Source of the DNA: an uncultured Gammaproteobacteria bacterium
Lineage (GTDB): Bacteria > Patescibacteriota > Microgenomatia > Levybacterales > UBA12049
Reading direction: 5' to 3'
NCBI GenBank assembly: GCA_964564035.1
Contig: CAZLZN010000003.1
Location: 13,995-77,994, forward strand
Length of the DNA stretch: 64,000 nt
In this document: positions 1-64,000 of the stretch, piece by piece
How positions within the stretch are numbered: the stretch's first letter is position 1
Layout: every line of letters begins with the position of its first letter
Program-made: the position numbers and the translations under genes
The notes under the pieces: model-generated
What the model was told of the DNA's origin: nothing
Databases searched by the model: none
The model's input: the letters and a program-made list of their open reading frames with translations, nothing else

Positions 1-729
1 GCCGAAGGCGACGATTACGAAAAAGAAGACGGAACCCCCAAAACCGAAAACCGTGCTCTTCCGGAGTTCCACATACCTGAAAAAGAATGGCTCGCCGCCG
101 AGTCCGCATACAAAAACCAGAATACCGTACTCGCACAGGCTCAAGCAGCTCTGAATACAGCGTGGCTGGAATACCAATCAACGCGGGACATAACAGTTAC
201 CGCGACTGCGGATGGAGAAGTTGTAAATTTATTAAAAAAAGCAGGCGACCAGGTGGACTCACGAATGACTGGCGCAGATCCCGTACTGATAATTGCGAAC
301 TTTAATAATCCGTCGGTACTTGCTTCTGTAAATGAAATCAATATACCCAGAATAAAAACTGGACAAAAAACCCGTATTGTTTTTGATGCGCTCCCAAACA
401 GAAAATATAACGGCGTTGTCGATAGAATAGATTCAATCGGCGTCAAAACACAAGGCTCTGTCAATTATGATGCCAAAATCATACTGAACAATTCTGATAG
501 CTTCATAAAACCCGGCATGACAGCGCAAATTATAATAGAAACCATCAATAAGCCGAGCGTAATTACCATACCAAATCGCGCTATTATAACTAAAAATAAT
601 CGTAATTACGTACAAATGCGGGACAGAAATAAAAATATGACTGAAGTAATTATCGGCGAAAAAGGATTAATCAAATCCGAAGTAATAAAAGGCCTGGTGC
701 CGGGCGATAAAATTATTATTCCCGACTAA
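1..729 (+). CDS. Efflux-system periplasmic adaptor, HlyD/MacA family (C-terminal part; gene starts upstream of the window)
   Basis: Frame 1 is open from nt 1 to the stop at 727-729. The translated tail looks like an adaptor beta-barrel region (ITVTATADGEVV..KAGDQV; VVDRIDSIG). It lies 6 nt upstream of an FtsX-type permease and ABC ATPase. Confidence 0.7.
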   Translation, partial: AEGDDYEKEDGTPKTENRALPEFHIPEKEWLAAESAYKNQNTVLAQAQAALNTAWLEYQSTRDITVTATADGEVVNLLKKAGDQVDSRMTGADPVLIIANFNNPSVLASVNEINIPRIKTGQKTRIVFDALPNRKYNGVVDRIDSIGVKTQGSVNYDAKIILNNSDSFIKPGMTAQIIIETINKPSVITIPNRAIITKNNRNYVQMRDRNKNMTEVIIGEKGLIKSEVIKGLVPGDKIIIPD

Positions 730-735
730 ATAGGT

Positions 736-1953
736 ATGAACGATTTCAAAACCGCCTCATTCATCGCTTATAAATCCATACTTAAGGGTAACAAATCAAC
801 TCATGCTCTTTTGATTTTCGTGCTCTCACTTTCTTTCCTGAACATGATGTTTATATCAGGTATACTATCCGGCCTGGAAAATACTTTTACCAAAGTAATT
901 ATTGATGTTTGGAGTTCTCATATTATAATCGCGCCCGAGCAGGAGCCTCAGCAAAAACAATTTATACAAAATCAGAATGAAGTTCGCAGTCAAATTGAAA
1001 CAATACCCGGAGTGATTGCAACGGCCAGACATTACCAGCTCGCCGGATCGGTTTCATTCGATAAGGAAAAAAACGGTGTATCCAAAAGTATTTCAGGAGC
1101 AATATTAGGTATTGATCCGTCTCAGGAAAAAGGAGTTCTAACACTCGATAGTTTTATGCTCGAAGGCGAATACTTATCTGATCAGGATACCGATCAAATC
1201 CTGTTAAGCTCGGCTTTAGCCGGCGGCTACGGCCTTCCTGCTCCAAATGACCTTGGCGGCGTCAAAGTTGGGGACAAGGTACAATTAACTTTTTCAAATG
1301 GAATTATCAGAACATACAATGTTAAAGGTATTTATGACGATTCGATCGGAATATTTTTTACATACATAACCGCGCGCGAAGCCGAATCGGTGCTTTCAAC
1401 CTACAATAATGCATCCCAAATCCTTGTAAAAACAGATCTGTCACGAAAGCCGATTGCTTATTTTGAAAAAAACATTAAACAATTATTTCCAAAGCTATCC
1501 GTTCAAAACTACACTGTAATTTTGGGCACCGCCGGAGCATTCATAAACGCTCTTAACCTGATATCCTTTATCGTAGGCGCAATTAGTGTTATAGTTGCCG
1601 CGATTACTATTTTCGTCTTAATTTATGTAAACGCGACTAACAAACGTAGACAAATCGGCATCCTCAAAGCAATTGGTATTAAACAAAATATAATAATAGT
1701 GTCTTATGTACTGCAATCTATTTTTTACTCTATTTGCGGTGTGATTATAGGAGCAATACTTGTATTCGGTATTCTGACACCCCTTCTTGCCAAATATCCA
1801 ATAAACATCACTTTTGCGGATCTCTCGTTAATGTTTACACCGTCCGTAATAATCATTGGCGTCGTTAGCTTATTAGTCGCCGGCTTAGTAGCCGGTTATA
1901 TCCCGGCAAGAATTGTAGTCAAGCAGGAAATACTTAAATCTATCTGGAGATAA
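736..1953 (+). CDS. ABC transporter permease, FtsX/MacB type
   Basis: 405 aa with an N-terminal TM helix, a large extracytoplasmic domain and three C-terminal TM helices (..NKRRQIGILKAIGIK..). It is flanked by adaptor and ATPase genes with 6- and 4-nt gaps. Confidence 0.8.
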   Translation: MNDFKTASFIAYKSILKGNKSTHALLIFVLSLSFLNMMFISGILSGLENTFTKVIIDVWSSHIIIAPEQEPQQKQFIQNQNEVRSQIETIPGVIATARHYQLAGSVSFDKEKNGVSKSISGAILGIDPSQEKGVLTLDSFMLEGEYLSDQDTDQILLSSALAGGYGLPAPNDLGGVKVGDKVQLTFSNGIIRTYNVKGIYDDSIGIFFTYITAREAESVLSTYNNASQILVKTDLSRKPIAYFEKNIKQLFPKLSVQNYTVILGTAGAFINALNLISFIVGAISVIVAAITIFVLIYVNATNKRRQIGILKAIGIKQNIIIVSYVLQSIFYSICGVIIGAILVFGILTPLLAKYPINITFADLSLMFTPSVIIIGVVSLLVAGLVAGYIPARIVVKQEILKSIWR

Positions 1954-1957
1954 ATTT

Positions 1958-2623
1958 ATGATCAAGGTAGAAAATCTCAAAAAAATATATCCGGGAAAAA
2001 TCCCGACGCCGGCTTTAAAAGGTGTAACTTTTGAAGTCAAAGATGGCGAGTTCATCGCCCTCATGGGACGAAGCGGTTCCGGCAAATCAACTCTCCTGCA
2101 TCAGCTTGGGCTTTTGGACACACCTTCTGAAGGCAAAATCTTTATAGATGGACAAAACATACTGGATCTTGATGAAGATCAAAAGACAAAATTCAGGCTT
2201 TCCAAAATGGGATATATTTTTCAGGAATACGCATTGATTGCTGAATTTACTGCTATAGAAAATGTATTTTTACCCGCCATGGCTCTAGGTAAAGCGCTAG
2301 ACAAAACCGATGCCGCCAATTTACTAAATCTGGTTGGATTATCAAATCGCCATCATCATTACCCGAATGAATTATCTGGCGGCGAACAACAGAGGGTCGC
2401 GATAGCAAGGTCTCTAATCAACAACCCCAAAGTTCTATTTGCTGACGAACCGACCGCGAATTTGGATTTTGCATCAGCTGAAATAGTACTGGAGCTTTTC
2501 CAAAAACTAAATGACGACTTCAAGCAGACTATCCTCATGATCACACATGAACCCGATGACAAAAAATACGTCGACCGCGTCATCTGGCTCCAAGACGGCC
2601 TCCTTTCAAAAATAAAAAAATGA
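1958..2623 (+). CDS. ABC transporter ATP-binding protein (MacB/LolD-like)
   Basis: Walker A GRSGSGKST, Q-loop, signature LSGGEQQRVAIARSL, Walker B VLFADEPT and the H-loop ITHE are all present. Confidence 0.9.
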   Translation: MIKVENLKKIYPGKIPTPALKGVTFEVKDGEFIALMGRSGSGKSTLLHQLGLLDTPSEGKIFIDGQNILDLDEDQKTKFRLSKMGYIFQEYALIAEFTAIENVFLPAMALGKALDKTDAANLLNLVGLSNRHHHYPNELSGGEQQRVAIARSLINNPKVLFADEPTANLDFASAEIVLELFQKLNDDFKQTILMITHEPDDKKYVDRVIWLQDGLLSKIKK

Positions 2624-2666
2624 ATTCTATTATTTTAGTGTATAATATCAAACAATATTTAACTCT

Positions 2667-3746
2667 ATGACTATACTCGGCATCGAAACATCCTGCGACG
2701 AAACATCTGTCGCCATCCTTGAATGCAGTGAAAATTCACTAACGATCAAATCAAACATCGTCGCCTCATCTCTTGAGATTCACTCCAAAACAGGCGGCGT
2801 GATTCCCGAAAACGCCGCCCGAGCCCAACTCACATACATGCTCCCCGTACTGCAGGAAGCCCTCCTCGAAGCCTTCGGATTAACTCCGCAACAAATTACC
2901 AAAACCCCGCCGCCCATTGACGCGATCGCCGTCACATTCGGCCCCGGACTTATCGGACCTCTCCTGGTCGGCACCGAAACCGCCCGCACGCTCTCATACG
3001 TTTGGCACAAACCTCTGATCCCTGTCAATCACATGCTCGGCCACATATACGCGAATTTCATAAGCCCGACAAATATATCAAATGGAAAAATGAAAAATGA
3101 TCAAATGATAAATGAAAAAATAATTAATTTTCCCCTTATCGCCCTCGTGGTATCAGGCGGCCATACCGACTTGATCTATATGAAAAAACACGGACACTAC
3201 CAGGTTCTCGGCGGTACCAGAGATGACGCGGCCGGAGAAGCATTCGACAAAATAGGAAGACTGCTCGGACTCCCTTATCCCGCCGGACCCGTTATCGAAA
3301 AACGCGCGGCCTCAGGCAATGCCGAAGCTTTCAACCTGCCGAGCCCTTTGATACACGACAAATCTTACGACTTCTCGTTTTCTGGTCTAAAAACTGCAGT
3401 CCTGAATGTTGTCAAAAAAATTGAAAAAATGGAAGAAAATATTGTCAACGATATCGCGGCAGGCACCCAAAAAGCTATTATTGACGTGCTTATCAAAAAA
3501 ACACTGCGCGCCGCAGAGGAATACAATGCGAAATCGATTCTCTTGTCGGGAGGAGTCGCGGCAAACCAAACGCTCAGGGAAATTTTCCAATCGGAAATCC
3601 TCAAGCGTAAAATCAACTCAAAATTATATTTTCCGCCCAAAAATCTGTGTACGGATAATGCTGCTATGATTGCAGCCGCCGGCTTTTTCAATTACAATCC
3701 TGTTCCCTGGAAAAAACTCGCCCCCAATCCGGAACTGTATTACTAA
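2667..3746 (+). CDS. tsaD: tRNA N6-adenosine threonylcarbamoyltransferase TsaD (Kae1/Qri7 family)
   Basis: Starts ILGIETSCDETSVAI and contains HMLGHIYA and VSGGHT motifs over 359 aa. It carries a K/N-rich insertion (NISNGKMKNDQMINEKIINF, nt ~3071-3130). Confidence 0.9.
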   Translation: MTILGIETSCDETSVAILECSENSLTIKSNIVASSLEIHSKTGGVIPENAARAQLTYMLPVLQEALLEAFGLTPQQITKTPPPIDAIAVTFGPGLIGPLLVGTETARTLSYVWHKPLIPVNHMLGHIYANFISPTNISNGKMKNDQMINEKIINFPLIALVVSGGHTDLIYMKKHGHYQVLGGTRDDAAGEAFDKIGRLLGLPYPAGPVIEKRAASGNAEAFNLPSPLIHDKSYDFSFSGLKTAVLNVVKKIEKMEENIVNDIAAGTQKAIIDVLIKKTLRAAEEYNAKSILLSGGVAANQTLREIFQSEILKRKINSKLYFPPKNLCTDNAAMIAAAGFFNYNPVPWKKLAPNPELYY

Positions 3747-4630
3747 GCACTCCAGCGCCCGAAAATTCCCGTAGACAAAAGCCTGGCTGAGCTCTTCTCC
3801 TCAATACAAAGCTCTCCGCTCTCGATTTGTCCGCCATGCTTTAGCATATAGTCGCCAAGCATATTATTAAGCATGAAACTCGATGCCGAAACCGCGTAGG
3901 CATTGATCAGAACAAAAACAGGTTTTTCGGATAATAAATCGGCGCAAACCTTAAGAAGTTCCGGAAAACTTTTATTAAAATCCCACACCTCTCCATTCGG
4001 ACCGTGTCCGTAAACAGGCGGATCCATAATTATCCCGTCATACCTGTGCCCCCGCCTCAGCTCTCTTTGACAATACTTAATTACATCCTCGCGTATCCAT
4101 CTGATCGGCTTATCCGAAAGACCGGACAACTGCTGATTCTCTCTAGCCCACCCGATAGAAGGCGCCGAAGCATCCACATGAGTAACTTCGCATCCTTCAT
4201 TCGCAGCGATCAACGAGGCAACTCCAGTATAAGCAAAAAGGTTTAATATCTTTAAGTTTTGATCTGTGTTTTTGATCTTTGATTTTTTATCTTTGATCTT
4301 ATCTACAATCCACTCCCACATCAAATGCTGTTCCGCAAACACGCCTGTATGTTTAAACGAAGTAAGCTTCGCTTGAAACGACAGATCTCTATATTTCATC
4401 AGCCATTTTTCAGGCATCGCATGCTTGGTGATCCATCTCTCGCGTCCGTCTTTATCTTTGGCAAATAACGCGTCAGCCCTTTCCCACTCCTCAGCATCAA
4501 GCTTGCGCTTCCACAAACACTGCGGATCAGGACGCGCTATTTTATATTTCCCGAACCTCTCCAGCCTGCATCCCTCCCCGCTATCCAGAAGCTCATAATC
4601 CCCCCATCCCGATGTTTTTAAAATATTCAT
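3743..4630 (-). CDS. Class I SAM-dependent (rRNA-type) methyltransferase
   Basis: Motif I-like LNLFAYTGVASL and motif IV-like IIMDPPVYG give an RlmI/PF10672-like layout. I chose the ATG at 4630 (MNILKTSGWG..) because the longer ORF start at 4678 would overlap the obg 3' end. It carries a K-rich insertion (DKIKDKKSKIKNTDQNLK). Confidence 0.65.
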   Translation of the reverse strand: MNILKTSGWGDYELLDSGEGCRLERFGKYKIARPDPQCLWKRKLDAEEWERADALFAKDKDGRERWITKHAMPEKWLMKYRDLSFQAKLTSFKHTGVFAEQHLMWEWIVDKIKDKKSKIKNTDQNLKILNLFAYTGVASLIAANEGCEVTHVDASAPSIGWARENQQLSGLSDKPIRWIREDVIKYCQRELRRGHRYDGIIMDPPVYGHGPNGEVWDFNKSFPELLKVCADLLSEKPVFVLINAYAVSASSFMLNNMLGDYMLKHGGQIESGELCIEEKSSARLLSTGIFGRWSA

Positions 4631-4634
4631 AATT

Positions 4635-5627
4635 TTACTCTTCCCTGACAAGTTTTTTTGATGAAGCAATATTTTCAAGTAAAACCTTTCTCAAATTCTT
4701 AACCCTGACATCATCAATAATTGACACCGCCGCTGCCGGCTTTTTCAACTTTTTGATCTCTTTCATTTTTTTATCTATAGTCTTATCATCGACCATATCT
4801 GTTTTAGTCAAAATAATTATTTCATCTTTCTCCAAAAGTTCCGGATTAAATTTCTCAAACTCACGCCTGACTGTTTTATATACTTCAATCAAATTATCCT
4901 GAGTTATATCAATACAATGCGCGATAAGACCCGTTTTCTCAATATGCTTCAAAAACTTGATACCGAGTCCCTTTCCCGAACTCGCGCCCTCAATCAGACC
5001 GGGTATATCCGCCAAAATTATTTTGTTACCATTTGCGCCATACATTACTCCCAAATTCGGCTCAACCGTAGTAAAAGGATAATCTCCGATACGTGGCTGT
5101 GCATTAGTCAAAGCCTTAAGCAAACTGCTTTTGCCTGCATTGGGAAGTCCCGCGAGTCCCACCTGAGCAATCAGCCGCAGTTCCAGATGCACAGTCTTCT
5201 CTTGTCCCTTTTGCCCCTTCTCGGCATACCTCGGTGTCTGGTTCGTTGACGACTTAAACTCATCATTACCCAGCCCTCCGCGGCCGCCTCTGGCTATCAA
5301 AAATGGAGTTGTAGTATCGATTACCTCATGGATCCAATCCGATTGATTGACAGAAACTCTGGTGCCGATCGGTACTTTCACATAAATATCCTCCGCATTG
5401 CGCCCGTCTTTATCCTGTCTGCCCCCGGGCTGGCCGCTTTCCGCTTCAATTCTATTTTTGAATTTAAACTGCGTCAGCGCGCCGATATCATCAACGCCGA
5501 TCAGGTATACATCGCCCCCGTTTCCTCCGTTACCGCCGGATGGCCCCCCTCTCATAGGATGAAAAGTCACAGCCCCGTTGCCCCCGTCTCCGGCCTTGAC
5601 CGTAATCACAATATCATCAATTAACAT
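4635..5627 (-). CDS. obg: GTPase Obg/CgtA
   Basis: Gly-rich Obg fold at the N terminus (KAGDGGNGAVTF..GGNGGNGGDVY), then G1 GLPNAGKSS, G3 DIPGLIEGAS and G4 TKTD. Confidence 0.9.
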   Translation of the reverse strand: MLIDDIVITVKAGDGGNGAVTFHPMRGGPSGGNGGNGGDVYLIGVDDIGALTQFKFKNRIEAESGQPGGRQDKDGRNAEDIYVKVPIGTRVSVNQSDWIHEVIDTTTPFLIARGGRGGLGNDEFKSSTNQTPRYAEKGQKGQEKTVHLELRLIAQVGLAGLPNAGKSSLLKALTNAQPRIGDYPFTTVEPNLGVMYGANGNKIILADIPGLIEGASSGKGLGIKFLKHIEKTGLIAHCIDITQDNLIEVYKTVRREFEKFNPELLEKDEIIILTKTDMVDDKTIDKKMKEIKKLKKPAAAVSIIDDVRVKNLRKVLLENIASSKKLVREE

Positions 5628-5703
5628 ATGCCTATTTTAACACAAACGCGCCTTTTCCCGACAAAAACATCATATTTACCAATTAAATATTCTATTAAGA
5701 TCC

Positions 5704-5777
5704 TAAATCAAAACTCAAAGCCGAGTTTTTTTAGCTTTAAGTTAGTTTTTGAATTTTGCATTTTGAGCTTTGATCTA
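5704..5777. repeat. AT-rich intergenic element, member of a dispersed family (shares a 25-mer with 14785-14809)
   Basis: aattttgcattttgagctttgatct at 5752-5776 versus aattttgcattttgaactttgatct at 14785-14809, with 1 mismatch. Confidence 0.7.
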
Positions 5778-5827
5778 CTTAAAATATAGCTCTTTATCTT
5801 CTTCTGAATAACCTGTGAGGAATAGTA

Positions 5828-6235
5828 TTAATTTTGCTTTTTCAATTGCGCGTTGAGGTCAATATACTGCTTTACGGTATCTATCACTTGTTGGGGAGTA
5901 TAATCAACTTTCACCAAAAACGCATTAGCTCCTAGACTGAGAGCTTCTTTAATAATATCCCCCTCGCTCAAGTTTGTAAGGACAATTACCGAAAGGTCCT
6001 TTGTGGCGTCTTCTTTCTTGATCGCCTTCAGCACTTCAATACCGTTCATCTTGGGAAGCATGAGGTCAAGCAAGATAAGGCTTGCATCGGTATTATTTTT
6101 TATCAAATTCAATCCCTCTTCACCGTCCGATGCCGCAAGAACATTGTATCCCGCGCTCGACAAAGTATCTTCATACAATTTATGTAAAAACGGATCATCC
6201 TCTATCAAAAGTATCTTGTCCTGCATACTAATCAT
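5828..6235 (-). CDS. Stand-alone response regulator receiver domain (CheY-like)
   Basis: 135 aa with an acidic pocket (LLIEDDP), a phospho-acceptor context (ILLDLMLPKMNG) and a conserved T/K (VIVLTN..; ..FLVK). It has no output domain and no adjacent kinase. Confidence 0.8.
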   Translation of the reverse strand: MISMQDKILLIEDDPFLHKLYEDTLSSAGYNVLAASDGEEGLNLIKNNTDASLILLDLMLPKMNGIEVLKAIKKEDATKDLSVIVLTNLSEGDIIKEALSLGANAFLVKVDYTPQQVIDTVKQYIDLNAQLKKQN

Positions 6236-6289
6236 TGTATCACTTTTTCAAAAATTGCACATTGCTACTGGGTAGTATAAAATACGCTT

Positions 6290-7315
6290 GTGACTCTCGA
6301 TACTATTCTCATCATCTCCATAATAGCACTTTTTATTTTTTTATTCCTTCTTTACAAAAAAATTTCCGAAATAAACAAACCATCCGACAATACAGCGCTC
6401 CTTGAATGGCTGAAACAAATGCAGTCCTCCCTCGACTCAACAAACAAAACCCTGCATGAATCATTGTCCTCAAATTCCACAAACATGGTCAAAACGCTTC
6501 AGGAAAATACCAAACAGCTCAACGAGCGCCTTGATCGCGCCGCTCAGGTTATCGCGGGTGTAGGCAAAGAAGTAAGCGTTGTAAGCGAGATAGGCCGCAG
6601 TATGAAAGAGCTCCAGGATTTTCTCAAAAGTCCCAAAATGCGCGGCAATATCGGCGAACAGATCCTCAAAGACTTGATCTCCCAAATTTTTCCTAAAAAC
6701 AGCTTTCACCTGCAGTACAGATTCAAGTCCGGCGAAAAAGTCGACGCCGCCATCAAAACAGACGCCGGAATTATCCCCATCGACTCCAAATTTCCGCTCG
6801 AGAACTTCCAGCGCCTCCTAAAACATCAAACACAGGATAATGAATTCAAATTACTCAAAAAAACTTTTATTAGCGACATAAAAAAACACATTGACGCCAT
6901 AGCTCAAAAATATATTTTGCCTGACGAAGGCACCATGGATTTTGCGCTCATGTATATACCAAGTGAAGCTGTTTTTTATGAAATAATAAATATGGAAGAA
7001 CTCATCGATTACTCCCGGAGCCATCGTGTTTACATGGTATCCCCGAGTACCCTCTACGCGCATTTGCAGACTATCCTCTTGTCTTTTGAGGGTAAAAAGA
7101 TCGAGCTGGAATCAAAACAGATAATCAGACTCTTGAGATCGATCCAAATTGATTACGCCAAAGTAAACGACCAGCTTGATCTGCTCGGCAGACACCTGGG
7201 CAACGCGTCCAATCAATATTCAAACGTCCACAAAGGCTTCACCAGCTTCGGCCAAAAACTCGAATCCGTAAAACAGCTAAGCGCGAGCGAAACAGAACAG
7301 CTAAAAATTGACTAA
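6290..7315 (+). CDS. rmuC: DNA recombination protein RmuC
   Basis: N-terminal TM and coiled coil followed by a RmuC nuclease-like core (VDAAIKTDAGIIPIDSKFPLENF; DFALMYIPSEAVFYE). The start codon is GTG. Confidence 0.8.
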   Translation: MTLDTILIISIIALFIFLFLLYKKISEINKPSDNTALLEWLKQMQSSLDSTNKTLHESLSSNSTNMVKTLQENTKQLNERLDRAAQVIAGVGKEVSVVSEIGRSMKELQDFLKSPKMRGNIGEQILKDLISQIFPKNSFHLQYRFKSGEKVDAAIKTDAGIIPIDSKFPLENFQRLLKHQTQDNEFKLLKKTFISDIKKHIDAIAQKYILPDEGTMDFALMYIPSEAVFYEIINMEELIDYSRSHRVYMVSPSTLYAHLQTILLSFEGKKIELESKQIIRLLRSIQIDYAKVNDQLDLLGRHLGNASNQYSNVHKGFTSFGQKLESVKQLSASETEQLKID

Positions 7316-7616
7316 TGCTGTATATCGTAATTCTTAATCAATGCCAATCACAATTAGTTGTCTGTTTTTGCTTTTAAAATCGAACCCGCAAAAAAAATTA
7401 ACGAAATACAGTACTAGGGTGATATAATCCGAATAGACAAAAATACTATGACCGAGAAACTGAACGGGCACTATTCAAACCAGAACGGACATGCGGCTAG
7501 ATCCGAACACTGGAAAAATATAAAATGGATTGAACAGCATAGTGAAGGTTTTATGGGAAGATCACGACCAAGCCTAGAACAGGCCCAATTAACTACCCGG
7601 GCAAAAAAGCGCAGGT

Positions 7617-8144
7617 TTACGGGAGGCAATTCGCCCAAGCGCCCTGCCGGCCCCGGCTCACCATATAAGCCGCTGTTCTGATCGATTCCTCCGCGCTCTT
7701 GCGAAGATCAGGATTACTATCGAATCCCATTTGAGTACGTGTCGAAACCCAGGTTTGCTCAGCAAATTGAAACATCCCGGCATAGAGCCCCGTATCAGAA
7801 ACCGCGTTGAATCCTGATTCACACGCGGCTATACTTTTCAAAAGCTCCCTGTCCACACTATATTCATCCGAATATTTCTGAAACAAACCCTCCAAATCCC
7901 CCGGTGCAATTTGTACAATTATTTGTGTGGGAGAAGGGAGCACTGTTGGCTCTTGTGTAGGCATTGGGGTTGCTGTCGGTATTGGTGAGGGCGCTGCGGT
8001 TGCAGTAGGCACTTCATTAACTATCGCCTCCGGCTCCTTCTTGATAGGCCCGCCATACGCATTCGCAAGCGCATGAAAAATTATACTAAAAAAACAAAAT
8101 GCAAAAAAATATACAGCGGAATATCCAAAAATTTTTCCCTGCAT
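7617..8144 (-). CDS. Membrane-anchored transglycosylase-like (Rpf/SLT-like) cell-wall hydrolase
   Basis: N-terminal TM, a P/T-rich linker and a C-terminal domain with IAACESGFN..GLYAGMFQFAEQTW, the catalytic-Glu context of the transglycosylase-like fold. Confidence 0.6.
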   Translation of the reverse strand: MQGKIFGYSAVYFFAFCFFSIIFHALANAYGGPIKKEPEAIVNEVPTATAAPSPIPTATPMPTQEPTVLPSPTQIIVQIAPGDLEGLFQKYSDEYSVDRELLKSIAACESGFNAVSDTGLYAGMFQFAEQTWVSTRTQMGFDSNPDLRKSAEESIRTAAYMVSRGRQGAWANCLP

Positions 8145-8236
8145 TAATATATTCTACAATAAATTTTTCTTTTTAAATAGTTTGAAAAATCTTTGCAAAA
8201 TGATTGTGTAGTGGTATAGAATAACATTTACCCTTT

Positions 8237-11215
8237 ATGAATAGTGTAAAAGATCTGAATGAAGAACAAAAAAGCGCCGTGTGTCACGGCAATGGCCCTC
8301 TCTTGATCATAGCAGGCGCAGGCACAGGCAAAACAACTGTGATTACCAAAAGAATCGAGCATTTAATAATCGATAAAAAAATTGCTCCAAACAATATTCT
8401 GGCGCTTACGTTTACCGAGAAAGCCGCGGCTGAGATGGAAAATAGAATTGATAAGATCTTGCCATATGGATACACGCAGATGTGGATCGAGACCTTTCAT
8501 GCTTTTTGCGATCGAATACTTCGCCAGGAAGCAGTCCACATCGGCCTGACTCCCAACTTCGACCTCCTCAAAGAAGCCGAAAGCCTGCTCTTTCTCCGAA
8601 AACACCTGTTTGAATTTGACCTCAACTACTTCAGGCCGCTTGGCAACCCCATGAAATTCCTCCAGGGAATGCTCCAGCATTTCGCGAGACTCAAAGACGA
8701 CGATATCAACCCGGGACAATATATGGAATATGCGAAACAGCTTGCTTCCAAAGCAAACGGGGACGACAAAGCCCTTCTTGAAGAATCCAAAAAAACAACA
8801 GAGCTTGCACTCGCTTTCCAAAAATATGAAGAGCTCAAAGCCAAAGAAGGCGTCATGGACTTCGCCGATCTGATAAGTAATTCTTTGAAGCTTTTCCGTC
8901 AAAGAAAAAATATACTTGAGCATTACCGGCGGACATTTCAATACATCTTAGTCGACGAATTCCAGGACACCAACTACGCCCAAAATGAAATGTCGACGCT
9001 TCTGGCAGGCGAAAATCAAAATATTACGGTTGTTGCCGACGATGACCAGAGTATTTACCGCTGGCGCGGAGCCGCAATCTCCAACGTCATGCAATTCCGT
9101 GCTCATTTTCCGAAAACAAAGATTGTTACGCTGACCAAAAACTACAGAAGTACACAGATCATACTCGACGGAGCCTACCAGCTGATCCAGGCCAATAACC
9201 CCGATAGACTTGAGATCAAGGAAAACATTAATAAAAAACTGGTCAGCATGCGCGAGTTAAAAGGAGAAGAAATAGAATTAATTTATACAAACCGCGGTGA
9301 AGATGAAGCCGAGGAGGTAACCAATGCCATAAAAGAAGAAATAAAAAAATCAGAAAAATCATCAACCGATTCTAAAAAACTCAACTATAATGATTTCGCT
9401 ATACTTGTTCGCGCCAACGATCATGCTGTTCCTTTCCAAAGAGCTCTTGAACGCGCCAAAATCCCTTACCAGTTTTTGGGCCCCGGCCACCTCTTTCAAC
9501 AGGAAGAGATCAAGGATCTGATCGCCTACCTGCATGCTCTTGCCAATTTCGAAGACACATCGTCACTATACCGCGTAATTACACTGCCGATCTTTGATAT
9601 AGCGCCCCGTGATGTTGCCTCCCTGCTTAACTACTCCAAAAAAAACAACAGGTCTTTATTTGAATCAATGGAAGCCGCGGGGGAGACATCTCTAACGGAT
9701 GAAGGCAAAGACAAAATAAAAAACATAACAGCTATGATGAAAAGGCATTTGGCAAAAGTGCCGCGTGAAACAGCCGGGCAGATTCTGTTTTATTTTTTTG
9801 AAGACAGCGGCTTGCTTGGCTACTACTTGGATCCGCGCTCTGCCAAAACAGAACGCGAAGCGCAAAACGTCGCCAAATTTTTCGACAAGCTTCAATCCTA
9901 CGCCTCGTCTCATTCTGACGCATCGGTGTTTGCTGTAGTCGACTGGATAGATCTTTCTATGGAGCTGGGGGAGAGTCCTCTTTCGGCCGAAATAGACTGG
10001 ACAAAAAATAATGCCGTAAATATCCTGACTGTTCACTCTAGCAAAGGCCTCGAGTTTCCTTGTGTTTTCGTGGTAAACCTCGTTAGCCAGCGCTTTCCGA
10101 GCCGCGACAGAAAAGAACAGATCCCTGTACCGACCGATATTATCCGTGAAATACTCCCGACCGGCGATGAAAACATGCAGGAAGAACGCCGCCTGTTTTA
10201 CGTCGCGATTACCCGCGCCAAAGAAAAACTATACCTGTCGGCTTCCAAATTCTACGGCGAAGCAAAGAGAGAACGCAAACTCTCGCCATTTATTGCAGAA
10301 ACATTAGGCGAAGAATATGTAGAATCCGTAACCCAAAAAAAAATTCAAGAGCCTGTATCCCAACAACTCAATCTGCTGGATATCTTCAATGCCAATATCA
10401 AACCGGCCGGCGAACACGAGCAAAACACCTCATCAGCCCCCATTCCAATAACCTATATCTCTTATTCCCAAATCCAGACATACCTCATGTGCCCCCTTCA
10501 TTACAAATTACGCTATATTCTAAATGTCCCGTCCGCCCCGTCTCCCGCGTTAAGCTATGGCGTGAGTGTACACAGCTCACTTCGGGATTTTTTCCAGCTA
10601 TACAAAACCGGCCAAAATTTGAGCCCGGATGATATTATCGCAATTCTAAAAACAAACTGGATAGGACTTGGTTTCGAAAACAAAACTCATGAACGTCAAA
10701 CATATATTCAGGCCGAAAAGATGCTTGTTGAATACGCAAAAAAAGCACTCAGTGACAAACCGCGTATTATCGCGATTGAACAACCCTTCAATTTTTGGCT
10801 GAACAGAACTACCGGTGAAAACCGTTCGAAATCTCTAAAAGTAGGCGGAAGGATTGACAGAATTGACGAAATCGGCCAGGGAATAATCGAAATAATCGAC
10901 TACAAAACCGGCCCGAATGTGCCGACGGACAAAAAAGTCAAAGAAGACCTCCAGCTCTCATTTTATGCACTTGCAGCAACCGAGGTCAGAGACAGGATCT
11001 TCAACAAAAAACCTGAAGAAGTAGTACTTACCCTGGAGTATCTGGAAGCAAACAAAAAAATCTCGACAACCCGCACGATCGAAGATCTGGAGGGCGCAAA
11101 ACAGGCGATCCTCAAATTGACGGATGAAATTGCTTCAAGCGATTTTCACTGCTCAGGCGGTATCTTCTGCAAAAACTGCGAATACAAAATGATCTGCCAA
11201 ACCCACGCCAAATAA
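8237..11215 (+). CDS. UvrD/PcrA-family helicase fused to a C-terminal PD-(D/E)XK (Cas4/AddB-type, 4-Cys) nuclease
   Basis: Helicase motifs I AGAGTGKT, II LVDEFQDTN, III and VI (VAITRAK). The C-terminal ~260 aa has one distal Cys (YLMCPLHY), a nuclease core (IDRID..IIEIIDYKTG) and terminal C-x6-C-x2-C-x5-C (HCSGGIFCKNCEYKMIC). Confidence 0.85.
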   Translation: MNSVKDLNEEQKSAVCHGNGPLLIIAGAGTGKTTVITKRIEHLIIDKKIAPNNILALTFTEKAAAEMENRIDKILPYGYTQMWIETFHAFCDRILRQEAVHIGLTPNFDLLKEAESLLFLRKHLFEFDLNYFRPLGNPMKFLQGMLQHFARLKDDDINPGQYMEYAKQLASKANGDDKALLEESKKTTELALAFQKYEELKAKEGVMDFADLISNSLKLFRQRKNILEHYRRTFQYILVDEFQDTNYAQNEMSTLLAGENQNITVVADDDQSIYRWRGAAISNVMQFRAHFPKTKIVTLTKNYRSTQIILDGAYQLIQANNPDRLEIKENINKKLVSMRELKGEEIELIYTNRGEDEAEEVTNAIKEEIKKSEKSSTDSKKLNYNDFAILVRANDHAVPFQRALERAKIPYQFLGPGHLFQQEEIKDLIAYLHALANFEDTSSLYRVITLPIFDIAPRDVASLLNYSKKNNRSLFESMEAAGETSLTDEGKDKIKNITAMMKRHLAKVPRETAGQILFYFFEDSGLLGYYLDPRSAKTEREAQNVAKFFDKLQSYASSHSDASVFAVVDWIDLSMELGESPLSAEIDWTKNNAVNILTVHSSKGLEFPCVFVVNLVSQRFPSRDRKEQIPVPTDIIREILPTGDENMQEERRLFYVAITRAKEKLYLSASKFYGEAKRERKLSPFIAETLGEEYVESVTQKKIQEPVSQQLNLLDIFNANIKPAGEHEQNTSSAPIPITYISYSQIQTYLMCPLHYKLRYILNVPSAPSPALSYGVSVHSSLRDFFQLYKTGQNLSPDDIIAILKTNWIGLGFENKTHERQTYIQAEKMLVEYAKKALSDKPRIIAIEQPFNFWLNRTTGENRSKSLKVGGRIDRIDEIGQGIIEIIDYKTGPNVPTDKKVKEDLQLSFYALAATEVRDRIFNKKPEEVVLTLEYLEANKKISTTRTIEDLEGAKQAILKLTDEIASSDFHCSGGIFCKNCEYKMICQTHAK

Positions 11216-11230
11216 AACACCCGTCTAAAT

Positions 11231-11259
11231 TTGCTTTAATCCCTCTTTTTAGCTAAAAT
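11231..11259 (+). promoter_or_regulatory. Candidate sigma70-type promoter for rnpB (TTGCTT-17-TAAAAT)
   Basis: -35 ttgctt at 11231-11236, a 17-nt spacer and -10 taaaat at 11254-11259, which is 12 nt upstream of the first P1 nucleotide. Confidence 0.4.
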
Positions 11260-11270
11260 CAGTGTGTTCT

Positions 11271-11865
11271 AGGGAAGTAGGACCGCTATCCGCCAGGAGT
11301 GCTCCATGAGGCGTGTACGAATAGTACGCAAAAGCCGAATGGGAAACGACGGCGGAAGGAAAGTCCGGACAGTATTCGTGTCAGGTTCGGAATGAAAGTT
11401 CCGACGTATACCTTTCTTAATTGAAGGGAAAGCGCTGGTGTCCCGGATCCGAAAGGAACCGGGGACTTTTTGGGAATTGACCCGAAGAGAGAGCCACAGA
11501 GACGAGCATAAACCTAACGTTGAAAAACTATGGTTGATGTGTGAAACGCCCCCCGTTAGTCTCGCTTAGTGGGACTACGGAGGGGTAAAGGCAATCCCGC
11601 CTGCTGCAACTTCCGAACTGTGCGAAACGCTCTTTCATAGCTATATGCGAAGAAGAGCCTACTCAACACGAGAGGAGCACCAAAGTAGAGGGCACCCCGA
11701 TCTAATCGGGGATGAATCGATTCCCATCAATCAGACGGGAAATAAATCGGTTCATAGATAAATTGCGGTATCCCCGCTCAGCGGGGAATTAAACCCGAAA
11801 TTCCCGAATTTATCGGGGTTCATTTCGGGTTAAAAAAACAGAATCCGGCTTACTCACTTCCCTTG
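11271..11865 (+). ncRNA. rnpB: RNase P RNA (bacterial type), unusually long at ~595 nt
   Basis: P4 5' strand GGAAGGAAAGTCCGGAC at 11354-11370. P4 3' strand ACAGAATCCGGCTTAC at about 11838-11853. A GCCACAGAGACGAGC J11/12-like element at ~11493. P1 pairs gggaagt (11272-11278) with acttccc (11856-11862). Confidence 0.8.
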
Positions 11866-11874
11866 AACAAACAT

Positions 11875-12147
11875 TTACCGGACTGCTTTTTTCAAAGTCT
11901 TACCGGGAGTAAATCCTGGCGCTTTCCTGGCGGCTAGAGTAATTTTCTCGCCTGTCTTAGGATTTCTGCCGACTCTCTGTTGTCTGCTTCTAATGCTGAA
12001 AGTCCCAAAACCTGTAAGAACAACCTTCTCGCCTCTCTTTAAAGAATCACGAACGGTATTCAATGTAGTCTGGACAGCGTCGCGAGCAGCTTTATTGGTC
12101 AGATTTGCCTTCTTGGCTACTATTTCAATTAGGTCTTTTTTTGTCAT
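11875..12147 (-). CDS. hup: Nucleoid protein HU (DNABII family)
   Basis: 90 aa reading MTKKDLIE..GFGTF..R..R.GRNPKTGE..I..A...FTPGK. GGAGGTG Shine-Dalgarno upstream. Confidence 0.9.
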   Translation of the reverse strand: MTKKDLIEIVAKKANLTNKAARDAVQTTLNTVRDSLKRGEKVVLTGFGTFSIRSRQQRVGRNPKTGEKITLAARKAPGFTPGKTLKKAVR

Positions 12148-12285
12148 GGAATCACCTCCCTTCGTTAATTGAACACGTGTTGTATGTCGGACTGAATAAA
12201 AGCTGGATTAATCTCTAATACGTTAACTTAGATTAACAATACAATGAAAACAATGTGATGTCAAGAGGGGAAAGAGATAAATAAA

Positions 12286-13212
12286 TTAAAAATTAGAAGA
12301 TCCTTTATATACCTTGGGTGAAAGCCAATCAACAGGCGCTTTTTTCTCATCCTGCTCTTCAGGCTCATCCTGCGGTTCGTTCGAAAAAGGTCTCTGCTTT
12401 GCTCTCTCAACCTGTCTATCCGGACCTTTTGGTTCATGGTAATTTCCCGAAATAGCCTTGATTGCCTCTGCCCTCTGCGCTCCGCTCCTCATCAAAAAAG
12501 AAGCGATCTCAAAAGCTAATGGACTGGTATAATCGGCCTGAAAATTTCTGGTCGAATAAGTAATTCCGTTTAATAAATTTTGAGCAATATCTTTATCTAT
12601 CCTGATTCCAAGCGTTAACACCATATCCGCAACCTGCTCGCTGACTGATGAAAAAGATGGTGAAACCGCGACTATATCGCCATAGCCCTGATTCTCCTGC
12701 TTATTATCCATATTTATGATTTTAACGTCTCTCATTTTATCCTTATCGATCAAACTGCCAAGTTCCGACAGAACAGGCATACCAACTGTAATTAGCAGAT
12801 TAAATGAAGCGCCTCCGCTTGACGCCTTGGTATATCTGACATCTTTTTCGTCAAAAGAAAGAGGCTGTCCGGCAGATTTTACAATAATATTCAGAAATCC
12901 GTTTTCGAGCGTATAAGACACCTTTTCTATCTCACCCTCTACATAAGGAAACGAAACCACAAAATCACCCTCCGGGCCTCCCCCTGAATTTACTGAGGTT
13001 GTTACCTTGTCTATTCCGACTAAGCTAGAATGCTCAACCAGAGGCTCTGTAGGACTGATAACCGCAACTTTCTTATTCGCTTCTTTGAGGATCAAATAAA
13101 GTGAAAGAGCCGCAGCCATGCTGTCGACCGAAGGATTTTGACCGACTGCTATAGCAATACTTTCGCTCTTAGACAACTCTTCCCTGATTTTTTGGACTAA
13201 ATTATTATCCAT
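12286..13212 (-). CDS. DHH/NrnA-family homologue with degenerate catalytic motifs
   Basis: Collinear with NrnA-type DHH proteins (IAIAVGQNPSVDSMAAALSLYL; IINMDNKQENQGYG; LLNGITYSTRNF). The DHH triad position reads MDN and the first Asp/His motifs are replaced. It has an acidic disordered C-terminal tail and sits downstream of nusA-infB, as in many bacteria. Confidence 0.5.
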   Translation of the reverse strand: MDNNLVQKIREELSKSESIAIAVGQNPSVDSMAAALSLYLILKEANKKVAVISPTEPLVEHSSLVGIDKVTTSVNSGGGPEGDFVVSFPYVEGEIEKVSYTLENGFLNIIVKSAGQPLSFDEKDVRYTKASSGGASFNLLITVGMPVLSELGSLIDKDKMRDVKIINMDNKQENQGYGDIVAVSPSFSSVSEQVADMVLTLGIRIDKDIAQNLLNGITYSTRNFQADYTSPLAFEIASFLMRSGAQRAEAIKAISGNYHEPKGPDRQVERAKQRPFSNEPQDEPEEQDEKKAPVDWLSPKVYKGSSNF

Positions 13213-13217
13213 AGCTA

Positions 13218-14708
13218 TTAACTATGGGATATTATAACATCTCCTACCTGTATGTCAATAGGTGTAGCTATGAGTATACCGGCCTCATGCCCTTTCTCAA
13301 CTTTAGACGTAGGATTTTTGCCCACACGCAGTGAAGCCAGTGTAGTTTCTCCGACTTCCTCATCATTACGGGTCACTCTGATATGATCACTTCTCGCGAT
13401 CCTGCCTTCAGTTACCTTTATTCCAAACGCCTCGGTTTTTTCAAATGGAAATTTCGCGAGAACCTTTGCCCTGCCGAAAATTTGCTCCATTTGGGACTGA
13501 AGCTTTCCCTCAAGCGCGTCTTTTATCTCATCAAGCATTTCGTAGATGATCGTATAATTCCTCAAAAGCACTTTTTCCAAAAGCGCGAATTTCGTGATCT
13601 CCGGCCTTATTTTTATATTAAAACTGAGCATAATACTGGATGTCGACTTGGCCAGAAGCACATCAGCCTCAGTTACGTCTCCTGTTTTCTGCATGACCAC
13701 CTTTACTTCTTCAGGCAGTGCGGTACTTATTGCCTCAAGCGAGCCTTGTGTATCTGCTGCCAAAATTACCGAAATACCAATCTCCTCCTGTTGCTGCTGA
13801 TAGACCAGCTCCCTTTTCAATGCAACTGCCGGCACCTGTGCCTCCGGAACTATTAAGTCGGAATTTTTATGCAGCAAAATACTGCCGACACTAGGCACCT
13901 TTTCGAGGCCAAGTACCTCAACAGCATCTCCGATAGTAGCATGTGTCAATTGTTTTTTGTTCTCATCAAGTATAGTTCTGACTTTTCCCTTGATCTCACC
14001 GGCCTGCACCTCATCGCGAGGCTTGATACTGCCGTTTTTAACAACAATAGTCGCTTTGGGCCCGGCTCTCGGATCAAGCCTGCTCTCAATAACAATAGCT
14101 TTAAGCGGCGCCTCCGGCTTCACGCTCTCATGCCTCAAACTAGCCTCATTCATATCATAAAGCAGTACAATTAAATCAAGAAGTTCTTTGATATTGGTGT
14201 TTGTTTTGGCGGATACTTCTATCGAGGGAACATCCCCTCCGAACTCTTCAAGAGTAACTTGCTCTTTTAGAAGTTCCTGTTTTACTTTTTGTGAATTCTT
14301 ATTTGGGAGATCAATTTTGGTCAAAACTACTATAAATTTTGTATTTGTCCCCTTCAGTATCTCTATGCTCTCTTTTGTCTGCGGCTTCAATCCTTCTGTG
14401 GACGCTACTACAAGCAAAGCCAGATCGGCCGCCTGAGCTCCCCTTCCCCTCATCTGAGAGAAAGCCTCATGTCCCGGCGTATCAATAAAAGTGATAGCCC
14501 GCTTTTGTCCTTCATGAATAATCTCAACTTTTGACGCTCCGATTTTTTGAGTGATTCCGCCCGATTCCCGTGCCGCGATTGAAGTATTGCGTATAGAATC
14601 TAACAGAGTGGTTTTACCATGATCAACGTGCCCGAGAACAGCTACAACGGGAGGATAATTATTTAATGGGTGATTTGACTTTGTTTGTACATTTGCATTT
14701 TTGGCCAT
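13218..14708 (-). CDS. infB: Translation initiation factor IF-2 (short form, 496 aa)
   Basis: G1 GHVDHGKTT, G3 DTPGHEAF and G4 TKID, followed by domains II, C1 and C2. The long N-terminal region of typical bacterial IF-2 is absent. Confidence 0.9.
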   Translation of the reverse strand: MAKNANVQTKSNHPLNNYPPVVAVLGHVDHGKTTLLDSIRNTSIAARESGGITQKIGASKVEIIHEGQKRAITFIDTPGHEAFSQMRGRGAQAADLALLVVASTEGLKPQTKESIEILKGTNTKFIVVLTKIDLPNKNSQKVKQELLKEQVTLEEFGGDVPSIEVSAKTNTNIKELLDLIVLLYDMNEASLRHESVKPEAPLKAIVIESRLDPRAGPKATIVVKNGSIKPRDEVQAGEIKGKVRTILDENKKQLTHATIGDAVEVLGLEKVPSVGSILLHKNSDLIVPEAQVPAVALKRELVYQQQQEEIGISVILAADTQGSLEAISTALPEEVKVVMQKTGDVTEADVLLAKSTSSIMLSFNIKIRPEITKFALLEKVLLRNYTIIYEMLDEIKDALEGKLQSQMEQIFGRAKVLAKFPFEKTEAFGIKVTEGRIARSDHIRVTRNDEEVGETTLASLRVGKNPTSKVEKGHEAGILIATPIDIQVGDVIISHS

Positions 14709-14718
14709 ACTTTTATAG

Positions 14719-14814
14719 TTAAAAACTCAAAGTTAAAAGTTAAAAGTTGTAGTGCAAAGTTTATAATTTTGAATTTTGAATTGTAATTTTGCATTTTGAA
14801 CTTTGATCTTTGAA
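14719..14814. repeat. AT-rich 7-nt-periodic bipartite element between infB and nusA
   Basis: The A-rich half reads ctcaaag ttaaaag ttaaaag. The T-rich half reads ttttgaa ttttgaa ttgtaat tttgcat tttgaac tttgatc tttgaat. Confidence 0.7.
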
Positions 14815-15849
14815 TTAATCCGGTTTCTTCTGCTTTTCTTTCTTAGTTGCTTTAATTTCAGTTTTCTCTTCAATTACTTCTTCTTCCATAACTTCCGGCG
14901 TTTCCTTGCTCTCAATCTCGATCCTGTACTTGGTAAGCTTGTATGCAAGCCTGACGTTTTGGCCGTCTTTACCGATTGCAAGCGATAACTCATCTTTGGA
15001 CACAGTTACCCGAGCCAGTTTTTCTTCCTCATTGATAGCCACAGTCAAATTCTTGGCAGGAGACAATGATTGAGCGATATATGTCTTAATATCGTCAGAC
15101 CACTGTACTATATCAATTTTTTCAAGACCTCCTAGCTCCTGAATTATTGCTTGTACTCTTACTCCTTTTTGCCCGACACATGAACCGACCGGATCAATTC
15201 CCGCCTGCGACGAAAATACAGCTACTTTGGACCTGTTTCCCGGCTCCCTCGCGATAGCCTTTATCTCAACGCTTCCCTGAGAAATCTCCGGAACTTCCCG
15301 CTTAAATAATCCTTCAATAAGCCCGTTATGACTTCTGGACACAACAATCTCCTCACCCTTTAGGCCCTGCTTAATATCTGACAAATAAAATATCAGCCTC
15401 TGATTAATATGGTATTTTTCACTGGAGATCTGTTCCTGAGGCGGCATAATAGCCTCAGCTTTGCCGATGTCGACTATAATATTCGGACCCGCAAATCTAA
15501 GCACCAGTCCGTTCACAATTGATCCGATTTTGACCTTATAATCCGAAAGAATTGCTTCTTTTTCCTTTTCTCTGATTTTTTGGAGAATCACTTGTTTTGC
15601 CGTTTGCGCTGCTATCCTTCCAAAACCTGGAGGCGTAACGTCTTTCTCTCCCTGAAATATTTTTGCCTCACCAGTTGAAGGATTAAGCTCTGCCCTGTAT
15701 TCCTCAAGCTCAACTCCGGGATGATCTTTTCTATACGCGGCGAGAATTGCGTTCTGTACCGTATCAAGCACAACGCCGATATCAACACCCCTCTCTGAGG
15801 CTACTTGATTTAAAGCTAAAGCAAATTCGCTCCTTTGTATCGCAGGCAT
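14815..15849 (-). CDS. nusA: Transcription termination/antitermination factor NusA
   Basis: NusA N-domain, S1 domain (GSIVNGLVLRF), two KH domains (GxxG: VGQKGVRVQ, IGKDGQNVRL) and an acidic C-terminal tail. Confidence 0.9.
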   Translation of the reverse strand: MPAIQRSEFALALNQVASERGVDIGVVLDTVQNAILAAYRKDHPGVELEEYRAELNPSTGEAKIFQGEKDVTPPGFGRIAAQTAKQVILQKIREKEKEAILSDYKVKIGSIVNGLVLRFAGPNIIVDIGKAEAIMPPQEQISSEKYHINQRLIFYLSDIKQGLKGEEIVVSRSHNGLIEGLFKREVPEISQGSVEIKAIAREPGNRSKVAVFSSQAGIDPVGSCVGQKGVRVQAIIQELGGLEKIDIVQWSDDIKTYIAQSLSPAKNLTVAINEEEKLARVTVSKDELSLAIGKDGQNVRLAYKLTKYRIEIESKETPEVMEEEVIEEKTEIKATKKEKQKKPD

Positions 15850-15855
15850 GCAGGT

Positions 15856-15884
15856 AGTATACCAAATACCCAGCGTATCATCAA
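15856..15884 (-). promoter_or_regulatory. Candidate promoter abutting the nusA start (TTGATG-17-TATACT, 6 nt to ATG)
   Basis: Read on the minus strand: ttgatg (15884-15879), a 17-nt spacer, tatact (15861-15856), then acctgc and the ATG. There is no Shine-Dalgarno. Confidence 0.35.
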
Positions 15885-15997
15885 CACCCGGGTTTTCAAG
15901 TTATTGCCCGCAAAGCTTATATGAATCCCCCGCAAGTTTATACTCGAAGTTTACAGCGATAGGGGGATAAAATTATCATTCGGGGCAGAGCAACCTT

Positions 15998-18403
15998 TCA
16001 GTCTAATGTGTAACTTATACTGCCGGTTCCGTCTACAACAAAACTCACAGTTTTGCCTCGAATAATTTCCGAATTCAGCTTTCCGCGAGCCAGCAAATCT
16101 TCTATATTTGACTGTATATACCTGCGAAGCGGCCTCGCCCCGAACTGCGCATCATAACCGTCTGTAGCGATCTTATTTACCACCGCTTCATCAAACCTCA
16201 CATGAATATCCTGTTTTGCCATCTCGCTTATTAGATTTTTAAGCATCAGATCAATTACAAGCTTTATTTCGGCGGCTCCGAGCGGTTTGAAAACAATAAT
16301 ATCATCAAATCTATTCATCAGCTCCGGCTTGAATATCCTGTTTTCTTGTAAATGGGCAAGAAGCCTCGCCTTAAATTTCTTATCCACAGAACCGCCCTTC
16401 TCGATTTCTTCGCGGATAAATTCCGATCCGGCATTTGATGTAGCAATTATCAGCGCATTTCTAAACGAAACAGCCTCACCCTTATTATCGGTCAGCCTGC
16501 CGTCATCAAGAACTTGAAGAAACAAATCATGTACCTTCGGATGCGCTTTTTCAAACTCATCAAGCAGTACGAGCGATGAAGGGTTTTCGCGGATTTTATC
16601 TGTAATCTCACCGCGCTCATCACCCTTACCGGGAGGTGCCCCCAGCAACCTCAATAACCCCACCTCATCATTGTATTCACTCATATCATATCTGAGCATC
16701 TTACTTTCTCCTCCATAATAAAGATCACAAAGCGCTCTGGCAGTCTCGGTTTTGCCGACACCGGTCGGCCCCAAAAACAAGAACGAAACCGGTTTGGAAG
16801 ACATGGATATTCCCGACCTGACACGCCTCAAAGCTTCGGCAAGAGACACTACTGCGTCATGCTGGGCAATTACCCTCTCATGCAATTTGCCTTCTAGGTG
16901 AAGCAGTAATTCAATCTCTTTCTTATCCGGCATGGAAATAACCACATGGGCTATTTCCTCGACATATTTTACAATATGCTCAGCCTTTACCAGCTTATGC
17001 TTGGTGCCTTCAAAAAATGGCTCATTTGAGAGGGCTACTTTATTTGAAACACTCATCAAAAGCGAAACCGCGCTTCCCGGAAGCGACAAGTCATGAATAT
17101 ACTTCTCGGCAAGCTCGACCGCGCTTACTATTGCCCTGTAACTGATAATTACCTTGTTTTTCCGCTCAATTTCTCTAACTTTATCCATTACCATCTTAAT
17201 TGCTGTATTTAAGTCGGTTTCTGTCATTTCAACCAAAGTAAACACTTCCTTGATCGGATTACGCTCTAAAAACATTTTATAACTGCCTTTGGATATGGTC
17301 GCTATTATTGGAAGCTTACCCGATTGAAGATGAGGTATTAAAGCACCGGATATATCCATGCCGTAAGAAGATGCACCCATCAGGTTTTGAAATTCAGGTA
17401 TATAAAGTATTACATTCCCCGAATGCGATACCTCTTCAATAATTGTTAAAAGTCTCGACTCAAGCTCATTTCTGCTAATTGCTCCCGCCATAAATGCCCC
17501 GGGCATCAGCTCCAATACCTCTCGGCCGTTAAGGACGGGTCCTATATTATCCGAAAAACTGTGCCACGCGAAGGCCTTGACCAGATTTTCCCGCCCGCTG
17601 CCGGGATTGCCGACAATCAGAACATTATTGTTCTCGGCTCTAATCAAACCCTCAAGAAGGGTTTTAAATTCTTTTTCACGTCCAGTAACTAACCCTTTAT
17701 TCTGCAAAGCAACATTCGTGTAATTTCTGGTATATTTTTTTGTCTCAGGCGTCCATCCCGTTATAAGAAACTCTCCGACGCCGCCTCCACTAATATGAAA
17801 ACGTATCTTCTGGGGATTTTCTTCGCTGTCAAACTCCCCCCGGATTTTAGGCACCAAATTCGCCAAATCTTCAAATTTTAACTGCTTAGCAAACATCAAT
17901 TTGGTATCATTTTCGGACAACATCAAAATGGCGACAAACAAATCCAGCACTGTAACAAATTTCCCATGAAAAGTTTTTGCCACTTCAAGACAGCTTGCAT
18001 AAACTGCGTCGCTTGGCAGATCAATATTTTTAAAATCATCTTTGGTCATTGCTGTCTTATTCATAAAATATTTAATTTGCGGATATTTAAATAGCTTTAA
18101 TAAAATTTCCCGAGTGTTTATCGAACTAAAACATATCATCAGTGCTTCCAGAGAAAAAGACTCAAATGGATCTTTTCCGCTGTTTTTATCTACGGTAATT
18201 TTGGGCACGGATTTACAGATCTTGAATCTAAAAAATATCTCAAAAATAATAAATAAATTGACCAAAAAAATCTCGATCCTGGGTATATTCCCGCTCTCTG
18301 CTTGATAAACAATAAGCAAAAATAATACACAAAACAAAACCAGTCGCATCAGCCTGACCAATGGCCGCCGAAAATTTAAACAAAGCTTAGCAAATAATTT
18401 CAT
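15998..18403 (-). CDS. Membrane-anchored Hsp100/Clp-family double-AAA+ protein with degenerate first nucleotide-binding domain
   Basis: 801 aa with two N-terminal TM helices and a Clp_N-like region. D1 Walker A reads GNPGSGRE (nt 17588-17611; K to R, T to E) and D1 Walker B reads ILYIPEF (D to P). D2 is intact ([20 protein letters not shown], sensor GARPLRR). I saw no I/L-G-F/L ClpP loop. Confidence 0.8.
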   Translation of the reverse strand: MKLFAKLCLNFRRPLVRLMRLVLFCVLFLLIVYQAESGNIPRIEIFLVNLFIIFEIFFRFKICKSVPKITVDKNSGKDPFESFSLEALMICFSSINTREILLKLFKYPQIKYFMNKTAMTKDDFKNIDLPSDAVYASCLEVAKTFHGKFVTVLDLFVAILMLSENDTKLMFAKQLKFEDLANLVPKIRGEFDSEENPQKIRFHISGGGVGEFLITGWTPETKKYTRNYTNVALQNKGLVTGREKEFKTLLEGLIRAENNNVLIVGNPGSGRENLVKAFAWHSFSDNIGPVLNGREVLELMPGAFMAGAISRNELESRLLTIIEEVSHSGNVILYIPEFQNLMGASSYGMDISGALIPHLQSGKLPIIATISKGSYKMFLERNPIKEVFTLVEMTETDLNTAIKMVMDKVREIERKNKVIISYRAIVSAVELAEKYIHDLSLPGSAVSLLMSVSNKVALSNEPFFEGTKHKLVKAEHIVKYVEEIAHVVISMPDKKEIELLLHLEGKLHERVIAQHDAVVSLAEALRRVRSGISMSSKPVSFLFLGPTGVGKTETARALCDLYYGGESKMLRYDMSEYNDEVGLLRLLGAPPGKGDERGEITDKIRENPSSLVLLDEFEKAHPKVHDLFLQVLDDGRLTDNKGEAVSFRNALIIATSNAGSEFIREEIEKGGSVDKKFKARLLAHLQENRIFKPELMNRFDDIIVFKPLGAAEIKLVIDLMLKNLISEMAKQDIHVRFDEAVVNKIATDGYDAQFGARPLRRYIQSNIEDLLARGKLNSEIIRGKTVSFVVDGTGSISYTLD

Positions 18404-18405
18404 AG

Positions 18406-18723
18406 TTATATAAATAAAAATATTACGGTCAATACAGGATAAAAAACAAAAAACACCAGCACAGCCGCCTCAACAGTAAGTATTAAAGAAAAAATAACTG
18501 TATCCACTGTTAAAATACAAATTTTCGTCAAAATTCCGATAGCTCTCGAAAAACCGACCAACCCGGACCTGTATTCATTTTTGAGCGGTTTAAAAAAAGT
18601 CACTAAACTCAGCCTGTATGCAAATAATTCGACAAAATATCCGTTAAAGGACCTGAATACGGCAAGCATTTCAGCCGGAGCTTCATAAAACCAAAATTTT
18701 AAAAATTCCCAGATCAATTTCAT
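18406..18723 (-). CDS. Small membrane protein (2-3 TM), unknown function
   Basis: 105 aa and hydrophobic. Its stop is 2 nt from the start of the downstream Clp-like gene, so the two are probably translationally coupled. Confidence 0.5.
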   Translation of the reverse strand: MKLIWEFLKFWFYEAPAEMLAVFRSFNGYFVELFAYRLSLVTFFKPLKNEYRSGLVGFSRAIGILTKICILTVDTVIFSLILTVEAAVLVFFVFYPVLTVIFLFI

Positions 18724-18785
18724 GAGTTTTATCAGTTATTAGTATAAGTATAAAAATTACGAGACCAAATTACAACGCGGCGGCA

Positions 18786-20543
18786 TCAGGATTTAAACAG
18801 ATTCTGAAAAAACAGCAAAATCACCGCAATCATTTTCATAATCAGTTCTATAAGGGACGACATAATGTCTTTCCCGCCGGAACTACTATCTCCGCCTGTT
18901 GGCGTCTTTGAGATGCTTCGCGACACATTCGGAGTAACAGTTGATTGCGTGCCGCCGCCCTGCGTGGGTACAACTGCGGGCGTCGATGTAGCAGTTGTAT
19001 TAATTACGGGAGTAGCACTCGGCACGGCCGTTGGAGTCTTGGATATACATTCCTGCGCGCCAAGACAATAAATTGTAGGAGTTACATAATACGAAGTCGG
19101 ATTTTGAATAATAGTTGGTGACAGCGTCGGGGAAACAGTATTCGTAGGCACAACTGTCGCGGAAGCAGTAGGGCTAACGCCTGTGCCCGCGCCCAAAGCT
19201 CCGGCAGCATTGACTCTGCCGTATGCCCAATACTGACCAGTACCCTGAATTTTATCGGCAGTATCCGTGATCCTTTTAACCACCTCGCTTGCCGAACTGC
19301 CGTATTGACTCGCCCAAATCAGACCCGCAACACCTGCAGTAACAGGTGTAGCCATTGAAGTACCGTCCAGATACCCGTAAGTTGTCTGTTGATTCTTTTG
19401 CTGCTGCAGCGTAGATGTTGTTCTCGGAAAAGTCGATAGAATCTTACTGCCCGGCGCCGCTATATCAACCCACGTGCCGTAATTCGAAAAAGAAGATTTT
19501 TGGTCTTTATTATCTGTTGAGGAAACACAAAGCACATTTGTGTTCGCGCAGGGATACATTTGCTGAGTATTCCCATTGTTTCCGGATGACGACACAACTA
19601 CTATCCCCTTATTCCACGCGTAATTTATCGCGTCCTGTTTAGCTGTAGAATTAGTACTTGATCCGAAGCTTATATTTACTACTTTTATATTTTGATCGGC
19701 AGCCCACAGCAATGCCTCGATCCACACAGAATCCGGACCCTTTCCGCTATCATCAAGGGCTTTGGCAATTACCAGCTGGCAATCTGGACAAACTCCCGCG
19801 ACCCCCTGGGAATTATTTGTAACTGCACCTATTATTCCTGCCACATGCGTACCATGACCATATACATCATTCATACTGGTTCCGTTAAAAATCTTTTTAA
19901 CAGCTATTTTTGATGCCAGATCAGGATGCCCCTCATCAATACCGGTATCTATGATCGCAACTCTTATGCCTTGCCCTCTTGATACATCCCACGCCAAATC
20001 GGCATTTATATCCGCGTTAGCCGTTCCCGTTCTTCCTTCAACCGTTTGCCCCGTATTAATTAATGCCCACTGCATACCGATTGAAGTATCATTCGGTACG
20101 AAATTGATCTCATTGATATAATCACGCTCCGCAGACTCAACAAGATCATCTCTAAGCAGCTCTTGCAATACCGCTTCTCCCCGCCCATCGGGAACTTTTA
20201 TAACTAGCCTGCTAATCGCATCCAGTCTTTTTACAACCTCAGCTTCATATTTTTTAAGTATTCCCTGAATTTGCTCGTCGGTTGCATTATCTTTATATCT
20301 GACTATTAACTGATCCTCAACATATCTAAGGTCACTTAACGAAACAGTAGGACTCGGAACCCTGGTAGGCGCAGGCAAAATAACTGTATCTTGCTGATCT
20401 TCTCGGCCTAATAATATGTACCCGGCCGCCAAAACAAAAATTAAAAAAAGTAGTATAAAAAAAGTTATCTTCTTGCGTCCGAATCCTTGCTTAGATTGAA
20501 TTTTTTCCGGATCCTTTTGTGGTGGAAAAATTTCGTCTTGCAT
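18786..20543 (-). CDS. Subtilisin-like serine protease (peptidase S8) with N-terminal TM, inhibitor-I9-like propeptide and T/P-rich C-terminal tail
   Basis: Catalytic triad contexts VAIIDTGID, HGTHVAGII and GTSMATP. The N-terminal anchor is ITFFILLFLIFVLAAGYILL. The C-terminal 94 aa contain CLGAQEC, a PT-rich stretch, GGKD and a terminal helix. Confidence 0.85.
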   Translation of the reverse strand: MQDEIFPPQKDPEKIQSKQGFGRKKITFFILLFLIFVLAAGYILLGREDQQDTVILPAPTRVPSPTVSLSDLRYVEDQLIVRYKDNATDEQIQGILKKYEAEVVKRLDAISRLVIKVPDGRGEAVLQELLRDDLVESAERDYINEINFVPNDTSIGMQWALINTGQTVEGRTGTANADINADLAWDVSRGQGIRVAIIDTGIDEGHPDLASKIAVKKIFNGTSMNDVYGHGTHVAGIIGAVTNNSQGVAGVCPDCQLVIAKALDDSGKGPDSVWIEALLWAADQNIKVVNISFGSSTNSTAKQDAINYAWNKGIVVVSSSGNNGNTQQMYPCANTNVLCVSSTDNKDQKSSFSNYGTWVDIAAPGSKILSTFPRTTSTLQQQKNQQTTYGYLDGTSMATPVTAGVAGLIWASQYGSSASEVVKRITDTADKIQGTGQYWAYGRVNAAGALGAGTGVSPTASATVVPTNTVSPTLSPTIIQNPTSYYVTPTIYCLGAQECISKTPTAVPSATPVINTTATSTPAVVPTQGGGTQSTVTPNVSRSISKTPTGGDSSSGGKDIMSSLIELIMKMIAVILLFFQNLFKS

Positions 20544-20560
20544 AATTAGATCTGCAAATT

Positions 20561-23500
20561 CTATTGCGGCTTATTATCGGGCGTCACTAATACCGGATCA
20601 CCGGCAAAACCCGGCTGACTGTTTAACAGAGGATTTTGAATTTGCGGATTAGCAAATTGCGCCTGGTCTGCAGGCAAAGGATTGGTCTGAGACGGCATAC
20701 TTTGCTGATTTGGCATCACGTTAACTGCGCCTGCCGGTGCCGGCATCACAGACGCCGGATCTACAGACGGCATAGGGGACACCGGTGCCTGCTGTGCCGT
20801 ACCGAACGGGAAATTTTGCGCAGGATCCGCTGGATTTATACCGGGCTGAGCAAGTTGATCAATTACAGCATCCTGCGCTTGGACATCCGGTCCGGTGGTC
20901 GGTTGCTGAGCATTTACCATGCCTTGCGCCTGAACTTCAGGTTGGGCTTTGCTTATTGAACCAACCACTGCTCCGGTTGACGCTTCTATCGCGTCTATTA
21001 TGAGAGATGCTATCTCGTCATTTTGCTGTTTCGCCTGGAATAATTGCTCTGATAATGCTTTTATATCCTCAGGAGTTGAAGCATCATTTACGCTCAAAAC
21101 GGACGATGCTACCTTATTGCCTTTTTGAGCCGCATCGTCAACTTTGGTATGTATTGATGTAAACAACTCCTTTTCTTCCGGTGTTTTACAAACTAGCGGA
21201 TTTACTATATACAATAGCGGTGTTTTTATCTGGATCACATCATTTTGCGCGACAGCATCCTGTATAACTGCCAATATTTCGGCTGCCAGCGGATCCCCCT
21301 GCTTCCGAGCGTCCTCAAGCTGCATCTGCAGTTGAGCAATATCCTCATCAGACGTTATATCTGTGATTGACATAATCCGCTCGGCAAGCGGATGATTTTG
21401 TCGTCCTGCTTCATTAATTTTGTCATGGATGTCCGAAAACTTTTTCTTATTCTCCGGCTCTGCCAGATACAGCGGATTACCGATCTGCCTCATGAATTTC
21501 TTGAATTTGGTAGCCGGCTGCGCTTCTGTTTGTTTTTGAGCCTCCTGCGTAATCTCATTATTTATAAATGACAGTATTTCAGTCGCGAATTCGTTCTCGT
21601 TTAGCTTGCCTTTATTCAACTCATCAAAAATACTGCCGACTTCATCAATTGTAGACTCCTGTTTAACACTCAGTATTGATGCCGCAAGCTTATTATTATT
21701 CTGGCTTTCGACAACTATCCTGTCATGAAGCTCTTTATAACTGCTGCGTTTCAGCGCAGACGTAACAAGCTCGGGGTTAACAAGCTGTATGAGAATTTTT
21801 TTCTGTTTTTCAAGCGCCTTCAATTGCTGTACTACACCGGCCGCTATATCAAGTATTTCTCCGGCAAGAGCGTCACCGTCCGTTTTCGCTTTTATTAATT
21901 TCTCGCGAATATCGCCCGCTTCTTTATCGGTCGTCCCGCTATTAACAGCCAAAATCACGGTATAAACCGGGTTCAGGCCATTGCTGGCTGTGACCACTTT
22001 CTCATGCAGTTTACCGAATATTTCTTTGTCATAATCGGACTTGATACTTACCGGATCGGCAATTTTTTGCAAAATCACTTTAAATTCCGCATCGCTTAGA
22101 TCTGCCGAATCGGCTTTCTGGCCGCCTTTGCTGAATATAAACTCATTAACATCCTCGTTGTAGTCTATAACTATTGTATCTCCGACTGAAAATTTCTTTG
22201 CAATGATCGCAAGCGCTATCGGATTTTCAACAGCCGTCTGAATAAGTCTGCGCAAAGGCCTCGCCCCGTACACCGGATCATACCCGTCCTTGGCAAGCTT
22301 GGCGACAGCCTTTTCGGTTATCTGCATCATATAACCCTGCTCTTTCAAAAGTTTGGCAATTTTCGCCATTTCCAGCCTCACTATTCCCGCCATATGCTCC
22401 GGGCGCAAAGGCTTGAAAATCACAACCTCATCAAAACGGTTAAGCACCTCGGGACGCAGGAATTTTATAAGCTCTTCTTTTACTATTTTCTGAAGTTCGC
22501 CGAACTGCTTTGTCGCCTGTTCCCCTGTAAGTTTTACATTTTTATCTTGTTTGCTCAAATATTGCTGAATCATCGCGCTTCCGATGTTTGACGTACAGAT
22601 CACTATAGTATTTTTAAATGAAATTACATTGCCTTTGTTATCGGTCAAACGTCCGTCTTCGAGAAGCTGAAGCAGTACATTAAACACATCAGGATGCGCT
22701 TTTTCAATTTCGTCCATAAGCACTATTGAATAAGGTTTTTTCCTGACAGCCTCTGTTAAAACTCCGCCCTCCTCATAGCCTACATAACCGGGAGGCGCAC
22801 CTATAAGCTTCGCCACTTCATGTTTCTCCATGAATTCCGACATATCCAAACGCGCCATCGCGTCATCGCGCCCGAATAAAAGCTCAGCCAAAGTTTTTGC
22901 GAGCTCTGTTTTACCAACGCCCGTCGGGCCCAAAAATATAAACGAAGCAGTTGGTCTTTGTCCTGATGCGAGACCAATTCTTCCTCTTCTGACAGCCTCG
23001 GATACAGCAACAACTGCCTCTTCCTGATCAATAAGTCTTTGATGGATTCTGTCTTCAAGCTTAAGCAGCTTTTCACTTTCATCTTCAGTAAGCTTGGTTA
23101 TAGGAATTCCGGTCCACGCACTTACAACTTTCTCAATATCACTCTTTTTGACCTCGGAATCCCCTCTTTTTCCGCCGTCTACTTGTAATTTGACCTCCGA
23201 ACAGCCTTCGTCCAATAGGTCTACAGCCTTATCTGGCAGATATCTTTCGCCTATATATTTTTTCGCGAGTTTTATGGATTGCTTTAATGCATCATCAGGT
23301 ATTTTGACCTTGTGGAATTTTTCATATTTCGGGCGCAAGACCTTCATCATCTCAAGCGCGTTCTCATCGCTTGGCTCCTCCGCTGTTACGGGTTGAAATC
23401 TGCGCTCAAATGCCTTGTCTTTTTCAAAATGCTTCCTGTATTCGGTGGTTGTGGTAGCTCCTATAATTTGTAACTGACCGCGCGCCAAATAAGGCTTGAT

Positions 23501-24745
23501 AATATTCGCAGCGTTCATACCCTCGCTCTCGCCCGCCCCCATTAGTGAGTGTATCTCGTCTATGAACAGAATAATCGTTCCGTTCGAGCCTAATACTTCA
23601 GAGACAACAGCCTTAAGTCTTTCTTCAAATTCACCTCTATGACTTGCTCCTGCAACCAGACTTGCTACATCAAGCTGAAACAATCTTTTATTCAAAAGGT
23701 CTTTCGGCACGCCGTTTGCTACAATTTTCTGCGCAAGACCTTCAACAATTGCTGTTTTGCCGACTCCGGTTTCACCGATAATAATGGGGTTATTTTTGGT
23801 TCTGCGAAGAAGTATATGCACTATCCTGTCAACCTCTTTTTCTCTCCCTGCAACGGGATCCAGTTTCCCTTCTCTGGCTTCCTGCGTCAAATCAATTGCA
23901 TACTTCTCAAGAGTAGATTTTCTCCCAAAACCCCCCGTAGAAGATTTTGACAGCTTTTCTACAACTACATCTTTTTTTAATCCCTGAGCCTTAAGCATTG
24001 GCTCCGTATTATAATTTGGGGTAAACAAAACAATTAATATATCCTCAGGCGCAATAAAAGCAGAACCCCTCATCTTTGCGTCTCTGTATGCCTGTTCAAA
24101 AACCTGCTGGGATACCTGGCTCAATACCGGCTGACCCTGATAAGAGCCCATTCTTTCTTTAGCCTGAATCTCTTTTGAAAGCTTGCCTACATCAACAGAA
24201 AATTCCCCTAGTAGCTTACTGACCTGTTCGTCATAAAGAAGCCCCAAAAGAAGCTGTTCAGGCTCTATATACTGCTGATGTATTCTTCTTGCTTCTTCTT
24301 GTGAATGATTAAGAACCAGGCTTGCTCTGGGATCCAAATGCGCTAGCGGTGACATATCCACTTTGGCACCGGCTTGCACTTGCACAGCAGCCTGCTGACC
24401 CTTGGGTAAACCGGCACCCGGATGCTGCTGATCCGTAGTCTGAGCGTTTATGCTTACCTGACTTGAACCGTCTCCCGCCTGCACTCCGGCGCTTTGTACT
24501 GCTGTATTCGGATTTGCGCCTGTCGCCGCCGGTACCGGCTGTGTTGTTTGTGAATAACTGGCACCTGCACTTGTGACGCCTGACTGATTTTGCGAAACGC
24601 CTACTTGTGCGCTTTGAATATTATTTGGATCACTTTGTGCACCCTGGCCGGACACTGGACCGGATTGTGTCTGTACCGCAACCTCGGTAGTTTGAGTATC
24701 TTGTGTGCCGTCTTCTTTTTTTTGATTAAATAATTTCCCGAACAT
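20561..24745 (-). CDS. Hsp100/Clp-family double-AAA+ ATPase (ClpA/B/C-like) with disordered N-terminus and ~520-aa repeat-bearing C-terminal extension
   Basis: 1394 aa. A Q/S/G-rich N-terminal ~125 aa is followed by Clp_N repeats. D1 has GETGVGKTA and LFIDEIH, and D2 has GPTGVGKTE and [11 protein letters not shown]. There is almost no M-domain and I saw no ClpP tripeptide loop. The extension (nt ~20564-22126) holds 4 'IANP-type' repeats and ends in a Q/P-rich tail. Confidence 0.85.
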
Positions 24746-24808
24746 ATAATATCTGGCTCCTGTTTTAATTAAATACTATTTTAAATAAAACAGCAAGTAT
24801 TTACCACT

Positions 24809-27800
24809 TTAACTCTTTATTTCCTCTTCTTTTTCCAGGTTGTTTTCTTCTGTTGAATTTTTGACTTCAACATCAACTTTCTCTTCTTGAGCCTCACTAG
24901 TCTTGAGTTCAGACAGCACTGTATTTGCTGCTTTTAGTTTTATCCTTAGATAATTAACGATTTCAGAATATGAGAATCCGCCGAGTAAAAGGAAAGGCAG
25001 AATAGCTCCGACTTTTTGCATACCCTCATTTTTCCGCTCAACTTCATCGGAAAGCAGGAGGGCTATTGTGCCGCTTATATTCTCGATATCTTTCTCGATC
25101 CACTCTATTCTTCCCTTTTTGTCATCACTAAACCCGAAAGGCACAGGCAAAGTTCGATAATTTTCCTCCCACATCTTTTCAATCTCCGAATAATCCTTGT
25201 CTGACACGGACTGAAGTCTGTTGTCGGACGGAGCTACAGCCGGACTTACGCTGGACATAACAGATTTGGCCAGTTTGTCATCTTTTTTACTTGCGTCGTT
25301 TAGATCTTTCTTCAACTGCGCAATCTCTTTAGCTCCTGTTGTCGGTTTTACATCAAGAATTGATTGCGCAAGCTTATTGCCTGCCCTTGCTGATTCTGAA
25401 AGCTCACTATGAAGCTTGCTGAATCTTTCTTTACTAGCCTGAGAGACAATCGGGCTCGGGTTAGCTATTTGCTGAATAATTTTCTTGAAGTTATTGATCT
25501 CCGCTTTATTATTTATTGTATTTACAACATTTTGTGCAAAAGGAACCCCCTTATTAGCCTCATTAATTAATTCGTCATAAATGCTCTGTACGCCCAACAG
25601 GGAAATGTCTTCTTTTATAGCAAGTATTTTTTGCGCGGTTTCATTTTTATTTTGCTCGGTCTCCCTCTGTAAAATATCATGCAATTCTTTGTATTGCATT
25701 TTTTCGGATTCTGATACAAGTTCAAGTTTCACTATATTCATAAGCTCGCTCTTCACCAAAGCCATAGGAACTGCAGTCTGAGCTTTATCCGGTACGCTGT
25801 TTCGTGATGCAGACAATACGGATTCAGCGGTTGCGTTGCCCTTTTGTGTTTCTTCCTCAAGTTTTATTCTGAGCTTCTCAATGGACTGTTTTTCCGCAGG
25901 ATCGGCAGCTCTCCCCGGCTCCGCGATCTTCTCAAGCACTTGTCTCATTTTTTGGATTTCAGCTTTCTTGTTATTATCTTTGGACAGTGCTATAGACTCA
26001 TACCTCGCTATGTCTTTGAGGCTCGGCACCTTCAAATTGACCATTGCGAGTATCTCATTTGATACTTGAGGCGTAACAATAGTTGAAGTTGCGGCCTGAG
26101 GCACAGAGACTTCTACTGATGGGGCCTCAACTGAGACAGCCATAGCCTGCTGTGCCGACGCTTGTTTGGTTTCGACTGTAACTTTTGTTTCTTCCTCGGC
26201 TTTTAGAGATTCAAGAACTTCTTTTGCGGCCTCTTGTTTTGTTTGAAGATATGAAACAATTTCAGCTTGAGAGAATCCTCCGACTAACAGGAAGGGGAGT
26301 ATATTGGATACTTCCGAAAGACCTTGATTGACCTGCTCCTGATCTGCCGATGTGAGAAGGCCGATAAGGTTTCCGATCTTATCAACATCGTCTTTCATCC
26401 ATTCCGCTCGTGTCCCGGACATTCCCTCCGGCACTTCCATATTCTGATAGTTTTCTTTCCACATCTTTTTGACTTCGGCAAGTTCTTCCGGTGTAACTGT
26501 CTGGATACGGTTGGTTTGGGGAAGTGTAATAGGCTGCGGAACTTCTCCCATGACAGTAGACGCCACAGATTCTCCCTTTAACTGGGCTTCTTTCAATTTT
26601 TCACTGAGTTTCTGAATATCTGCTGTTGATGTTGATTTATTTACACTAAGTATCGACGTAGCAAGCTCATTGCCCTCCTGACTTGCTTTAGTTATTGAAT
26701 CATGCAGCTTGGTCAGCCTCTCACGGTCTGCCGTTGATGCAGCTGTTGCCGGATTCGCGATTTGAGCAAGTACCTGCCGTACTTTTTGGGATTGCACCGA
26801 TTTGTTGACTGTCGATATAACGGTGGTTGCCAATACATTACCCTGGACTTGCGCTTTCTCAAGCTGTTCTTTTATCTTTTTCAGCTCATCAACAGATGTG
26901 TTGTCATTAACTGAAAGTATCGTTGTAGCAAGTTCATTTTTCTTATCATGACTCTCAGACAGTAATGCCTCATGAAGCTTATTAAACGATTCTTTTTCCG
27001 ATTCGGACGTTACGGTCGCAGGATTCGCGATCTGAGTCAGTATATTTTTAATTTCACTTGCCTGAATCGACGCAAATGACACATGCGCCGCGGACGCGCC
27101 GGCAGCCGCCAGGACTATACTTGCTGTCGCATTTCCTTTCTGCCCCTCCTCAAGAAGCTTCTCCCGCAGTTTATCAAACTTAACGCGCTCTGTTGAAACA
27201 GCAACGCTTGCGGGATTAGCGATATTCTCAAGAGTTTCTTTGACTTTTTGCACTTCAACTGCCTTTGATTTATCTCTCGACAACGACATCGAATCAAATC
27301 TGGCAATATCCCTCATTCTCGGCACCTTCAAATTGACCATTGCGAGTATCTCATTTGATACTTGAGGCGTAACAATAGTTGAAGTTGCGGCCTGAGGCAC
27401 AGAGACTTCTACTGATGGGGCCTCAACTGAGACAGCCATAGCCTGCTGTGCCGACGCTTGTTTGGTTTCGACTGTAACTTTTGTTTCTTCCTCGGCTTTT
27501 AGAGATTCAAGAACTTCTTTTGCGGCCTCTTGTTTTGTTTGAAGATATGAAACAATTTCAGCTTGAGAGAATCCTCCGACTAACAGGAAGGGGAGTATAT
27601 TGGATACTTCCGAAAGACCTTGATTGACCTGCTCCTGATCTGCCGATGTGAGAAGGCCGATAAGGTTTCCGATCTTATCAACATCGTCTTTCATCCATTC
27701 CGCTCGTGTCCCGGACATTCCCTCCGGCACTTCCATATTCTGATAGTTTTCTTTCCACATCTTTTTGACTTCGGCAAGTTCTTCCGGTGTAACTGTCTGG

Positions 27801-30568
27801 ATACGGTTGGTTTGGGGAACCTCCACCTGCTTAGATGCGATATCCAGAACATCGGCCGCGACCCCGACGCCCTTACTGCGTGCTTCACTAAGCTTCTCGC
27901 TGAGCTTCTGAATATCGGCTGACGAAGTAGATTTACTGACAGACAACAATGAAGTGGCAAGCTCATTTCCTTTTTGACTCTCGCTCTTAAGTGCTTCATG
28001 AAGTTTTGTCATCTTCTCCTTGTCAATAGCAGAAGCAGTCGATGGATTGGCGATCTGCTGCAGAACGCTTTTGACCCGCGTTACGTTTTGAGCCTGCTGT
28101 AAACTGCTGTTAATAGTCGAAATGACTTGCGATGACATTGATGACTCTTTTGTCTGCTGAAGCTTTTCGCTTATTTTCTCAAGCTCAGCTTGAGTCGTAG
28201 TATCTTTTACAGATAAAATTTGAGACGCCAGCTGATTATTGTTTTCCTTGCTCTCGCGCGCGAGCATATCGTGGATCTTAGACATCTTCTCACGCTCTAC
28301 CGCGTTGTTAATAGATGCAGGATTTGCGATTTGCTGTAGAACGCTCTTTGTTTTATTTATTGTCTCGGCTCTTTGCAGACTGCTGTTTATTGATGACAAG
28401 ACCTGTGAAGACATAGCCGTGTCTTTCGTTTGCTCAAGCTTTTCGCTTATCTTTTCAAGTTCTGCCATCGTGGTCGTATCTTTTACCTGCAAAATTTGAG
28501 ACGCCAGCTGATTATTGTTTTCCTTGCTCTCGCGCGCGAGCATATCGTGGATCTTAGACATTTTCTCGCGCTCGACAGAGCCGGAAACAGAAGCGGGATT
28601 TGCGATCTGCTGTAGAACGCTCTTGATCTGAGTTGCTTTTACGGTATTTGAAACTGTGGACGCCACAGGATTACCTGACGCCTTTTCCCTAACCATTTGA
28701 TCCCTGATCTTATCAAGCTCGGTTGCCGTTGTTTTATCATTGACTGACAAAATTGTACTCGCAAGCTGGTTATTATTTTCCTTGCTTTCCCTTGAAAGCA
28801 TTTCGTTTAGCTGTGACATGCGCTCTCTGTCTATTACATTTGTGGTTGACGCTGGATTTGCGATTTGCTGTAGAATGCTTCTGAACTGAGAATCGGACAC
28901 TTGCACGCTTCTCTGAGATTGATTTCTGACTGCGTTGCTGACTGCGCTCAAAATCGTCGTCGCGATCAAATTCCCCTGCTGACTTTCCCTGACCAATCTT
29001 TCATTCATGCTGACATATCTCTCACGGTCGGCAGCAGACATGATCGAAGCCGGATTGCCGATCTTTTCAAGCATTTCCCTCATTTGCATTATCTCCTGCC
29101 TTTGACTTGCGTTATTCGACACCATTGAAGAATCATATCTGGCAATATCTCTCATTGTAGGTAGCGGGATATTTGCAAAACTGATGACCTCGGCATTTAT
29201 CTGTGCCATAGGCATACTTACCATTGCATTTCCGACGCTTTGCGACTGCGTTTGCACCTGGCCGGCAACAGATGTACCTTTAAGCTCCGCTGCTATCTCT
29301 TTCGCAGCGCCGCCGGGCGACTGCAGTATTGGCTTAAACGAAGGCAAAGTAACCGACCTTTTCGTAAACGGCAAAGTAAGAGCAGTGCCGGCAGGAGCCG
29401 CAGGACCGCCGCCTGGCGCGGTTGGAGGCACCATTTTATTACTCACAACAGCAAGCATATTTTTCATCATCGCGTTCTCACCGGCAAACTGCGCGGAATA
29501 TTCTAAAAATATTTGCAGAAGAATCCACGGCAAAAGTATAACCATCCACAACATTATGAGCGCCACAACGTACAGCATGAACGTCTCTGTCAAATTCACG
29601 CTGTTAGTCGGAGTAACAAACTGTTTTGGTCCTCCAAGCAATATATTAACCGCTGTCGGAAAAATGATCCTGGTAGGATCTTGAATCGCCGGATTGCCAA
29701 ACTGCAAAGGAATAGCCTGGCGCCACATAAAGACCAGCCCCTGTAGAAAAATTGCGAACAGCGGCCCATACAAAAGCCATCTGAAAAACTCTCCGATCCA
29801 GATTTTACCCGTGTTCCTGACAGGATAAAATAAAAGTAAAAGCGGGAAAATAGGAGAAATTATTATAAAAAACCACAAAATGATCTTTCTGATAAGTAAA
29901 ATGCCAACCATCACATAATAAGTCAGCGCTGTGAGCTTTGTGAGAAGCAAAGATATAAAAGCCGACTCCGCGTTATAATCTCCGAGAAGCCTCAGTCCTA
30001 CGAAGTTTTGATATTGCCAGCCCACATATAATAGATCAACCTGGGAAATACAATCCGGCGGACAGGAATTAGTACCTGATCGCAGGAAAAATCCCTGAAT
30101 CAAATCTGTAAACTGATATAAAAACTGTAGTATCGCGTAGGATAGGGATATGAGTATCAATACTGCCGTAAACCTAGGAATAAACCTCATTATGGTCAAA
30201 CTCCTGCCGCGGGTGACTATAATTATCATCGATGTTGCCAAAATAACGAGTAATAAAAGAGGCAGTACGATCCATTGAACGATTGTCCACCAAAAAGCGG
30301 CAAGAGGATTATTGGAGTTGTCGCAATTTCTGTCTGCTACCTTGGTAACACAAACCCACTGATAATTTTCGAGAGTCCAGTCCAGTGTGAGTCCTGAACG
30401 AGCGGCGTTCTTGCCTATAAAAGTAACCTCAGGATCCACAACCCACAAACCTCCCGTCGGAGCGGCTTGGGGCGGAGGCTGAGCATTGACTACCGAAATC
30501 GGAAATACCAAGCTGAATCCGCAAAATAATATTGCTAAAAGAACGGGCAGAATTCTTTTCATTTTCAA
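24809..30568 (-). CDS. Giant (1919 aa) polytopic membrane protein (VirB6/TrbL-like context) with three repeat super-modules
   Basis: Signal peptide plus about 6 TM helices in aa 1-360 (nt ~29488-30568). Three super-modules follow, each made of an anchor motif ([IL]P..[MR|LK]DIAR[YF][DE]S), 3-5 'IANP' repeats of ~90 aa and a ~110-aa module (..MWKENYQ..ILPFLLVGGFSQAEIVSYL). Its start overlaps the pilin gene stop by 4 nt. Confidence 0.8.
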   Translation of the reverse strand: MKMKRILPVLLAILFCGFSLVFPISVVNAQPPPQAAPTGGLWVVDPEVTFIGKNAARSGLTLDWTLENYQWVCVTKVADRNCDNSNNPLAAFWWTIVQWIVLPLLLLVILATSMIIIVTRGRSLTIMRFIPRFTAVLILISLSYAILQFLYQFTDLIQGFFLRSGTNSCPPDCISQVDLLYVGWQYQNFVGLRLLGDYNAESAFISLLLTKLTALTYYVMVGILLIRKIILWFFIIISPIFPLLLLFYPVRNTGKIWIGEFFRWLLYGPLFAIFLQGLVFMWRQAIPLQFGNPAIQDPTRIIFPTAVNILLGGPKQFVTPTNSVNLTETFMLYVVALIMLWMVILLPWILLQIFLEYSAQFAGENAMMKNMLAVVSNKMVPPTAPGGGPAAPAGTALTLPFTKRSVTLPSFKPILQSPGGAAKEIAAELKGTSVAGQVQTQSQSVGNAMVSMPMAQINAEVISFANIPLPTMRDIARYDSSMVSNNASQRQEIMQMREMLEKIGNPASIMSAADRERYVSMNERLVRESQQGNLIATTILSAVSNAVRNQSQRSVQVSDSQFRSILQQIANPASTTNVIDRERMSQLNEMLSRESKENNNQLASTILSVNDKTTATELDKIRDQMVREKASGNPVASTVSNTVKATQIKSVLQQIANPASVSGSVEREKMSKIHDMLARESKENNNQLASQILQVKDTTTMAELEKISEKLEQTKDTAMSSQVLSSINSSLQRAETINKTKSVLQQIANPASINNAVEREKMSKIHDMLARESKENNNQLASQILSVKDTTTQAELEKISEKLQQTKESSMSSQVISTINSSLQQAQNVTRVKSVLQQIANPSTASAIDKEKMTKLHEALKSESQKGNELATSLLSVSKSTSSADIQKLSEKLSEARSKGVGVAADVLDIASKQVEVPQTNRIQTVTPEELAEVKKMWKENYQNMEVPEGMSGTRAEWMKDDVDKIGNLIGLLTSADQEQVNQGLSEVSNILPFLLVGGFSQAEIVSYLQTKQEAAKEVLESLKAEEETKVTVETKQASAQQAMAVSVEAPSVEVSVPQAATSTIVTPQVSNEILAMVNLKVPRMRDIARFDSMSLSRDKSKAVEVQKVKETLENIANPASVAVSTERVKFDKLREKLLEEGQKGNATASIVLAAAGASAAHVSFASIQASEIKNILTQIANPATVTSESEKESFNKLHEALLSESHDKKNELATTILSVNDNTSVDELKKIKEQLEKAQVQGNVLATTVISTVNKSVQSQKVRQVLAQIANPATAASTADRERLTKLHDSITKASQEGNELATSILSVNKSTSTADIQKLSEKLKEAQLKGESVASTVMGEVPQPITLPQTNRIQTVTPEELAEVKKMWKENYQNMEVPEGMSGTRAEWMKDDVDKIGNLIGLLTSADQEQVNQGLSEVSNILPFLLVGGFSQAEIVSYLQTKQEAAKEVLESLKAEEETKVTVETKQASAQQAMAVSVEAPSVEVSVPQAATSTIVTPQVSNEILAMVNLKVPSLKDIARYESIALSKDNNKKAEIQKMRQVLEKIAEPGRAADPAEKQSIEKLRIKLEEETQKGNATAESVLSASRNSVPDKAQTAVPMALVKSELMNIVKLELVSESEKMQYKELHDILQRETEQNKNETAQKILAIKEDISLLGVQSIYDELINEANKGVPFAQNVVNTINNKAEINNFKKIIQQIANPSPIVSQASKERFSKLHSELSESARAGNKLAQSILDVKPTTGAKEIAQLKKDLNDASKKDDKLAKSVMSSVSPAVAPSDNRLQSVSDKDYSEIEKMWEENYRTLPVPFGFSDDKKGRIEWIEKDIENISGTIALLLSDEVERKNEGMQKVGAILPFLLLGGFSYSEIVNYLRIKLKAANTVLSELKTSEAQEEKVDVEVKNSTEENNLEKEEEIKS
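26022..26523. repeat. 502-bp perfect direct repeat, copy A (inside the giant gene)
   Basis: Compared line by line with 27318-27819 and found identical. The offset is 1296 bp (432 codons), so it is in frame. Confidence 0.9.
27318..27819. repeat. 502-bp perfect direct repeat, copy B (inside the giant gene)
   Basis: Identical to 26022-26523. The flanking bases differ (g/t on the left, g/c on the right). Confidence 0.9.
28160..28711. repeat. Two tandem 276-bp coding repeat units (92-aa IANP repeats), with ~95-nt near-identical cores
   Basis: Cores 28202-28295 and 28478-28571 differ at only a few positions (..aaaatttgagacgccagctgattattgttttccttgctctcgcgcgcgagcatatcgtggatcttagacat..). Confidence 0.85.
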
Positions 30569-30864
30569 TTACTAAAACCGGGCAAATTCAAAATATCAAC
30601 AGCTATATAAGTAAAGAATACGTATCCGAAAATTGCCAGTAACAATCCTGCCAGAGCATAAACAATATAACTCTTGCCTACATTTAACTGATGCGGCTGA
30701 CCTCTGGATGTTAATATAGTATAACCGCCCCAGATAAGCATAAGCAGAGCAAGCCCGCCCACAAATCCGATCCCGTATCCGTAGAACTTTTCTACAAATC
30801 CGACCGGATCATTGGGCCAGCAGCCGAAATCAGTCTGTATTTCGTTTAGTGCGCAAGCCGCCAT
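30565..30864 (-). CDS. Small two-TM TrbC/VirB2-like 'T4SS pilin' family protein
   Basis: The segment ..DFGCWPNDPVGFVEKF..IGFVGGLALLMLIWGGYTILTSRGQP..GKSYIVYALAGLLLAIFGYVFF..DILNLPGF matches my memory of the CPR T4SS-pilin family pattern (Cys-x-P..DP, two TM helices flanking a TS.G.P loop). I used the first ATG at 30864; the ORF track starts at a TTG at 30885. Confidence 0.55.
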   Translation of the reverse strand: MAACALNEIQTDFGCWPNDPVGFVEKFYGYGIGFVGGLALLMLIWGGYTILTSRGQPHQLNVGKSYIVYALAGLLLAIFGYVFFTYIAVDILNLPGFSN

Positions 30865-30924
30865 ATTTAAACTGTAACATATCAAAAAATCAAAAACAAT
30901 ACACTGCGCATATGCTATATCTCA

Positions 30925-30953
30925 TTGCAATTTTAAATATACTTATATATAAT
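30925..30953 (+). promoter_or_regulatory. Candidate promoter abutting the 30962 start (TTGCAA-17-TATAAT, 8 nt to ATG)
   Basis: -35 at 30925-30930, a 17-nt spacer and -10 at 30948-30953. No Shine-Dalgarno. Confidence 0.4.
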
Positions 30954-30961
30954 CCCGCCAT

Positions 30962-31642
30962 ATGTTAAGAGAAAATTTATTTTACGCAGCTTATAGCGTA
31001 ATTCATGGAATAGGCGAAAAGCTTGAGCCCTTATTTTATTCTCCGGCTGAAAAGAAAAGCGCTGATCTGCTTAAAAGAATGAGAGAGAATGAAGCACGCA
31101 ATATTGGAAAAGCGTTTACAGAAAACCTGATCCCCGGCTTACCGGCAGAACTCTCGGATTTTTCAAAAATTTTTAGTCTAAAAGCACAAGATTATCATAA
31201 GGACAATCTTATGCGAAGGCTTGACGTCATCAGCGCCGGATCCGTCGGATATTCCTTAGCAGAATATGGCCTAACACCCGCGGATTTCGCGAAAATTAGT
31301 CATTCTGCGGGAAAAAAACTTAGACTTCGCATTTACTATCAAAATCTCCCTTATGATGCAAAAATAAATTTTATGCCCGGCTCCGAAGCCGAAGACGGTT
31401 CACTTACTTTTACGCGGCAAGATATGCTTAGATGTGTAGCGGAAACAGCAGAGGTCCCCGGACCAACTGTCCACCAATTAACTGATTGGTATTTGAAAGT
31501 AATTCCGCACAGGCCATATGCAGTCAGCGGATTCCAGTTGGAACAAAATAGCGAAAGACCGCACTTACTTCAACTGCCTCGCGGGCAAGGCTTGGCACTT
31601 CCCGAACTAAAATTCGTTTGGGGCAAACGCAAAGAAAATTAA
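30962..31642 (+). CDS. Hypothetical protein (226 aa), divergent from the pilin cluster
   Basis: Long ORF with ordinary composition. I recognised no family. Confidence 0.45.
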   Translation: MLRENLFYAAYSVIHGIGEKLEPLFYSPAEKKSADLLKRMRENEARNIGKAFTENLIPGLPAELSDFSKIFSLKAQDYHKDNLMRRLDVISAGSVGYSLAEYGLTPADFAKISHSAGKKLRLRIYYQNLPYDAKINFMPGSEAEDGSLTFTRQDMLRCVAETAEVPGPTVHQLTDWYLKVIPHRPYAVSGFQLEQNSERPHLLQLPRGQGLALPELKFVWGKRKEN

Positions 31643-31677
31643 TACTACGATTACTATAACCTCATCATTAATGACCC

Positions 31678-31706
31678 TTGTATGAACACTTATATAATGG
31701 TATAAT
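31678..31706 (+). promoter_or_regulatory. Candidate promoter abutting the rpsO start (TTGTAT-17-TATAAT, 7 nt to ATG)
   Basis: -35 at 31678-31683, -10 at 31701-31706 and the ATG at 31714. Confidence 0.4.
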
Positions 31707-31713
31707 GATCAAC

Positions 31714-31983
31714 ATGCCGTTAAGCACTACACAAAAAAAAGTAATTATCGAAGAATTTCAAACAGCCAAAGGAGACACTGGCAGTCCCGAAGTGCAAATA
31801 GCATTATTATCCAAAAGAATTCAGCGCTTAGCTGATCACCTCAAAGAACACGCGCACGACGTACACAGCAGACGAGGACTTCTCTCAATGATCGCCAAAA
31901 GACGCAGGCTTATTAACTTTCTCAAAAAAGTCGACGACGTCCGTGTTTCAACTATATTAAAAAAGATTGGATTAAAAGACTAA
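31714..31983 (+). CDS. rpsO: 30S ribosomal protein S15
   Basis: 89 aa from the internal ATG (MPLSTTQKK..GDTGSPEVQIALLS.RI..L..HLK.H..D.HSRRGL). The ORF-track start at 31678 would add 12 non-conserved residues. Confidence 0.9.
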   Translation: MPLSTTQKKVIIEEFQTAKGDTGSPEVQIALLSKRIQRLADHLKEHAHDVHSRRGLLSMIAKRRRLINFLKKVDDVRVSTILKKIGLKD

Positions 31984-34280
31984 TGCAAAAAACCTCATTT
32001 GAACTGGAATTTGCCGGAAAAAAATTAACTCTCGAAACAGGGAATCTCGCTCCGCAAGCAACTTCATCCGTGCTTGCCAGACTTGGTGACACCATGGTTC
32101 TGGCCACTGTAGTTGCCGGAAATCCGAGACCTGATATTGACTGGTTCCCGCTAAGTGTAGAATATGTAGAGAGACTTTATGCCGGAGGCAAAATCAAAGG
32201 CAGCCGCTGGGTAAAAAGAGAAGGCCGCCCCTCTGACGAAGCAGTCCTGACCGGACGTCTGATTGACCGCTCGATCCGTCCCCTTTTTCCAAAGGAATTC
32301 AAAAACGATGTACAAGTGGTTATAACCGTACTGTCTGTTGACGGGGAAAACGAGCCCGACATTCTGTCTCTCATCGCCGTATCGGCAACTCTCGCAATAT
32401 CTCCTATACCCTGGAACGGCCCGATCGGCGCCATCAGAGTCGGACTCGTAAAAGACGAGGCCGGCAATGCCGAATATATTATGAACCCTTCAACAAGCGA
32501 GCTTAACCTGTCACAACTTGACCTCGTAGTTTCCCAGCTCAGAGACAAGACAGTCATGATCGAAGCGGGGGCTAACCAGGTAGCCGAAGAACATTTCGAG
32601 GAAGGTGTCAAAAGGGCGCACATCGAAACAGGCAAGCTTATCGATTTTATCGAGGGCATGGTCAAAAAAATCGGACAGAAAAAAACTACGGTTACACCAA
32701 ACACCAAATTAAACGAGGCAGCTATTTTACTCGAAAAATCCTACAAGACCGAAATCATGGATATCTCCAAGCGCCGTGCGGACAAAGAAACAGGCCACGA
32801 AGAACAAGATAAACTAATCGAGACCATCTACGAAAGAGAGAAAACAGCAAACCCCGATCTCGAATTCGAGAAAAAAATTATTGCCGCAGCATTTGAAAAA
32901 ATCATGTTCAAATATATCCGCAAAGATGTTGTAGAGAAAAAGAAAAGAGTCGACGGCCGCAAGATCGACGAGCTTAGACAGCTTGATGCATCTGTCGGCA
33001 TTCTTCCCAGAACGCATGGTTCGGCAATATTCCAGAGAGGCCTCAGTCAATCACTTACAGTAGCTACATTGGGGTCACCCAGGCTTGAACAAATTATCGA
33101 ATCCGCCGAAGGAGAAGAAACCAAACGCTACATTCATCACTACTCCATGCCGCCATACTCGGTCGGCGAGACAGGTAGAATGATCTCACCTTCCAGACGC
33201 GAAATAGGTCACGGCGCGCTGGCTGAGAGAGCACTAATACCTGTTATACCGGGCAAAGACGTATTCCCGTACACTATCAGAGTAGTTTCGGAAATTACAT
33301 CATCCAACGGCTCTACATCTATGGCAGCCACCTGCGGATCGACCTTGGCTCTTATGGACGCCGGAGTACCGATTATCAAGCCTGTTGGCGGCATTTCAAT
33401 AGGTATGATGTCGGATGACAAAGATTATGTTCTATTGACGGACATTATCGGACTCGAAGACTTCTCCGGAGATATGGACTTCAAAGTCGCGGGGACGACA
33501 GACGGCATTACCGCAATACAGCTCGATGTCAAAATTCCCGGACTGACTGTCAAACAAATCTCAGAAACTCTTGAGAGAGCTAAAACAGCTCGCATGACAA
33601 TTCTTGAAAAGATCCTGGCAACCATCCCCCAGCATCGCGAACGCCTGTCCGAATTCGCGCCCAAGATCGAAATCGTTAAAATCCCTGTTGAAAAGATCGG
33701 AGAAGTAATCGGGCCGGGAGGTAAAAACATCAGGAACATCATTACCCAGACCGGAGCTCAGGTTGAGGTAGAAGATGACGGTACTGTCGCAATTTCCGGA
33801 ACCGATGATGCCGCGGTCCAAAAAGCAGTCACATGGATATCCGGTATGACCCGCGAAGTAACACCCGGTGAACAATTTGAGGGAACAGTCAAACGAATCT
33901 TGCCGTTTGGAGCGTTTGTCGAATACTTGCCCGGCAAAGAAGGCATGGTTCATGTCTCCAAGATGAGTCATGAATTTGTAAATCATCCGGAAGAAGTTGT
34001 GACTATCGGACAAGGTGTAACAGTCAAAGTTATCGAGATCGATCAGCAGGGACGCGTTAACCTGACTATGAACCTGGACGATACTTCCAAACCGGAACAA
34101 AGACCCGAAAAACCTAGAACACAAAGCTTTGATAGAGGGACATCATTTGATAGAGGCGCACCAAGAGACCGGGATCATGCAAGAGGCCCTGTTGCCCCGG
34201 CCCGCCGGGATCATCCGCTCAGCAGACAGTTTCAGCGCGAAAAATTCGGCTCACGCCCCAAAAAACGCTTCGGGAGATAA
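31983..34280 (+). CDS. pnp: Polyribonucleotide nucleotidyltransferase (PNPase) with ~65-aa basic R/D-rich C-terminal tail
   Basis: Two RNase PH domains, then KH (GPGGKNIRNI) and S1 (GTVKRILPFGAFVE) domains. The ATG overlaps the rpsO stop (taATG). Confidence 0.9.
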   Translation: MQKTSFELEFAGKKLTLETGNLAPQATSSVLARLGDTMVLATVVAGNPRPDIDWFPLSVEYVERLYAGGKIKGSRWVKREGRPSDEAVLTGRLIDRSIRPLFPKEFKNDVQVVITVLSVDGENEPDILSLIAVSATLAISPIPWNGPIGAIRVGLVKDEAGNAEYIMNPSTSELNLSQLDLVVSQLRDKTVMIEAGANQVAEEHFEEGVKRAHIETGKLIDFIEGMVKKIGQKKTTVTPNTKLNEAAILLEKSYKTEIMDISKRRADKETGHEEQDKLIETIYEREKTANPDLEFEKKIIAAAFEKIMFKYIRKDVVEKKKRVDGRKIDELRQLDASVGILPRTHGSAIFQRGLSQSLTVATLGSPRLEQIIESAEGEETKRYIHHYSMPPYSVGETGRMISPSRREIGHGALAERALIPVIPGKDVFPYTIRVVSEITSSNGSTSMAATCGSTLALMDAGVPIIKPVGGISIGMMSDDKDYVLLTDIIGLEDFSGDMDFKVAGTTDGITAIQLDVKIPGLTVKQISETLERAKTARMTILEKILATIPQHRERLSEFAPKIEIVKIPVEKIGEVIGPGGKNIRNIITQTGAQVEVEDDGTVAISGTDDAAVQKAVTWISGMTREVTPGEQFEGTVKRILPFGAFVEYLPGKEGMVHVSKMSHEFVNHPEEVVTIGQGVTVKVIEIDQQGRVNLTMNLDDTSKPEQRPEKPRTQSFDRGTSFDRGAPRDRDHARGPVAPARRDHPLSRQFQREKFGSRPKKRFGR

Positions 34281-34320
34281 AGTATCCTGTTTATAACCTG
34301 CAAATTTATATTTCGCTTAA

Positions 34321-34380
34321 AATTCAATTTTTTTATCTTTTAGCTTGTCTTTAATCTTTGATCTTTGACTTTTGATCTAA
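34321..34380. repeat. AT-rich element with the ctttgatctttga core, downstream of pnp
   Basis: ..tagcttgtctttaatctttgatctttgacttttgatct.. Confidence 0.55.
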
Positions 34381-34454
34381 AAAGCCTTCATTAAACTCAT
34401 AATTTCAATTGGTAATCGTTGCGCTCAATTCATAAAATAATGTATTATTAATAT

Positions 34455-35810
34455 ATGGATCCCTCTGCCCAACCATCAGATCAAAACGACATTCAACCCG
34501 CGGACACCCAAGCTATCCCGGCTCCTCAGCCGGCTCCCAATCCCGAAGAACAGGAAGCCATGGCACGCGGAGACTTACCCATGAATCCTGACAGCAGCAG
34601 CATTGCCTCCGCCCAGGCCTCGGATAGCGAGGAAATGGCCAAGATGGACACAGTCGCCAAAGCCGAAATACACAATATACAAAACACTATCGACAATGCA
34701 GTCCCGCAAGACTCCAAAAAAACATCGAACATAGTTTCAGATCATGGTAAATCCAGCGACCAAATCCGGGTACTCGGAGAAAAAATCGAAAAAGCTCCCC
34801 TTCCGTCTGAGCTTAAAGCAATTCTCACAGAAAGAATTTCACGCCTAGCACTCATCAGACAAAGCGCCGGTTTTATGAGCTCGACATTCGTTATCGAATA
34901 TGAGCAGACTGCCAAATATGTAAACTGGGTGGTCGATATGCCTTGGGACAAACAAAGTGAGGATCTTCTGGATCTGGCCCGCGCGAAAGAAATAATGGAT
35001 AGAAGTCATTACGGCCTGGAGCCTTTGAAGGAAAGAGTCCTTGAATACATCGCGTCACTCATGCTCAATATCAAAAACAACAAAGGATCGGACAACGTGA
35101 TCAAAGCGCCGATCATCTGCGTTGTAGGATTGGCCGGTACCGGTAAAACAACATTTGCCAAAACTCTTGCGGAGTCTCTTGGCAGATCTTTCGAGCGCAT
35201 TCCGTTCGGAGGCATGGCGGACTCACGTGTTCTCAGAGGCCAATCCAGATATTTTCCCGACGCCGAACCCGGCGCGATCATCAAAAGCATGATCCACGGC
35301 AAAACCAAAAATCCGGTTATCCTGCTCGATGAACTGGACCGCGTTACGGACACTGCAAGAGCCGATATCATGGGCGTTCTTATCGAAATTCTGGACCCCG
35401 AACAGAACGCGCATTTTACCGATCACTACATAGATTATCCGTTCAGTCTCCAAAATGTTATCTTTATCGCGACCGCCAACAACGTAGCAAGCGTGGCAAC
35501 AGCCGTTCTTGACCGTCTCGAAATTATCAAAATGCCCTCGTACAACGACGATGAAAAAATAGTTATCGGCCGCAACTTCGTACTGCCCAAAACCATGAAG
35601 CTCACAGGCCTACTGCCCGAACAGCTGATTATCGACGAAGATGTCTGGCCGCCGCTAGTGAGGCCTCTCGGCTATGACCCGGGTGTACGCGGTCTCGACC
35701 GCCTGATCACCAATATGTGCCGCAAAGCAGCCATGCTGATCGTTTCGGGTGAAGCGGAGACTGTCCGGATAACAAACGACAACATCAAACAATTCATGCC
35801 CCAGTGGTAA
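34455..35810 (+). CDS. Lon-like AAA+ ATPase lacking both the LAN N-domain and the S16 protease domain
   Basis: Contains Lon-specific segments (YVNWVVDMPW, HYGLEPLKERVLEYIA), Walker A GLAGTGKTT, Walker B ILLDELDR, and GVRGLDRLI..CRK. It ends right after the AAA+ lid with no DGPSAG or Ser-Lys region. The N-terminal ~90 aa are disordered. Confidence 0.75.
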   Translation: MDPSAQPSDQNDIQPADTQAIPAPQPAPNPEEQEAMARGDLPMNPDSSSIASAQASDSEEMAKMDTVAKAEIHNIQNTIDNAVPQDSKKTSNIVSDHGKSSDQIRVLGEKIEKAPLPSELKAILTERISRLALIRQSAGFMSSTFVIEYEQTAKYVNWVVDMPWDKQSEDLLDLARAKEIMDRSHYGLEPLKERVLEYIASLMLNIKNNKGSDNVIKAPIICVVGLAGTGKTTFAKTLAESLGRSFERIPFGGMADSRVLRGQSRYFPDAEPGAIIKSMIHGKTKNPVILLDELDRVTDTARADIMGVLIEILDPEQNAHFTDHYIDYPFSLQNVIFIATANNVASVATAVLDRLEIIKMPSYNDDEKIVIGRNFVLPKTMKLTGLLPEQLIIDEDVWPPLVRPLGYDPGVRGLDRLITNMCRKAAMLIVSGEAETVRITNDNIKQFMPQW

Positions 35811-35824
35811 AACCGAATAAAAAA

Positions 35825-36442
35825 TTAATTCATCGTGTTGTACCTGTTTTCCAGATTGATAATATAATCCTCGCCGCACAAATCCAATAGATTAGCAATT
35901 ACCATTTGCACAGATTTATATGCACCAACCGGCAAAGAATCTAAATATTTATGCCTTTTATAAGCAGGTTTTAAAAGCGATTCCGATAGATCAAATAATC
36001 TATTATAAACTTCAAGTATTATGCTGTCATTTCGGATTATGTCTTTATAATCACCCGCAAATTCTTTCCTGTCGGGAAACCGCACGTGTACGGTAAGCGG
36101 ACCAAATTCAGTATCAAACATCCTGACCGCAGCATATCTTATGGTACCGTTTTCATGAAGCAGCAATTTATAAAACCACGAAAACAAAAAATCAGGCCTC
36201 GACTTTTTATCCCGCAGATAATATATCACCGAGATCGCGACAACATAATTCTCAAGCCGCCAAGTCCCTTTTATTTTTTCATAATTCTCCTGAACTTTTG
36301 ACAACTCATTTACGATATCTTTGTATTTCTGATTATCCCCTCTTGAGCTGTACAAAAACTTCCGCACCCCTCGCGAAGCGCTCCTGCTACCATTTTTATC
36401 CCCCTCCAAAATAATTTTAAATAAATTCTTTATGCTATCCAT
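35825..36442 (-). CDS. Hypothetical protein (205 aa)
   Basis: ORF only. No motif recognised. Confidence 0.4.
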   Translation of the reverse strand: MDSIKNLFKIILEGDKNGSRSASRGVRKFLYSSRGDNQKYKDIVNELSKVQENYEKIKGTWRLENYVVAISVIYYLRDKKSRPDFLFSWFYKLLLHENGTIRYAAVRMFDTEFGPLTVHVRFPDRKEFAGDYKDIIRNDSIILEVYNRLFDLSESLLKPAYKRHKYLDSLPVGAYKSVQMVIANLLDLCGEDYIINLENRYNTMN

Positions 36443-36587
36443 TTAGGCCCTACATTTTACCAAACCCGCACCCATTTTCCCACCACTTAACGCCTAAAAG
36501 CGCATAAACAAAACTTTAATTTCACATCAGGCATAACGATATAAAATTAACTATTCCCCTTATGTTATAATTACACTTAAGACCAAC

Positions 36588-38291
36588 ATGACAGACCAGA
36601 AAAATCTAAAACCCGCATCGCTTCCTGATTCAGTCTCATTCGTCTCCCTTGGCGGACTCGAAGACGTAACTCGCAACATGTATGTTTACGAATACAAAAA
36701 CGAAATCCTGCTCGTCGACTGCGGACTCGGATTCCCCGATGAAACCATGCTGGGAGTCGACCTCCTGCTTCCCGACATCACATATCTATTAAATGACCGC
36801 ATACCCTCAGGCAAAAAAATTGTCGGCCTCGTCCTGAGCCACGGCCACGAAGACCACATCGGAGGACTTCCCTTCCTACTCCCTCAGCTTCCCGAGTTCC
36901 CCATTTATGCATCCCCCCTCACAGCCGCACTTGCCAATGACAAATTATCCGAATTCGGATTAAAACCCTCTATACAGACAGTACAATTTGACAAAAACGA
37001 GATAAAGCTCGGCCATTTCAAAATAAACTTCCTCCGCATCACGCACTCCGTTCCCGATACCGCAAACATTATCATCAAGACACCGGCGGGTGCATTCTAC
37101 CACGGAAGCGATTTCAAATTTGACTTCACCCCGGCCGACGGCAAACGCACCCAGTTCCAAAAAATAGCCGGAGCAGGTGAAGATGGGATACTCTGTCTCA
37201 TGTCCGACTCTCTCGGCTCCCAAAGGCCCGGCTTTTCCGACTCGGAAATAGGCCTCACTCAAAATTTTGAGCGCGAACTCCGCACTACAAGCGGTAAATA
37301 CCTTGTTACTACATATTCCTCAAATGTATCACGAATAAATCAGGTCATAAGTGCCGCGAAAAAATTCAACAGAAAAATCTGCTTCGTCGGCAGATCAATA
37401 CTAAAAGTCAAAAACATAGCAACGCGCCTGGGTTACATGTCTATTCCCAAAGGCATGGAAGTACCGATCGATCAGCTCAAAAAATATCAGGACAAACAGC
37501 TCGTCATGCTCGTTGCCGGAAGCCAGGGACAGGAAAACTCCGCCCTCACCCGAATAGCCGACGGCGTACACAAAGACATCAAACTCACACCAAATGACGT
37601 TGTAGTTTTTTCATCCGATACAATCCCCGGCAACGAAGTGGCAGTCAACTCACTTATTGATACGCTCGCCAAAAAAGGCGTCAGAGTATTTTATTCCGAG
37701 GTAAGTGACGATTTCCACGTTTCCGGCCATGGATCCGCGCAGGATTTACAGCTTCTTATATCGCTCACCCAGCCCAAATTCCTGCTCCCCATAAGCGGCA
37801 CGTACCGCCAAATGGTAGCCTACAAAGATCTTGCGCTCAAGATGGGATACAGCCACAAAGACATTTTTCTGGTCGAAAACGGCCAGGAAGTTATTTTTGG
37901 GCCTCATGGAGCGCGCTTAGGCAAAAAAATCGATGTCAAAAATGTTTATGTCGATGAAGTATCTGGTGAAGAGGTTGAGAACTATCTCATCCGTGATAGA
38001 GAAAAACTGGCCCGCGAGGGTATAGTAATTCTAATGGCAGAAGTCAGTGCGTCAACCGGACAGCTCGTCGGCGCGCCCGAAGTGATCACGAGGGGCTCTA
38101 CTCTAATGGATATAAAAGACAGCCTGACAGGATCTCTGACTGACCAAATTAAGAAAGAATTACTATCCAGAGGCGGCAAGGTCACCAACTGGTCACACAT
38201 CCGCAAACTTATAGGAAATATCGCGGAGCGTCTCATACTCAAAAAATTCCGCAGTCAGCCCCTGGTTTTGCCCGTCATCATCGAAGTTTAA
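36588..38291 (+). CDS. rnj: Ribonuclease J (metallo-beta-lactamase / beta-CASP)
   Basis: HGHEDHIGG motif, beta-CASP region and the C-terminal domain over 567 aa. Confidence 0.85.
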   Translation: MTDQKNLKPASLPDSVSFVSLGGLEDVTRNMYVYEYKNEILLVDCGLGFPDETMLGVDLLLPDITYLLNDRIPSGKKIVGLVLSHGHEDHIGGLPFLLPQLPEFPIYASPLTAALANDKLSEFGLKPSIQTVQFDKNEIKLGHFKINFLRITHSVPDTANIIIKTPAGAFYHGSDFKFDFTPADGKRTQFQKIAGAGEDGILCLMSDSLGSQRPGFSDSEIGLTQNFERELRTTSGKYLVTTYSSNVSRINQVISAAKKFNRKICFVGRSILKVKNIATRLGYMSIPKGMEVPIDQLKKYQDKQLVMLVAGSQGQENSALTRIADGVHKDIKLTPNDVVVFSSDTIPGNEVAVNSLIDTLAKKGVRVFYSEVSDDFHVSGHGSAQDLQLLISLTQPKFLLPISGTYRQMVAYKDLALKMGYSHKDIFLVENGQEVIFGPHGARLGKKIDVKNVYVDEVSGEEVENYLIRDREKLAREGIVILMAEVSASTGQLVGAPEVITRGSTLMDIKDSLTGSLTDQIKKELLSRGGKVTNWSHIRKLIGNIAERLILKKFRSQPLVLPVIIEV

Positions 38292-38307
38292 TTGCGCAGG
38301 GCTTAAT

Positions 38308-38336
38308 TTGTCATCGCTGACCTAAAGGTCTATAAT
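38308..38336 (+). promoter_or_regulatory. Candidate promoter abutting the ftsK start (TTGTCA-17-TATAAT, 7 nt to ATG)
   Basis: -35 at 38308-38313, -10 at 38331-38336 and the ATG at 38344. No Shine-Dalgarno. Confidence 0.45.
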
Positions 38337-38343
38337 ATGTCTT

Positions 38344-40500
38344 ATGCCCAGAAGAAGCAGGTCCAAACTCTTCAAGCTCAAACTGAAAAAAAAGACTGTC
38401 TATTCGCTGTTTTCCATATTCAGCTTTATTGCGTTCGCGCTTTTCATCCTGGCGCTCATAAAACCCGAAGGCACCGTGCTCATCGGACTCAATAGAGTCA
38501 TAAATGAATTTTTTGGACCTCTGGGTGTATTATTTCCCTTTACGTTTTTCTTTGTGGGTTTTCTGTTTATAAATTCTAAAAAAATAATCTTCTCAAGACT
38601 TGAAAAAACTCTTGGCTTTTCTCTTTTCTTTATTTCCCTTATTAGCCTTACCAGAAACGGCGCGGTAGGCAAAGAATTATTCAACATTTTTGCCGAAATC
38701 CTCTCTATAAGAGGAGCTGATCTTGTTTTTATCGGAGGCATACTGATAGGCTTATTCGTATTTTTTGAAACATCTCTGACGGATATCATGGAAAGCCTGG
38801 CGGCTATACTTGGCTCATTCAAGAGACTGATTCCCTCCTTCAAATTTCTCACCAACAAACCAAAACCTCTTCTCAACAAAAACAAACCCGTTATAATTAA
38901 AGACTCACAGGCGATCGAAAAACAAATGCCAATACCTGTTAAACAAGCAGTTCCCGCCGCGCCGCCAATACCTCAGTCCCCTGCTCGCAAAAAAGAACCG
39001 GACTTTTTGCCGGATCAGCTTATCAGCAACATGCTGACGCAGACAACACACGGCGTTTGGGAGTATCCTCCCTTATCCTTGTTATCCGATGCCCCTGGCG
39101 GCAAGGCCGAAAGAGGAGACACGAAAAAAATATCAAATACTATCGAAAACGCGCTTGACAGCTTCAATATTGATGCCAAAATACGCGAAATAAACCTCGG
39201 CCCGGCTGTTACTCAGTATGCTATAGAGCTTGCCCAAGGCACCAAAGTCGCCAAAATTACGTCGCTGGCCAATGACCTGGCACTGGCAACCGAAGCTCCG
39301 ACCGGCCAAATCAGAATTGAAGCACCGATCCCCGGACGAAATCTCGTCGGGATCGAAATACCAAACAGGTCTCTACAGGTTGTCAATCTGCGTACAATGC
39401 TTAGCTCGGACATAATGCAGAAAGCCAAATCCAAACTTAATGTTGCGCTCGGGCTAGACGTATCCGGAGCGGCAGTCGCTGTGAACATAGCCAAAATGCC
39501 TCACGTTTTGGTCGCCGGAACCACCGGCTCCGGAAAATCTGTACTTATTAACTCATTTATTACTTCTCTCCTGTTCAGAGCCTCCCCGCAAGAAGTACGC
39601 CTGATCCTGATCGATCCAAAACGCGTTGAATTCACAGGCTACAACGGGATTCCTCATCTTCTGACACCTGTCATTGTCGAACCCGACAAGATTTTATCCG
39701 CTCTCAAATGGGCTATGCACGAAATGGACAAAAGATACAAATTATTTGCCGAACGCGGCGTCAGAAATATTGATTCATATAACGAACAGGCAGGATTCCA
39801 GGTAATTCCTTATATTGTAATATTCATTGATGAATTGGCGGATCTTATGATGTTTGCGCCTGTCGAAGTAGAAGACGCCATAGCGAGAATCGCCCAAATG
39901 GCCCGCGCGACCGGTATTCACCTCGTTATTGCTACCCAACGCCCATCCGTCAATGTCATAACAGGTTTGATCAAAGCCAACATCCCGTGCCGTATCGCCT
40001 TCAACGTATCATCCATGATCGACTCACGCGTTATCATAGACAGCCCCGGCGCCGAAAAATTACTTGGCCGCGGAGATATGCTTTATATACCCCCGGACCA
40101 AGCTAAGCCCTCACGCATTCAGGGCACTTTCGTATCCGAAAAAGAAATAAACAAACTTGTCGATTATCTCAAATCCAAAAATTACCCGGTCGAATATACC
40201 GAAGAAGTATTGACTCAGCCCGCAGCCTCCAAAAACGGCAAATCCGGAGGAGGATCCGCTTCAAGCGGAGAAAACGAAATCGAAGACGCGATCCAGCTGG
40301 TATGTCAGTTCAATACCGCGTCCGCATCATTTTTGCAGAGAAAAATGTCTATCGGATACGCCAAAGCCGCAAGGATACTGGATACACTTGAAGAAATGGG
40401 AATTGTAGGACCGGGAGAAGGCGCCAAGCCCAGAGAAGTTCTTGTCAAAAACGCAGCAGAATTTCTGAATAACTACAACCAGACACAGGAACAGCAATAA
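38344..40500 (+). CDS. ftsK: DNA translocase FtsK/SpoIIIE
   Basis: Four N-terminal TM helices, a linker, a motor domain (Walker A GTTGSGKSV, Walker B IVIFIDELADL) and a C-terminal gamma winged-helix domain. Confidence 0.9.
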   Translation: MPRRSRSKLFKLKLKKKTVYSLFSIFSFIAFALFILALIKPEGTVLIGLNRVINEFFGPLGVLFPFTFFFVGFLFINSKKIIFSRLEKTLGFSLFFISLISLTRNGAVGKELFNIFAEILSIRGADLVFIGGILIGLFVFFETSLTDIMESLAAILGSFKRLIPSFKFLTNKPKPLLNKNKPVIIKDSQAIEKQMPIPVKQAVPAAPPIPQSPARKKEPDFLPDQLISNMLTQTTHGVWEYPPLSLLSDAPGGKAERGDTKKISNTIENALDSFNIDAKIREINLGPAVTQYAIELAQGTKVAKITSLANDLALATEAPTGQIRIEAPIPGRNLVGIEIPNRSLQVVNLRTMLSSDIMQKAKSKLNVALGLDVSGAAVAVNIAKMPHVLVAGTTGSGKSVLINSFITSLLFRASPQEVRLILIDPKRVEFTGYNGIPHLLTPVIVEPDKILSALKWAMHEMDKRYKLFAERGVRNIDSYNEQAGFQVIPYIVIFIDELADLMMFAPVEVEDAIARIAQMARATGIHLVIATQRPSVNVITGLIKANIPCRIAFNVSSMIDSRVIIDSPGAEKLLGRGDMLYIPPDQAKPSRIQGTFVSEKEINKLVDYLKSKNYPVEYTEEVLTQPAASKNGKSGGGSASSGENEIEDAIQLVCQFNTASASFLQRKMSIGYAKAARILDTLEEMGIVGPGEGAKPREVLVKNAAEFLNNYNQTQEQQ

Positions 40501-40514
40501 TTTATTTTTCAGCT

Positions 40515-41147
40515 ATGATTAGAGTTGGCCAAAGACTATACGAAACCCGTCTCAATAAAAACTTATCTATCGACCAGGTTGCGAAAGCAACAAAGATCCG
40601 GCCGAATTTCTTAACAGCTATCGAAAAAGGAGAATATGACAAACTTCCCTCTTTTACTTACGCCCAAGGATTTGTTTGTAATTACGCCGATTTCCTGAGC
40701 TTGCCTCGCGACGAGGTCTTGGCCTTATTCCGCCGGGAAGTTGACGAAAAAAAACACATCAAAGTTTTACCGGATACTTTGGCGGTCCCGAAAAGCTCAT
40801 TTATTCCCAGAGTATATTTTCATCAGGCGGTAGTCGCGTTTATTCTCGGACTGACAATCCTTGTCGGATACCTGGGCTACCAGCTCAGAACTATGTTTAT
40901 TCCGCCTCCCCTTCTTATCGAATCACCGCCGGATAACGCGCAAACTCAAAGCAATTTGCTTGTCACAGGCACTACGGATCCCAACGCGACAATTTATGTC
41001 AATAACGAATCAGTCTCAATAAACCCGGACGGCAAATTCTCCAAAGCGCTAACTCTTTTTCCGGGCAAAAACACTATAACCGTCAAATCCAAAAACCGCT
41101 TCGGTAAAGAAACAGTTCTCGAGCGCCAAATCGTCGTAAAAAAATAA
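40515..41147 (+). CDS. RodZ-like HTH (XRE) membrane protein
   Basis: N-terminal HTH (LSIDQVAKATKIRPNFLTAIEKGEY), one TM helix and a C-terminal beta-rich domain. Confidence 0.6.
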   Translation: MIRVGQRLYETRLNKNLSIDQVAKATKIRPNFLTAIEKGEYDKLPSFTYAQGFVCNYADFLSLPRDEVLALFRREVDEKKHIKVLPDTLAVPKSSFIPRVYFHQAVVAFILGLTILVGYLGYQLRTMFIPPPLLIESPPDNAQTQSNLLVTGTTDPNATIYVNNESVSINPDGKFSKALTLFPGKNTITVKSKNRFGKETVLERQIVVKK

Positions 41148-41188
41148 ATATATTGACAAAAGATGCGTTTTTAAGGTAACTTAGTATT

Positions 41189-41497
41189 ATGATTGACTTA
41201 GTGCAATTAGTTTTGTTGACCGTAATTATCATCCTCACTTTGCTTTTAGTATTTTTAGGCATTCAGGTTTTCTTCATCTTAGGCGAAGTCCGCAAAACAG
41301 TATCCAAAACCAACGGAATATTGGACAAAGCCGATTCCATAACCGAAAGCGTCAAAACCCCGCTAAGCGCTCTCTCTACACTGTCCCTTGGCCTGAAAGC
41401 AACCTCCATACTATCTATTGCCAAGTTTATAAAAAATTTGATAAGCCGCGACAATGACACGGCAGGCGACAAACAATACAATGGAAAACAAATCTAA
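41189..41497 (+). CDS. Small membrane protein (1 TM)
   Basis: 102 aa with an N-terminal TM helix. No family recognised. Confidence 0.4.
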   Translation: MIDLVQLVLLTVIIILTLLLVFLGIQVFFILGEVRKTVSKTNGILDKADSITESVKTPLSALSTLSLGLKATSILSIAKFIKNLISRDNDTAGDKQYNGKQI

Positions 41498-41876
41498 CAA
41501 CTCAGGCGGATTGGGCGGCGGATTCATGCTTGGGCTCCTGATCGGCGTTCTTATTACTCTGCTTATAACCACCAAAAAAGGCAGAGAGATCCTGCGTGAC
41601 CTAATGGACAAGATTATTCACAAACTCTCAAAAATTGACGAATCATTAGATAAGATCAAAGAAGAATTACGCGACGAAGAAAACAGCGACTACATCAAAA
41701 CAAACACTCAAAATATTAACGACGAAATTCGCCAAATAATATCCCAAACATCCGAAGAGCTCGAAAAACCTGTTCAATCAGCATCAAAAACAGAAACCAA
41801 AAGCTCAAGTTCAAAAAACGGCAAAGAAGATAAGCCTGCCAAGCGCTTGTTCTTTAGAAGAACCCACAAAAATTAA
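41481..41876 (+). CDS. YtxH-like membrane-associated protein
   Basis: Contains GGLGGGFMLGLLIGVLITLLITTKKGREILRDL followed by a coiled-coil, K/E-rich tail. I chose the ATG at 41481, which overlaps the previous gene by 17 nt. Confidence 0.5.
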   Translation: MENKSNNSGGLGGGFMLGLLIGVLITLLITTKKGREILRDLMDKIIHKLSKIDESLDKIKEELRDEENSDYIKTNTQNINDEIRQIISQTSEELEKPVQSASKTETKSSSSKNGKEDKPAKRLFFRRTHKN

Positions 41877-42643
41877 TTACCATACCCGTTGAACTCCATT
41901 TCAAACGACATATGAAACTCAGGCTTCGGAAATTTTAAAAGATCATCAATATTTTTTCGGTAATATTGCGCAAACGTCTTCTCCAGATACTCATCTACAT
42001 TCTTCCATATCGGACCTTCTCCCGACTGCTCGGCGATTGCGTCGACAGCGCCTCTGGCTTCGACCTCAAAATCACTAAATAATAGCAACTTATTAGACAA
42101 ATACCCCGGCAGAGCTTCCGGATACTTCGCGTTAAGCTTTGTATTGCCGTGCTTTTGGTATCTATGTATTGTCGACTCCCGGCCTAACAGCTTAAGCCAA
42201 TGAAGATACTTCACAATCAGATAAAATACATCCGGCACAAATAGCAGTAATTGATCCTTATATTCAAGAGAAGTATTGCGGCTTGCGGCCTGATTTAGGT
42301 GATTTATGCTTATGCAGATTGCATCGTCCTTGCCCGAATAGCCAAGCGCGCCTGCATCATTTGAAAAATTAAACTTAGGCCACTCGTCTTCTACGGCGTT
42401 TAAATACAACTTAGCTTCTTCCACGCCCGCAAGCAAATTGTTTTTCATCAGATTGAATGCATCTTCTGAAATCGTAAGCCCCGCCTGTGTTAATAACTGA
42501 AAATCAAACCGGTTATTAGATTTTTCCTCCACAACTTTTATTATAATACTTATCTGAGCATTTTGCCTATACCCCAAGAAATGAAGAATAAAAATCTCAA
42601 GAATTTCTTTTATTATATATAAGAGAAAATATAAAAATAACAA
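41873..42643 (-). CDS. Hypothetical protein (start uncertain)
   Basis: 256-aa ORF whose first ~15 codons overlap the znuB 3' end, so the true start is probably internal. No family recognised. Confidence 0.4.
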   Translation of the reverse strand: MLFLYFLLYIIKEILEIFILHFLGYRQNAQISIIIKVVEEKSNNRFDFQLLTQAGLTISEDAFNLMKNNLLAGVEEAKLYLNAVEDEWPKFNFSNDAGALGYSGKDDAICISINHLNQAASRNTSLEYKDQLLLFVPDVFYLIVKYLHWLKLLGRESTIHRYQKHGNTKLNAKYPEALPGYLSNKLLLFSDFEVEARGAVDAIAEQSGEGPIWKNVDEYLEKTFAQYYRKNIDDLLKFPKPEFHMSFEMEFNGYGN

Positions 42644-43400
42644 TAGTGATGAGCACTATAGCTCCGCCTGTTGGCAGATTACTATAAAAAGAAACAATAA
42701 TTCCTGATATAACAGAGAATACTGATATTACTTCCGCAACTATAATCGTATCTCTCAGACTCTTCCCAAGCTGCAGCGCTGATGTAACCGGGATAACTAT
42801 AAGCGCGGAAACCAACAGCACTCCGATCGCCGGGATCGACAATGCAATTGTCAAAGCCGAAAGTATTATAATCAACAAATTAATAAATTGTGTCGGTATC
42901 CCGCTGACTCGTGCCGCCTCCTCATCAACTGTCACATAAAGAAGTTCTTTATAAAACGCGCTTATTAGGCCTATTACGACCACGCCAAGTGCCAAAATTA
43001 TATAAACATCACTCTGCCGGATAGTAGTAATACTGCCAAACAAATAACTAAACAGATCAGTACCCACGCCCCTCGATAACCCTATCAAAACCACAGCAAG
43101 CGCCAGGCTTCCGGATAAAAAAATTGAAAGCGCCGATTCACCAAACACTTTTTTACTCTGGCGCAATTTTTCAATTATTATTGAGGATGTAACAGCAGCC
43201 AAAATTGCCGTTATTAAAGGATTAATCTTCAAAAAAAACCCTAGAGCCACTCCCGCAAAAGAAACATGAGACAGCGTATCGGCTATAAGTGAATACCTTC
43301 GCAAAACCAAAAAAACGCCGATCAGCGGAGCAATTACCGCAATAATTACTCCCGCCTGCATAGCGCGGATCATGAAAGAGTATTGAAATATATCAAACAT
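42597..43400 (-). CDS. znuB: Metal (Zn/Mn-type) ABC transporter permease, ABC-3 family
   Basis: 267 aa with 8-9 TM helices and the typical N-terminus FMIRAMQAGVIIAVIAPLIGVFLVLRR.SLIADTLSH. Confidence 0.8.
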   Translation of the reverse strand: MFDIFQYSFMIRAMQAGVIIAVIAPLIGVFLVLRRYSLIADTLSHVSFAGVALGFFLKINPLITAILAAVTSSIIIEKLRQSKKVFGESALSIFLSGSLALAVVLIGLSRGVGTDLFSYLFGSITTIRQSDVYIILALGVVVIGLISAFYKELLYVTVDEEAARVSGIPTQFINLLIIILSALTIALSIPAIGVLLVSALIVIPVTSALQLGKSLRDTIIVAEVISVFSVISGIIVSFYSNLPTGGAIVLITIVIFIFSLIYNKRNS

Positions 43401-43428
43401 AATTATTAATTAAGCTTTCGACTTTACA

Positions 43429-44178
43429 TTAATGATGCAATCCGCCCCGGCCGATTAATTCATGAAAATATTTACCTTTAATAAATTCTTCAGGGTCTCC
43501 GTAATAAACCAGCTCGCGGTTTACATAAGCAAGTTCAGTCGCCTCATGCGCTACAACGTCGAGTTCATGCGAAGCTAGTACAAGAGTCAAATTAAGTTCA
43601 CGGTTCAACTTCCGAAGTAGCGCGTAAAATTGTTTCTGTGTCTTAACATCCACGCCGACAGTTGGCTCATCCAAAAATACTACTTCGGGCTCGCTCGCAA
43701 GCGCTCTTGCTATAAAAACTCTCTGTTGTTGTCCGCCGGACAAATTGCGTATTTGAAAATTTTTATATTCATACATATCGACATTCATAAGCGCCTCTTT
43801 TACTGCTTCGCGGTCAACGTTATTCAACGATTTAAATAACCCCCTCTTTGCAAAACGTGCCATTGATACTATCTCCTCAACCGTAACAGGCAAACTCTGC
43901 TCTACAGTCGCTCTTTGGGGCACATAACCGATCTTGTACCAATCACGGAATTTTGAAATTTCCTGACCGAACAGATCTATTTCTCCGCTTTCAGGTTTTA
44001 ATAAATTTACCATAAGCTTGATCAGAGTAGACTTTCCTCCTCCGTTAGGCCCTATAATACCCAGATAATCCCCTCTATGAATTTGCAGCGAGTAATCCTT
44101 TATGGCATGGTGATTAGAATAATAAAAATTTATATTCTTTAGCTGGATTATAGTATGCGTGTGCTTTAAAGACTGCAT
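43429..44178 (-). CDS. znuC: Metal ABC transporter ATP-binding protein
   Basis: Walker A GPNGGGKST, signature LSGGQQQRVFIARAL and Walker B VVFLDEPT. Confidence 0.85.
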   Translation of the reverse strand: MQSLKHTHTIIQLKNINFYYSNHHAIKDYSLQIHRGDYLGIIGPNGGGKSTLIKLMVNLLKPESGEIDLFGQEISKFRDWYKIGYVPQRATVEQSLPVTVEEIVSMARFAKRGLFKSLNNVDREAVKEALMNVDMYEYKNFQIRNLSGGQQQRVFIARALASEPEVVFLDEPTVGVDVKTQKQFYALLRKLNRELNLTLVLASHELDVVAHEATELAYVNRELVYYGDPEEFIKGKYFHELIGRGGLHH

Positions 44179-45155
44179 TGGAGTGCTGTGCGCAGGTTAA
44201 TTAAATTATTTCTCATGACAGTTAGATAATTCTTGCCTGCACTTATATCATCATCCGACAAACCTTCTAGCGGGTCAAGTACCAAAGTTCGGGCACCCGT
44301 TTCGCTTGCTATCGTATTTGATAGTCTGGGGTTAACCAGAGTCTCAAAAAATATATATTCAATATCATTCTTTTTTACAAAATCCGACACTTCGGCAAGC
44401 TTTTGCGCGGACGGTTCTTCCTCCGGAGATATACCGGAAATTGAAACTTGATTCAAATTATATTGCCTGGCGATATAAGCAAACGCGGCGTGGGATGTAA
44501 CAAAATCTCTTTTTTTACAAGAAGACAACCCTTTTTGAAAATCTTCATCCAACAAACTCAGATCACTAAGCAGTTTTTTCTCATTTTCTTTGTAATAGGA
44601 CTCATTCATGGAGTCGCTTTTTACGAGCCCTTCTGTGATTTTCCGGACCATATCCTGCGCGATAACGGGACTAAGCCAAATATGAGGATCATATAGCTCT
44701 TCTCCGGCATGCACCTCTTCTTCAACTGCACCCTCCTCTTCATGCTCTGCGCCTTCGAGGAGCGTTATGCCTTCGGAAAGAACAGCATAATTAATTTTCT
44801 TCTCGTCTAAATCGCCTCTTATTTTCTCAAACCAGGGCTCAAAACCCGCTCCGTTTACGACAACCAAATCACTATTTTCAATTTCCGCTGCGTCACGCGG
44901 TGTTAACTCATAATCATGCGGCTCAACCCCCGGTGGAATAATCGCTTGCAAACTTATTTTGTCTCCGCCTATCCTCTCTGCAAAAAAATACAAAGGATAA
45001 AATGATGTTATGACTTGAATTTTGTTCTCATTTCGAGCATTTTCCGCCTGGCCGTTTCCTCCGGATGAATTATTATTCATAACAAAATACCACCCGCCGG
45101 CGGCAACAATCACGGCTAAAATAATCCATTTATATTTCATAATATTTTTATTCAT
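44166..45155 (-). CDS. znuA: Metal ABC transporter substrate-binding protein (ZnuA-like, His/Glu-rich loop)
   Basis: Cluster-9 SBP layout (HDYE, DPHIWL, H..F.Y) with an acidic, His-containing loop (EGAEHEEEGAVEEEVHAGEE) typical of zinc-specific members. Confidence 0.75.
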   Translation of the reverse strand: MNKNIMKYKWIILAVIVAAGGWYFVMNNNSSGGNGQAENARNENKIQVITSFYPLYFFAERIGGDKISLQAIIPPGVEPHDYELTPRDAAEIENSDLVVVNGAGFEPWFEKIRGDLDEKKINYAVLSEGITLLEGAEHEEEGAVEEEVHAGEELYDPHIWLSPVIAQDMVRKITEGLVKSDSMNESYYKENEKKLLSDLSLLDEDFQKGLSSCKKRDFVTSHAAFAYIARQYNLNQVSISGISPEEEPSAQKLAEVSDFVKKNDIEYIFFETLVNPRLSNTIASETGARTLVLDPLEGLSDDDISAGKNYLTVMRNNLINLRTALQCSL

Positions 45156-45212
45156 ATTACATTTTTATCAAACACTCTTTTTAACTTTATAACTTTATAA
45201 CTTTACGACTAA

Positions 45213-45644
45213 TTACTCCTGGCAATTCCTGCATAATCCGAAAAATTCCAGCGCATGGCTCTTCACAATAAATTTCTTTTTTCTTCTAATATCCTTCTCA
45301 AGCGCCGGTATCGCGCAATCGGAAAAAGATTCAACACTCCCGCAGGATGTACAAACCAGATGATGATGCTCCGGCTTGCTGGCAAGTTCGTACCTGAATT
45401 TTCCCTCATTAAATGAAACCTGCTTTGTTATTCCTTTTTGCGTAAAAGAATTCATCATCCTGAATACAGTTGCCGGATCGGCATCTATATTGCGTGCATC
45501 CAGATAGTCCATTACAGCATTTACGTCAATGGGCTCATTCACGCTTTCCAGAAGCTTCATAACCGCCAATCTGGCAGGAGTAGCCCTGAGTTCCGCGCTG
45601 TTTAATTCTTTTTTACAATTATGTTTTACACTAGCCGTTGTCAT
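45213..45644 (-). CDS. zur: Fur-family metalloregulator (probable Zur)
   Basis: Winged HTH (RATPARLAVMKLL), then HHHLVC..C and a terminal C..C pair (LCRNCQ). It is the first gene of the znuACB operon. I used the ATG at 45644. Confidence 0.75.
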   Translation of the reverse strand: MTTASVKHNCKKELNSAELRATPARLAVMKLLESVNEPIDVNAVMDYLDARNIDADPATVFRMMNSFTQKGITKQVSFNEGKFRYELASKPEHHHLVCTSCGSVESFSDCAIPALEKDIRRKKKFIVKSHALEFFGLCRNCQE

Positions 45645-45653
45645 ATAAAACAC

Positions 45654-45682
45654 ATTATTCCATAAATGCAATCAAATTGCAA
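45654..45682 (-). promoter_or_regulatory. Candidate zur promoter (TTGCAA-17-AATAAT, 9 nt to ATG) overlapped by a 6-3-6 palindrome
   Basis: Read on the minus strand: ttgcaa (45682-45677), a 17-nt spacer and aataat (45659-45654). The palindrome tgcaatcaaattgca (45667-45681) covers the -35 and spacer. Confidence 0.45.
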
Positions 45683-45686
45683 GTAG

Positions 45687-45715
45687 CAAAGAATCCCCAA
45701 TTAGGGGATTCTTTG
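45687..45715. other. Perfect 12-bp stem / 5-nt loop hairpin
   Basis: caaagaatcccc-aatta-ggggattctttg. It lies between the small minus-strand ORF and the zur promoter and has no flanking T-run. Confidence 0.6.
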
Positions 45716-45812
45716 AATGCATTGCGTAAAATAATAGTTTTTATTTTACCAACCGATTTATTACTTAAGTGGCAAAAGCATAAAGCGGCTAGTAATATAT
45801 ACAAAAAGTCCG

Positions 45813-45977
45813 TTAGGAGGAAAGTTTTGCCGCATCCTCTTTGCCGACAATTTTGAACAATTTTGTTCCATTAAGCTCAGCTTTCGCGGCCTTTTTACCA
45901 TTTTTCATAGTTACAAGCGTCACTTCACTATTCGGGACTTCAACTGTTTGTCTGGTTTTTACATTATAAAACTTCAA
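45813..45977 (-). CDS. Small protein (54 aa), Cys-less relative of a small zinc-ribbon family (not in the ORF track)
   Basis: TTG start 8 nt after a GGAGG. Translation: MKFYNVKTRQTVEVPNSEVTLVTMKNGKKAAKAELNGTKLFKIVGKEDAAKLSS. It overlaps the upstream gene's 3' end by 14 nt. The pattern VT.KNG+.A.K...GTK.F+I.GK recalls DUF5679-like zinc ribbons, from memory. Confidence 0.45.
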   Translation of the reverse strand: MKFYNVKTRQTVEVPNSEVTLVTMKNGKKAAKAELNGTKLFKIVGKEDAAKLSS

Positions 45978-46293
45978 TCTGATCACCTCCTCTCAAAGAA
46001 ACTACATTCATTAATCGATCTGTTTCTGATATCACTTGAAGCTCTGTCCACTTCGGATAACGAACATGCAATAATTCATGAATAATATCAGACATATACA
46101 GCTTCCTTGTATGATAAAGGTGAGCTTTAAGATTTGAATGATCTGCATGAATCCCCACAAACTCATTCCCGATGTTCATATCATCATCAACAACTTGCTC
46201 AGTACTAATCTTAAGTAAATCAATTTTATATTCGATGATTGAAAGTTTTTCCTTCCAAAATTCAATAAATGAAGAGATATTTTTATCACTCAT
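45964..46293 (-). CDS. Small HExxH-motif protein (putative zinc metallopeptidase-like)
   Basis: 109 aa with DIIHELLHV as the only recognisable motif. Confidence 0.45.
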   Translation of the reverse strand: MSDKNISSFIEFWKEKLSIIEYKIDLLKISTEQVVDDDMNIGNEFVGIHADHSNLKAHLYHTRKLYMSDIIHELLHVRYPKWTELQVISETDRLMNVVSLRGGDQIEVL

Positions 46294-46296
46294 AAT

Positions 46297-46335
46297 CGCA
46301 ACTTAATTGCGATTATTATATGCAATTAACTTGCG
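46297..46335. promoter_or_regulatory. Two GCAA-N5-TTGC palindromes (candidate Zur/Fur-family operators)
   Basis: cgcaacttaattgcg (46297-46311) and tgcaattaacttgcg (46321-46335) share a core with tgcaatcaaattgca at 45667-45681. Confidence 0.45.
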
Positions 46336-46343
46336 TTAGTCAA
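46315..46343 (-). promoter_or_regulatory. Near-consensus promoter TTGACT-17-TATAAT for the HExxH / small-ORF transcription unit
   Basis: Read on the minus strand: ttgact (46343-46338), a 17-nt spacer containing one palindrome, and tataat (46320-46315). The second palindrome lies between -10 and the ATG. Confidence 0.55.
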
Positions 46344-46373
46344 TACCCATTTTTACATTACCTATTTAAATAT

Positions 46374-47504
46374 TTACGCTGATTTAAAAAAACTCTTAAA
46401 CGTCAAGCCCCTAAGTGCTATATATGAAGCCAGAAATGTAGTTATCGGGACGGCAAGTATCAACGCGCTTGAACCCGCTATGGTAGCAATTATCTCCTCC
46501 ATTGTAGTTTCGTTATTTAAAATCACCCACCAGGGAAGACTTGCCGGATTTAAAGCAATAAAAATAAATATCCCGATCGACGATCCCGCGTAAGCCAAAA
46601 CCAAAGTATTGACCATAGATGCTATATGTTCTTTGCCAATATCCATACCCTTTCTGAATAATTCAAAAAAATTCTGTTTCGGATTTTCTTTGACGATCGT
46701 AAAAATAGTAATCGCCTGAGTGGTAGTTATGTCATTTAAAGCGCCAAGCGTACCGATAAGAATAGCCCCAAGCAAAATCCCCTGCGTGTTATAAATTATA
46801 TTTGCACCTGATTGAAGCTGATAAATATCCTCATTACCAAGACCTGTCAAAGAAAGCGCTCCTGTTAAAACAGTAGATAGCCAGCCGGTAATTATCAAGG
46901 ATAATGCAGTACCCGCGACGGCGACGGAAGTTTTGAGATTAAACCCGTGCGCGATATATGTTGTAAAAAATAAAATAATACATGCGCCGATTACGACAAT
47001 CCGTACAGGATCCGAACCGCTCACTATTTGCGGAATGACCCACTGACTGATGATCAATAGACTGATCACAAGTCCCGCAAATGCCCCGATACCTTTTTTA
47101 CCGCCTACCAGAAAAATCAATATCAAAAAACCTATTACGGCATACATCAATCCATCCAATCTATAAGGCTCAAAAATAGAATAAAACTCATCGCCTTTAT
47201 CATTTACTTTTATATTTACAACTACTTTTTCGCCTTTTTTCAAATCGAACGTTTTTAATTTTGGATTAATTGTCCTGTCTGTTTGTACCAATCTGTCTTT
47301 ATACTCACCCTCCAAAATCCTGATCTGGACTGACTGCGAAACATATTCCGAAGCGTTAGAAATTACAGTTTTTTCTTCAAATACTTTTTCAATCTCCCCC
47401 AGAACATATAAATCTTTAACTTTATTTGTCTGCGCGAATATTGTTTCTGTTGAAAAAAACAATAAAATAAATAGTATTAAAATCGTATAAAAATATCTCA
47501 GCAT
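46374..47504 (-). CDS. YibE/F-like polytopic membrane protein
   Basis: 376 aa with a signal/TM segment, a ~100-aa extracytoplasmic beta-rich domain and 7 TM helices. The family call is from memory of the architecture only. Confidence 0.45.
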   Translation of the reverse strand: MLRYFYTILILFILLFFSTETIFAQTNKVKDLYVLGEIEKVFEEKTVISNASEYVSQSVQIRILEGEYKDRLVQTDRTINPKLKTFDLKKGEKVVVNIKVNDKGDEFYSIFEPYRLDGLMYAVIGFLILIFLVGGKKGIGAFAGLVISLLIISQWVIPQIVSGSDPVRIVVIGACIILFFTTYIAHGFNLKTSVAVAGTALSLIITGWLSTVLTGALSLTGLGNEDIYQLQSGANIIYNTQGILLGAILIGTLGALNDITTTQAITIFTIVKENPKQNFFELFRKGMDIGKEHIASMVNTLVLAYAGSSIGIFIFIALNPASLPWWVILNNETTMEEIIATIAGSSALILAVPITTFLASYIALRGLTFKSFFKSA

Positions 47505-47604
47505 AAAAATTATTATATACTACACCGCAATCAGTTTACAAAAATTTGGTATATACCTCCTTAGCTTTGCCATTTCGCTCTATAGAGCTTCGTAGACATA
47601 GATC

Positions 47605-47644
47605 AAAAATTGCCTGCCCCTTCGTAGCTTTAGCGAAGTGGGGC
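47605..47644 (-). terminator. Weak candidate terminator downstream of hsdS
   Basis: Imperfect GC-rich hairpin (gcccc.ttcg / cgaag.t.gggg, 47616-47644) followed on the minus strand by aggcaattttt. The stem-to-T-run spacing is not ideal. Confidence 0.3.
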
Positions 47645-47692
47645 TTCGCGGCATTATACAAGTCTGTATTATGAAAGCAAAGGGGTATAGCA

Positions 47693-49015
47693 TTAACTTG
47701 ATGACATCTTGGAAATGCTGAAAGACTCAGCGTTTTTTCTCAAAATTTCAACTGCCCGATTAAATTTATAAAAAGAATCACCTGCTAATTGGGAAATTAT
47801 TTTTTGCGTCTTCGCATCGGCAAGTGGAATCTTTATATTATTTATAGAATCAATATTTAAATGGGGAACTAGCGATCCCCCGCTTTGCCTAACCATCTGT
47901 CTTATACAAAATTCGGAATTAAGACACATTGCAATATAAGACGGATCAAACTCCTCATTCACATTTATTCTGACGACCCCCGAAGATATTATCGCTTTTA
48001 CAAAATTTGTCATCTTGCATGCAACCCCAATCTTGCCGTCTTTGACTAATAGAACTTCGTTTCTTCGCGGCTGATATTTATCGGATATTTTTTTATAGTA
48101 TTTTTCAGAGACAAACTTCTGGCTCTTATCATCAATTCCAAATTTACTAATATTGCTTGGTCTTAAAAATAAAATTCCGTTTTTAGTATACATATCTCTG
48201 CCCGGCTCAATTCCCCTGGATATTTCACTGATTTTATGAAGCAGTAAATATTTTAATTTTTGTAAAATATTATATGAATCATTAACAAAAAACTCGGCAT
48301 CCATCCGTTTCGCTTTTTTTAAAATTGAAAAATCACAAAAATTTTTAATTATCCCCGCTTCCCCGTCTACGGAACTGATTAAACCTCTCAAAATCCGCTC
48401 AGCGCGATTATAATCGTTTTTAGATTCTCTTAATAATTTCAGCGCCTTTTTCACCCTTTTACCAACTATATTCTGTTCCTTAATAGACAATATCGGAATT
48501 TCAATTTCTGAAAAATTATTAATATTAATACTGGATAAAGAAACTTTCTTAACAATGTTTTCGATTTGCTTTTTTGCTTTTTCTGAATTTAAGTAAGCAA
48601 GTAAAAAATAGGGATTACACAATTTCTTATTGACTCTAATGACTAATAAATTGGAGCTGATCAAACACTTCCCTCGATCAATTATTCCGCATTTAAAGTC
48701 ACCGATCCGCCCGATTAATATATCCTCTTTTTTATAAAATTTTATTTTGTTTTTTACAATATTTTTTATATCTGCAAAAACAAACCGTCCGTTATCACAT
48801 TTCCATCCGTCCAGATTTGATGGCCTTACTATACTAACCCCGTCCGATATATAATTATCAGCTCTCAGTACAGACCCCGACGGACCGGTCTCTATAAATT
48901 CACAAAGGTCTTTTAATTTGACAAAAATAATATTTTTATTTACATTATTTCTATAAAATTCGGCATCCATTCTTCCTGAAAAATTTATATATGAAAAATC
49001 AACCAAACTATACAT
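47693..49015 (-). CDS. hsdS: Type I restriction-modification specificity subunit (HsdS, two target-recognition domains)
   Basis: Two repeated halves, each beginning ..RMDAEFY/F.. plus a conserved helical spacer. I chose the ATG at 49015 (MYSLVDF..), 5 nt after the hsdM stop. The gene is very AT-rich. Confidence 0.7.
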   Translation of the reverse strand: MYSLVDFSYINFSGRMDAEFYRNNVNKNIIFVKLKDLCEFIETGPSGSVLRADNYISDGVSIVRPSNLDGWKCDNGRFVFADIKNIVKNKIKFYKKEDILIGRIGDFKCGIIDRGKCLISSNLLVIRVNKKLCNPYFLLAYLNSEKAKKQIENIVKKVSLSSININNFSEIEIPILSIKEQNIVGKRVKKALKLLRESKNDYNRAERILRGLISSVDGEAGIIKNFCDFSILKKAKRMDAEFFVNDSYNILQKLKYLLLHKISEISRGIEPGRDMYTKNGILFLRPSNISKFGIDDKSQKFVSEKYYKKISDKYQPRRNEVLLVKDGKIGVACKMTNFVKAIISSGVVRINVNEEFDPSYIAMCLNSEFCIRQMVRQSGGSLVPHLNIDSINNIKIPLADAKTQKIISQLAGDSFYKFNRAVEILRKNAESFSISKMSSS

Positions 49016-49019
49016 ATAA

Positions 49020-50162
49020 TTAAAATCCCGAATTATTCTTTTCAATATAATTATTAAAATCATTTTTAATCTCATAAAGATCCGTATCGATTATTTTACG
49101 ATTATTATAATTTCTAAATAACAACTTTCCCGCCCTGTTCTTCCCGCTATTTTTTGATACCGCCATAAAAATAGAATAATCTTTAAGCGGCTTTTCTTTC
49201 CATTTATGGATAAATAAAAGGCTGGTCTTTACATTGGTAAATGGTTTGAAAGTATTCGTATCCAGACTGACAACACCAAGAATACGGCATTTACTATAAA
49301 TCCACTCCCTGACATAATTAAGATTTGTGTTATTTAAAACTCCCTGAGGCACAACTATGCACGCCCTCCCACCCGGCTTTAATAATTTAATTATCTTTTC
49401 GATAAATAATATATGTCTCTCAACTATATTTTTTTTCATACCGTTTTTATTATTAGCTAATTCATAATCCGCTAATAACTCACAGTCCTTAACCTCTCCT
49501 CCGAATGGCGGATTAGTCATAATCACATCATAAAAATTCTCTTTGTAATTCGGGTCTTCCATGCTCTTCAACGCATCTGCGCTTATTATTTTTATATTAC
49601 GAAATCCGGTCATCAGCATCATGATTTCCGCAACTCTCCGCATTTGTTTATCAAAATCAATTCCAAAAATATTCTTATCGGTCTTCATGTAATTCGCGCT
49701 GTGCAGTAAAAATCCTCCTGATCCGCAGGCAGGGTCAAGAATAGTTTCGCCTTTTTTTGGATCAAGAATTTCGATTATCACATCAATTATGTGTCTCGGC
49801 GTAAAATATTGTCCCCTGTTTCCTTTCGCTTTTTTTGGTAATAAATACTCAAACGCGCTGTCAATTATTTCCAATTTCGAAGATTTTAGTTTGGTGTTTT
49901 TCAACAAGTTAAAAATATTATCTAACGGCTTATCATCAAGCTCCAAAATGTTTTCATTCTGAAAAATACCCGGCCATTCTTTTTTTACTTCGGCAAAAAC
50001 CTCCCGAGGATTATCCAATGTCTTATTTATTTTCTCTGAAAAAAGTTTTATGGATATTATTTTCAGTATCTCCTCAAACGGATCGCAGCCGCTTGACGTC
50101 AAAATAATCTCCTCCATTTCTTTTACTAATCCCGGTAAATCATCTTCTTTATACACAGCCAT
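49020..50162 (-). CDS. hsdM: N6-adenine DNA methyltransferase, compact HsdM-like
   Basis: Contains GQYFTPRHI, motif I DPACGSGGFL and motif IV NPPFGG in 380 aa, which is shorter than typical HsdM. Confidence 0.8.
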   Translation of the reverse strand: MAVYKEDDLPGLVKEMEEIILTSSGCDPFEEILKIISIKLFSEKINKTLDNPREVFAEVKKEWPGIFQNENILELDDKPLDNIFNLLKNTKLKSSKLEIIDSAFEYLLPKKAKGNRGQYFTPRHIIDVIIEILDPKKGETILDPACGSGGFLLHSANYMKTDKNIFGIDFDKQMRRVAEIMMLMTGFRNIKIISADALKSMEDPNYKENFYDVIMTNPPFGGEVKDCELLADYELANNKNGMKKNIVERHILFIEKIIKLLKPGGRACIVVPQGVLNNTNLNYVREWIYSKCRILGVVSLDTNTFKPFTNVKTSLLFIHKWKEKPLKDYSIFMAVSKNSGKNRAGKLLFRNYNNRKIIDTDLYEIKNDFNNYIEKNNSGF

Positions 50163-50285
50163 AATCCTACTTCATGATTGGCACCAAAGTCAACATAAAT
50201 GGCTTTACATAATTCTGCTTATTCTATTATTAACTGCTTACCATAAACTGATAAGCTTTCTTTAAAGGAGGTGATTATTTTGGGA

Positions 50286-50429
50286 ATGATTGAAACTATT
50301 ATTGCCGTGCTGATAATAATTTGGCTGGCAGGATTTTTTTTGAATTTTGCCGGGGGATTGATACATATACTTCTGGTAATTGCTGTAATTATTTTTATTT
50401 ACAGAATGCTTAGACGCTCACGTATCTAA
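50286..50429 (+). CDS. Small hydrophobic protein, lmo0937-family-like (47 aa; not in the ORF track)
   Basis: AAGGAGG at 50265-50271. Translation: MIETIIAVLIIIWLAGFFLNFAGGLIHILLVIAVIIFIYRMLRRSRI. A TTG at 50280 is an alternative start. The GGLIH.LLVIAVI core matches my memory of this family. Confidence 0.55.
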   Translation: MIETIIAVLIIIWLAGFFLNFAGGLIHILLVIAVIIFIYRMLRRSRI

Positions 50430-50983
50430 TCGCTTTTCGGCAAAATTTTAGACAGTTTTCTAAAATCCTGCATAATAATTTCCTTAAGCGGGGGAAATCT
50501 GATGCCCGCCGCGGGATGAAGCGTCACCATATATTTACGTCCGTTTCGCTCGAGAATCTCGCCGTGCCGCGACTTGACCGGAATTTTTTCGCCAAGTACG
50601 CCCTGCACCGCGACGTTGCCCAGTAAGACAATTATTTTTGGATCAATAACTTCAAGCTGACGATCCAAATGAATTTTGCCGTGTTTGATATCGGAAGGAC
50701 TGGGCGTCCCCCTATCCGGCAGATACTTAACCGGACTTGTAATATAAACTTCCCGCTCCCTAAGCCCGCTATCGACAATTAATGATCTTAATAACTTTCC
50801 TGATCTCCCTATAAACGGCCTGCCCGATAAAGCCTCCTGCTTTCCCGGTGCCTCACCTATAAACACAACTTCCGCATCAGAATTACCCTCACCAACTACA
50901 GCCTTTCCTGATTTTCCAATTGGACATATTTTACAATTAATAATCTCATCGTTAACTTTTTGCAGCAGTGCGGTTTTGTTCAT
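50426..50983 (-). CDS. Uracil-DNA glycosylase, family 4
   Basis: C-x2-C near the N terminus, then GEGN..A.VVFIGEAPG..E...G.PF.G.SGKLL, and a C-terminal HP motif. Confidence 0.85.
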   Translation of the reverse strand: MNKTALLQKVNDEIINCKICPIGKSGKAVVGEGNSDAEVVFIGEAPGKQEALSGRPFIGRSGKLLRSLIVDSGLREREVYITSPVKYLPDRGTPSPSDIKHGKIHLDRQLEVIDPKIIVLLGNVAVQGVLGEKIPVKSRHGEILERNGRKYMVTLHPAAGIRFPPLKEIIMQDFRKLSKILPKSD

Positions 50984-50992
50984 TATAAAAAA

Positions 50993-51979
50993 TTAAAAAA
51001 GATGGTTATCTGTTAAATGCGCTCCTCTTGAAGGATAATTTATAATAGTCTTTTGCACTTCTTCAACTTCTGACAATTTTGAAGTTAGCTCATCAACATC
51101 TTTTTTCTGAACTATCAAATGAATATCTTGCCCTGTATTGACTGTGAAATACACCTCCAGACCTTCGCTTCTCCACTTTTTTACCAGATGCATTATTTTC
51201 AGACTCGCAGGAAGAAGATAGATCAAAGAAGGCGTACTGGTCAGCATTATAGAGTGAAGTTCCAAAGCCTCAGCCTCCAGAAGTTCCCCAAAACCTGTAA
51301 AATTTTTATCATTCATAAGCTTCTTTATTTTATCTATTTTTTCCCTCATGTGGTTTTTCCGTAATTCAAAAAACGGACTTGAAGCGGCAAGTTTCTGGCC
51401 GGAAGTTGTGCTGACTTCTTTTTTATTTTTACTGACAACAGCGACCACATCCGCGATATCCCAATAATCAGGCTTAAATATCGATACGGCATAAGACGCA
51501 TCCGACGAATCACCATCCAGCCATTCAACAAACCCGTCAGGAATCGAACGGCATGCAGATCCCGAACCTTGCCTCGCGAGAATCGACAATTCTTTTTCCG
51601 GTAAATTTAGTCCTGCCGCGCTAGCCGCTGCAACCGTCAAAGCCGCGAATCCGGACGCGGACGAAGATAACCCTGTTCCGCTCGGAAAATTATTATTGGT
51701 TACGACCTTCGCGCGGTCCATTATATTCACGGTTTTTCTTATTCGATCCAGATGCACAATAGCCCTGTTGCCTTCATTTTCTTCCTGAATACCGTTGATA
51801 ATAATTGTGTCTTGTTTATATTCGGAGCCAAACTCAACAGTCGTTGTTGTAAGCAAATTACTTAAACACATCGATATGCTTCCGTTCTCAGGAAGCCTGA
51901 GTACCTCATCCTTCTTTCCCCAATATTTTATAAACGCAATATTTGATGGTGCTACAGCCGTCGCTTTCATATCTATCAT
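50993..51979 (-). CDS. mvaD: Diphosphomevalonate (or phosphomevalonate) decarboxylase
   Basis: APSNIAFIKYWGKKD, the GHMP motif PSGTGLSSSASGFAAL and an SGSACRS motif. Confidence 0.85.
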   Translation of the reverse strand: MIDMKATAVAPSNIAFIKYWGKKDEVLRLPENGSISMCLSNLLTTTTVEFGSEYKQDTIIINGIQEENEGNRAIVHLDRIRKTVNIMDRAKVVTNNNFPSGTGLSSSASGFAALTVAAASAAGLNLPEKELSILARQGSGSACRSIPDGFVEWLDGDSSDASYAVSIFKPDYWDIADVVAVVSKNKKEVSTTSGQKLAASSPFFELRKNHMREKIDKIKKLMNDKNFTGFGELLEAEALELHSIMLTSTPSLIYLLPASLKIMHLVKKWRSEGLEVYFTVNTGQDIHLIVQKKDVDELTSKLSEVEEVQKTIINYPSRGAHLTDNHLF

Positions 51980-52089
51980 TAATTATATACAAGTCGTTGC
52001 CCATTTTGCATATTATTTCATCCAAAATGGGCGTGCGTTTGTGTCTACCCGTAGCAAATTCATTTGCAAGTGGTATAACAAAAATCTGT

Positions 52090-52941
52090 TCAAATTAACT
52101 TAAAATGCCTGAATATATCTATAAGCCCGTCATCGTCTATATGCCCTCCAATAATCTGCTTCTCATCTTCCAAATTAATTTGATCCTTCAAATCCTGCAT
52201 AGCGTTACCCATCGCCGCTTTATATCCGCAAATTTGTATAAAATCCCAATCATGAAGAGTATCGCCGACGCCCAAAACATCGGAAGTACTTATACCCAAA
52301 AAACCGGCCAGCTTTTTTACACCCGTTTGTTTCGAAACACCTTTTGACGTAACGACCATAACCTGCACGGGCGTAATATGAGGATTTGTCGTCCAGTTAT
52401 AATCAATTTTATCCGACAATTTTTTCACTGCTTCCGTAATTTTTTTCTTCTCAGTTTCATCAAAGGAAAAAATATTTATTTTTGTAATGCATTCATCTTT
52501 TACGGCGTCAATTAAGCTGTCAACAAGCACAGGCTCATGATCTAAAAATCTCGAATATAAATCGGTAAAATCATTTTTTATGTCTTTAAGTAAAAAATAT
52601 TTTTCCGGACTGAATGGATTTACATAAGAAGCATCAGGCAATAACTCAAAAAGCTCTTTTAGCACTTCGTATCTCACCTGCGATACGCTTATTATTTCAT
52701 TCTTTACCGGATTAATTATCGTCCCGCCGCCGTCGGCGATATGTGCATTGTCTATACCTACAGCTTTTATATTTTGTATTGCGGTAATTGTTGGTTTACC
52801 TGTTATAAAACTGACAGGGATACCGCTATTGTGAATTTGTTGAAGAGCCGATATGACTTTCTTACTGGGATGCGGAAAATTATAGCCGTCCTTACTCCCG
52901 ACAACCACACCGTCTATATCCAAAACAACAGCCTTAATCAT
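52090..52941 (-). CDS. HAD-superfamily hydrolase, Cof-type phosphatase
   Basis: Motif I VVLDIDGV, motif II SFITGK and motifs III/IV GVGDTLHDWDF. The cap region is Cof-like. Confidence 0.75.
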   Translation of the reverse strand: MIKAVVLDIDGVVVGSKDGYNFPHPSKKVISALQQIHNSGIPVSFITGKPTITAIQNIKAVGIDNAHIADGGGTIINPVKNEIISVSQVRYEVLKELFELLPDASYVNPFSPEKYFLLKDIKNDFTDLYSRFLDHEPVLVDSLIDAVKDECITKINIFSFDETEKKKITEAVKKLSDKIDYNWTTNPHITPVQVMVVTSKGVSKQTGVKKLAGFLGISTSDVLGVGDTLHDWDFIQICGYKAAMGNAMQDLKDQINLEDEKQIIGGHIDDDGLIDIFRHFKLI

Positions 52942-53923
52942 GCAGTTCTATTTTAACACCTTCCGCGTTTGGCACAACCTTGATTACCTCACCTCCGGCA
53001 TCATAGATCGCCTTCTCAACCTCTGCTCTTTTCTCATCTGTAGATAGCGCAATCATACAATCTCCTCCTCCGGCACCCGATAGTTTAGCGCCAAACGCGC
53101 CCGCTTTTATTGAGCCCGAAATCATATCATCAAGCACTGGGATACTTACACCAAGCTCAACCAGTAATTTCTGGTTTTCATTCATCAACTGCCCCGCTCT
53201 TTCCCAAGCGCCTGTCAAAAATTCTTTTTTCGCGCTCTCAACAAATCCGTCAATTAACGAATAAATTTCAGCCAGCCTGTCTGGATTATTCGCGAATTTT
53301 TCCTTGACCTGATTCATGAGAGTCACAGTATCCGCTTTTACTCCCGAATAGCCAACAACCAATGGCAAATTTTTAATATCAAGTTTTTCAATTTTTGCGC
53401 CCCCCGTTACAAAATATAATACCCCGCCGAAAACAGCTGCCGCGACATCAAACCCCGACCCTTTACCTTGAATATCCAAAACAGTATTATATGCAATATC
53501 AAAAATATCTTTGTTGCTTAAATTTAACTGCGATATCTCAGAAAGCGCTTTAATTACGCAAACCGTAGAAGCAGATGAAGAACCGAAACCAAACTGCGAA
53601 GAAAATTCGGAAACAGTCGAAATTCGCAGTCCGCCCTCAATCTTCGCAAACAAAGGATACTTATCCGCGAAATTTTTGACAGCAATTTCTACAAATTTCG
53701 CTCCTGTGGGAATATCGCCTATCCCGATCTGATCTATAGATTTTTTGTATTCGGTGATCTTTACATCCGGGGCATCCAGTTCAAAAATATTATCATCTAA
53801 TACTTCAACTGTCACCCTCATCCTCTGATCGACAGCCGTAACCAGACACGGATGATTATAAACAACCGCGTGCTCTCCAAGTAACATCAATTTCCCCGGC
53901 GCCGATACTGTTAATTTATTCAT
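52934..53923 (-). CDS. GHMP kinase, mevalonate-kinase-like paralogue (candidate phosphomevalonate kinase)
   Basis: SAPGKLMLLGEHAVVY, GHMP motif GFGSSSAS and a C-terminal KLSGAGGGDC. Confidence 0.6.
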   Translation of the reverse strand: MNKLTVSAPGKLMLLGEHAVVYNHPCLVTAVDQRMRVTVEVLDDNIFELDAPDVKITEYKKSIDQIGIGDIPTGAKFVEIAVKNFADKYPLFAKIEGGLRISTVSEFSSQFGFGSSSASTVCVIKALSEISQLNLSNKDIFDIAYNTVLDIQGKGSGFDVAAAVFGGVLYFVTGGAKIEKLDIKNLPLVVGYSGVKADTVTLMNQVKEKFANNPDRLAEIYSLIDGFVESAKKEFLTGAWERAGQLMNENQKLLVELGVSIPVLDDMISGSIKAGAFGAKLSGAGGGDCMIALSTDEKRAEVEKAIYDAGGEVIKVVPNAEGVKIELHD

Positions 53924-53930
53924 ACTTAAC

Positions 53931-54989
53931 TTAATGTTCAGTTTTTAACCCTTGATAGTCAAACTCCAAATTCTCAGTTTTAAAACCATGAGGCTTTAAT
54001 ATACTCATCAATTTTTGTAAATTTTCATGATAGATAAGTATAATCCCCGATTTATCCGCTCTCCCGCCCGCTCCGCATACCTTCGCGCATCCTCCGTTTT
54101 CCTCTATTTTTCTTATTAAATCTTTTGTAGACTCCGATACAGCACCGATTTTTTCCAAATTTTTTTCTCCGGCTTTTATTATCCGCATTACTTCATCTTT
54201 ATTTACATTCTGAATAGCAACAAGAAACTGCTCCGTCAATTCCGCCTGTTCTATAAAAATTTCTACTACAAAATTTGATTTAACACGATATAGATCTTTG
54301 ACTATACTCACCATTTTACCCGTTGATTCCTCTGGCACTCCGGTATTAATAACATAAAAATTCTCTTTTATCTCCGTGGGTATATTTAAATCCAATTGCC
54401 TAACTCCTTCGTCTTTTTTAAACAAAATTAACCCGCCAAAACAAGATGCAGAATTATCTCCGCCTGAGGGCCTGCCATGTTTTTTTTGTTCACACAAAAA
54501 TGCAATTTTATTTATATCCTCCTTATCAAATTTTTTATTTGTAAATAAAAATAGCGCGCCAATTATTGAAACGGCAAGCGCAGCGGAAGACCCCATCCCT
54601 GCGCCTACAGGTAATTCGGAATCAATTTTCAAATCAAAACCATTAATTGAAATTAATTTAAAATACTCCAAAAACTGCCCGATTATTATCTGCGGATAAT
54701 CCAAAGCGCCTGATGTAATTGATTTTAAAATCTCAACATCATTATTTTGATAAAATTTATTCCACTCATCCTGCGCTTTATTAAATTTTGATATAGTTTC
54801 ATCAAAATCTGTTATTATTTCCTTATTAAAATTTTTCGAAATAATTTTAATTTTCTTATCTTCTCTTTCTGAAATCGTAACAAAACACCTCTTGTCTATC
54901 GCTCCGATAATCGCAGGTTTTCCATAAACTACAGCATGTTCTCCGATAAGAATTAGTTTCCCGGGAGCTGAAGTTCTGAATGTGTTCAT
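53931..54989 (-). CDS. mvk: Mevalonate kinase
   Basis: SAPGKLILIGEHAVVYGKPAI, PVGAGMGSSAALAV and KVCGAGGRADKSG. The gene is visibly AT-rich. Confidence 0.7.
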   Translation of the reverse strand: MNTFRTSAPGKLILIGEHAVVYGKPAIIGAIDKRCFVTISEREDKKIKIISKNFNKEIITDFDETISKFNKAQDEWNKFYQNNDVEILKSITSGALDYPQIIIGQFLEYFKLISINGFDLKIDSELPVGAGMGSSAALAVSIIGALFLFTNKKFDKEDINKIAFLCEQKKHGRPSGGDNSASCFGGLILFKKDEGVRQLDLNIPTEIKENFYVINTGVPEESTGKMVSIVKDLYRVKSNFVVEIFIEQAELTEQFLVAIQNVNKDEVMRIIKAGEKNLEKIGAVSESTKDLIRKIEENGGCAKVCGAGGRADKSGIILIYHENLQKLMSILKPHGFKTENLEFDYQGLKTEH

Positions 54990-55019
54990 TTATTTAATTA
55001 ATCTACTGCGGCAGAAAAT

Positions 55020-55424
55020 CTAATCGATCAAATCTTTAAGCTTCAGATATTCCAGTATCATCCGACCCGTAACTGATGTCTTATCTCCATCTTTTGACGT
55101 GAGCCATCCCGTCTCCTCAATTTCTGATGAAGGCCTGATCTTACCAGTGAAATCCCCCGAATAACACTTAATCCTAACCATTATCCCCTCGGGTTTTCCA
55201 AATGCCTGCGCGGTAAAAGACTCTAAATACTTTATCGTGTCGGGTATCAGATCGATCGAAAGCTCTTCCTTTACCTCACGCGTAAGCGCTTGGATATCCG
55301 TTTCTCCCGCGTCTCGTTTCCCGCCCGGCGTAAGCCATGCACTGCTTCCTTTACTGCGCGCGGCTAGGACCTTCCTGTCTTTAACTAAAATATACCCTAA
55401 TTTATCGATAAAATTAACGTTCAT
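55020..55424 (-). CDS. NUDIX hydrolase
   Basis: Nudix box GGKRDAGETDIQALTREVKEELSI in a 134-aa protein. Confidence 0.75.
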   Translation of the reverse strand: MNVNFIDKLGYILVKDRKVLAARSKGSSAWLTPGGKRDAGETDIQALTREVKEELSIDLIPDTIKYLESFTAQAFGKPEGIMVRIKCYSGDFTGKIRPSSEIEETGWLTSKDGDKTSVTGRMILEYLKLKDLID

Positions 55425-55427
55425 TTT

Positions 55428-55730
55428 TTAAATAACCGGTCTGAATTTTATCGAATAACTAATAACATCCGCTTTATCCTCGGTCCCTGTTCTCCTAAGT
55501 ACAACTTCAACCTCCTGACCGGATTTCAAATTTTCATCAGCAAAGTCAACCAACTGCCCCATTACACGCTCCCCGTTCTCAAGTTTTGCGATAACCACCG
55601 GAAACGGCGCCTGATGATTAAATTTGCGCGACGCTGTCCGGACAATAGTCCAGGTCGTGATGATTCCCCTTTTACCGATCAATAAAGATATAAATTTTTG
55701 ATTCCTGTGTATTTTTACTGGCGTTGTCAT
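55428..55730 (-). CDS. DUF35-type OB-fold protein (thiolase/HMGS partner), apparently lacking the Zn-ribbon
   Basis: ~100 aa from the ATG at 55730, which is 5 nt after the thiolase stop. It reads as an OB-fold-like beta sequence (GIITTWTIVR..PFPVVIAKLENGERVMGQLVD). It has no Cys pairs and sits directly downstream of archaeal-type thiolase. Confidence 0.5.
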   Translation of the reverse strand: MTTPVKIHRNQKFISLLIGKRGIITTWTIVRTASRKFNHQAPFPVVIAKLENGERVMGQLVDFADENLKSGQEVEVVLRRTGTEDKADVISYSIKFRPVI

Positions 55731-55734
55731 AATT

Positions 55735-56877
55735 TTATTTTTGCAAGATATGTATTGCGCAGACGGCTCCGCTGCCGCCGACATTGTGAGTCAAACCCGT
55801 TTTTGCGTTATTTACCTGTCGGGCACCGGCTTTACCATTAAGCTGTTCAACTATCTCAACTATCTGCTTAATTCCAGTTGCTCCGACAGGATGCCCGCAA
55901 GACTTCAGCCCTCCGGACGGATTAGTGATCAATTTTCCCTGACCGAGAGTATATTTGCCGCGCGCGATATCGCGTGCACCTTCACCTCTTTTTGAAAAAC
56001 CCAAGTCTTCGGTCGCGATCGCCTCGGCAATTGAAAAACAATCATGTATTTCCGCGACATCTATGTCTGATGGATTCAACCCGGCGCTCTCATATGCTTT
56101 CTTTGACGCAGAAACAACACTGCTTAATGAAGTTATTGTCTCTCTGTCACACAAACTCAAACTGTCTGTACCAACCTCGCTTGCCAGAATTTTAACAGCG
56201 GAACTGTTTATTTTTTCATCGCCTGATATTATTATCGCGGCCGCGCCGTCTGAAATAGGCGAACAATCAAGAAGCTTCAAAGGATCCGCGATTCTTCCGC
56301 TTTTCATAACTGAATCAATAGTAATCTTCATTTGAAACTGCGCTTTTGGGTTTAAGCTCCCATGAAGATGATTCTTAACCGATACGCTGGCAAGCAACTC
56401 CTCATCAACTCCGTATTCCTCCATATACGCCCGCGCCATCAGCGCGTAAAGTCCCGGAAAAGTTATCCCCGCCGACCTCTCTTCGTCGGAACCCGCGGAC
56501 ATAAGCGCTGAAGTTATATCGTCCTGCGTATGATCAGTCATTTTCTCAACACCCAAAACAAGAGCGTTTCTGTATTGCCCGGCTTTTATACTATTTATAG
56601 CCGTATGCAGTGCCAGACCGCCGGAAGCGCATGCCCCCTCCAGTCTGAACGCCGGCACATAAACCCCAAGCTCCTCGGCAAAAAGCGATCCGAGATTTGC
56701 CTGGTTTCCCAAATTACCAGACAGCATATTGCCGACAAATAACGCGTCGATATCCGCCGCCTGCAGACCGGACATCTCAAGCGCCTGCGAAATCACGCTC
56801 TTCGCGAGCATTCGCGGCGAAATATCCCACAATTCTCCAAATTTAGATGTTGCCCCTCCCAATACAGAAATATTCAT
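55735..56877 (-). CDS. Acetyl-CoA acetyltransferase (archaeal/SCP-x-type thiolase)
   Basis: Active-site Cys context (LEGACASGGLAL), C-terminal H and C contexts (GHPVGATG; NVGGSG) and 380 aa. Confidence 0.85.
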   Translation of the reverse strand: MNISVLGGATSKFGELWDISPRMLAKSVISQALEMSGLQAADIDALFVGNMLSGNLGNQANLGSLFAEELGVYVPAFRLEGACASGGLALHTAINSIKAGQYRNALVLGVEKMTDHTQDDITSALMSAGSDEERSAGITFPGLYALMARAYMEEYGVDEELLASVSVKNHLHGSLNPKAQFQMKITIDSVMKSGRIADPLKLLDCSPISDGAAAIIISGDEKINSSAVKILASEVGTDSLSLCDRETITSLSSVVSASKKAYESAGLNPSDIDVAEIHDCFSIAEAIATEDLGFSKRGEGARDIARGKYTLGQGKLITNPSGGLKSCGHPVGATGIKQIVEIVEQLNGKAGARQVNNAKTGLTHNVGGSGAVCAIHILQK

Positions 56878-56978
56878 AATAAAATTTAAAGCTAAAAACT
56901 AAAAATAAAAAATTCAAAGTAAAAAATTATTAATTATATATTTTTATTTTTCGCTCTGCATTTTTCATTTTTAATTTT
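56878..56978. repeat. AT-rich 7-nt-periodic bipartite element between the thiolase and HMGS genes
   Basis: aaagctaaaaactaaaaataaaaaattcaaagtaaaaaatt ... atttttatttttcgctctgcatttttcatttttaatttttt. Confidence 0.6.
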
Positions 56979-58016
56979 TTATATTATATGCATTTTCTTC
57001 AAATACTCCGGATAACTTATATATATCTTTTTTTCGATCTGTCCCGATACCGGCATGCACTTCTTTTGCTTCTGAGTTATGTTCCCGGTCGTCCTGAATA
57101 TAAATCCGTCCGACCCGGCACCCGAACCGTATGATGCAAAAAATATCTTTTGATCCGGCTTCGCGATATCTAGCACTGCCGCAAGTCCCAAAAGCGCGGA
57201 CGCCGAATACGGATTTCCGATCTTATCAACAACAAGTGACGGCAAGAGCTGTTCATTTGTAAACCCAAGCTTTTTGGCAACCGCTCTTGGAAACTTCCCG
57301 TTTGGCATATGAAAAACACAAAAATCAAAATCTGAAGGCTTCATATTATTTTGCTGCATAAGCTTTTTGCTTTCCGATATCACATGACTAAAATATGCCG
57401 GCTCTCCGCTGAACCTGCCGAAATGACTTGGAAATCTCTCACCGTCTCTCCTCCAAAAATCAGTTGTATCCGAAGAGTATGAGGACGTATCCAGTATTTC
57501 TGCTATAACTTCTTCATTTTTTTTACCCAATATATACGCGCATGAAGCGCTCGCCGCGGAATATTCAAGTGCGTCATGAGGCCTGCCTTGGGCTGTATCA
57601 CTGCCTATTGCGAGACCGTACTTAATACGCCCGCTGTCTATAAGCCCCAAAGAAACTTGCATGCCCGCCGTCGCTGCTTTACATGCAAATTCCAGATCCG
57701 CCGCGAAATAATCATTGCCGATCCCCAAAAATTCAGCAACCGTTGTCGATGTAGGATTAACCGCATACGGATGACTTTCCGATCCGACATACACGCATCC
57801 GATCTCTTTTTCCGAAATCCCGGCCATAGACAAAGCTCGCATGCCCGCCTCGACTCCCATCGTCACAGCGTCCTCATCAATATTAGGCACCGATTTTTCA
57901 TATATCTTGAGCCCGTCTGTAATCTCCGCAGGATTTTTTTTCCAGACCGCGGCAATATCCTCAACCTTTATTCTATAAACGGGTATATAAACCCCGTAAC
58001 CTATTATTCCACTCAT
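56979..58016 (-). CDS. Hydroxymethylglutaryl-CoA synthase (archaeal-type)
   Basis: GIIGYGVYIPVYRI start, catalytic Cys context (LEFACKAAT) and HMPNGKF. I used the first ATG at 58016; the ORF-track start is a TTG at 58028. Confidence 0.8.
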   Translation of the reverse strand: MSGIIGYGVYIPVYRIKVEDIAAVWKKNPAEITDGLKIYEKSVPNIDEDAVTMGVEAGMRALSMAGISEKEIGCVYVGSESHPYAVNPTSTTVAEFLGIGNDYFAADLEFACKAATAGMQVSLGLIDSGRIKYGLAIGSDTAQGRPHDALEYSAASASCAYILGKKNEEVIAEILDTSSYSSDTTDFWRRDGERFPSHFGRFSGEPAYFSHVISESKKLMQQNNMKPSDFDFCVFHMPNGKFPRAVAKKLGFTNEQLLPSLVVDKIGNPYSASALLGLAAVLDIAKPDQKIFFASYGSGAGSDGFIFRTTGNITQKQKKCMPVSGQIEKKIYISYPEYLKKMHII

Positions 58017-58020
58017 AATA

Positions 58021-58120
58021 AAAATCAAATCTCAAAAATCAAAAATCAAAAACAAGATCAAAACTTAAAGCCTTTATCACTTTTTAATTTTCGCTTTGAT
58101 CTTTGATCTTTGCATTTTGC
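58021..58120. repeat. AT-rich 7-nt-periodic bipartite element between the HMGS and HMGR genes
   Basis: The left half is (aaaaatc)n and the right half is (tttgatc)n. The arms pair over 17 positions with two A:C mismatches on the plus strand, which become G:U wobbles in the minus-strand (sense) RNA. Confidence 0.65.
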
Positions 58121-58122
58121 TC

Positions 58123-59280
58123 TTACTTAACCCCTCTCCCAAGCTTCTCGTGTGCGCTGGCCAGCGTTCCCTCCGAAAGGGATGCCAATAAAGACAATTC
58201 CCCGGCAAGTACTGCGCCGCCTATCATTTCGGCAAATCTTTGCGCGGCACCAGTCTCGCCTCCGTCTCTGATCCCCATTATACTAAGAGCCTCCTTTTGC
58301 GCGGATAAATTCGTCCCGCCTCCTATTGTCCCGACCGGGAGATCAGGTAAATAAATAGAAATATAGATACCGCTTTCTGTTTTCTCAACAGTCGTAACAC
58401 CCGATGAGCACTCGGCAATATGCGCTGCGTCTTGCCCCGTTGCCAAAAATATCGCTGCAAGTATATTCGCGTGATGCGCGTTTGCCCCAATACTCCCGGA
58501 CATGATCGATCCATACGTCAGCTTATGCTTGCTTGTCTCGTACAAATCCTTCGAATTTGTCTTGAGCACTTCATTAAGTACTCCCTCTGGCAGCTCGGCC
58601 TCAGCCCAAACCTTGTACCCCCTGCCCTCCAAAAAATTCATATAATTCGGCTTTTTATCGGCACACATATTACCAGATAATGCCCTGCATCTTACATTCT
58701 TTTCTCTTTCTATAAAATCAACAGCCTTTGAGGCGGCAATCGTCACCATATTCATCCCCATTGCCTCACCCGTATCAAATACAAATCTGAGCCACAAACT
58801 GCGGCCTGCCATATACGGAGTAATTTTTTTCAAAACCAAATGCTTCGAAGTAGACTCTGTTATTTCCTGCAATTTACCATAATTCTCCTCAACCCAACTG
58901 ATAATCTCTGTTCCATGCTCAATACCTGTTATTTCAAAAACCAGCGCTCTGCTCATCCCGGCCTTTTCACTGACTATGCTTGCTCCATTTGTTCGTGCGA
59001 TAGCAGCACATCCTCTGTTCACAGAAGCAACTAATGCCCCCTCCGTCGTCGCCAGTGGTATAAAAATATCTGTTTTTAGTTTTTCGTTTTTAGTTTTCAG
59101 CTTTATCGGTCCCGCAACCCCGACCGGTATCTGTACAGCGCCTATCATATTCTCACAATTTTTTTGGGAAGCTACCGCCTCGTCCGGCATGGACTGCCCG
59201 ATACTAGTAAGCTTAATATCAAGCTCCTTTTCCAAGCCTTCCCGTCTCGATTTTACGCCCTCAAAACCACGCAAATTCAT
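58123..59280 (-). CDS. HMG-CoA reductase, class I-like
   Basis: Contains IPLATTEGALVAS, GEAMGMNMV, DAAH and GTIGGGT. I chose the ATG at 59280 (MNLRGFEG); the longer ORF would overlap the divergent sigma-factor gene. Confidence 0.85.
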   Translation of the reverse strand: MNLRGFEGVKSRREGLEKELDIKLTSIGQSMPDEAVASQKNCENMIGAVQIPVGVAGPIKLKTKNEKLKTDIFIPLATTEGALVASVNRGCAAIARTNGASIVSEKAGMSRALVFEITGIEHGTEIISWVEENYGKLQEITESTSKHLVLKKITPYMAGRSLWLRFVFDTGEAMGMNMVTIAASKAVDFIEREKNVRCRALSGNMCADKKPNYMNFLEGRGYKVWAEAELPEGVLNEVLKTNSKDLYETSKHKLTYGSIMSGSIGANAHHANILAAIFLATGQDAAHIAECSSGVTTVEKTESGIYISIYLPDLPVGTIGGGTNLSAQKEALSIMGIRDGGETGAAQRFAEMIGGAVLAGELSLLASLSEGTLASAHEKLGRGVK

Positions 59281-59335
59281 ACGTTCAATATAATAGACGT
59301 AAAAAATCCCAAAATCATTCGTTTTTATATAATTC

Positions 59336-59344
59336 TGATATAAT
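59336..59344 (+). promoter_or_regulatory. Extended -10 element (TGATATAAT) 6 nt upstream of the ECF sigma ATG
   Basis: tgatataat at 59336-59344 and the ATG at 59351. I saw no convincing -35. Confidence 0.35.
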
Positions 59345-59350
59345 ACATTT

Positions 59351-59884
59351 ATGCAAAATATTCTCAAAGGCATTAAACAAGGAAATCCCGAGGCAGTAGC
59401 CCTTTTTTACCATAAATACTCCCCCAAACTTCTTACTCTTCTCAAATACAAACTCCCCGACACGGAAGATGCCGAAGAGGTACTAAATGACGTGTTTCTC
59501 GCGGCAATTGACGATATTCATTTTTTCAGAGGGGAGTGTTCAATTAGCACCTGGCTCTCCAAAATCGCCCGCAACAAAATTGTCGACTTTTACCGCAAGA
59601 AAAAAATAAAATCCGTAATTTTATCTCAGGCGCCATTTCTGGAAATAATCGCCCATGAATTTCATCAGCCCGAATTCCAATTCGAAAAAGACAAAATCCG
59701 CGATAAAATTGAAACCGCTTTTATAAATATTTCGGAAAAATACCGCAAGGTCCTCAAGCTCCATTACGAAGAAAAAATACCAGTCAGGGAAATCGCCCAA
59801 ATTTTCGGTCTGACCTTCAAAGCGGCTGAGTCGCTTCTTTTCAGAGCACGCAAAAGCTTTTTAGTAGCATATGAACGAGCGTGA
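59351..59884 (+). CDS. ECF-type sigma-70 family RNA polymerase sigma factor
   Basis: Region 2 (..VLNDVFLAAI..WLSKIARNKIVDFYRKK) and region 4 HTH (IPVREIAQIFGLTFKAAESLLFRARK). Confidence 0.8.
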   Translation: MQNILKGIKQGNPEAVALFYHKYSPKLLTLLKYKLPDTEDAEEVLNDVFLAAIDDIHFFRGECSISTWLSKIARNKIVDFYRKKKIKSVILSQAPFLEIIAHEFHQPEFQFEKDKIRDKIETAFINISEKYRKVLKLHYEEKIPVREIAQIFGLTFKAAESLLFRARKSFLVAYERA

Positions 59885-60101
59885 ATTTTTGACCAAACTC
59901 CAACAGCGGGCCAAAGAACAGGAAAAAATCATGAACGCGCCCCTTTTCCCCGGGATTCTCAAAACGGTTAGCATCTGGCTCGGCAATCACCCCTGGAGGA
60001 TATTGATCCCCCTGGCATTTTTGCTCACCATCATATTCTACTCGGGTTTTGGTAATTCATACGGCAACCTGATACTTAGAATTTTCGGAGGACCGCAATA
60101 A
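59871..60101 (+). CDS. Small single-TM protein, possible anti-sigma factor
   Basis: It overlaps the sigma gene by 14 nt and has one TM helix (WRILIPLAFLLTIIFY). The call rests on context only. Confidence 0.4.
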   Translation: MNEREFLTKLQQRAKEQEKIMNAPLFPGILKTVSIWLGNHPWRILIPLAFLLTIIFYSGFGNSYGNLILRIFGGPQ

Positions 60102-60110
60102 TTAATAAAA

Positions 60111-60428
60111 ATGAAAAAACACACCTTTCTTGTATTTATAGCCTACGTATGGACCAAAACACTTCTGGGGCTTACATTCTCCCCTTTCAAATCCGTAAAA
60201 GGAGTAATTAGAAGACCAATTCTTCTCCCGGTTCTATTCTCGCCGGTAATAGGACTCACGGTATTATTTATAGCAGGAAGAATTGCGGCGCTTTTCGTAT
60301 CTCCTCAAGGCTTCAAAAGAGACATTATCGTGGTCTTTCTCAGCACAACACTATTATCGATCCTCCTCTGGCAGGCGCTTCTGATCTATCTCCTGATAAA
60401 TTTCCTGATCGCACTCAAAAAAAAGTAG
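60111..60428 (+). CDS. Small membrane protein (3 TM)
   Basis: Hydrophobic 105-aa ORF following the sigma/anti-sigma pair. Confidence 0.4.
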   Translation: MKKHTFLVFIAYVWTKTLLGLTFSPFKSVKGVIRRPILLPVLFSPVIGLTVLFIAGRIAALFVSPQGFKRDIIVVFLSTTLLSILLWQALLIYLLINFLIALKKK

Positions 60429-61214
60429 CTACACCAAAACAACCTTTTGTTTTTCAAAGTTCTTTTTCACCAGGTATCTATACTTACGCGCGGCCTCAAA
60501 GCGCATTGTTGAAATAGTTGTAATCTTGGACCTGGCAATATACTTACCGTCTATCTTGAAATCCGTAATACCCAAATATCTGGAATCCTCAAATATAAAA
60601 TCTTTATATTTTTTGTCATTTCTCAACTCCGCCAAAGCATCCTCCATCGATTTCACAACAGGATCAACATCCTGATCGGATTTAATAGGAAAATCAATAA
60701 ACAAATTCGACCTGTGCCGCGAATAATTTATGACCTTCTTGACCATTCCGTTAGGGATCATAAACAACTCTCCGCCGTCGCCTCTGAGCGTCAAAGACCT
60801 GAAACCCAGACTCTCAACTGTACCCTCGGTATCATCAATTTTCACATAATCTCCAACCGCGACGGAGTCCTGAGTAAGCAGAAAAAATCCGTTTATAAAA
60901 TCCTCGATCAAAGCCCTCGCTCCGATTCCGATCACGATACCAACTATACCGGCCGATGCAAGAAGAGGTGTGATATCAATACCAATTTCTTTAAAAATAA
61001 AATAAACCGCTATTGAATAAACAATAACTGTTATTGTCTTATGAGCGATCTCGGCATAAGTCCTCGCCTGCCGGTTGGCAATTTTTTTGGGATTTTTAAC
61101 AAACGCGCGGAATAAATTATCAACAACAATAGCGGCTAGAATAGTTAAACATACATACAATAATACAATTAACGCGTCCTGATGAATTGGAAGTTTATTT
61201 ATCAAAGAATCCAT
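60429..61214 (-). CDS. Small-conductance mechanosensitive channel (MscS family)
   Basis: Three TM helices, with TM3 reading LLASAGIVGIVIGIGA, followed by a beta domain (VAVGDYVKIDDTEGTVESLGFRSLTLR). Confidence 0.8.
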   Translation of the reverse strand: MDSLINKLPIHQDALIVLLYVCLTILAAIVVDNLFRAFVKNPKKIANRQARTYAEIAHKTITVIVYSIAVYFIFKEIGIDITPLLASAGIVGIVIGIGARALIEDFINGFFLLTQDSVAVGDYVKIDDTEGTVESLGFRSLTLRGDGGELFMIPNGMVKKVINYSRHRSNLFIDFPIKSDQDVDPVVKSMEDALAELRNDKKYKDFIFEDSRYLGITDFKIDGKYIARSKITTISTMRFEAARKYRYLVKKNFEKQKVVLV

Positions 61215-61265
61215 ACATCTAGCATAAAACTATATAATTTAGCTGTCAAGAAAATTGCACGAAAT

Positions 61266-63296
61266 TTATATTCTAAACAGTCTCGATATAAGTTCCAAAA
61301 TTTTGGTAATTAATTCAAGAAGTATCAAAATTAACCCCCTGCTATTATCTCGACCCCCCGGATTTATTGGGACTGAACTTACCGCAGGTACAAATATAGT
61401 CGGAGAGGCACCTATCGGCGTGGTCACCTGTGGTGTAACTGAATTATTACCTGTCATAGTAGGACTTAAACTAATAAGCGGCACAAGCGTTACTCCGCCC
61501 GAAGCGGGCGCTCTCGTCAGCGTAATTGACGGCACGCATGGCCCGAGACAATTAAACGACGGCACGAGCACCCCCTCTTTATATATTGCTCTAAAAGTGG
61601 TCTTATTTACGGGTGTTTTAATTTTATGTACTGCCGGTCCCCGGTCCGACCAGGAATCAAATGTAAAAGTACGCCCGTCAATTTCAACAGTAGATTTGGC
61701 TCCGATTTCCCGCTCAAATCCTACAACGCCCTCAACCGAAAACGGCGTTTTTCTTGGCTGGCCGTCAATCGTCAGCTCAATTCCAGATGGCTCGCTAACA
61801 AAATCCATAATTGCGGTATTAGGCAGCACATCCCGGGTTATCTCCTTTGTCTCATTTCTGGAATTGGTAACCGATAAAAATATCCTGTACTTTATTGAGG
61901 GCTCGGCTTCACCTGTTACACCTGTTGTAAACAAACCTGTTTTACTTCCCGATGACCAGTCGGCAAAAGGATGAGTGTGGTCATTATGAACTGTCTCAAC
62001 CTTCCATCTAAAAGCGCTTGCAGGAATCGCGCCGTCCCGGGCATCTGTCGCGCTTCCCTCATAATTAATAGTATCTCCCGCAGTATATTTCGCGCCCTCA
62101 GCCGGAACATTAATCACTGCCTGAATAGATGTATTTACAGGCGCAGAAGTAACTGCCTGAGTTGGATTGGCCCCTGTTCCGTATTGAATTCTATATACAG
62201 ATCCCTTGCTGTAGCTTAGATAATAAATCTGCCCGTTACCGCCAACTCTCAAATCTACAGGACTACTAAGCCCGGTCACGAAATTTACAACCTGATTATT
62301 GGAAGGATTTAATCTCTTTATCCAATTACCCAGATAGTCTGCAAAAAAATAATTACCGTTATATTCAGGCGGATAATTTCCGCCGTTATAAAAAACCCCG
62401 CCCGTTATAGCTCGGCCAACACTGCGGCCGTAAGCGTGTATCGGATTTAGAAACCCTCTGTTACATGTGCCTTCACAGGTCGGCCATCCGTAATTTCCGC
62501 CCTTTTGGATATCATTAATTTCTTCAAAGCTTCCTCCTCCCACATCATTAACAAATATTTTACCGTTTGTACTGTTAATTGCAAAAGTAAACGGATTGCG
62601 AAGCCCATATGCCCAAATCGACCTATTTACACCGGTAGTACTTTGATAAAACGGATTATCCTCCGGAATAGTGCCGTCTTTATTAATCCTAAGCAGCTTG
62701 CCCGCTATTGTGTTTAGAGATTGAGAATTTGATGGCGTATGTCCTTCGCCAACTGCAATATATAATTTACCATCCGTCCCGAAATGAAGCGCTCCGCCGT
62801 TATGATATCCTGCTTGAGATGGAATATTATCAAGTATCACGCTCTGGCTTCCCGTAGCGGCAATATCCGGATTTGAAGCATCGGCAGTATATCTCACAAC
62901 TCTATTAACAGACCTGCCGCTATCCGTATAGTAAATATAAACAAATCTGTTTGCGGCAAACTCCGGATCAACAGCTATGCCAAGAAGTCCTCGTTCGCCG
63001 TCTGTTTTTACGCTAACCTGCAAAAATGACTGCGCAAGTAGAACTCCGTTCTTGACCACTCTCAGATTCCCTCCTTTTTCCGCGACCAATATTCTCCCGT
63101 CAGGCGTAAATTCCATAGTGGTCGGCTGTCTCAGACCCGTTACTACTTGAAATTCCTGAAAACCGGGGGGATATGTTTGAGCTCTCGAAGTAATAGTCTG
63201 TTTCTGCTGTCTTGCAAAATACATTGACATAGCAAGACCCGCAAAGAGTACCAGGGATAAAAACACCAAAACAACAGGCAGTATTCTTTTTGGCAT
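61266..63296 (-). CDS. Secreted PQQ-dependent sugar dehydrogenase-like beta-propeller (GSDH family) with Ig-like domain and T/P-rich C-terminal tail
   Basis: N-terminal TM/signal, then GERGLLGIAVDPEF..RFVYIYYT, GGALHFG.DGKLY and GLRNPF. A HTHPF-containing beta domain follows. The last 95 aa contain CLGPC, a PT-rich stretch, GGRD and a terminal helix. Confidence 0.7.
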   Translation of the reverse strand: MPKRILPVVLVFLSLVLFAGLAMSMYFARQQKQTITSRAQTYPPGFQEFQVVTGLRQPTTMEFTPDGRILVAEKGGNLRVVKNGVLLAQSFLQVSVKTDGERGLLGIAVDPEFAANRFVYIYYTDSGRSVNRVVRYTADASNPDIAATGSQSVILDNIPSQAGYHNGGALHFGTDGKLYIAVGEGHTPSNSQSLNTIAGKLLRINKDGTIPEDNPFYQSTTGVNRSIWAYGLRNPFTFAINSTNGKIFVNDVGGGSFEEINDIQKGGNYGWPTCEGTCNRGFLNPIHAYGRSVGRAITGGVFYNGGNYPPEYNGNYFFADYLGNWIKRLNPSNNQVVNFVTGLSSPVDLRVGGNGQIYYLSYSKGSVYRIQYGTGANPTQAVTSAPVNTSIQAVINVPAEGAKYTAGDTINYEGSATDARDGAIPASAFRWKVETVHNDHTHPFADWSSGSKTGLFTTGVTGEAEPSIKYRIFLSVTNSRNETKEITRDVLPNTAIMDFVSEPSGIELTIDGQPRKTPFSVEGVVGFEREIGAKSTVEIDGRTFTFDSWSDRGPAVHKIKTPVNKTTFRAIYKEGVLVPSFNCLGPCVPSITLTRAPASGGVTLVPLISLSPTMTGNNSVTPQVTTPIGASPTIFVPAVSSVPINPGGRDNSRGLILILLELITKILELISRLFRI

Positions 63297-63365
63297 GACT
63301 GTAATCAGTATGCAAGAAATTTAGAAGTGTGTCAAATAATCTATCACCAAAATTATGATATTTAT

Positions 63366-64000
63366 TTATATCGTGGTCTCGGGATAAACTGCGCGGAATT
63401 CACGAATTGCTGTTACTTTTACTTCACCCGGCACTGCAAGCGCTCGGCTGACTTCTTCCTGGATTTTGCGCGCGATCAAAAGTGTTTGCGAATCATCCAT
63501 TTTGCCCGGATTTAGTATCACACGAAGCTCCCGTCCTGCTTGGAACGCAAACGCATCCTCAACGCCCTCATATTTCTTCGCGATCTTCTCCATATCCGAA
63601 AGCCTGGTCGTATACTTCTCAAGCTCTTCATATCTGGCAAGCGGCCTCATAGCAGATATCGCGTCCGAAATATGAACAATTATTGATTCAATTGAAGAAA
63701 ATGGTCTGTCTTCATGATGCTCCGCAACACAGTTTATAACCTCTTCCGGAAAATTATACTTCTTCAAAAGCTCCACTCCGAGCTTAACATGACTTCCTTC
63801 TCCCTCAAGCACTTTACCGACATCATGGAACAAACATCCAAGCCTGATAATATCCGGATTTGCCCCTATTTCATGCGCGATATGCAGTCCTATCTTAGTC
63901 TCCTCAAGTGTATGCACCAAAAGATTTTGACCGTATGATGTGCGGAATTTCATTCGCCCCAGAATGGAATAAAGATCCGCCGGCAAATTATACACATCAA
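63366..64000 (-). CDS. rny: Ribonuclease Y (C-terminal HD-domain part; gene continues past the window end)
   Basis: FRTSYGQNLLVHTLE..GCLFHDVGK is the HD domain. The reading frame is open to the window edge. Confidence 0.8.
   Translation of the reverse strand, partial: DVYNLPADLYSILGRMKFRTSYGQNLLVHTLEETKIGLHIAHEIGANPDIIRLGCLFHDVGKVLEGEGSHVKLGVELLKKYNFPEEVINCVAEHHEDRPFSSIESIIVHISDAISAMRPLARYEELEKYTTRLSDMEKIAKKYEGVEDAFAFQAGRELRVILNPGKMDDSQTLLIARKIQEEVSRALAVPGEVKVTAIREFRAVYPETTI

Follow-up and report, generated by a model that had tools for sequence, protein, structure and literature searches.

A candidate membrane-surface tether, built of a Cys loop, a P/T/S-rich spacer and an amphipathic helix, on two secreted enzymes probably of Patescibacteria

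The Sec-exported enzymes PBP5/DacA, PBP6 and DacD of E. coli carry an amphipathic helix of 18-20 residues at the extreme C-terminus, positioned on the outer face of the cytoplasmic membrane with no processing enzyme involved, and PBP5 is kept attached to the inner membrane, on its outer face, by a C-terminal amphipathic helix of 18 aa (PMC2909392). The cassette described here resembles these anchors in being attached to exported enzymes, and its helix is similar to the PBP5 anchor in hydrophobicity, hydrophobic moment and interfacial energy, a likeness of functional class and not of homology family. The end of PBP5 scores 7.9 bits against the HMM of the cassette helix, that is, with no detectable homology. 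Unlike the cassette, the PBP anchors have neither a Cys loop nor a 60-aa P/T/S stalk, and they are not known N-terminally, internally or in multiple copies, nor as a feature common to dozens of enzyme families.

The tripartite sorting signals, LPXTG/sortase, PEP-CTERM/exosortase, PGF-CTERM/archaeosortase and GlyGly-CTERM/rhombosortase, are, like the cassette, lineage-restricted modules on many unrelated secreted proteins, and C-terminal copies of the cassette also end in a hydrophobic helix with one to three basic residues. In contrast to these signals, in which the motif adjoins the helix, the cassette motif lies ~62 aa upstream, and the helix, which has no more than a G/N/D cap immediately before it, is in most copies amphipathic and not transmembrane-competent. 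Unlike LPXTG signals, more than half of the cassette copies are not C-terminal and some proteins have several helices. Dockerin, SLH and other display modules share with the cassette its promiscuity and the use of P/T-rich linkers for attachment to such enzymes as proteases, glycoside hydrolases and lyases, presumably for surface retention, whereas the effector of the cassette is a single 20-aa helix and no folded Ca-binding or SLH domain. As dockerin-like repeats co-occur with the cassette, adjoining it in L001 and in both L019 proteins, the two are not equivalent. Generic P/T-rich linkers (Pfam PF04886 'PT' repeat) are similar to the cassette spacer in composition and predicted disorder, but the latter is bounded by an invariant C-x-G-x-C and a conserved helix and is constrained in length.

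The tails of a subtilase and of a dehydrogenase

Two ORFs, and these two only, bear the cassette in the window, i.e. the whole 64-kb stretch of DNA that was analysed. One is a subtilase gene on the minus strand (18786..20543; 585 aa), for which public data contain an identical protein (P0001). The protein begins with a signal-anchor, followed by a fervidolysin-type prodomain (PF22148, aa 64-139), an S8 catalytic domain (PF00082, aa 190-437) and the cassette. The hydrophobic signal-anchor, KKITFFILLFLIFVLAAGYILL, was read from the translation at aa 24-45 (20409..20474, minus strand), and AlphaFold2 predicts a helix over the same residues. The Cys-loop motif YVTPTIYCLGAQEC, identified by translation and alignment, occupies aa 486-499 (19047..19088, minus strand) and contains C493 and C499. 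It leads into a P/T/S-rich spacer of 56 aa (aa 500-555; 18879..19046, minus strand; pLDDT <50) and then into the cap and amphipathic helix GGK-DIMSSLIELIMKMIAVILLFFQNLFKS at aa 556-585 (18789..18878, minus strand), supported by AlphaFold2 and by a helix-only HMM that matches aa 556-579. AlphaFold2 predicts disorder for aa 455-558 and a helix for aa 559-583 (pLDDT ~85), of which the 20-aa core, aa 560-579, has a hydrophobicity (H) of 0.73, a hydrophobic moment (µH) of 0.40 and a Hessa sum of +0.7 kcal/mol, making it nearly transmembrane-competent.

The other is a GSDH/PQQ-dependent sugar dehydrogenase-like gene, also on the minus strand (61266..63296; ORF of 676 aa), again with an identical protein in public data (P0121). 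Here the N-terminal signal is followed by the GSDH domain (PF07995, aa 55-367), ~200 aa of unassigned sequence and the cassette. The Cys-loop motif VLVPSFNCLGPCVP lies at aa 576-589 (61530..61571, minus strand), with C583 and C587 and a motif-only HMM match at aa 578-597. The spacer, rich in P/T/S/V by translation, covers 61 aa (aa 590-650; 61347..61529, minus strand). The cap and amphipathic helix, NSRG-LILILLELITKILELISRLF-RI, take up aa 651-676 (61269..61346, minus strand), where the helix-only HMM scores 22.8 bits at aa 651-675. This helix has H 0.54, µH 0.60 and a Hessa sum of +4.3 kcal/mol, and E661, K665, E668 and R672 form one polar stripe on it.

A sequence-only reading of the window had described both tails, and its positions on the minus strand, its sequences and its lengths of 94 aa for the subtilase (counted from C493 onwards) and 95 aa for the dehydrogenase (counted from N582 onwards) are exact. 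The Cys pair, the P/T/S-rich spacer and the terminal helix with charged residues that it had stated are present in both tails, the charged residues lying in one stripe. It had proposed that the tails are a common module on two unrelated secreted enzymes. BLASTP of the subtilase tail against the dehydrogenase tail was not significant (E=1.5), and therefore profiles were used. An HMM built from 18 subtilase-family tails, in whose alignment C, G and C are invariant, gave four PQQ-family tails 31.0-34.3 bits, whereas the top scores were 13.2 bits among 4000 full shuffles and 24.0 bits among 10,000 shuffles that preserve the segments. In the reciprocal profile test the window subtilase tail scored 31.5 bits versus at most 22.2 bits for the decoys. 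The alignment and HMM that had been suggested as a check thus bear the proposal out, the similarity exceeding that of decoys that preserve segment composition, and chance compositional similarity is rejected on the segment-preserving shuffles. In subtilase and GSDH homologues chosen by catalytic domain, not by tail, the distance from the motif to the protein end is 77-99 aa. Judged by these profiles, the window tails are homologous copies of one module on unrelated secreted enzymes, the significance being reached at the profile level only.

It could still be argued that the tails have no specific function, being either a convergent low-complexity linker whose hydrophobic end is of a generic kind, or a dispensable C-terminal pro-region that is cut off once the protein has been secreted. 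The non-significant pairwise BLAST fits this explanation, as do the ~20-24 bits of profile score reached by composition-keeping segmental decoys and the fact that PT linkers are common in secreted enzymes. Yet the true tails score above all 10,000 and all 8,000 segment-preserving decoys, PT-rich proteins without the cassette stay below 7 bits in the profile search, and the motif-only and helix-only HMMs match the same proteins and no others. Moreover, all 115 cassettes have the C-x-G-x-C, conservation extends to the polar and apolar positions of the helix, and the spacer is constrained in length. The explanation is largely refuted by the profile statistics and we regard it as very improbable.

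An uncatalogued cassette family

The sequence-only reading had suggested looking for further proteins with the tail, and they are numerous: an exhaustive profile search of 1.84 billion representatives found the cassette in 117 protein clusters at E<=1e-3, and a strict-pattern search from a 5-sequence alignment found 8 genome loci and 11 metagenome loci. The order is fixed, running from the Cys-loop motif through the P/T/S-rich spacer and, often, a variable basic patch to a Gly-capped amphipathic helix of 20 aa. The consensus of the motif is [VI]-T-P-T-x-Y-C-L-G-x(1-4)-C-P-T, which we take as a small disulfide-capable loop. Spacer length has a median of 62 aa (5-95%, 53-76 aa) over 112 cassettes, statistics that are biased by the selection of these cassettes with the profile, and exactly one extra Cys is present in 44 of the 112 spacers. 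The basic patch amounts to a mean of 3.9 K/R/H within the 20 aa before the helix. The helix itself is capped by G/N/D at the N-cap and by G at the C-cap, ~14-15 of its 20 positions are L/I/F, pairs of which recur at intervals of 3.6 residues, and a single narrow stripe consists of E/Q/K/R. The GG[KR]D that had been read as a shared motif is not conserved in the family and survives as a local form of the variable basic patch plus the G/N/D N-cap.

Among 115 carriers the cassette is C-terminal in 55, directly after the signal peptide in 35 and internal in 25. The carriers span at least 58 Pfam families of secreted enzymes, including GH5, CAP, beta-helix, GH16, metallophosphoesterase, GSDH, S8, beta-lactamase and alginate lyase. 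A hydrophobic signal is present at the N-terminus of 90 of the 107 Met-started carriers, and those without one resemble truncated gene calls. Some carriers have 2-4 helices per protein. In a family of enzyme-free proteins (L003:8318-9616, L003:9683-11581, P0244, P0246 and P0253) an N-terminal anchor and one Cys loop are combined with 3-4 GG-flanked, more polar helices and PT linkers. In L004:616-2439 the Cys motif and spacer are followed by a classical transmembrane anchor, IIGGAFLLIPLILGATIYYLQIRRKQK, where the helix normally stands. At times cassette genes are found in tandem (L003, L004 and L019).

Neither window tail has a match in Pfam or NCBIfam (release 20) at E<=1, and among 111 carriers scanned no model of either database covers the cassette and no sorting-signal model is matched, in keeping with the sequence-only reading, in which the tail had not been recognised. 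A dockerin-type docking module (PF00404) was considered and rejected, as neither window tail has a Pfam match. The profile search of PDB gave no significant match, the weakest echoes being designed helical barrels or bundles (E>=0.5), and the literature search returned nothing on the Cys-loop motif or on a Patescibacteria sorting signal. The cassette is uncatalogued, with no Pfam, NCBIfam or PDB entry covering it. The lineage that bears it is probably Patescibacteria, judging by the named relatives of the catalytic domains.

The C-L-G-S-C of the motif resembles a lipobox (L-[AS]-[GA]-C), which was rejected because in the window proteins it lies at least 480 aa from the N-terminus. In N-terminal copies the Cys motif is found ~20 residues past the h-region, after an AxA-like site (P0279/L005).

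Helix physics, gene neighbourhood and the sorting-signal explanation

The helices have a mean Eisenberg H of 0.50 and a mean µH of 0.57, compared with a µH of 0.21±0.01 for shuffles, and the moment peaks at 99-100 degrees, which equals 3.64 residues. Interfacial partitioning on the Wimley-White scale is favourable, with a median sum of -3.0 kcal/mol, versus -2.7 for melittin and -3.5 for the PBP5 anchor; in the multi-helix enzyme-free proteins the sums run from +2 to +8.5. With a median Hessa sum of +7.5 kcal/mol, most copies are not translocon-inserted transmembrane helices. On these physico-chemical scales the helix falls into the membrane-surface-seeking class, together with melittin and the anchor of E. 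coli PBP5. Helices at the C-terminus are more hydrophobic than the others (median 5.6 versus 8.7 and 9.5; Mann-Whitney p=7e-5), and 10 of 46 C-terminal copies, usually ending in G-[KR], are at or below 1 kcal/mol. The C-terminal copies thus drift toward transmembrane-like sequences, forming a continuum with true membrane helices. A plain bitopic transmembrane anchor was rejected as a general explanation on the N-terminal and internal copies together with the insertion energies.

The hydrophobic end of this continuum touches on the possibility that at least the C-terminal subset is a true sorting or anchoring signal, i.e. a stop-transfer helix that is plainly bitopic or is cut by a sorting enzyme; such a helix would have a short basic cytoplasmic end. 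The window subtilase, with its nearly transmembrane-competent helix, and the most hydrophobic C-terminal copies agree with this explanation, and so does the promiscuity of the module over the secreted proteins of one lineage, which is typical of sorting signals. However, 60 of 115 copies are not C-terminal, and if the N-terminal copies spanned the membrane, cellulases, GH12 and CAP domains would end up on its cytoplasmic side. The motif is far removed from the helix, the basic patch before the helix defies the positive-inside expectation for an anchor with N-out and C-in topology, and no NCBIfam sorting-signal model matches.

The genes around the cassettes, within the stretches covered, may also count against a sorting signal. 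The TLxTC signature of sortases is found in no ORF of at least 100 aa in the 64-kb window, which agrees with the sequence-only reading that no sortase-like gene is visible, and the neighbourhoods of cassette genes (flanks of up to 20 kb) have no gene family in common. We consider a sorting signal quite improbable. The suggested analogy to LPXTG, PEP-CTERM and GlyGly-CTERM tails is not supported by the N-terminal and internal copies, which have the same internal order, by the possible presence of 2-4 helices, by the upstream position of the motif or by the median Hessa sum. Of the proposed 'sorting or anchoring module', anchoring is plausible and the likeness to a sorting signal is not upheld. 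The speculative link to the Clp/subtilase cluster holds for the subtilase, whose synteny with Clp-like genes and a 105-aa membrane protein is kept in four genomes, but this synteny is not seen for the other cassette carriers. Scanning the window for Rfam families and for tRNA genes gave no match.

A proposed membrane-surface tether and its main rival

Based on these physico-chemical scales we propose, with about even confidence, that the cassette is an autonomous membrane-surface tether on a stalk of fixed length, with no dedicated processing enzyme required. Once the protein has been exported by Sec, its helix would partition into the interface of the outer leaflet of the cytoplasmic membrane; the more hydrophobic C-terminal helices, possibly including that of the window subtilase, may cross the bilayer. 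Anionic head groups would be the contacts of the basic patch, and the stalk would set how far out in the cell envelope the catalytic domain and the Cys loop are held. As autocatalytic removal of the prodomain would sever the subtilase from its N-terminal signal-anchor, the cassette would serve to retain the mature protease at the cell.

The tether is supported by the homology of the tails, the modularity of the cassette, export, helix physics, the transmembrane continuum and the replacement of the helix by a classical anchor, and also by the constrained spacer, the AlphaFold2 helix after a disordered stalk and the PBP5 precedent. The carriers are exported, both window proteins included, and the length, moment and interfacial energy of the helix are those of an amphipathic anchor, from which we infer membrane association. 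Against a tether count the polar helices of the enzyme-free proteins, which are better suited to protein-protein association than to lipid binding, and also features that a tether does not explain, namely the invariant Cys loop, which in N-terminal copies too is kept ~62 aa before the helix, and the single extra Cys in 44 of 112 spacers.

The main rival of the tether is that the helix is an element of protein-protein docking or oligomerisation, bundling with itself or with the multi-helix, membrane-anchored, enzyme-free scaffolds in a cellulosome-like surface assembly, which we think unlikely. Enzyme-free proteins of the expected architecture do exist, cassette genes are sometimes in tandem, the extra Cys could form an intermolecular disulfide, and the weakest PDB echoes, although not significant, are designed helical barrels. 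On the other hand, the amphipathic period differs from the 3.5 residues of canonical coiled coils, and a canonical coiled coil was rejected on this periodicity; with its high L/I/F content the single-copy helix groups with melittin and the PBP5 anchor and not with GCN4. The drift of C-terminal copies toward helices that are hydrophobic throughout and have basic ends also argues against docking, as does the paralogue with a classical transmembrane anchor instead of the helix, as do the several carriers that already have a dockerin-like module beside the cassette.

A wider and rather unlikely conjecture is that the cassette may be the enzyme-side half of a hitherto undescribed, Patescibacteria-wide system of surface display, a helix-based counterpart of the cellulosome, or that the helix may insert into the membrane of an epibiont's host. 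In the former case single-helix enzymes would dock onto the multi-helix membrane-anchored scaffolds, e.g. the L003/P0244/P0246/P0253 family. In the latter a helix akin to lytic peptides would plant proteases and glycanases on the surface of the host cell.

Patescibacteria (CPR) account for a large part of the diversity of bacteria, are mostly uncultured and have small cells, and to our knowledge essentially nothing has been described of how they retain degradative enzymes at their surface. As a recognisable and uncatalogued module, the cassette would provide a sequence handle for the surface-exposed proteome of Patescibacteria, marking at least 58 families of exported enzymes, among them proteases, cellulases, glucanases, lyases, beta-lactamase-like proteins, CAP proteins and PQQ dehydrogenases, and with its help hundreds of tails labelled 'hypothetical' would be better annotated. 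The cassette would also represent a simple mechanism of anchoring without a processing enzyme that is open to testing, and its stalk of constrained length may report the thickness of the cell envelope.

Homology of the two C-terminal tails

The subtilase of the window (585 aa; 18786..20543, minus strand) carries, by Pfam, a fervidolysin-type prodomain at aa 64-139 and a Peptidase_S8 domain at aa 190-437, and the glucose/sorbosone-dehydrogenase-like protein (676 aa; 61266..63296, minus strand) a GSDH domain at aa 55-367; both start with a hydrophobic signal or anchor. The subtilase tail runs from YVTPTIY-C493-LGAQE-C499 through a 56-aa P/T/S spacer and GGK to DIMSSLIELIMKMIAVILLFFQNLFKS, the dehydrogenase tail from VLVPSFN-C583-LGP-C587 through a 61-aa spacer to NSRG-LILILLELITKILELISRLF-RI, and in both the helix lies at the very end of the protein. 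AlphaFold2, given the window subtilase and 33 homologues, modeled the catalytic domain confidently, residues 455-558 as disordered (pLDDT below 50) and a helix at 559-583 with a pLDDT of about 85.

Compared directly by BLASTP, one tail did not match the other significantly (E=1.5). The same tail is found on subtilase homologues and on the three closest dehydrogenase homologues (P0122-P0124), remoter homologues of either enzyme having other endings. An HMM made of 18 subtilase-family tails only gave scores of 31.0-34.3 bits to the four dehydrogenase tails, as compared to 13.2 bits for the best of 4000 full shuffles and 24.0 bits for the best of 10,000 segment-preserving decoys, in which motif, spacer and helix were kept separate. 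Reciprocally, the HMM of the four dehydrogenase tails gave the window subtilase tail 31.5 bits and decoys at most 22.2, and PT-rich proteins without the end motifs stayed below 7 bits; that the likeness reflects chance or a mere linker is very improbable. As the profile scores of the relatives exceed those of shuffles and decoys, the two tails are, judged by sequence, homologous copies of one module. The sequence-only reading had quoted both tails exactly, and its proposal of one undescribed module common to both is borne out by these scores and by Pfam and NCBIfam, no model of which matched either tail at E<=1.

Anatomy and carriers of the cassette

An exhaustive search of the 18-tail profile against 1.84 billion representative proteins (E<=1e-3) returned 117 clusters, nearly all aligned across the whole profile, and column statistics over 115 cassettes define the anatomy. 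The Cys-loop motif reads [VAL]-[TV]-P-[TS]-x-[YVF]-C-[LI]-G-x(1-4)-C-P-[TS], its C, G and C being present in 115/115. The spacer, rich in P, T and S, has a median of 62 aa (5-95%, 53-76 aa), a range that is biased because the set was chosen with the profile; in homologues picked by their catalytic domains the motif lies 77-99 aa from the protein end. Exactly one further Cys occurs in 44 of 112 spacers, typically within T-x-[DN]-P-C and often followed by a His/Lys-rich patch, and the 20 aa ahead of the helix hold on average 3.9 K/R/H. The helix comprises 20 residues between a G/N/D cap and a G cap, in the pattern φφ·xφφ·φφx·φφ·φφφ·φφ, in which φ stands for L, I or F and the dots mark a single E/Q/K/R stripe. 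The two window tails, the only cassettes among the window ORFs, are a reduced variant without the third Cys and with the basic patch down to K or R.

A 55-sequence cassette alignment found no match at E<=0.01 in a word-indexed collection of 5.8 billion proteins, a result that looks artefactual; P0001 and P0121 (identical to the subtilase and the dehydrogenase, respectively), like others in the same collection, reach 50-90 bits when similar profiles are used.

Among 115 new carrier clusters the cassette is C-terminal in 55 and internal in 25; in 35 it directly follows the signal peptide, ahead of the catalytic domain. Genome and metagenome loci offer examples: it is C-terminal in the Pel9A-like beta-helix protein L007:8603-10225 and N-terminal in the GH12 enzyme L005:400-1611. 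In the subtilases P0036 and P0025 it separates the protease from a polysaccharide-lyase or ConA-like domain. The cassette is not a terminal sorting signal, and the earlier analogy to LPXTG or PEP-CTERM-type tails is not supported. No sortase signature was found in the window, and when ORFs of all fetched loci were clustered no gene family recurred beside cassette genes in general.

The carriers span 58 Pfam families, led by GH5 (8), CAP (8), beta-helix (6) and GH16 (6) and including metallophosphoesterase, GSDH, S8, beta-lactamase, alginate lyase, M28, A4, cupredoxin, GH39 and others; 90 of 107 Met-started carriers have an N-terminal hydrophobic signal. Dockerin-like Ca-binding repeats stand before or after the cassette in L001:3927-5942, L019:3-1868 and L019:2073-4508 (example, GDLNNDGFITTDD...DLNGNGQLADAGD). 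Each member of an enzyme-free secreted family (L003:8318-9616, L003:9683-11581, P0244, P0246 and P0253) combines an N-terminal anchor and a single Cys loop with 3-4 amphipathic helices, GG-flanked and set on PT linkers; these proteins are possibly scaffolds or envelope threads. They also share a small four-Cys element, C-x-[DQ]-[DE]-A-x-x-C-x-D-G-S-x-V-G-R-x-G-P-x-C-x-F-x-x-C-P.

Other endings were observed among subtilase homologues. In P0068, P0069, P0078, P0082, P0092-P0094, P0098, P0099, P0102, P0110, P0112, P0117 and P0118 the PT linker leads to a different recurrent ending, ...P-W-W-C-[RK]-[YFIW]-x-P-x-x-C-[KRNQ], a Cys loop that bears aromatic residues and closes the protein. A diverged form of the cassette with two additional Cys is possibly seen in P0033, P0037, P0038 and P0055, whose tail consists of FVCGGSPxSICTSPT, a PT spacer, then C-[LI]-[DN], a helix that is more polar (example, ERIREWVRGFLSKINNYIQLVLGNP) and the end ...PP-x-P-C-I-x-x.

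Genomic setting and lineage

The subtilase lies in a four-gene cluster (15998-24745), also seen at L001, L002, L016 and L009-L012, in the order ClpB-like ATPase extended at its C-terminus by a long Q/P-rich stretch (1394 aa; 20561-24745), subtilase, hydrophobic protein without a Pfam match (105 aa; 18406-18723) and AAA+/ClpB-D2 protein with a hydrophobic N-terminus (801 aa; 15998-18403). This order is conserved in four distinct genomes, between which subtilase identity is only about 50%. Directly upstream lies an ORF of 1919 aa (24809-30568) that begins with a signal peptide and matched nothing in Pfam at E<=0.001. Elsewhere, the minus-strand run 50993-59373 looks by eye like a mevalonate pathway, with what we take to be HMG-CoA reductase (58123-59373), GHMP-kinase-like genes (52934-54989) and, at 55735-58028, presumably an archaeal-type HMG-CoA synthase and a thiolase-like partner. 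Neither tRNA, tmRNA nor any Rfam family at gathering score was found anywhere in the 64-kb window.

Three cassette proteins (L001, L004) reside in one MAG labelled 'Patescibacteria group bacterium', and the nearest named relatives of the catalytic domains belong to candidate division WWE3, Levybacteria, Roizmanbacteria, Woykebacteria and Minisyncoccia; the G+C of window and metagenome loci is 41-46%. The cassette also occurs in two MAGs labelled 'Gammaproteobacteria'. From the named relatives and the Patescibacteria label, not from a phylogeny, we infer that the lineage is probably Patescibacteria.

A putative membrane tether

On the Eisenberg plot the helix (mean H 0.50; µH 0.57, against 0.21±0.01 for shuffled helices) falls among membrane-surface-seeking sequences, and its moment is highest at 99-100 degrees, the period being 3.64 residues. 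Its median Wimley-White interfacial energy, before any gain from helix formation, is -3.0 kcal/mol, in line with melittin (-2.7) and the PBP5 anchor of E. coli (-3.5) and remote from the +12.4 of GCN4, a soluble coiled coil. The median Hessa insertion sum of +7.5 kcal/mol argues against translocon-inserted transmembrane helices, and a membrane-spanning helix in the N-terminal copies would leave cellulases and CAP domains on the cytoplasmic side.

C-terminal copies are significantly more hydrophobic than the others (Hessa medians 5.6 versus 8.7 and 9.5; p=7e-5), and 10 of 46, mostly with a G-[KR] ending, are transmembrane-compatible; that the C-terminal copies are a true sorting signal or bitopic anchor we consider quite unlikely. 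The beta-helix-like protein L004:616-2439, adjoining a normal cassette protein, has the Cys motif (PPYVTPTLYCLGLSINKC) and spacer of the cassette; its end (IIGGAFLLIPLILGATIYYLQIRRKQK) is a classical transmembrane anchor plus the basic tail RRKQK instead of the amphipathic helix. Because of this exchange and the more hydrophobic C-terminal copies, a lipid environment is favoured over a protein partner. Docking or oligomerisation, unlikely overall, is kept alive by features outside a tether model: the invariant C-x-G-x-C loop, which always precedes the helix by one spacer-length, the lone additional Cys in the spacer, and the more polar helices (+2 to +8.5 kcal/mol) of the multi-helix, enzyme-free proteins.

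Based on our data we propose an autonomous tether as the best-supported model. Following Sec export the helix would lie at the interface of the outer leaflet of the cytoplasmic membrane; the most hydrophobic C-terminal versions, of which the window subtilase helix (+0.7 kcal/mol) may be one, would span that membrane. The basic patch would face the head groups and the ~60-residue stalk would carry the enzyme out into or through the envelope. As a functional precedent E. coli PBP5 comes closest, an 18-residue C-terminal amphipathic helix tethering it to the outer face of the inner membrane (PMC2909392). Autoprocessing of the subtilase prodomain would cut the mature enzyme loose from the N-terminal anchor; the tail would retain it on the cell. 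In the carriers scanned the cassette itself is covered by neither a Pfam nor an NCBIfam model, and nothing similar was found in the PDB; absent from the domain databases searched, this widespread cassette would be a new version of a known type of device, the linker-borne surface tether with an amphipathic-helix anchor, its function being predicted.

What the first reader, a model, noticed from the sequence alone, without database searches (positions are those of the whole stretch)
45654..46343. Three GCAA-N5-TTGC palindromes overlap two strong promoters next to zur: candidate Zur operator and mini-regulon
tgcaatcaaattgca (45667-45681) overlaps the -35 and spacer of the zur-znuACB promoter.

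cgcaacttaattgcg (46297-46311) and tgcaattaacttgcg (46321-46335) bracket the -10 of a near-consensus TTGACT-17-TATAAT promoter. That promoter drives the HExxH protein gene and the overlapping 54-aa ORF. One palindrome lies in the spacer and the other between -10 and the ATG, which is the classic repressor geometry.

The AT-rich 15-bp dyads fit Fur-family operators in style but differ from the Zur boxes I know. This would be an autoregulated zur operon plus a second repressed unit immediately upstream.
Basis: partly seen in the sequence, partly recalled or inferred. Interest (0 to 1): 0.55.

Follow-up and report, generated by a model that had tools for sequence, protein, structure and literature searches.

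The report
Conserved Zur-like operator and regulon
The three short palindromes are real, deeply conserved binding sites for the neighbouring Fur-family (probably zinc-sensing) repressor of an uncultured Patescibacteria bacterium; they sit on the promoters of its own zinc-uptake operon and of a neighbouring unit encoding two unstudied small proteins and an undescribed structured RNA.

Summary

**The sites.** They lie on two minus-strand promoters: TTGACT-17-TATAAT and TTGCAA-17-AATAAT.

**Conservation.** The palindrome ATGCAA-N5-TTGCAT lies within 150 bp upstream of the orthologous Fur-family gene in 55 of 80 genomes, against 0.47 expected. An unbiased enumeration of inverted dyads ranks it at the top. 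Of 122 metagenomic promoters carrying it, 84 precede a Fur-family gene.

**Operator type.** The geometry is 6-5-6, the same as the Streptomyces Nur box (tTGCaa-N5-ttGCAA). It is not the n-1-n form of known Fur and Zur boxes. The protein itself is not Nur-like.

**Zinc specificity is inferred, not shown.** It rests on the regulon: a ZnuA with three His ligands and a His/Glu loop, a ZIP transporter, and a Cys-less homologue of the DUF5679 zinc ribbon.

**Second unit.** It encodes a mini HExxH protein and that Cys-less small protein, which are fused in one homologue. It also carries a structured RNA absent from Rfam 15 (window 45799..45713). In the fitted alignment 12 of its 16 base pairs show compensatory changes.

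**Verdict.** New variant of a known kind, moderately interesting. No binding or metal response has been tested.

The parts
45667..45681 (.). Operator O1 (TGCAATCAAATTGCA) on the promoter of the Fur-family gene. Its left half-site doubles as the -35 hexamer TTGCAA.
   Evidence: Sequence. Scores 23.1 bits with the matrix. The same layout, 'architecture B', occurs in 17 of 80 orthologous loci.
45654..45682 (-). Promoter of the regulator/znuACB operon: TTGCAA-17-(TG)AATAAT. The ATG lies 9 nt after the -10, so the mRNA is leaderless or nearly so and has no Shine-Dalgarno sequence.
   Evidence: Promoter scan. Orthologues show TATAAT-N6-ATG.
45213..45644 (-). Fur-family regulator of 143 aa, Zur-like by context. 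It has an HHH motif, two CxxC pairs, and conserved H8, C10, D109, C110 and H130.
   Evidence: PF01475 at 1.2e-25. Conserved residues in the A1 alignment. It is the only Fur-family gene in the window.
42597..45155 (-). znuA (45155..44166; three His ligands and a His/Glu-rich loop), znuC (44178..43429) and znuB (43400..42597).
   Evidence: PF01297 at 4e-86, PF00005 and PF00950. Best NCBIfam matches are AztC and AdcA. The same operon follows the regulator in 38 of 129 loci that have enough downstream DNA.
46321..46335 (.). Operator O2, inside the 17-nt spacer between -35 and -10 of the second promoter.
   Evidence: Sequence. Scores 23.8 bits. 'Architecture A' occurs in 46 of 80 loci.
46297..46311 (.). 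Operator O3, between the -10 and the ATG. Its centre is 24 bp from that of O2.
   Evidence: Sequence. Scores 20.2 bits. Paired sites 23 or 24 bp apart recur in 20 loci.
46315..46343 (-). Promoter TTGACT-17-TATAAT of the second unit.
   Evidence: Matches 11 of 12 positions.
45964..46293 (-). HExxH protein of 109 aa. Invariant residues: H61-T-R, H72-E-L-L-H76, Y79-P-x-W-x-E84.
   Evidence: No Pfam or NCBIfam hit. Eight homologues. AlphaFold pLDDT 89. Only weak similarity to IrrE/PprI.
45813..45977 (-). Small protein of 54 aa. TTG start, with GGAGG 8 nt upstream. It overlaps the HExxH gene by 14 nt. It is a Cys-less homologue of the DUF5679 Cys4 zinc ribbon.
   Evidence: AlphaFold pLDDT 90.
45713..45799 (-). 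Structured RNA element with two hairpins (P1, P2) and a conserved single strand, located 3' of the small gene. It is not in Rfam 15.
   Evidence: Covariance-model hit of 33.8 bits, E = 5.6e-4 in 772 kb; the window was not in the seed. Covariation. Rfam negative.
45687..45715 (-). Hairpin CAAAGAAUCCCC-UAAUU-GGGGAUUCUUUG. It is the probable intrinsic terminator that ends the second unit, 5 nt before the -35 of the regulator's promoter.
   Evidence: Sequence. RNAfold. Equivalent hairpins in orthologous loci. The consensus terminator scan did not call it, because its T-run is short.

Best explanation
**What the sites are.** The three dyads are operators of the adjacent Fur-family repressor. Its consensus site is the 17-bp palindrome ATGCAA-N5-TTGCAT, with 6-5-6 geometry.

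**Proposed mechanism (inferred).** The regulator is most likely zinc-sensing, that is Zur-like.
- With metal bound, a dimer sits on O1. O1 contains the -35 hexamer of the regulator's own promoter, so the dimer shuts off regulator-znuACB (autoregulation).
- Two further dimers sit on O2 (in the -35/-10 spacer) and O3 (over the start region), with centres 24 bp apart. They shut off the second unit.
- When the metal runs short, the repressor leaves. The cell then makes the ZnuABC importer, the HExxH protein, the Cys-less DUF5679-like protein and the structured RNA that ends at the terminator just before the regulator's promoter.

**Shown here.**
- The sites and their positions on the promoters.
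- Their deep conservation and their specific association with Fur-family genes.
- The recurring set of downstream genes.

**Inferred.**
- That this protein binds these sites.
- That binding represses transcription.
- That the signal is zinc.
For: **(1) The motif emerges without prior input.** All 4-mer inverted dyads with gaps of 0-12 were enumerated in the -150..-1 regions of 80 orthologues. The top three are ATGC-N9-GCAT (43 regions, 0.29 expected), TGCA-N7-TGCA (46, 0.39 expected) and GCAA-N5-TTGC (55, 0.47 expected). These are one nested palindrome.

**(2) The sites cluster at the regulator gene.** Of 96 exact cores in 686 kb, 60 lie within 200 bp upstream of the Fur-family gene. Of 133 matrix sites, 100 do.

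**(3) The association holds in an independent collection.** Metagenomes were scanned for the promoter-plus-site pattern. Of 122 matches, 84 have a Fur-family gene as the first downstream gene. The others include the small protein (5), a MinD/CbiA-like NTPase (4), the HExxH gene (2), ZnuA (1), a small protein followed by a ZIP transporter (1) and a weakly CDF-like His-rich membrane protein (1).

**(4) It behaves as a transcription-factor site, not a promoter element.** The dyad keeps its symmetry while its position relative to the hexamers changes: over the -35, in the spacer, or after the -10.

**(5) There is a Fur-family precedent.** The Nur box is tTGCaa-N5-ttGCAA, also 6-5-6. Double boxes at -35 and -10 are known for Zur.

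**(6) Signs pointing to zinc.**
- ZnuA has three His ligands and a His/Glu loop.
- A ZIP transporter appears in the regulon.
- The small protein is a Cys-less homologue of a Cys4 zinc ribbon.
- Extra conserved Cys residues (C10, C110) lie outside the structural Cys4 site.

**(7) Loci fetched through HExxH homologues show the same picture.** L201 has the same layout and sites as the window. L202, on a 1.69-Mb contig that also carries a TonB-dependent receptor gene, has a Fur gene, a 20.9-bit site, a small Cys-less ORF and an overlapping HExxH gene.
Against: - There is no binding or expression data of any kind.
- Among solved structures the protein is closest to Fur proteins (9ire, 8.4e-21). It reaches no NCBIfam equivalog cut-off for Zur, Fur or PerR.
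- The Cys of the Zur sensing site (Mtb Zur C76) aligns with Ala88 here.
- In 15 of 129 loci the regulator precedes a different ABC system. Its binding protein has a 2His+Glu+Glu ligand pattern and no His loop, which looks Mn/Fe-like. The regulators beside the two ABC types do not differ at candidate ligand positions.
- Nine of 80 orthologous loci have no site of 12 bits or more.
- No Cys-containing DUF5679 copy was found in the window or the loci, so 'replacement paralogue' is unproven.
- The weight matrix was trained on exact-core sites, so its core columns are circular. The dyad enumeration is not.
Confidence: 0.7

Rival explanations
1. The operators and the regulator are as described, but the sensed metal is not zinc. 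The protein would be a Fur- or Mur-like iron or manganese sensor, or a broad-specificity metal-uptake repressor.
For: - Best solved-structure and NCBIfam similarities are to Fur and PerR.
- The Cys of the Zur sensing site is absent.
- Fifteen loci link the regulator to an ABC system whose binding protein has Mn/Fe-type ligands (2His+Glu+Glu) and two permeases.
Against: - The regulon holds a ZnuA with three His ligands and a His/Glu loop, a ZIP transporter and a Cys-less zinc-ribbon homologue.
- No siderophore, haem, ferritin or Mn-specific genes were seen next to sites.
- Extra conserved Cys residues (C10, C110) fit a thiophilic metal.
Confidence: 0.18
2. The palindromes are bound by another transcription factor, not the adjacent Fur-family protein. 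That factor would regulate the Fur gene among others.
For: Binding was never tested. Palindromes of this size suit many dimeric regulators.
Against: - No other regulator gene recurs in the neighbourhood.
- The motif tracks Fur-family genes in 84 of 122 promoters found in the metagenome scan and in 55 of 80 orthologous loci.
- A Fur-family member, Nur, is known to use the same 6-5-6 core.
Confidence: 0.06
3. The dyads are chance matches, or parts of a conserved promoter such as extended elements for a sigma factor, without repressor function.
For: Within the window alone the core count is only weakly above chance (5 against 1.76 expected). The sites overlap strong promoter hexamers.
Against: - Enrichment upstream of orthologues is 116-fold.
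- The dyad occupies three different positions relative to -35 and -10 while keeping its symmetry.
- It also occurs as pairs at a fixed spacing of 23-24 bp.
Confidence: 0.02

Closest known systems
Nur box of Streptomyces coelicolor (tTGCaa-N5-ttGCAA), the operator of the nickel-sensing Fur-family repressor Nur (PMC2691836)
   Same: Both are 6-5-6 inverted repeats with a variable 5-bp centre and the identical core GCAA-N5-TTGC, so five of six half-site positions match (TGCAA). Both are bound by a Fur-family protein (inferred here), and both sit on the promoters of metal-uptake genes.
   Different: - The outermost base is A here (76%) and T in Nur.
- The protein is not a Nur orthologue: 3eyy matches at only 6.2e-7, weaker than Fur, Zur and PerR.
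- No nickel genes (nikABCDE, sodN, sodF) were seen next to sites.
- The centre here is not fully free: T is preferred at position 6 and A at position 8 (78% each).
Canonical Zur regulons and Zur boxes (B. subtilis 7-1-7; actinobacterial, enterobacterial and cyanobacterial boxes; review PMC6103462)
   Same: - The repressor gene lies next to znuABC.
- The box overlaps the -35.
- Two boxes on one promoter, at -35 and -10, occur in S. coelicolor znuA and B. subtilis yciC.
- Cys-less paralogues of zinc-binding proteins are derepressed under zinc shortage.
   Different: - Operator geometry is 6-5-6, not n-1-n or a 23-bp palindrome.
- The regulator lacks the Cys of the Zur sensing site.
- The Cys-less protein is a DUF5679 homologue, not a ribosomal protein.
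- No COG0523 gene was seen; a MinD/CbiA-like NTPase appears instead.
Small RNAs controlled by metal repressors: Fur-repressed RyhB/PrrF (from my own knowledge, not checked here) and the Nur-dependent s-SodF processed from the sodF 3'UTR (PMC3919588, abstract only)
   Same: The RNA lies in a unit headed by an operator-bearing promoter, 3' of a small gene, or stands alone behind such a promoter (L011). It has a conserved unpaired stretch followed by a terminator.
   Different: No target, processing or trans-action has been shown. A reduced form lies in the 5' leader of the regulator gene in some genomes, which would fit a cis-acting role instead.

Membership tests
Fur family of metalloregulators (PF01475) | Significant match to the family profile over the whole length | tested here: met
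   PF01475 at 1.2e-25, residues 17-134 of 143. There are 24 solved Fur-family relatives.
Fur family of metalloregulators (PF01475) | Structural Cys4 zinc site (two CxxC pairs) and the His-rich motif before the first CxxC | tested here: met
   C98, C101, C138, C141 and H93-H95 are invariant in 34 homologues and in 165 loci.
Zur subfamily | Reaches the curated equivalog score for Zur | tested here: not met
   NF008646 scores 47.5 bits against a cut-off of 167. The Fur and PerR equivalogs score higher but also fall below their cut-offs.
Zur subfamily | Cys ligand of the zinc-sensing site (Mtb Zur C76; the S. coelicolor Zur equivalent, C79, is recalled from memory) | tested here: not met
   Mtb Zur C76 aligns with Ala88. 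Other conserved Cys residues (C10, C110) exist, but their role is unknown.
Zur subfamily | Genomic linkage to, and operator upstream of, a zinc importer | tested here: met
   A zinc-type znuACB follows the gene in the window and in 38 of 129 loci. Sites precede znuA in L079 and L081, and precede a ZIP transporter operon in L092.
Zur subfamily | Zn-dependent DNA binding and derepression under zinc shortage | not testable with these tools
   Needs gel shift or footprinting with and without Zn, or expression data.
Nur-box type operator (6-5-6) | Two 6-bp half-sites TTGCAA as an inverted repeat separated by 5 bp | tested here: met
   Consensus AAATGCAACTAAGTTGCATTT. The half-site TGCAA is at least 90% conserved, with spacing fixed at 5. 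Nur box as given in PMC2691836.
Nur (nickel regulator) orthologue | Closest similarity to Nur, and nickel genes in the regulon | tested here: not met
   3eyy ranks 21st of 24 solved relatives, at E = 6.2e-7. No nik or sod genes are next to sites.
Classical Fur/Zur/PerR n-1-n box | Half-sites separated by a single base (7-1-7 or 9-1-9) | tested here: not met
   The best dyads have gaps of 5, 7 and 9 around one centre, with a 5-bp weakly conserved core.
Cys-less (C-) paralogue of a zinc-binding protein | Homology to a Cys4 zinc-ribbon family | tested here: met
   A profile of the small protein finds DUF5679-type Cys4 proteins at 2e-8 to 5e-5. A half-Cys member matches PF18930 at 1.7e-7.
Cys-less (C-) paralogue of a zinc-binding protein | All four Cys ligands lost | tested here: met
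   YCVKCR becomes FYNVKTR, and GxCPxCGTKMF becomes xxNGTKLF. Of the best 149 representatives, 115 have no CxxC.
Cys-less (C-) paralogue of a zinc-binding protein | A Cys-containing copy in the same genome that it could replace | tested here: inconclusive
   None found in the 64-kb window or in 1.4 Mb of loci. Whole genomes could not be searched.
Zincin-type metallopeptidase (HExxH) | Conserved HExxH on a helix, a third ligand, and the zincin fold | tested here: inconclusive
   HELLH and E84 are invariant, and the model is confident. But the best fold matches (IrrE/PprI, ACE) have E > 0.4 and TM about 0.3. No Pfam hit.
Any described RNA family (Rfam 15) | Match to a curated covariance model | tested here: not met
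   No relevant match up to E = 1 in 7 loci, or up to E = 5 in window 45000-47000.
Structured RNA (generic) | Base pairs kept through compensatory changes | tested here: met
   In 12 sequences, 95.6% of cells pair against 81.3% in shuffles. Twelve of 16 pairs show double changes. None of 500 shuffles reaches this, and slid controls give at most 5 such pairs. The alignment was fitted to the model.

The most novel reading that the evidence does not exclude
The structured RNA under operator control (window 45799..45713; a stand-alone gene behind a double-operator promoter in L011) is a trans-acting riboregulator. It would be released when the metal runs short and would use its conserved unpaired stretch (UUUUACACAAUACAU) to silence mRNAs of zinc-requiring proteins.

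This would be a RyhB-like metal-sparing small RNA, here for zinc and in the reduced genomes of Patescibacteria. It would work alongside a two-protein module of unknown function: the mini HExxH protein and the Cys-less DUF5679 protein, which are fused in some organisms.
Probability: 0.25. Interest if true: 0.75.

Novelty: new variant of a known kind. Interest (0 to 1): 0.55.

Why it matters
**Regulation in Patescibacteria.** In the held literature I found no paper describing a Zur or Fur operator in Patescibacteria; that is the only basis for calling transcriptional regulation in this group poorly studied. This case gives a well-defined operator, ATGCAA-N5-TTGCAT, with its cognate regulator. 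It is conserved in at least 71 of the 80 related genomes examined. That allows a regulon to be read from metagenomes alone.

**Operator geometry in the Fur family.** The 6-5-6 geometry, so far described for nickel-sensing Nur, is also used by a large, unrelated branch of the family that is tied to zinc uptake. This bears on how Fur-family proteins evolve DNA specificity.

**Leads for uncharacterised families.** The regulon gives testable functional leads for several of them:
- DUF5679, in its Cys-less form;
- a 109-aa HExxH protein that is fused to the DUF5679-like domain in one homologue;
- YibE/F membrane proteins;
- a MinD/CbiA-like NTPase.

**A new RNA.** The unit carries a covariation-supported RNA absent from Rfam 15. 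It may be a metal-responsive riboregulator.

Tried and rejected
- **Core count in the window as evidence.** Rejected as too weak (5 against 1.76 expected). Replaced by comparative tests.
- **The two other exact cores (25368, 26661).** They have GC-rich centres, wrong flanks and matrix scores below 0, so they are unrelated.
- **Nur orthology.** Rejected. Nur is among the most distant solved relatives.
- **Pfam and NCBIfam for the HExxH and 54-aa proteins.** Nothing found, even at E = 10 for the small one. Weak Ybfg_C matches were ignored.
- **Fold searches.**
  - HExxH protein: only IrrE/PprI and ACE, at E > 0.4.
  - Small protein: the LysW zinc-ribbon carrier at E = 0.099, and Sac7d/Sso7d at TM about 0.5, none significant.
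- **Rfam for the non-coding element.** Nothing found.
- **MAFFT plus RNAalifold on the RNA.** This recovered only the short hairpin, because the long hairpin varies in length. It was solved with a hand-set structure and a covariance model.
- **Search for an RNA target in the window by duplex energy.** Only self-complementary hits and one unconvincing match near 34816-34870.
- **Search for residues separating regulators next to the two ABC types.** None found.
- **Search for a second Fur-family gene or a Cys-containing DUF5679 copy** in the window and loci. None found.
- **Literature searches** for YibE/F function, DUF5679 function, and a Zur operator in Patescibacteria or Bacteroidetes. Nothing relevant in the held library.
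- **Cluster look-up for an organism name.** None recorded.
Full report
**1. The observation.**

All three 15-bp dyads are at the stated coordinates. All genes of the region lie on the minus strand. In order, they are:
- a YibE/F membrane protein (47504..46374);
- a 109-aa HExxH protein (46293..45964);
- an overlapping 54-aa ORF (TTG at 45977..45813, with GGAGG 8 nt upstream);
- a hairpin (45715..45687);
- a 143-aa Fur-family protein (45644..45213, PF01475 at 1.2e-25);
- znuA, znuC and znuB (45155..42597).

A consensus scan finds two promoters. The first is TTGACT-17-TATAAT (46343..46315, 11 of 12 matches). The second is TTGCAA-17-AATAAT with a TG extension (45682..45654).
- Dyad 46321-46335 fills the spacer of the first promoter.
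- Dyad 46297-46311 lies between its -10 and the ATG.
- Dyad 45667-45681 contains the -35 hexamer of the second promoter.

Within the window the core GCAA-N5-TTGC is only weakly over-represented: 5 found against 1.76 expected, with 5 of 100 shuffles reaching 5. The window alone therefore does not prove anything.

**2. Comparative test.**

The Fur-family protein has hundreds of homologues at 55-80% identity. Those that carry a source name are labelled Patescibacteria, Levybacteria/Levyibacteriota or Saccharimonadales; most carry no name. Eighty loci from different genomes were fetched, each with the gene on the + strand. The results are as follows.
- **Exact cores.** In their 686 kb there are 96 exact cores. 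Sixty lie within 200 bp upstream of the gene, in 56 of 80 loci.
- **De novo enumeration.** All 4-mer inverted dyads with gaps of 0-12 were counted in the -150..-1 regions, against the rest of the loci as background. The top three are ATGC-N9-GCAT (43 regions, 0.29 expected), TGCA-N7-TGCA (46, 0.39 expected) and GCAA-N5-TTGC (55, 0.47 expected). These are one nested palindrome, ATGCAA-N5-TTGCAT.
- **Weight matrix.** A 21-bp matrix (consensus AAATGCAACTAAGTTGCATTT) gives 133 sites of at least 12 bits in the loci, and 100 of them are next to the gene start. In the window it picks exactly the three reported sites (23.1, 20.2 and 23.8 bits). Nothing else exceeds 8.1 bits. The two other exact cores score below zero.

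Both are clearly not met.

**3. Promoter architectures.**

Two layouts recur.
- **Architecture A** (46 of 80 loci): TTGACAAAT-[GCAA N5 TTGC]-ATATACT-AAT-[GCAA N5 TYGC]-ATTT..ATG. One site is in the spacer and often a second follows the -10. Twenty loci have paired sites with centres 23 or 24 bp apart. The window's HExxH promoter has this layout.
- **Architecture B** (17 of 80 loci): the half-site TTGCAA is itself the -35, followed by an extended -10. The ATG comes 6-9 nt after the -10, which implies a leaderless or nearly leaderless mRNA. The window's regulator promoter has this layout.

The dyad keeps its symmetry while moving relative to the hexamers. That marks it as a protein-binding site rather than a promoter element. 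Site positions over the -35, in the spacer and over the start region are those of repressors that exclude RNA polymerase. Double boxes at -35 and -10 are already known for Zur in S. coelicolor znuA and B. subtilis yciC.

**4. Who binds?**

A metagenome scan for the promoter-plus-site pattern, TTGACAAAYGCRA-N5-TYGCATATAMT, gave 122 matches in 120 loci. The first downstream gene is a Fur-family gene in 84 of them. No other regulator recurs nearby. Autoregulation by the Fur-family protein is therefore the economical reading.

There is a direct precedent. The Nur box of S. coelicolor is tTGCaa-N5-ttGCAA, a 6-5-6 motif. The authors contrast it with the n-1-n Fur box (PMC2691836). The motif here shares the core GCAA-N5-TTGC and five of six half-site positions.

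The protein, however, is not Nur-like. Among solved structures it is closest to a Fur (9ire, 8.4e-21) and to M. tuberculosis FurB/Zur (2o03, 4.5e-17). Nur (3eyy) reaches only 6.2e-7.

**5. Which metal?**

This step is inferred.

*For zinc:*
- ZnuA has the three-His pattern (EPHDYE, DPHIWL, TSHAAF) and a His/Glu-rich loop. Its best NCBIfam matches are the zinc proteins AztC and AdcA.
- Further site-associated genes include a ZIP transporter (PF02535 at 7e-49), a weakly CDF-like His-rich membrane protein and a MinD/CbiA-like NTPase.
- The 54-aa protein is a Cys-less homologue of a zinc ribbon (section 6).
- Two extra Cys residues (C10, C110) are conserved beside the structural Cys4 site.

*Against zinc:*
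- No Zur equivalog score is reached.
- The Cys of the Zur sensing site aligns with Ala88.
- In 15 of 129 loci the gene precedes a second ABC type. Its binding protein has a 2His+Glu+Glu pattern and no loop, which looks Mn/Fe-like. The regulators beside the two ABC types show no distinguishing residue.

I put zinc at roughly 0.75-0.8, given that the protein binds the sites.

**6. The second unit.**

*The small protein.* The 54-aa protein has 110 close homologues without annotation. One variant that retains the second CxxC (KAVCEVCGTTMFKI) matches PF18930, DUF5679, at 1.7e-7. A profile search of 1.84 billion representatives finds 313 relatives. Among the best 149, 27 are canonical Cys4 proteins, for example MEAYCVKCREKREIQDEKAVTMKNGRHAIEGTCAVCGTRLFRMISNKDAE at 1e-7. 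The window protein has lost all four Cys: YCVKCR has become FYNVKTR, and GxCPxCGTKMF has become xxNGTKLF. This fits the classical Zur logic of metal-free substitutes. However, no Cys-containing copy could be looked for genome-wide. Its AlphaFold model is confident (pLDDT 90). Fold matches to the zinc-ribbon carrier LysW and to Sac7d are not significant.

*The HExxH protein.* It has 8 homologues with invariant HTR, HELLH and YPxWxE. Its model is confident, with helix, three strands and two helices (pLDDT 89). Resemblance to the IrrE/PprI metalloproteases is weak.

*Three observations tie the two proteins together:*
- the genes overlap;
- one homologue, P0339 (177 aa), is a natural fusion of both domains;
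- in L202 a Fur gene, a 20.9-bit site, a 58-aa Cys-less ORF and an overlapping HExxH gene again lie together. L202 comes from a 1.69-Mb contig that also carries a TonB-dependent receptor gene, which I take as a hint of a Bacteroidota-like organism, though this was not verified.

L201, fetched through another HExxH homologue, repeats the window's layout and all three sites.

**7. A structured RNA between the units.**

After the stop codon of the small gene, many loci carry the following elements in order:
- a long hairpin, P1, with base CAUUUGGCC...GGCCAAAUG;
- a 5-bp hairpin, P2, AUGCC/GGCAU;
- a conserved unpaired stretch, UUUUACACAAUACAU;
- an intrinsic terminator.

In L011 a double-operator promoter drives this RNA directly, with no ORF. 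A covariance model built from five seeds finds the window copy at 45799..45713 (33.8 bits, E = 5.6e-4 in 772 kb). It also finds five further non-seed copies at E up to 0.002 (L014, L026, L064, L171, L142), and a sixth, L047, at E = 0.055.

In the 12-sequence alignment, 95.6% of cells pair, against 81.3% in shuffles. Twelve of 16 pairs show compensatory double changes. None of 500 shuffles reaches these values, and slid controls give at most 5 such pairs. The alignment was fitted to the model, which favours the structure.

Rfam 15 has no match. A reduced form, consisting of ACACAAUACA plus a hairpin, sits in the 5' leader of the regulator gene in several genomes. A cis-acting role is therefore as open as a trans-acting one. 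No target emerged from the window.

**8. Verdict.**

What exists here is an autoregulated Fur-family repressor, Zur-like by context, with a conserved 6-5-6 operator. It controls its own uptake operon and a neighbouring unit.

In kind this is known biology: Zur autoregulation, boxes on promoters, double boxes and Cys-less substitutes. What is new is:
- the operator type in this branch of the family;
- the content of the regulon (Cys-less DUF5679, the mini HExxH protein, possibly YibE/F and a MinD-like NTPase);
- the RNA.

The held literature has nothing on a Zur or Fur operator in Patescibacteria. I rate it a new variant of a known kind, with interest 0.55. The main open points are binding, metal specificity and the role of the RNA.

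Noticed in passing
window 45713-45799 (-), terminator 45687-45715; L011 3528-3710; L003 4800-4893; L014 4811-4887: A structured RNA absent from Rfam 15: two hairpins, the unpaired stretch UUUUACACAAUACAU, and a terminator. It always lies in a unit headed by an operator-bearing promoter. In L011 it stands alone, with no ORF. Twelve of 16 pairs show compensatory changes.
   Followed up: partly
P0339 (177 aa); window 45964-46293 and 45813-45977: A natural fusion of the HExxH domain with the Cys-less DUF5679-like domain. It implies that the two overlapping window genes work together.
   Followed up: partly
L202 2182-3435 and 6133 (1.69-Mb contig; neighbouring TonB-dependent receptor gene): The same module occurs in what may be a Bacteroidota-like organism (judged only from the receptor gene): a Fur-family gene, the site TAATGCAACGGAGTTGCGTTT, a 58-aa Cys-less ORF and an overlapping HExxH gene. 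A 71-aa Cys/His-rich lipoprotein precedes the Fur gene, and a second site lies 3.4 kb away.
   Followed up: partly
window 46374-47504 (-); 38 of 165 related loci: A YibE/F membrane-protein gene (PF07907) is the divergent neighbour of the Fur-family gene, with the operator in the shared intergenic region, in 38 loci. It is co-directional just upstream in the window, L002 and L201. This is a possible regulon member, perhaps a metal transporter. No literature on its function was found.
   Followed up: partly
L001 5472-6416, L008, L012, L024, L044, L074: A second ABC system follows the regulator in 15 loci. Its binding protein has a 2His+Glu+Glu ligand pattern and no His loop, and there are two permease genes. 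In L001 it is preceded by its own pair of operators. This raises doubt about strict zinc specificity.
   Followed up: partly
window 45644-45659; L003, L010, L011 upstream regions: In the TTGCAA-type promoters the ATG lies 6-9 nt after the -10 and there is no Shine-Dalgarno sequence. The regulator mRNA is therefore probably leaderless. The HExxH gene also lacks a Shine-Dalgarno sequence, while the small gene has GGAGG.
   Followed up: no
L118 1713, L120 7666, L125, L146, L161, L200: A group of metagenome loci has a double-site promoter (TTGACAAACGCAAGTAAATTGCATATAAT..ACGCAAGTAAGTTGCATAT) in front of an unannotated protein of 236-244 aa that is unrelated to the other regulon genes. The organism and any link to the regulator are unknown.
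   Followed up: no
L026 2922-4723; L091 6617; L100; L174; L175: A MinD/CbiA/ParA-like P-loop NTPase (KGGTGKT) lies directly behind operator-bearing promoters. In L026 it shares an operon with the small Cys-less protein. It may stand in for the COG0523 metallochaperones of classical Zur regulons.
   Followed up: no
L047 and L048 (same assembly CAZRBN01); L073 and L076 (CAYYAC01): Two Fur-family genes with the same operator occur in one metagenome-assembled genome. L073 and L076 look like strain variants. L047 and L048 have different contexts (small protein against the second ABC type) and may be true paralogues that share a box.
   Followed up: no
window 47693-50162 (-) and 44001-52000: Two ORFs resemble, by eye only (not tested with any tool), a type I restriction-modification specificity subunit (460 aa) and an N6-adenine methylase (380 aa). 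They lie next to the locus, in a stretch where G+C drops to 0.36-0.37 against 0.42-0.47 elsewhere.
   Followed up: no
window 41873-42643 (-): A 256-aa ORF without a Pfam match overlaps the end of znuB. It recurs after znuB in L002 at 58% identity.
   Followed up: no
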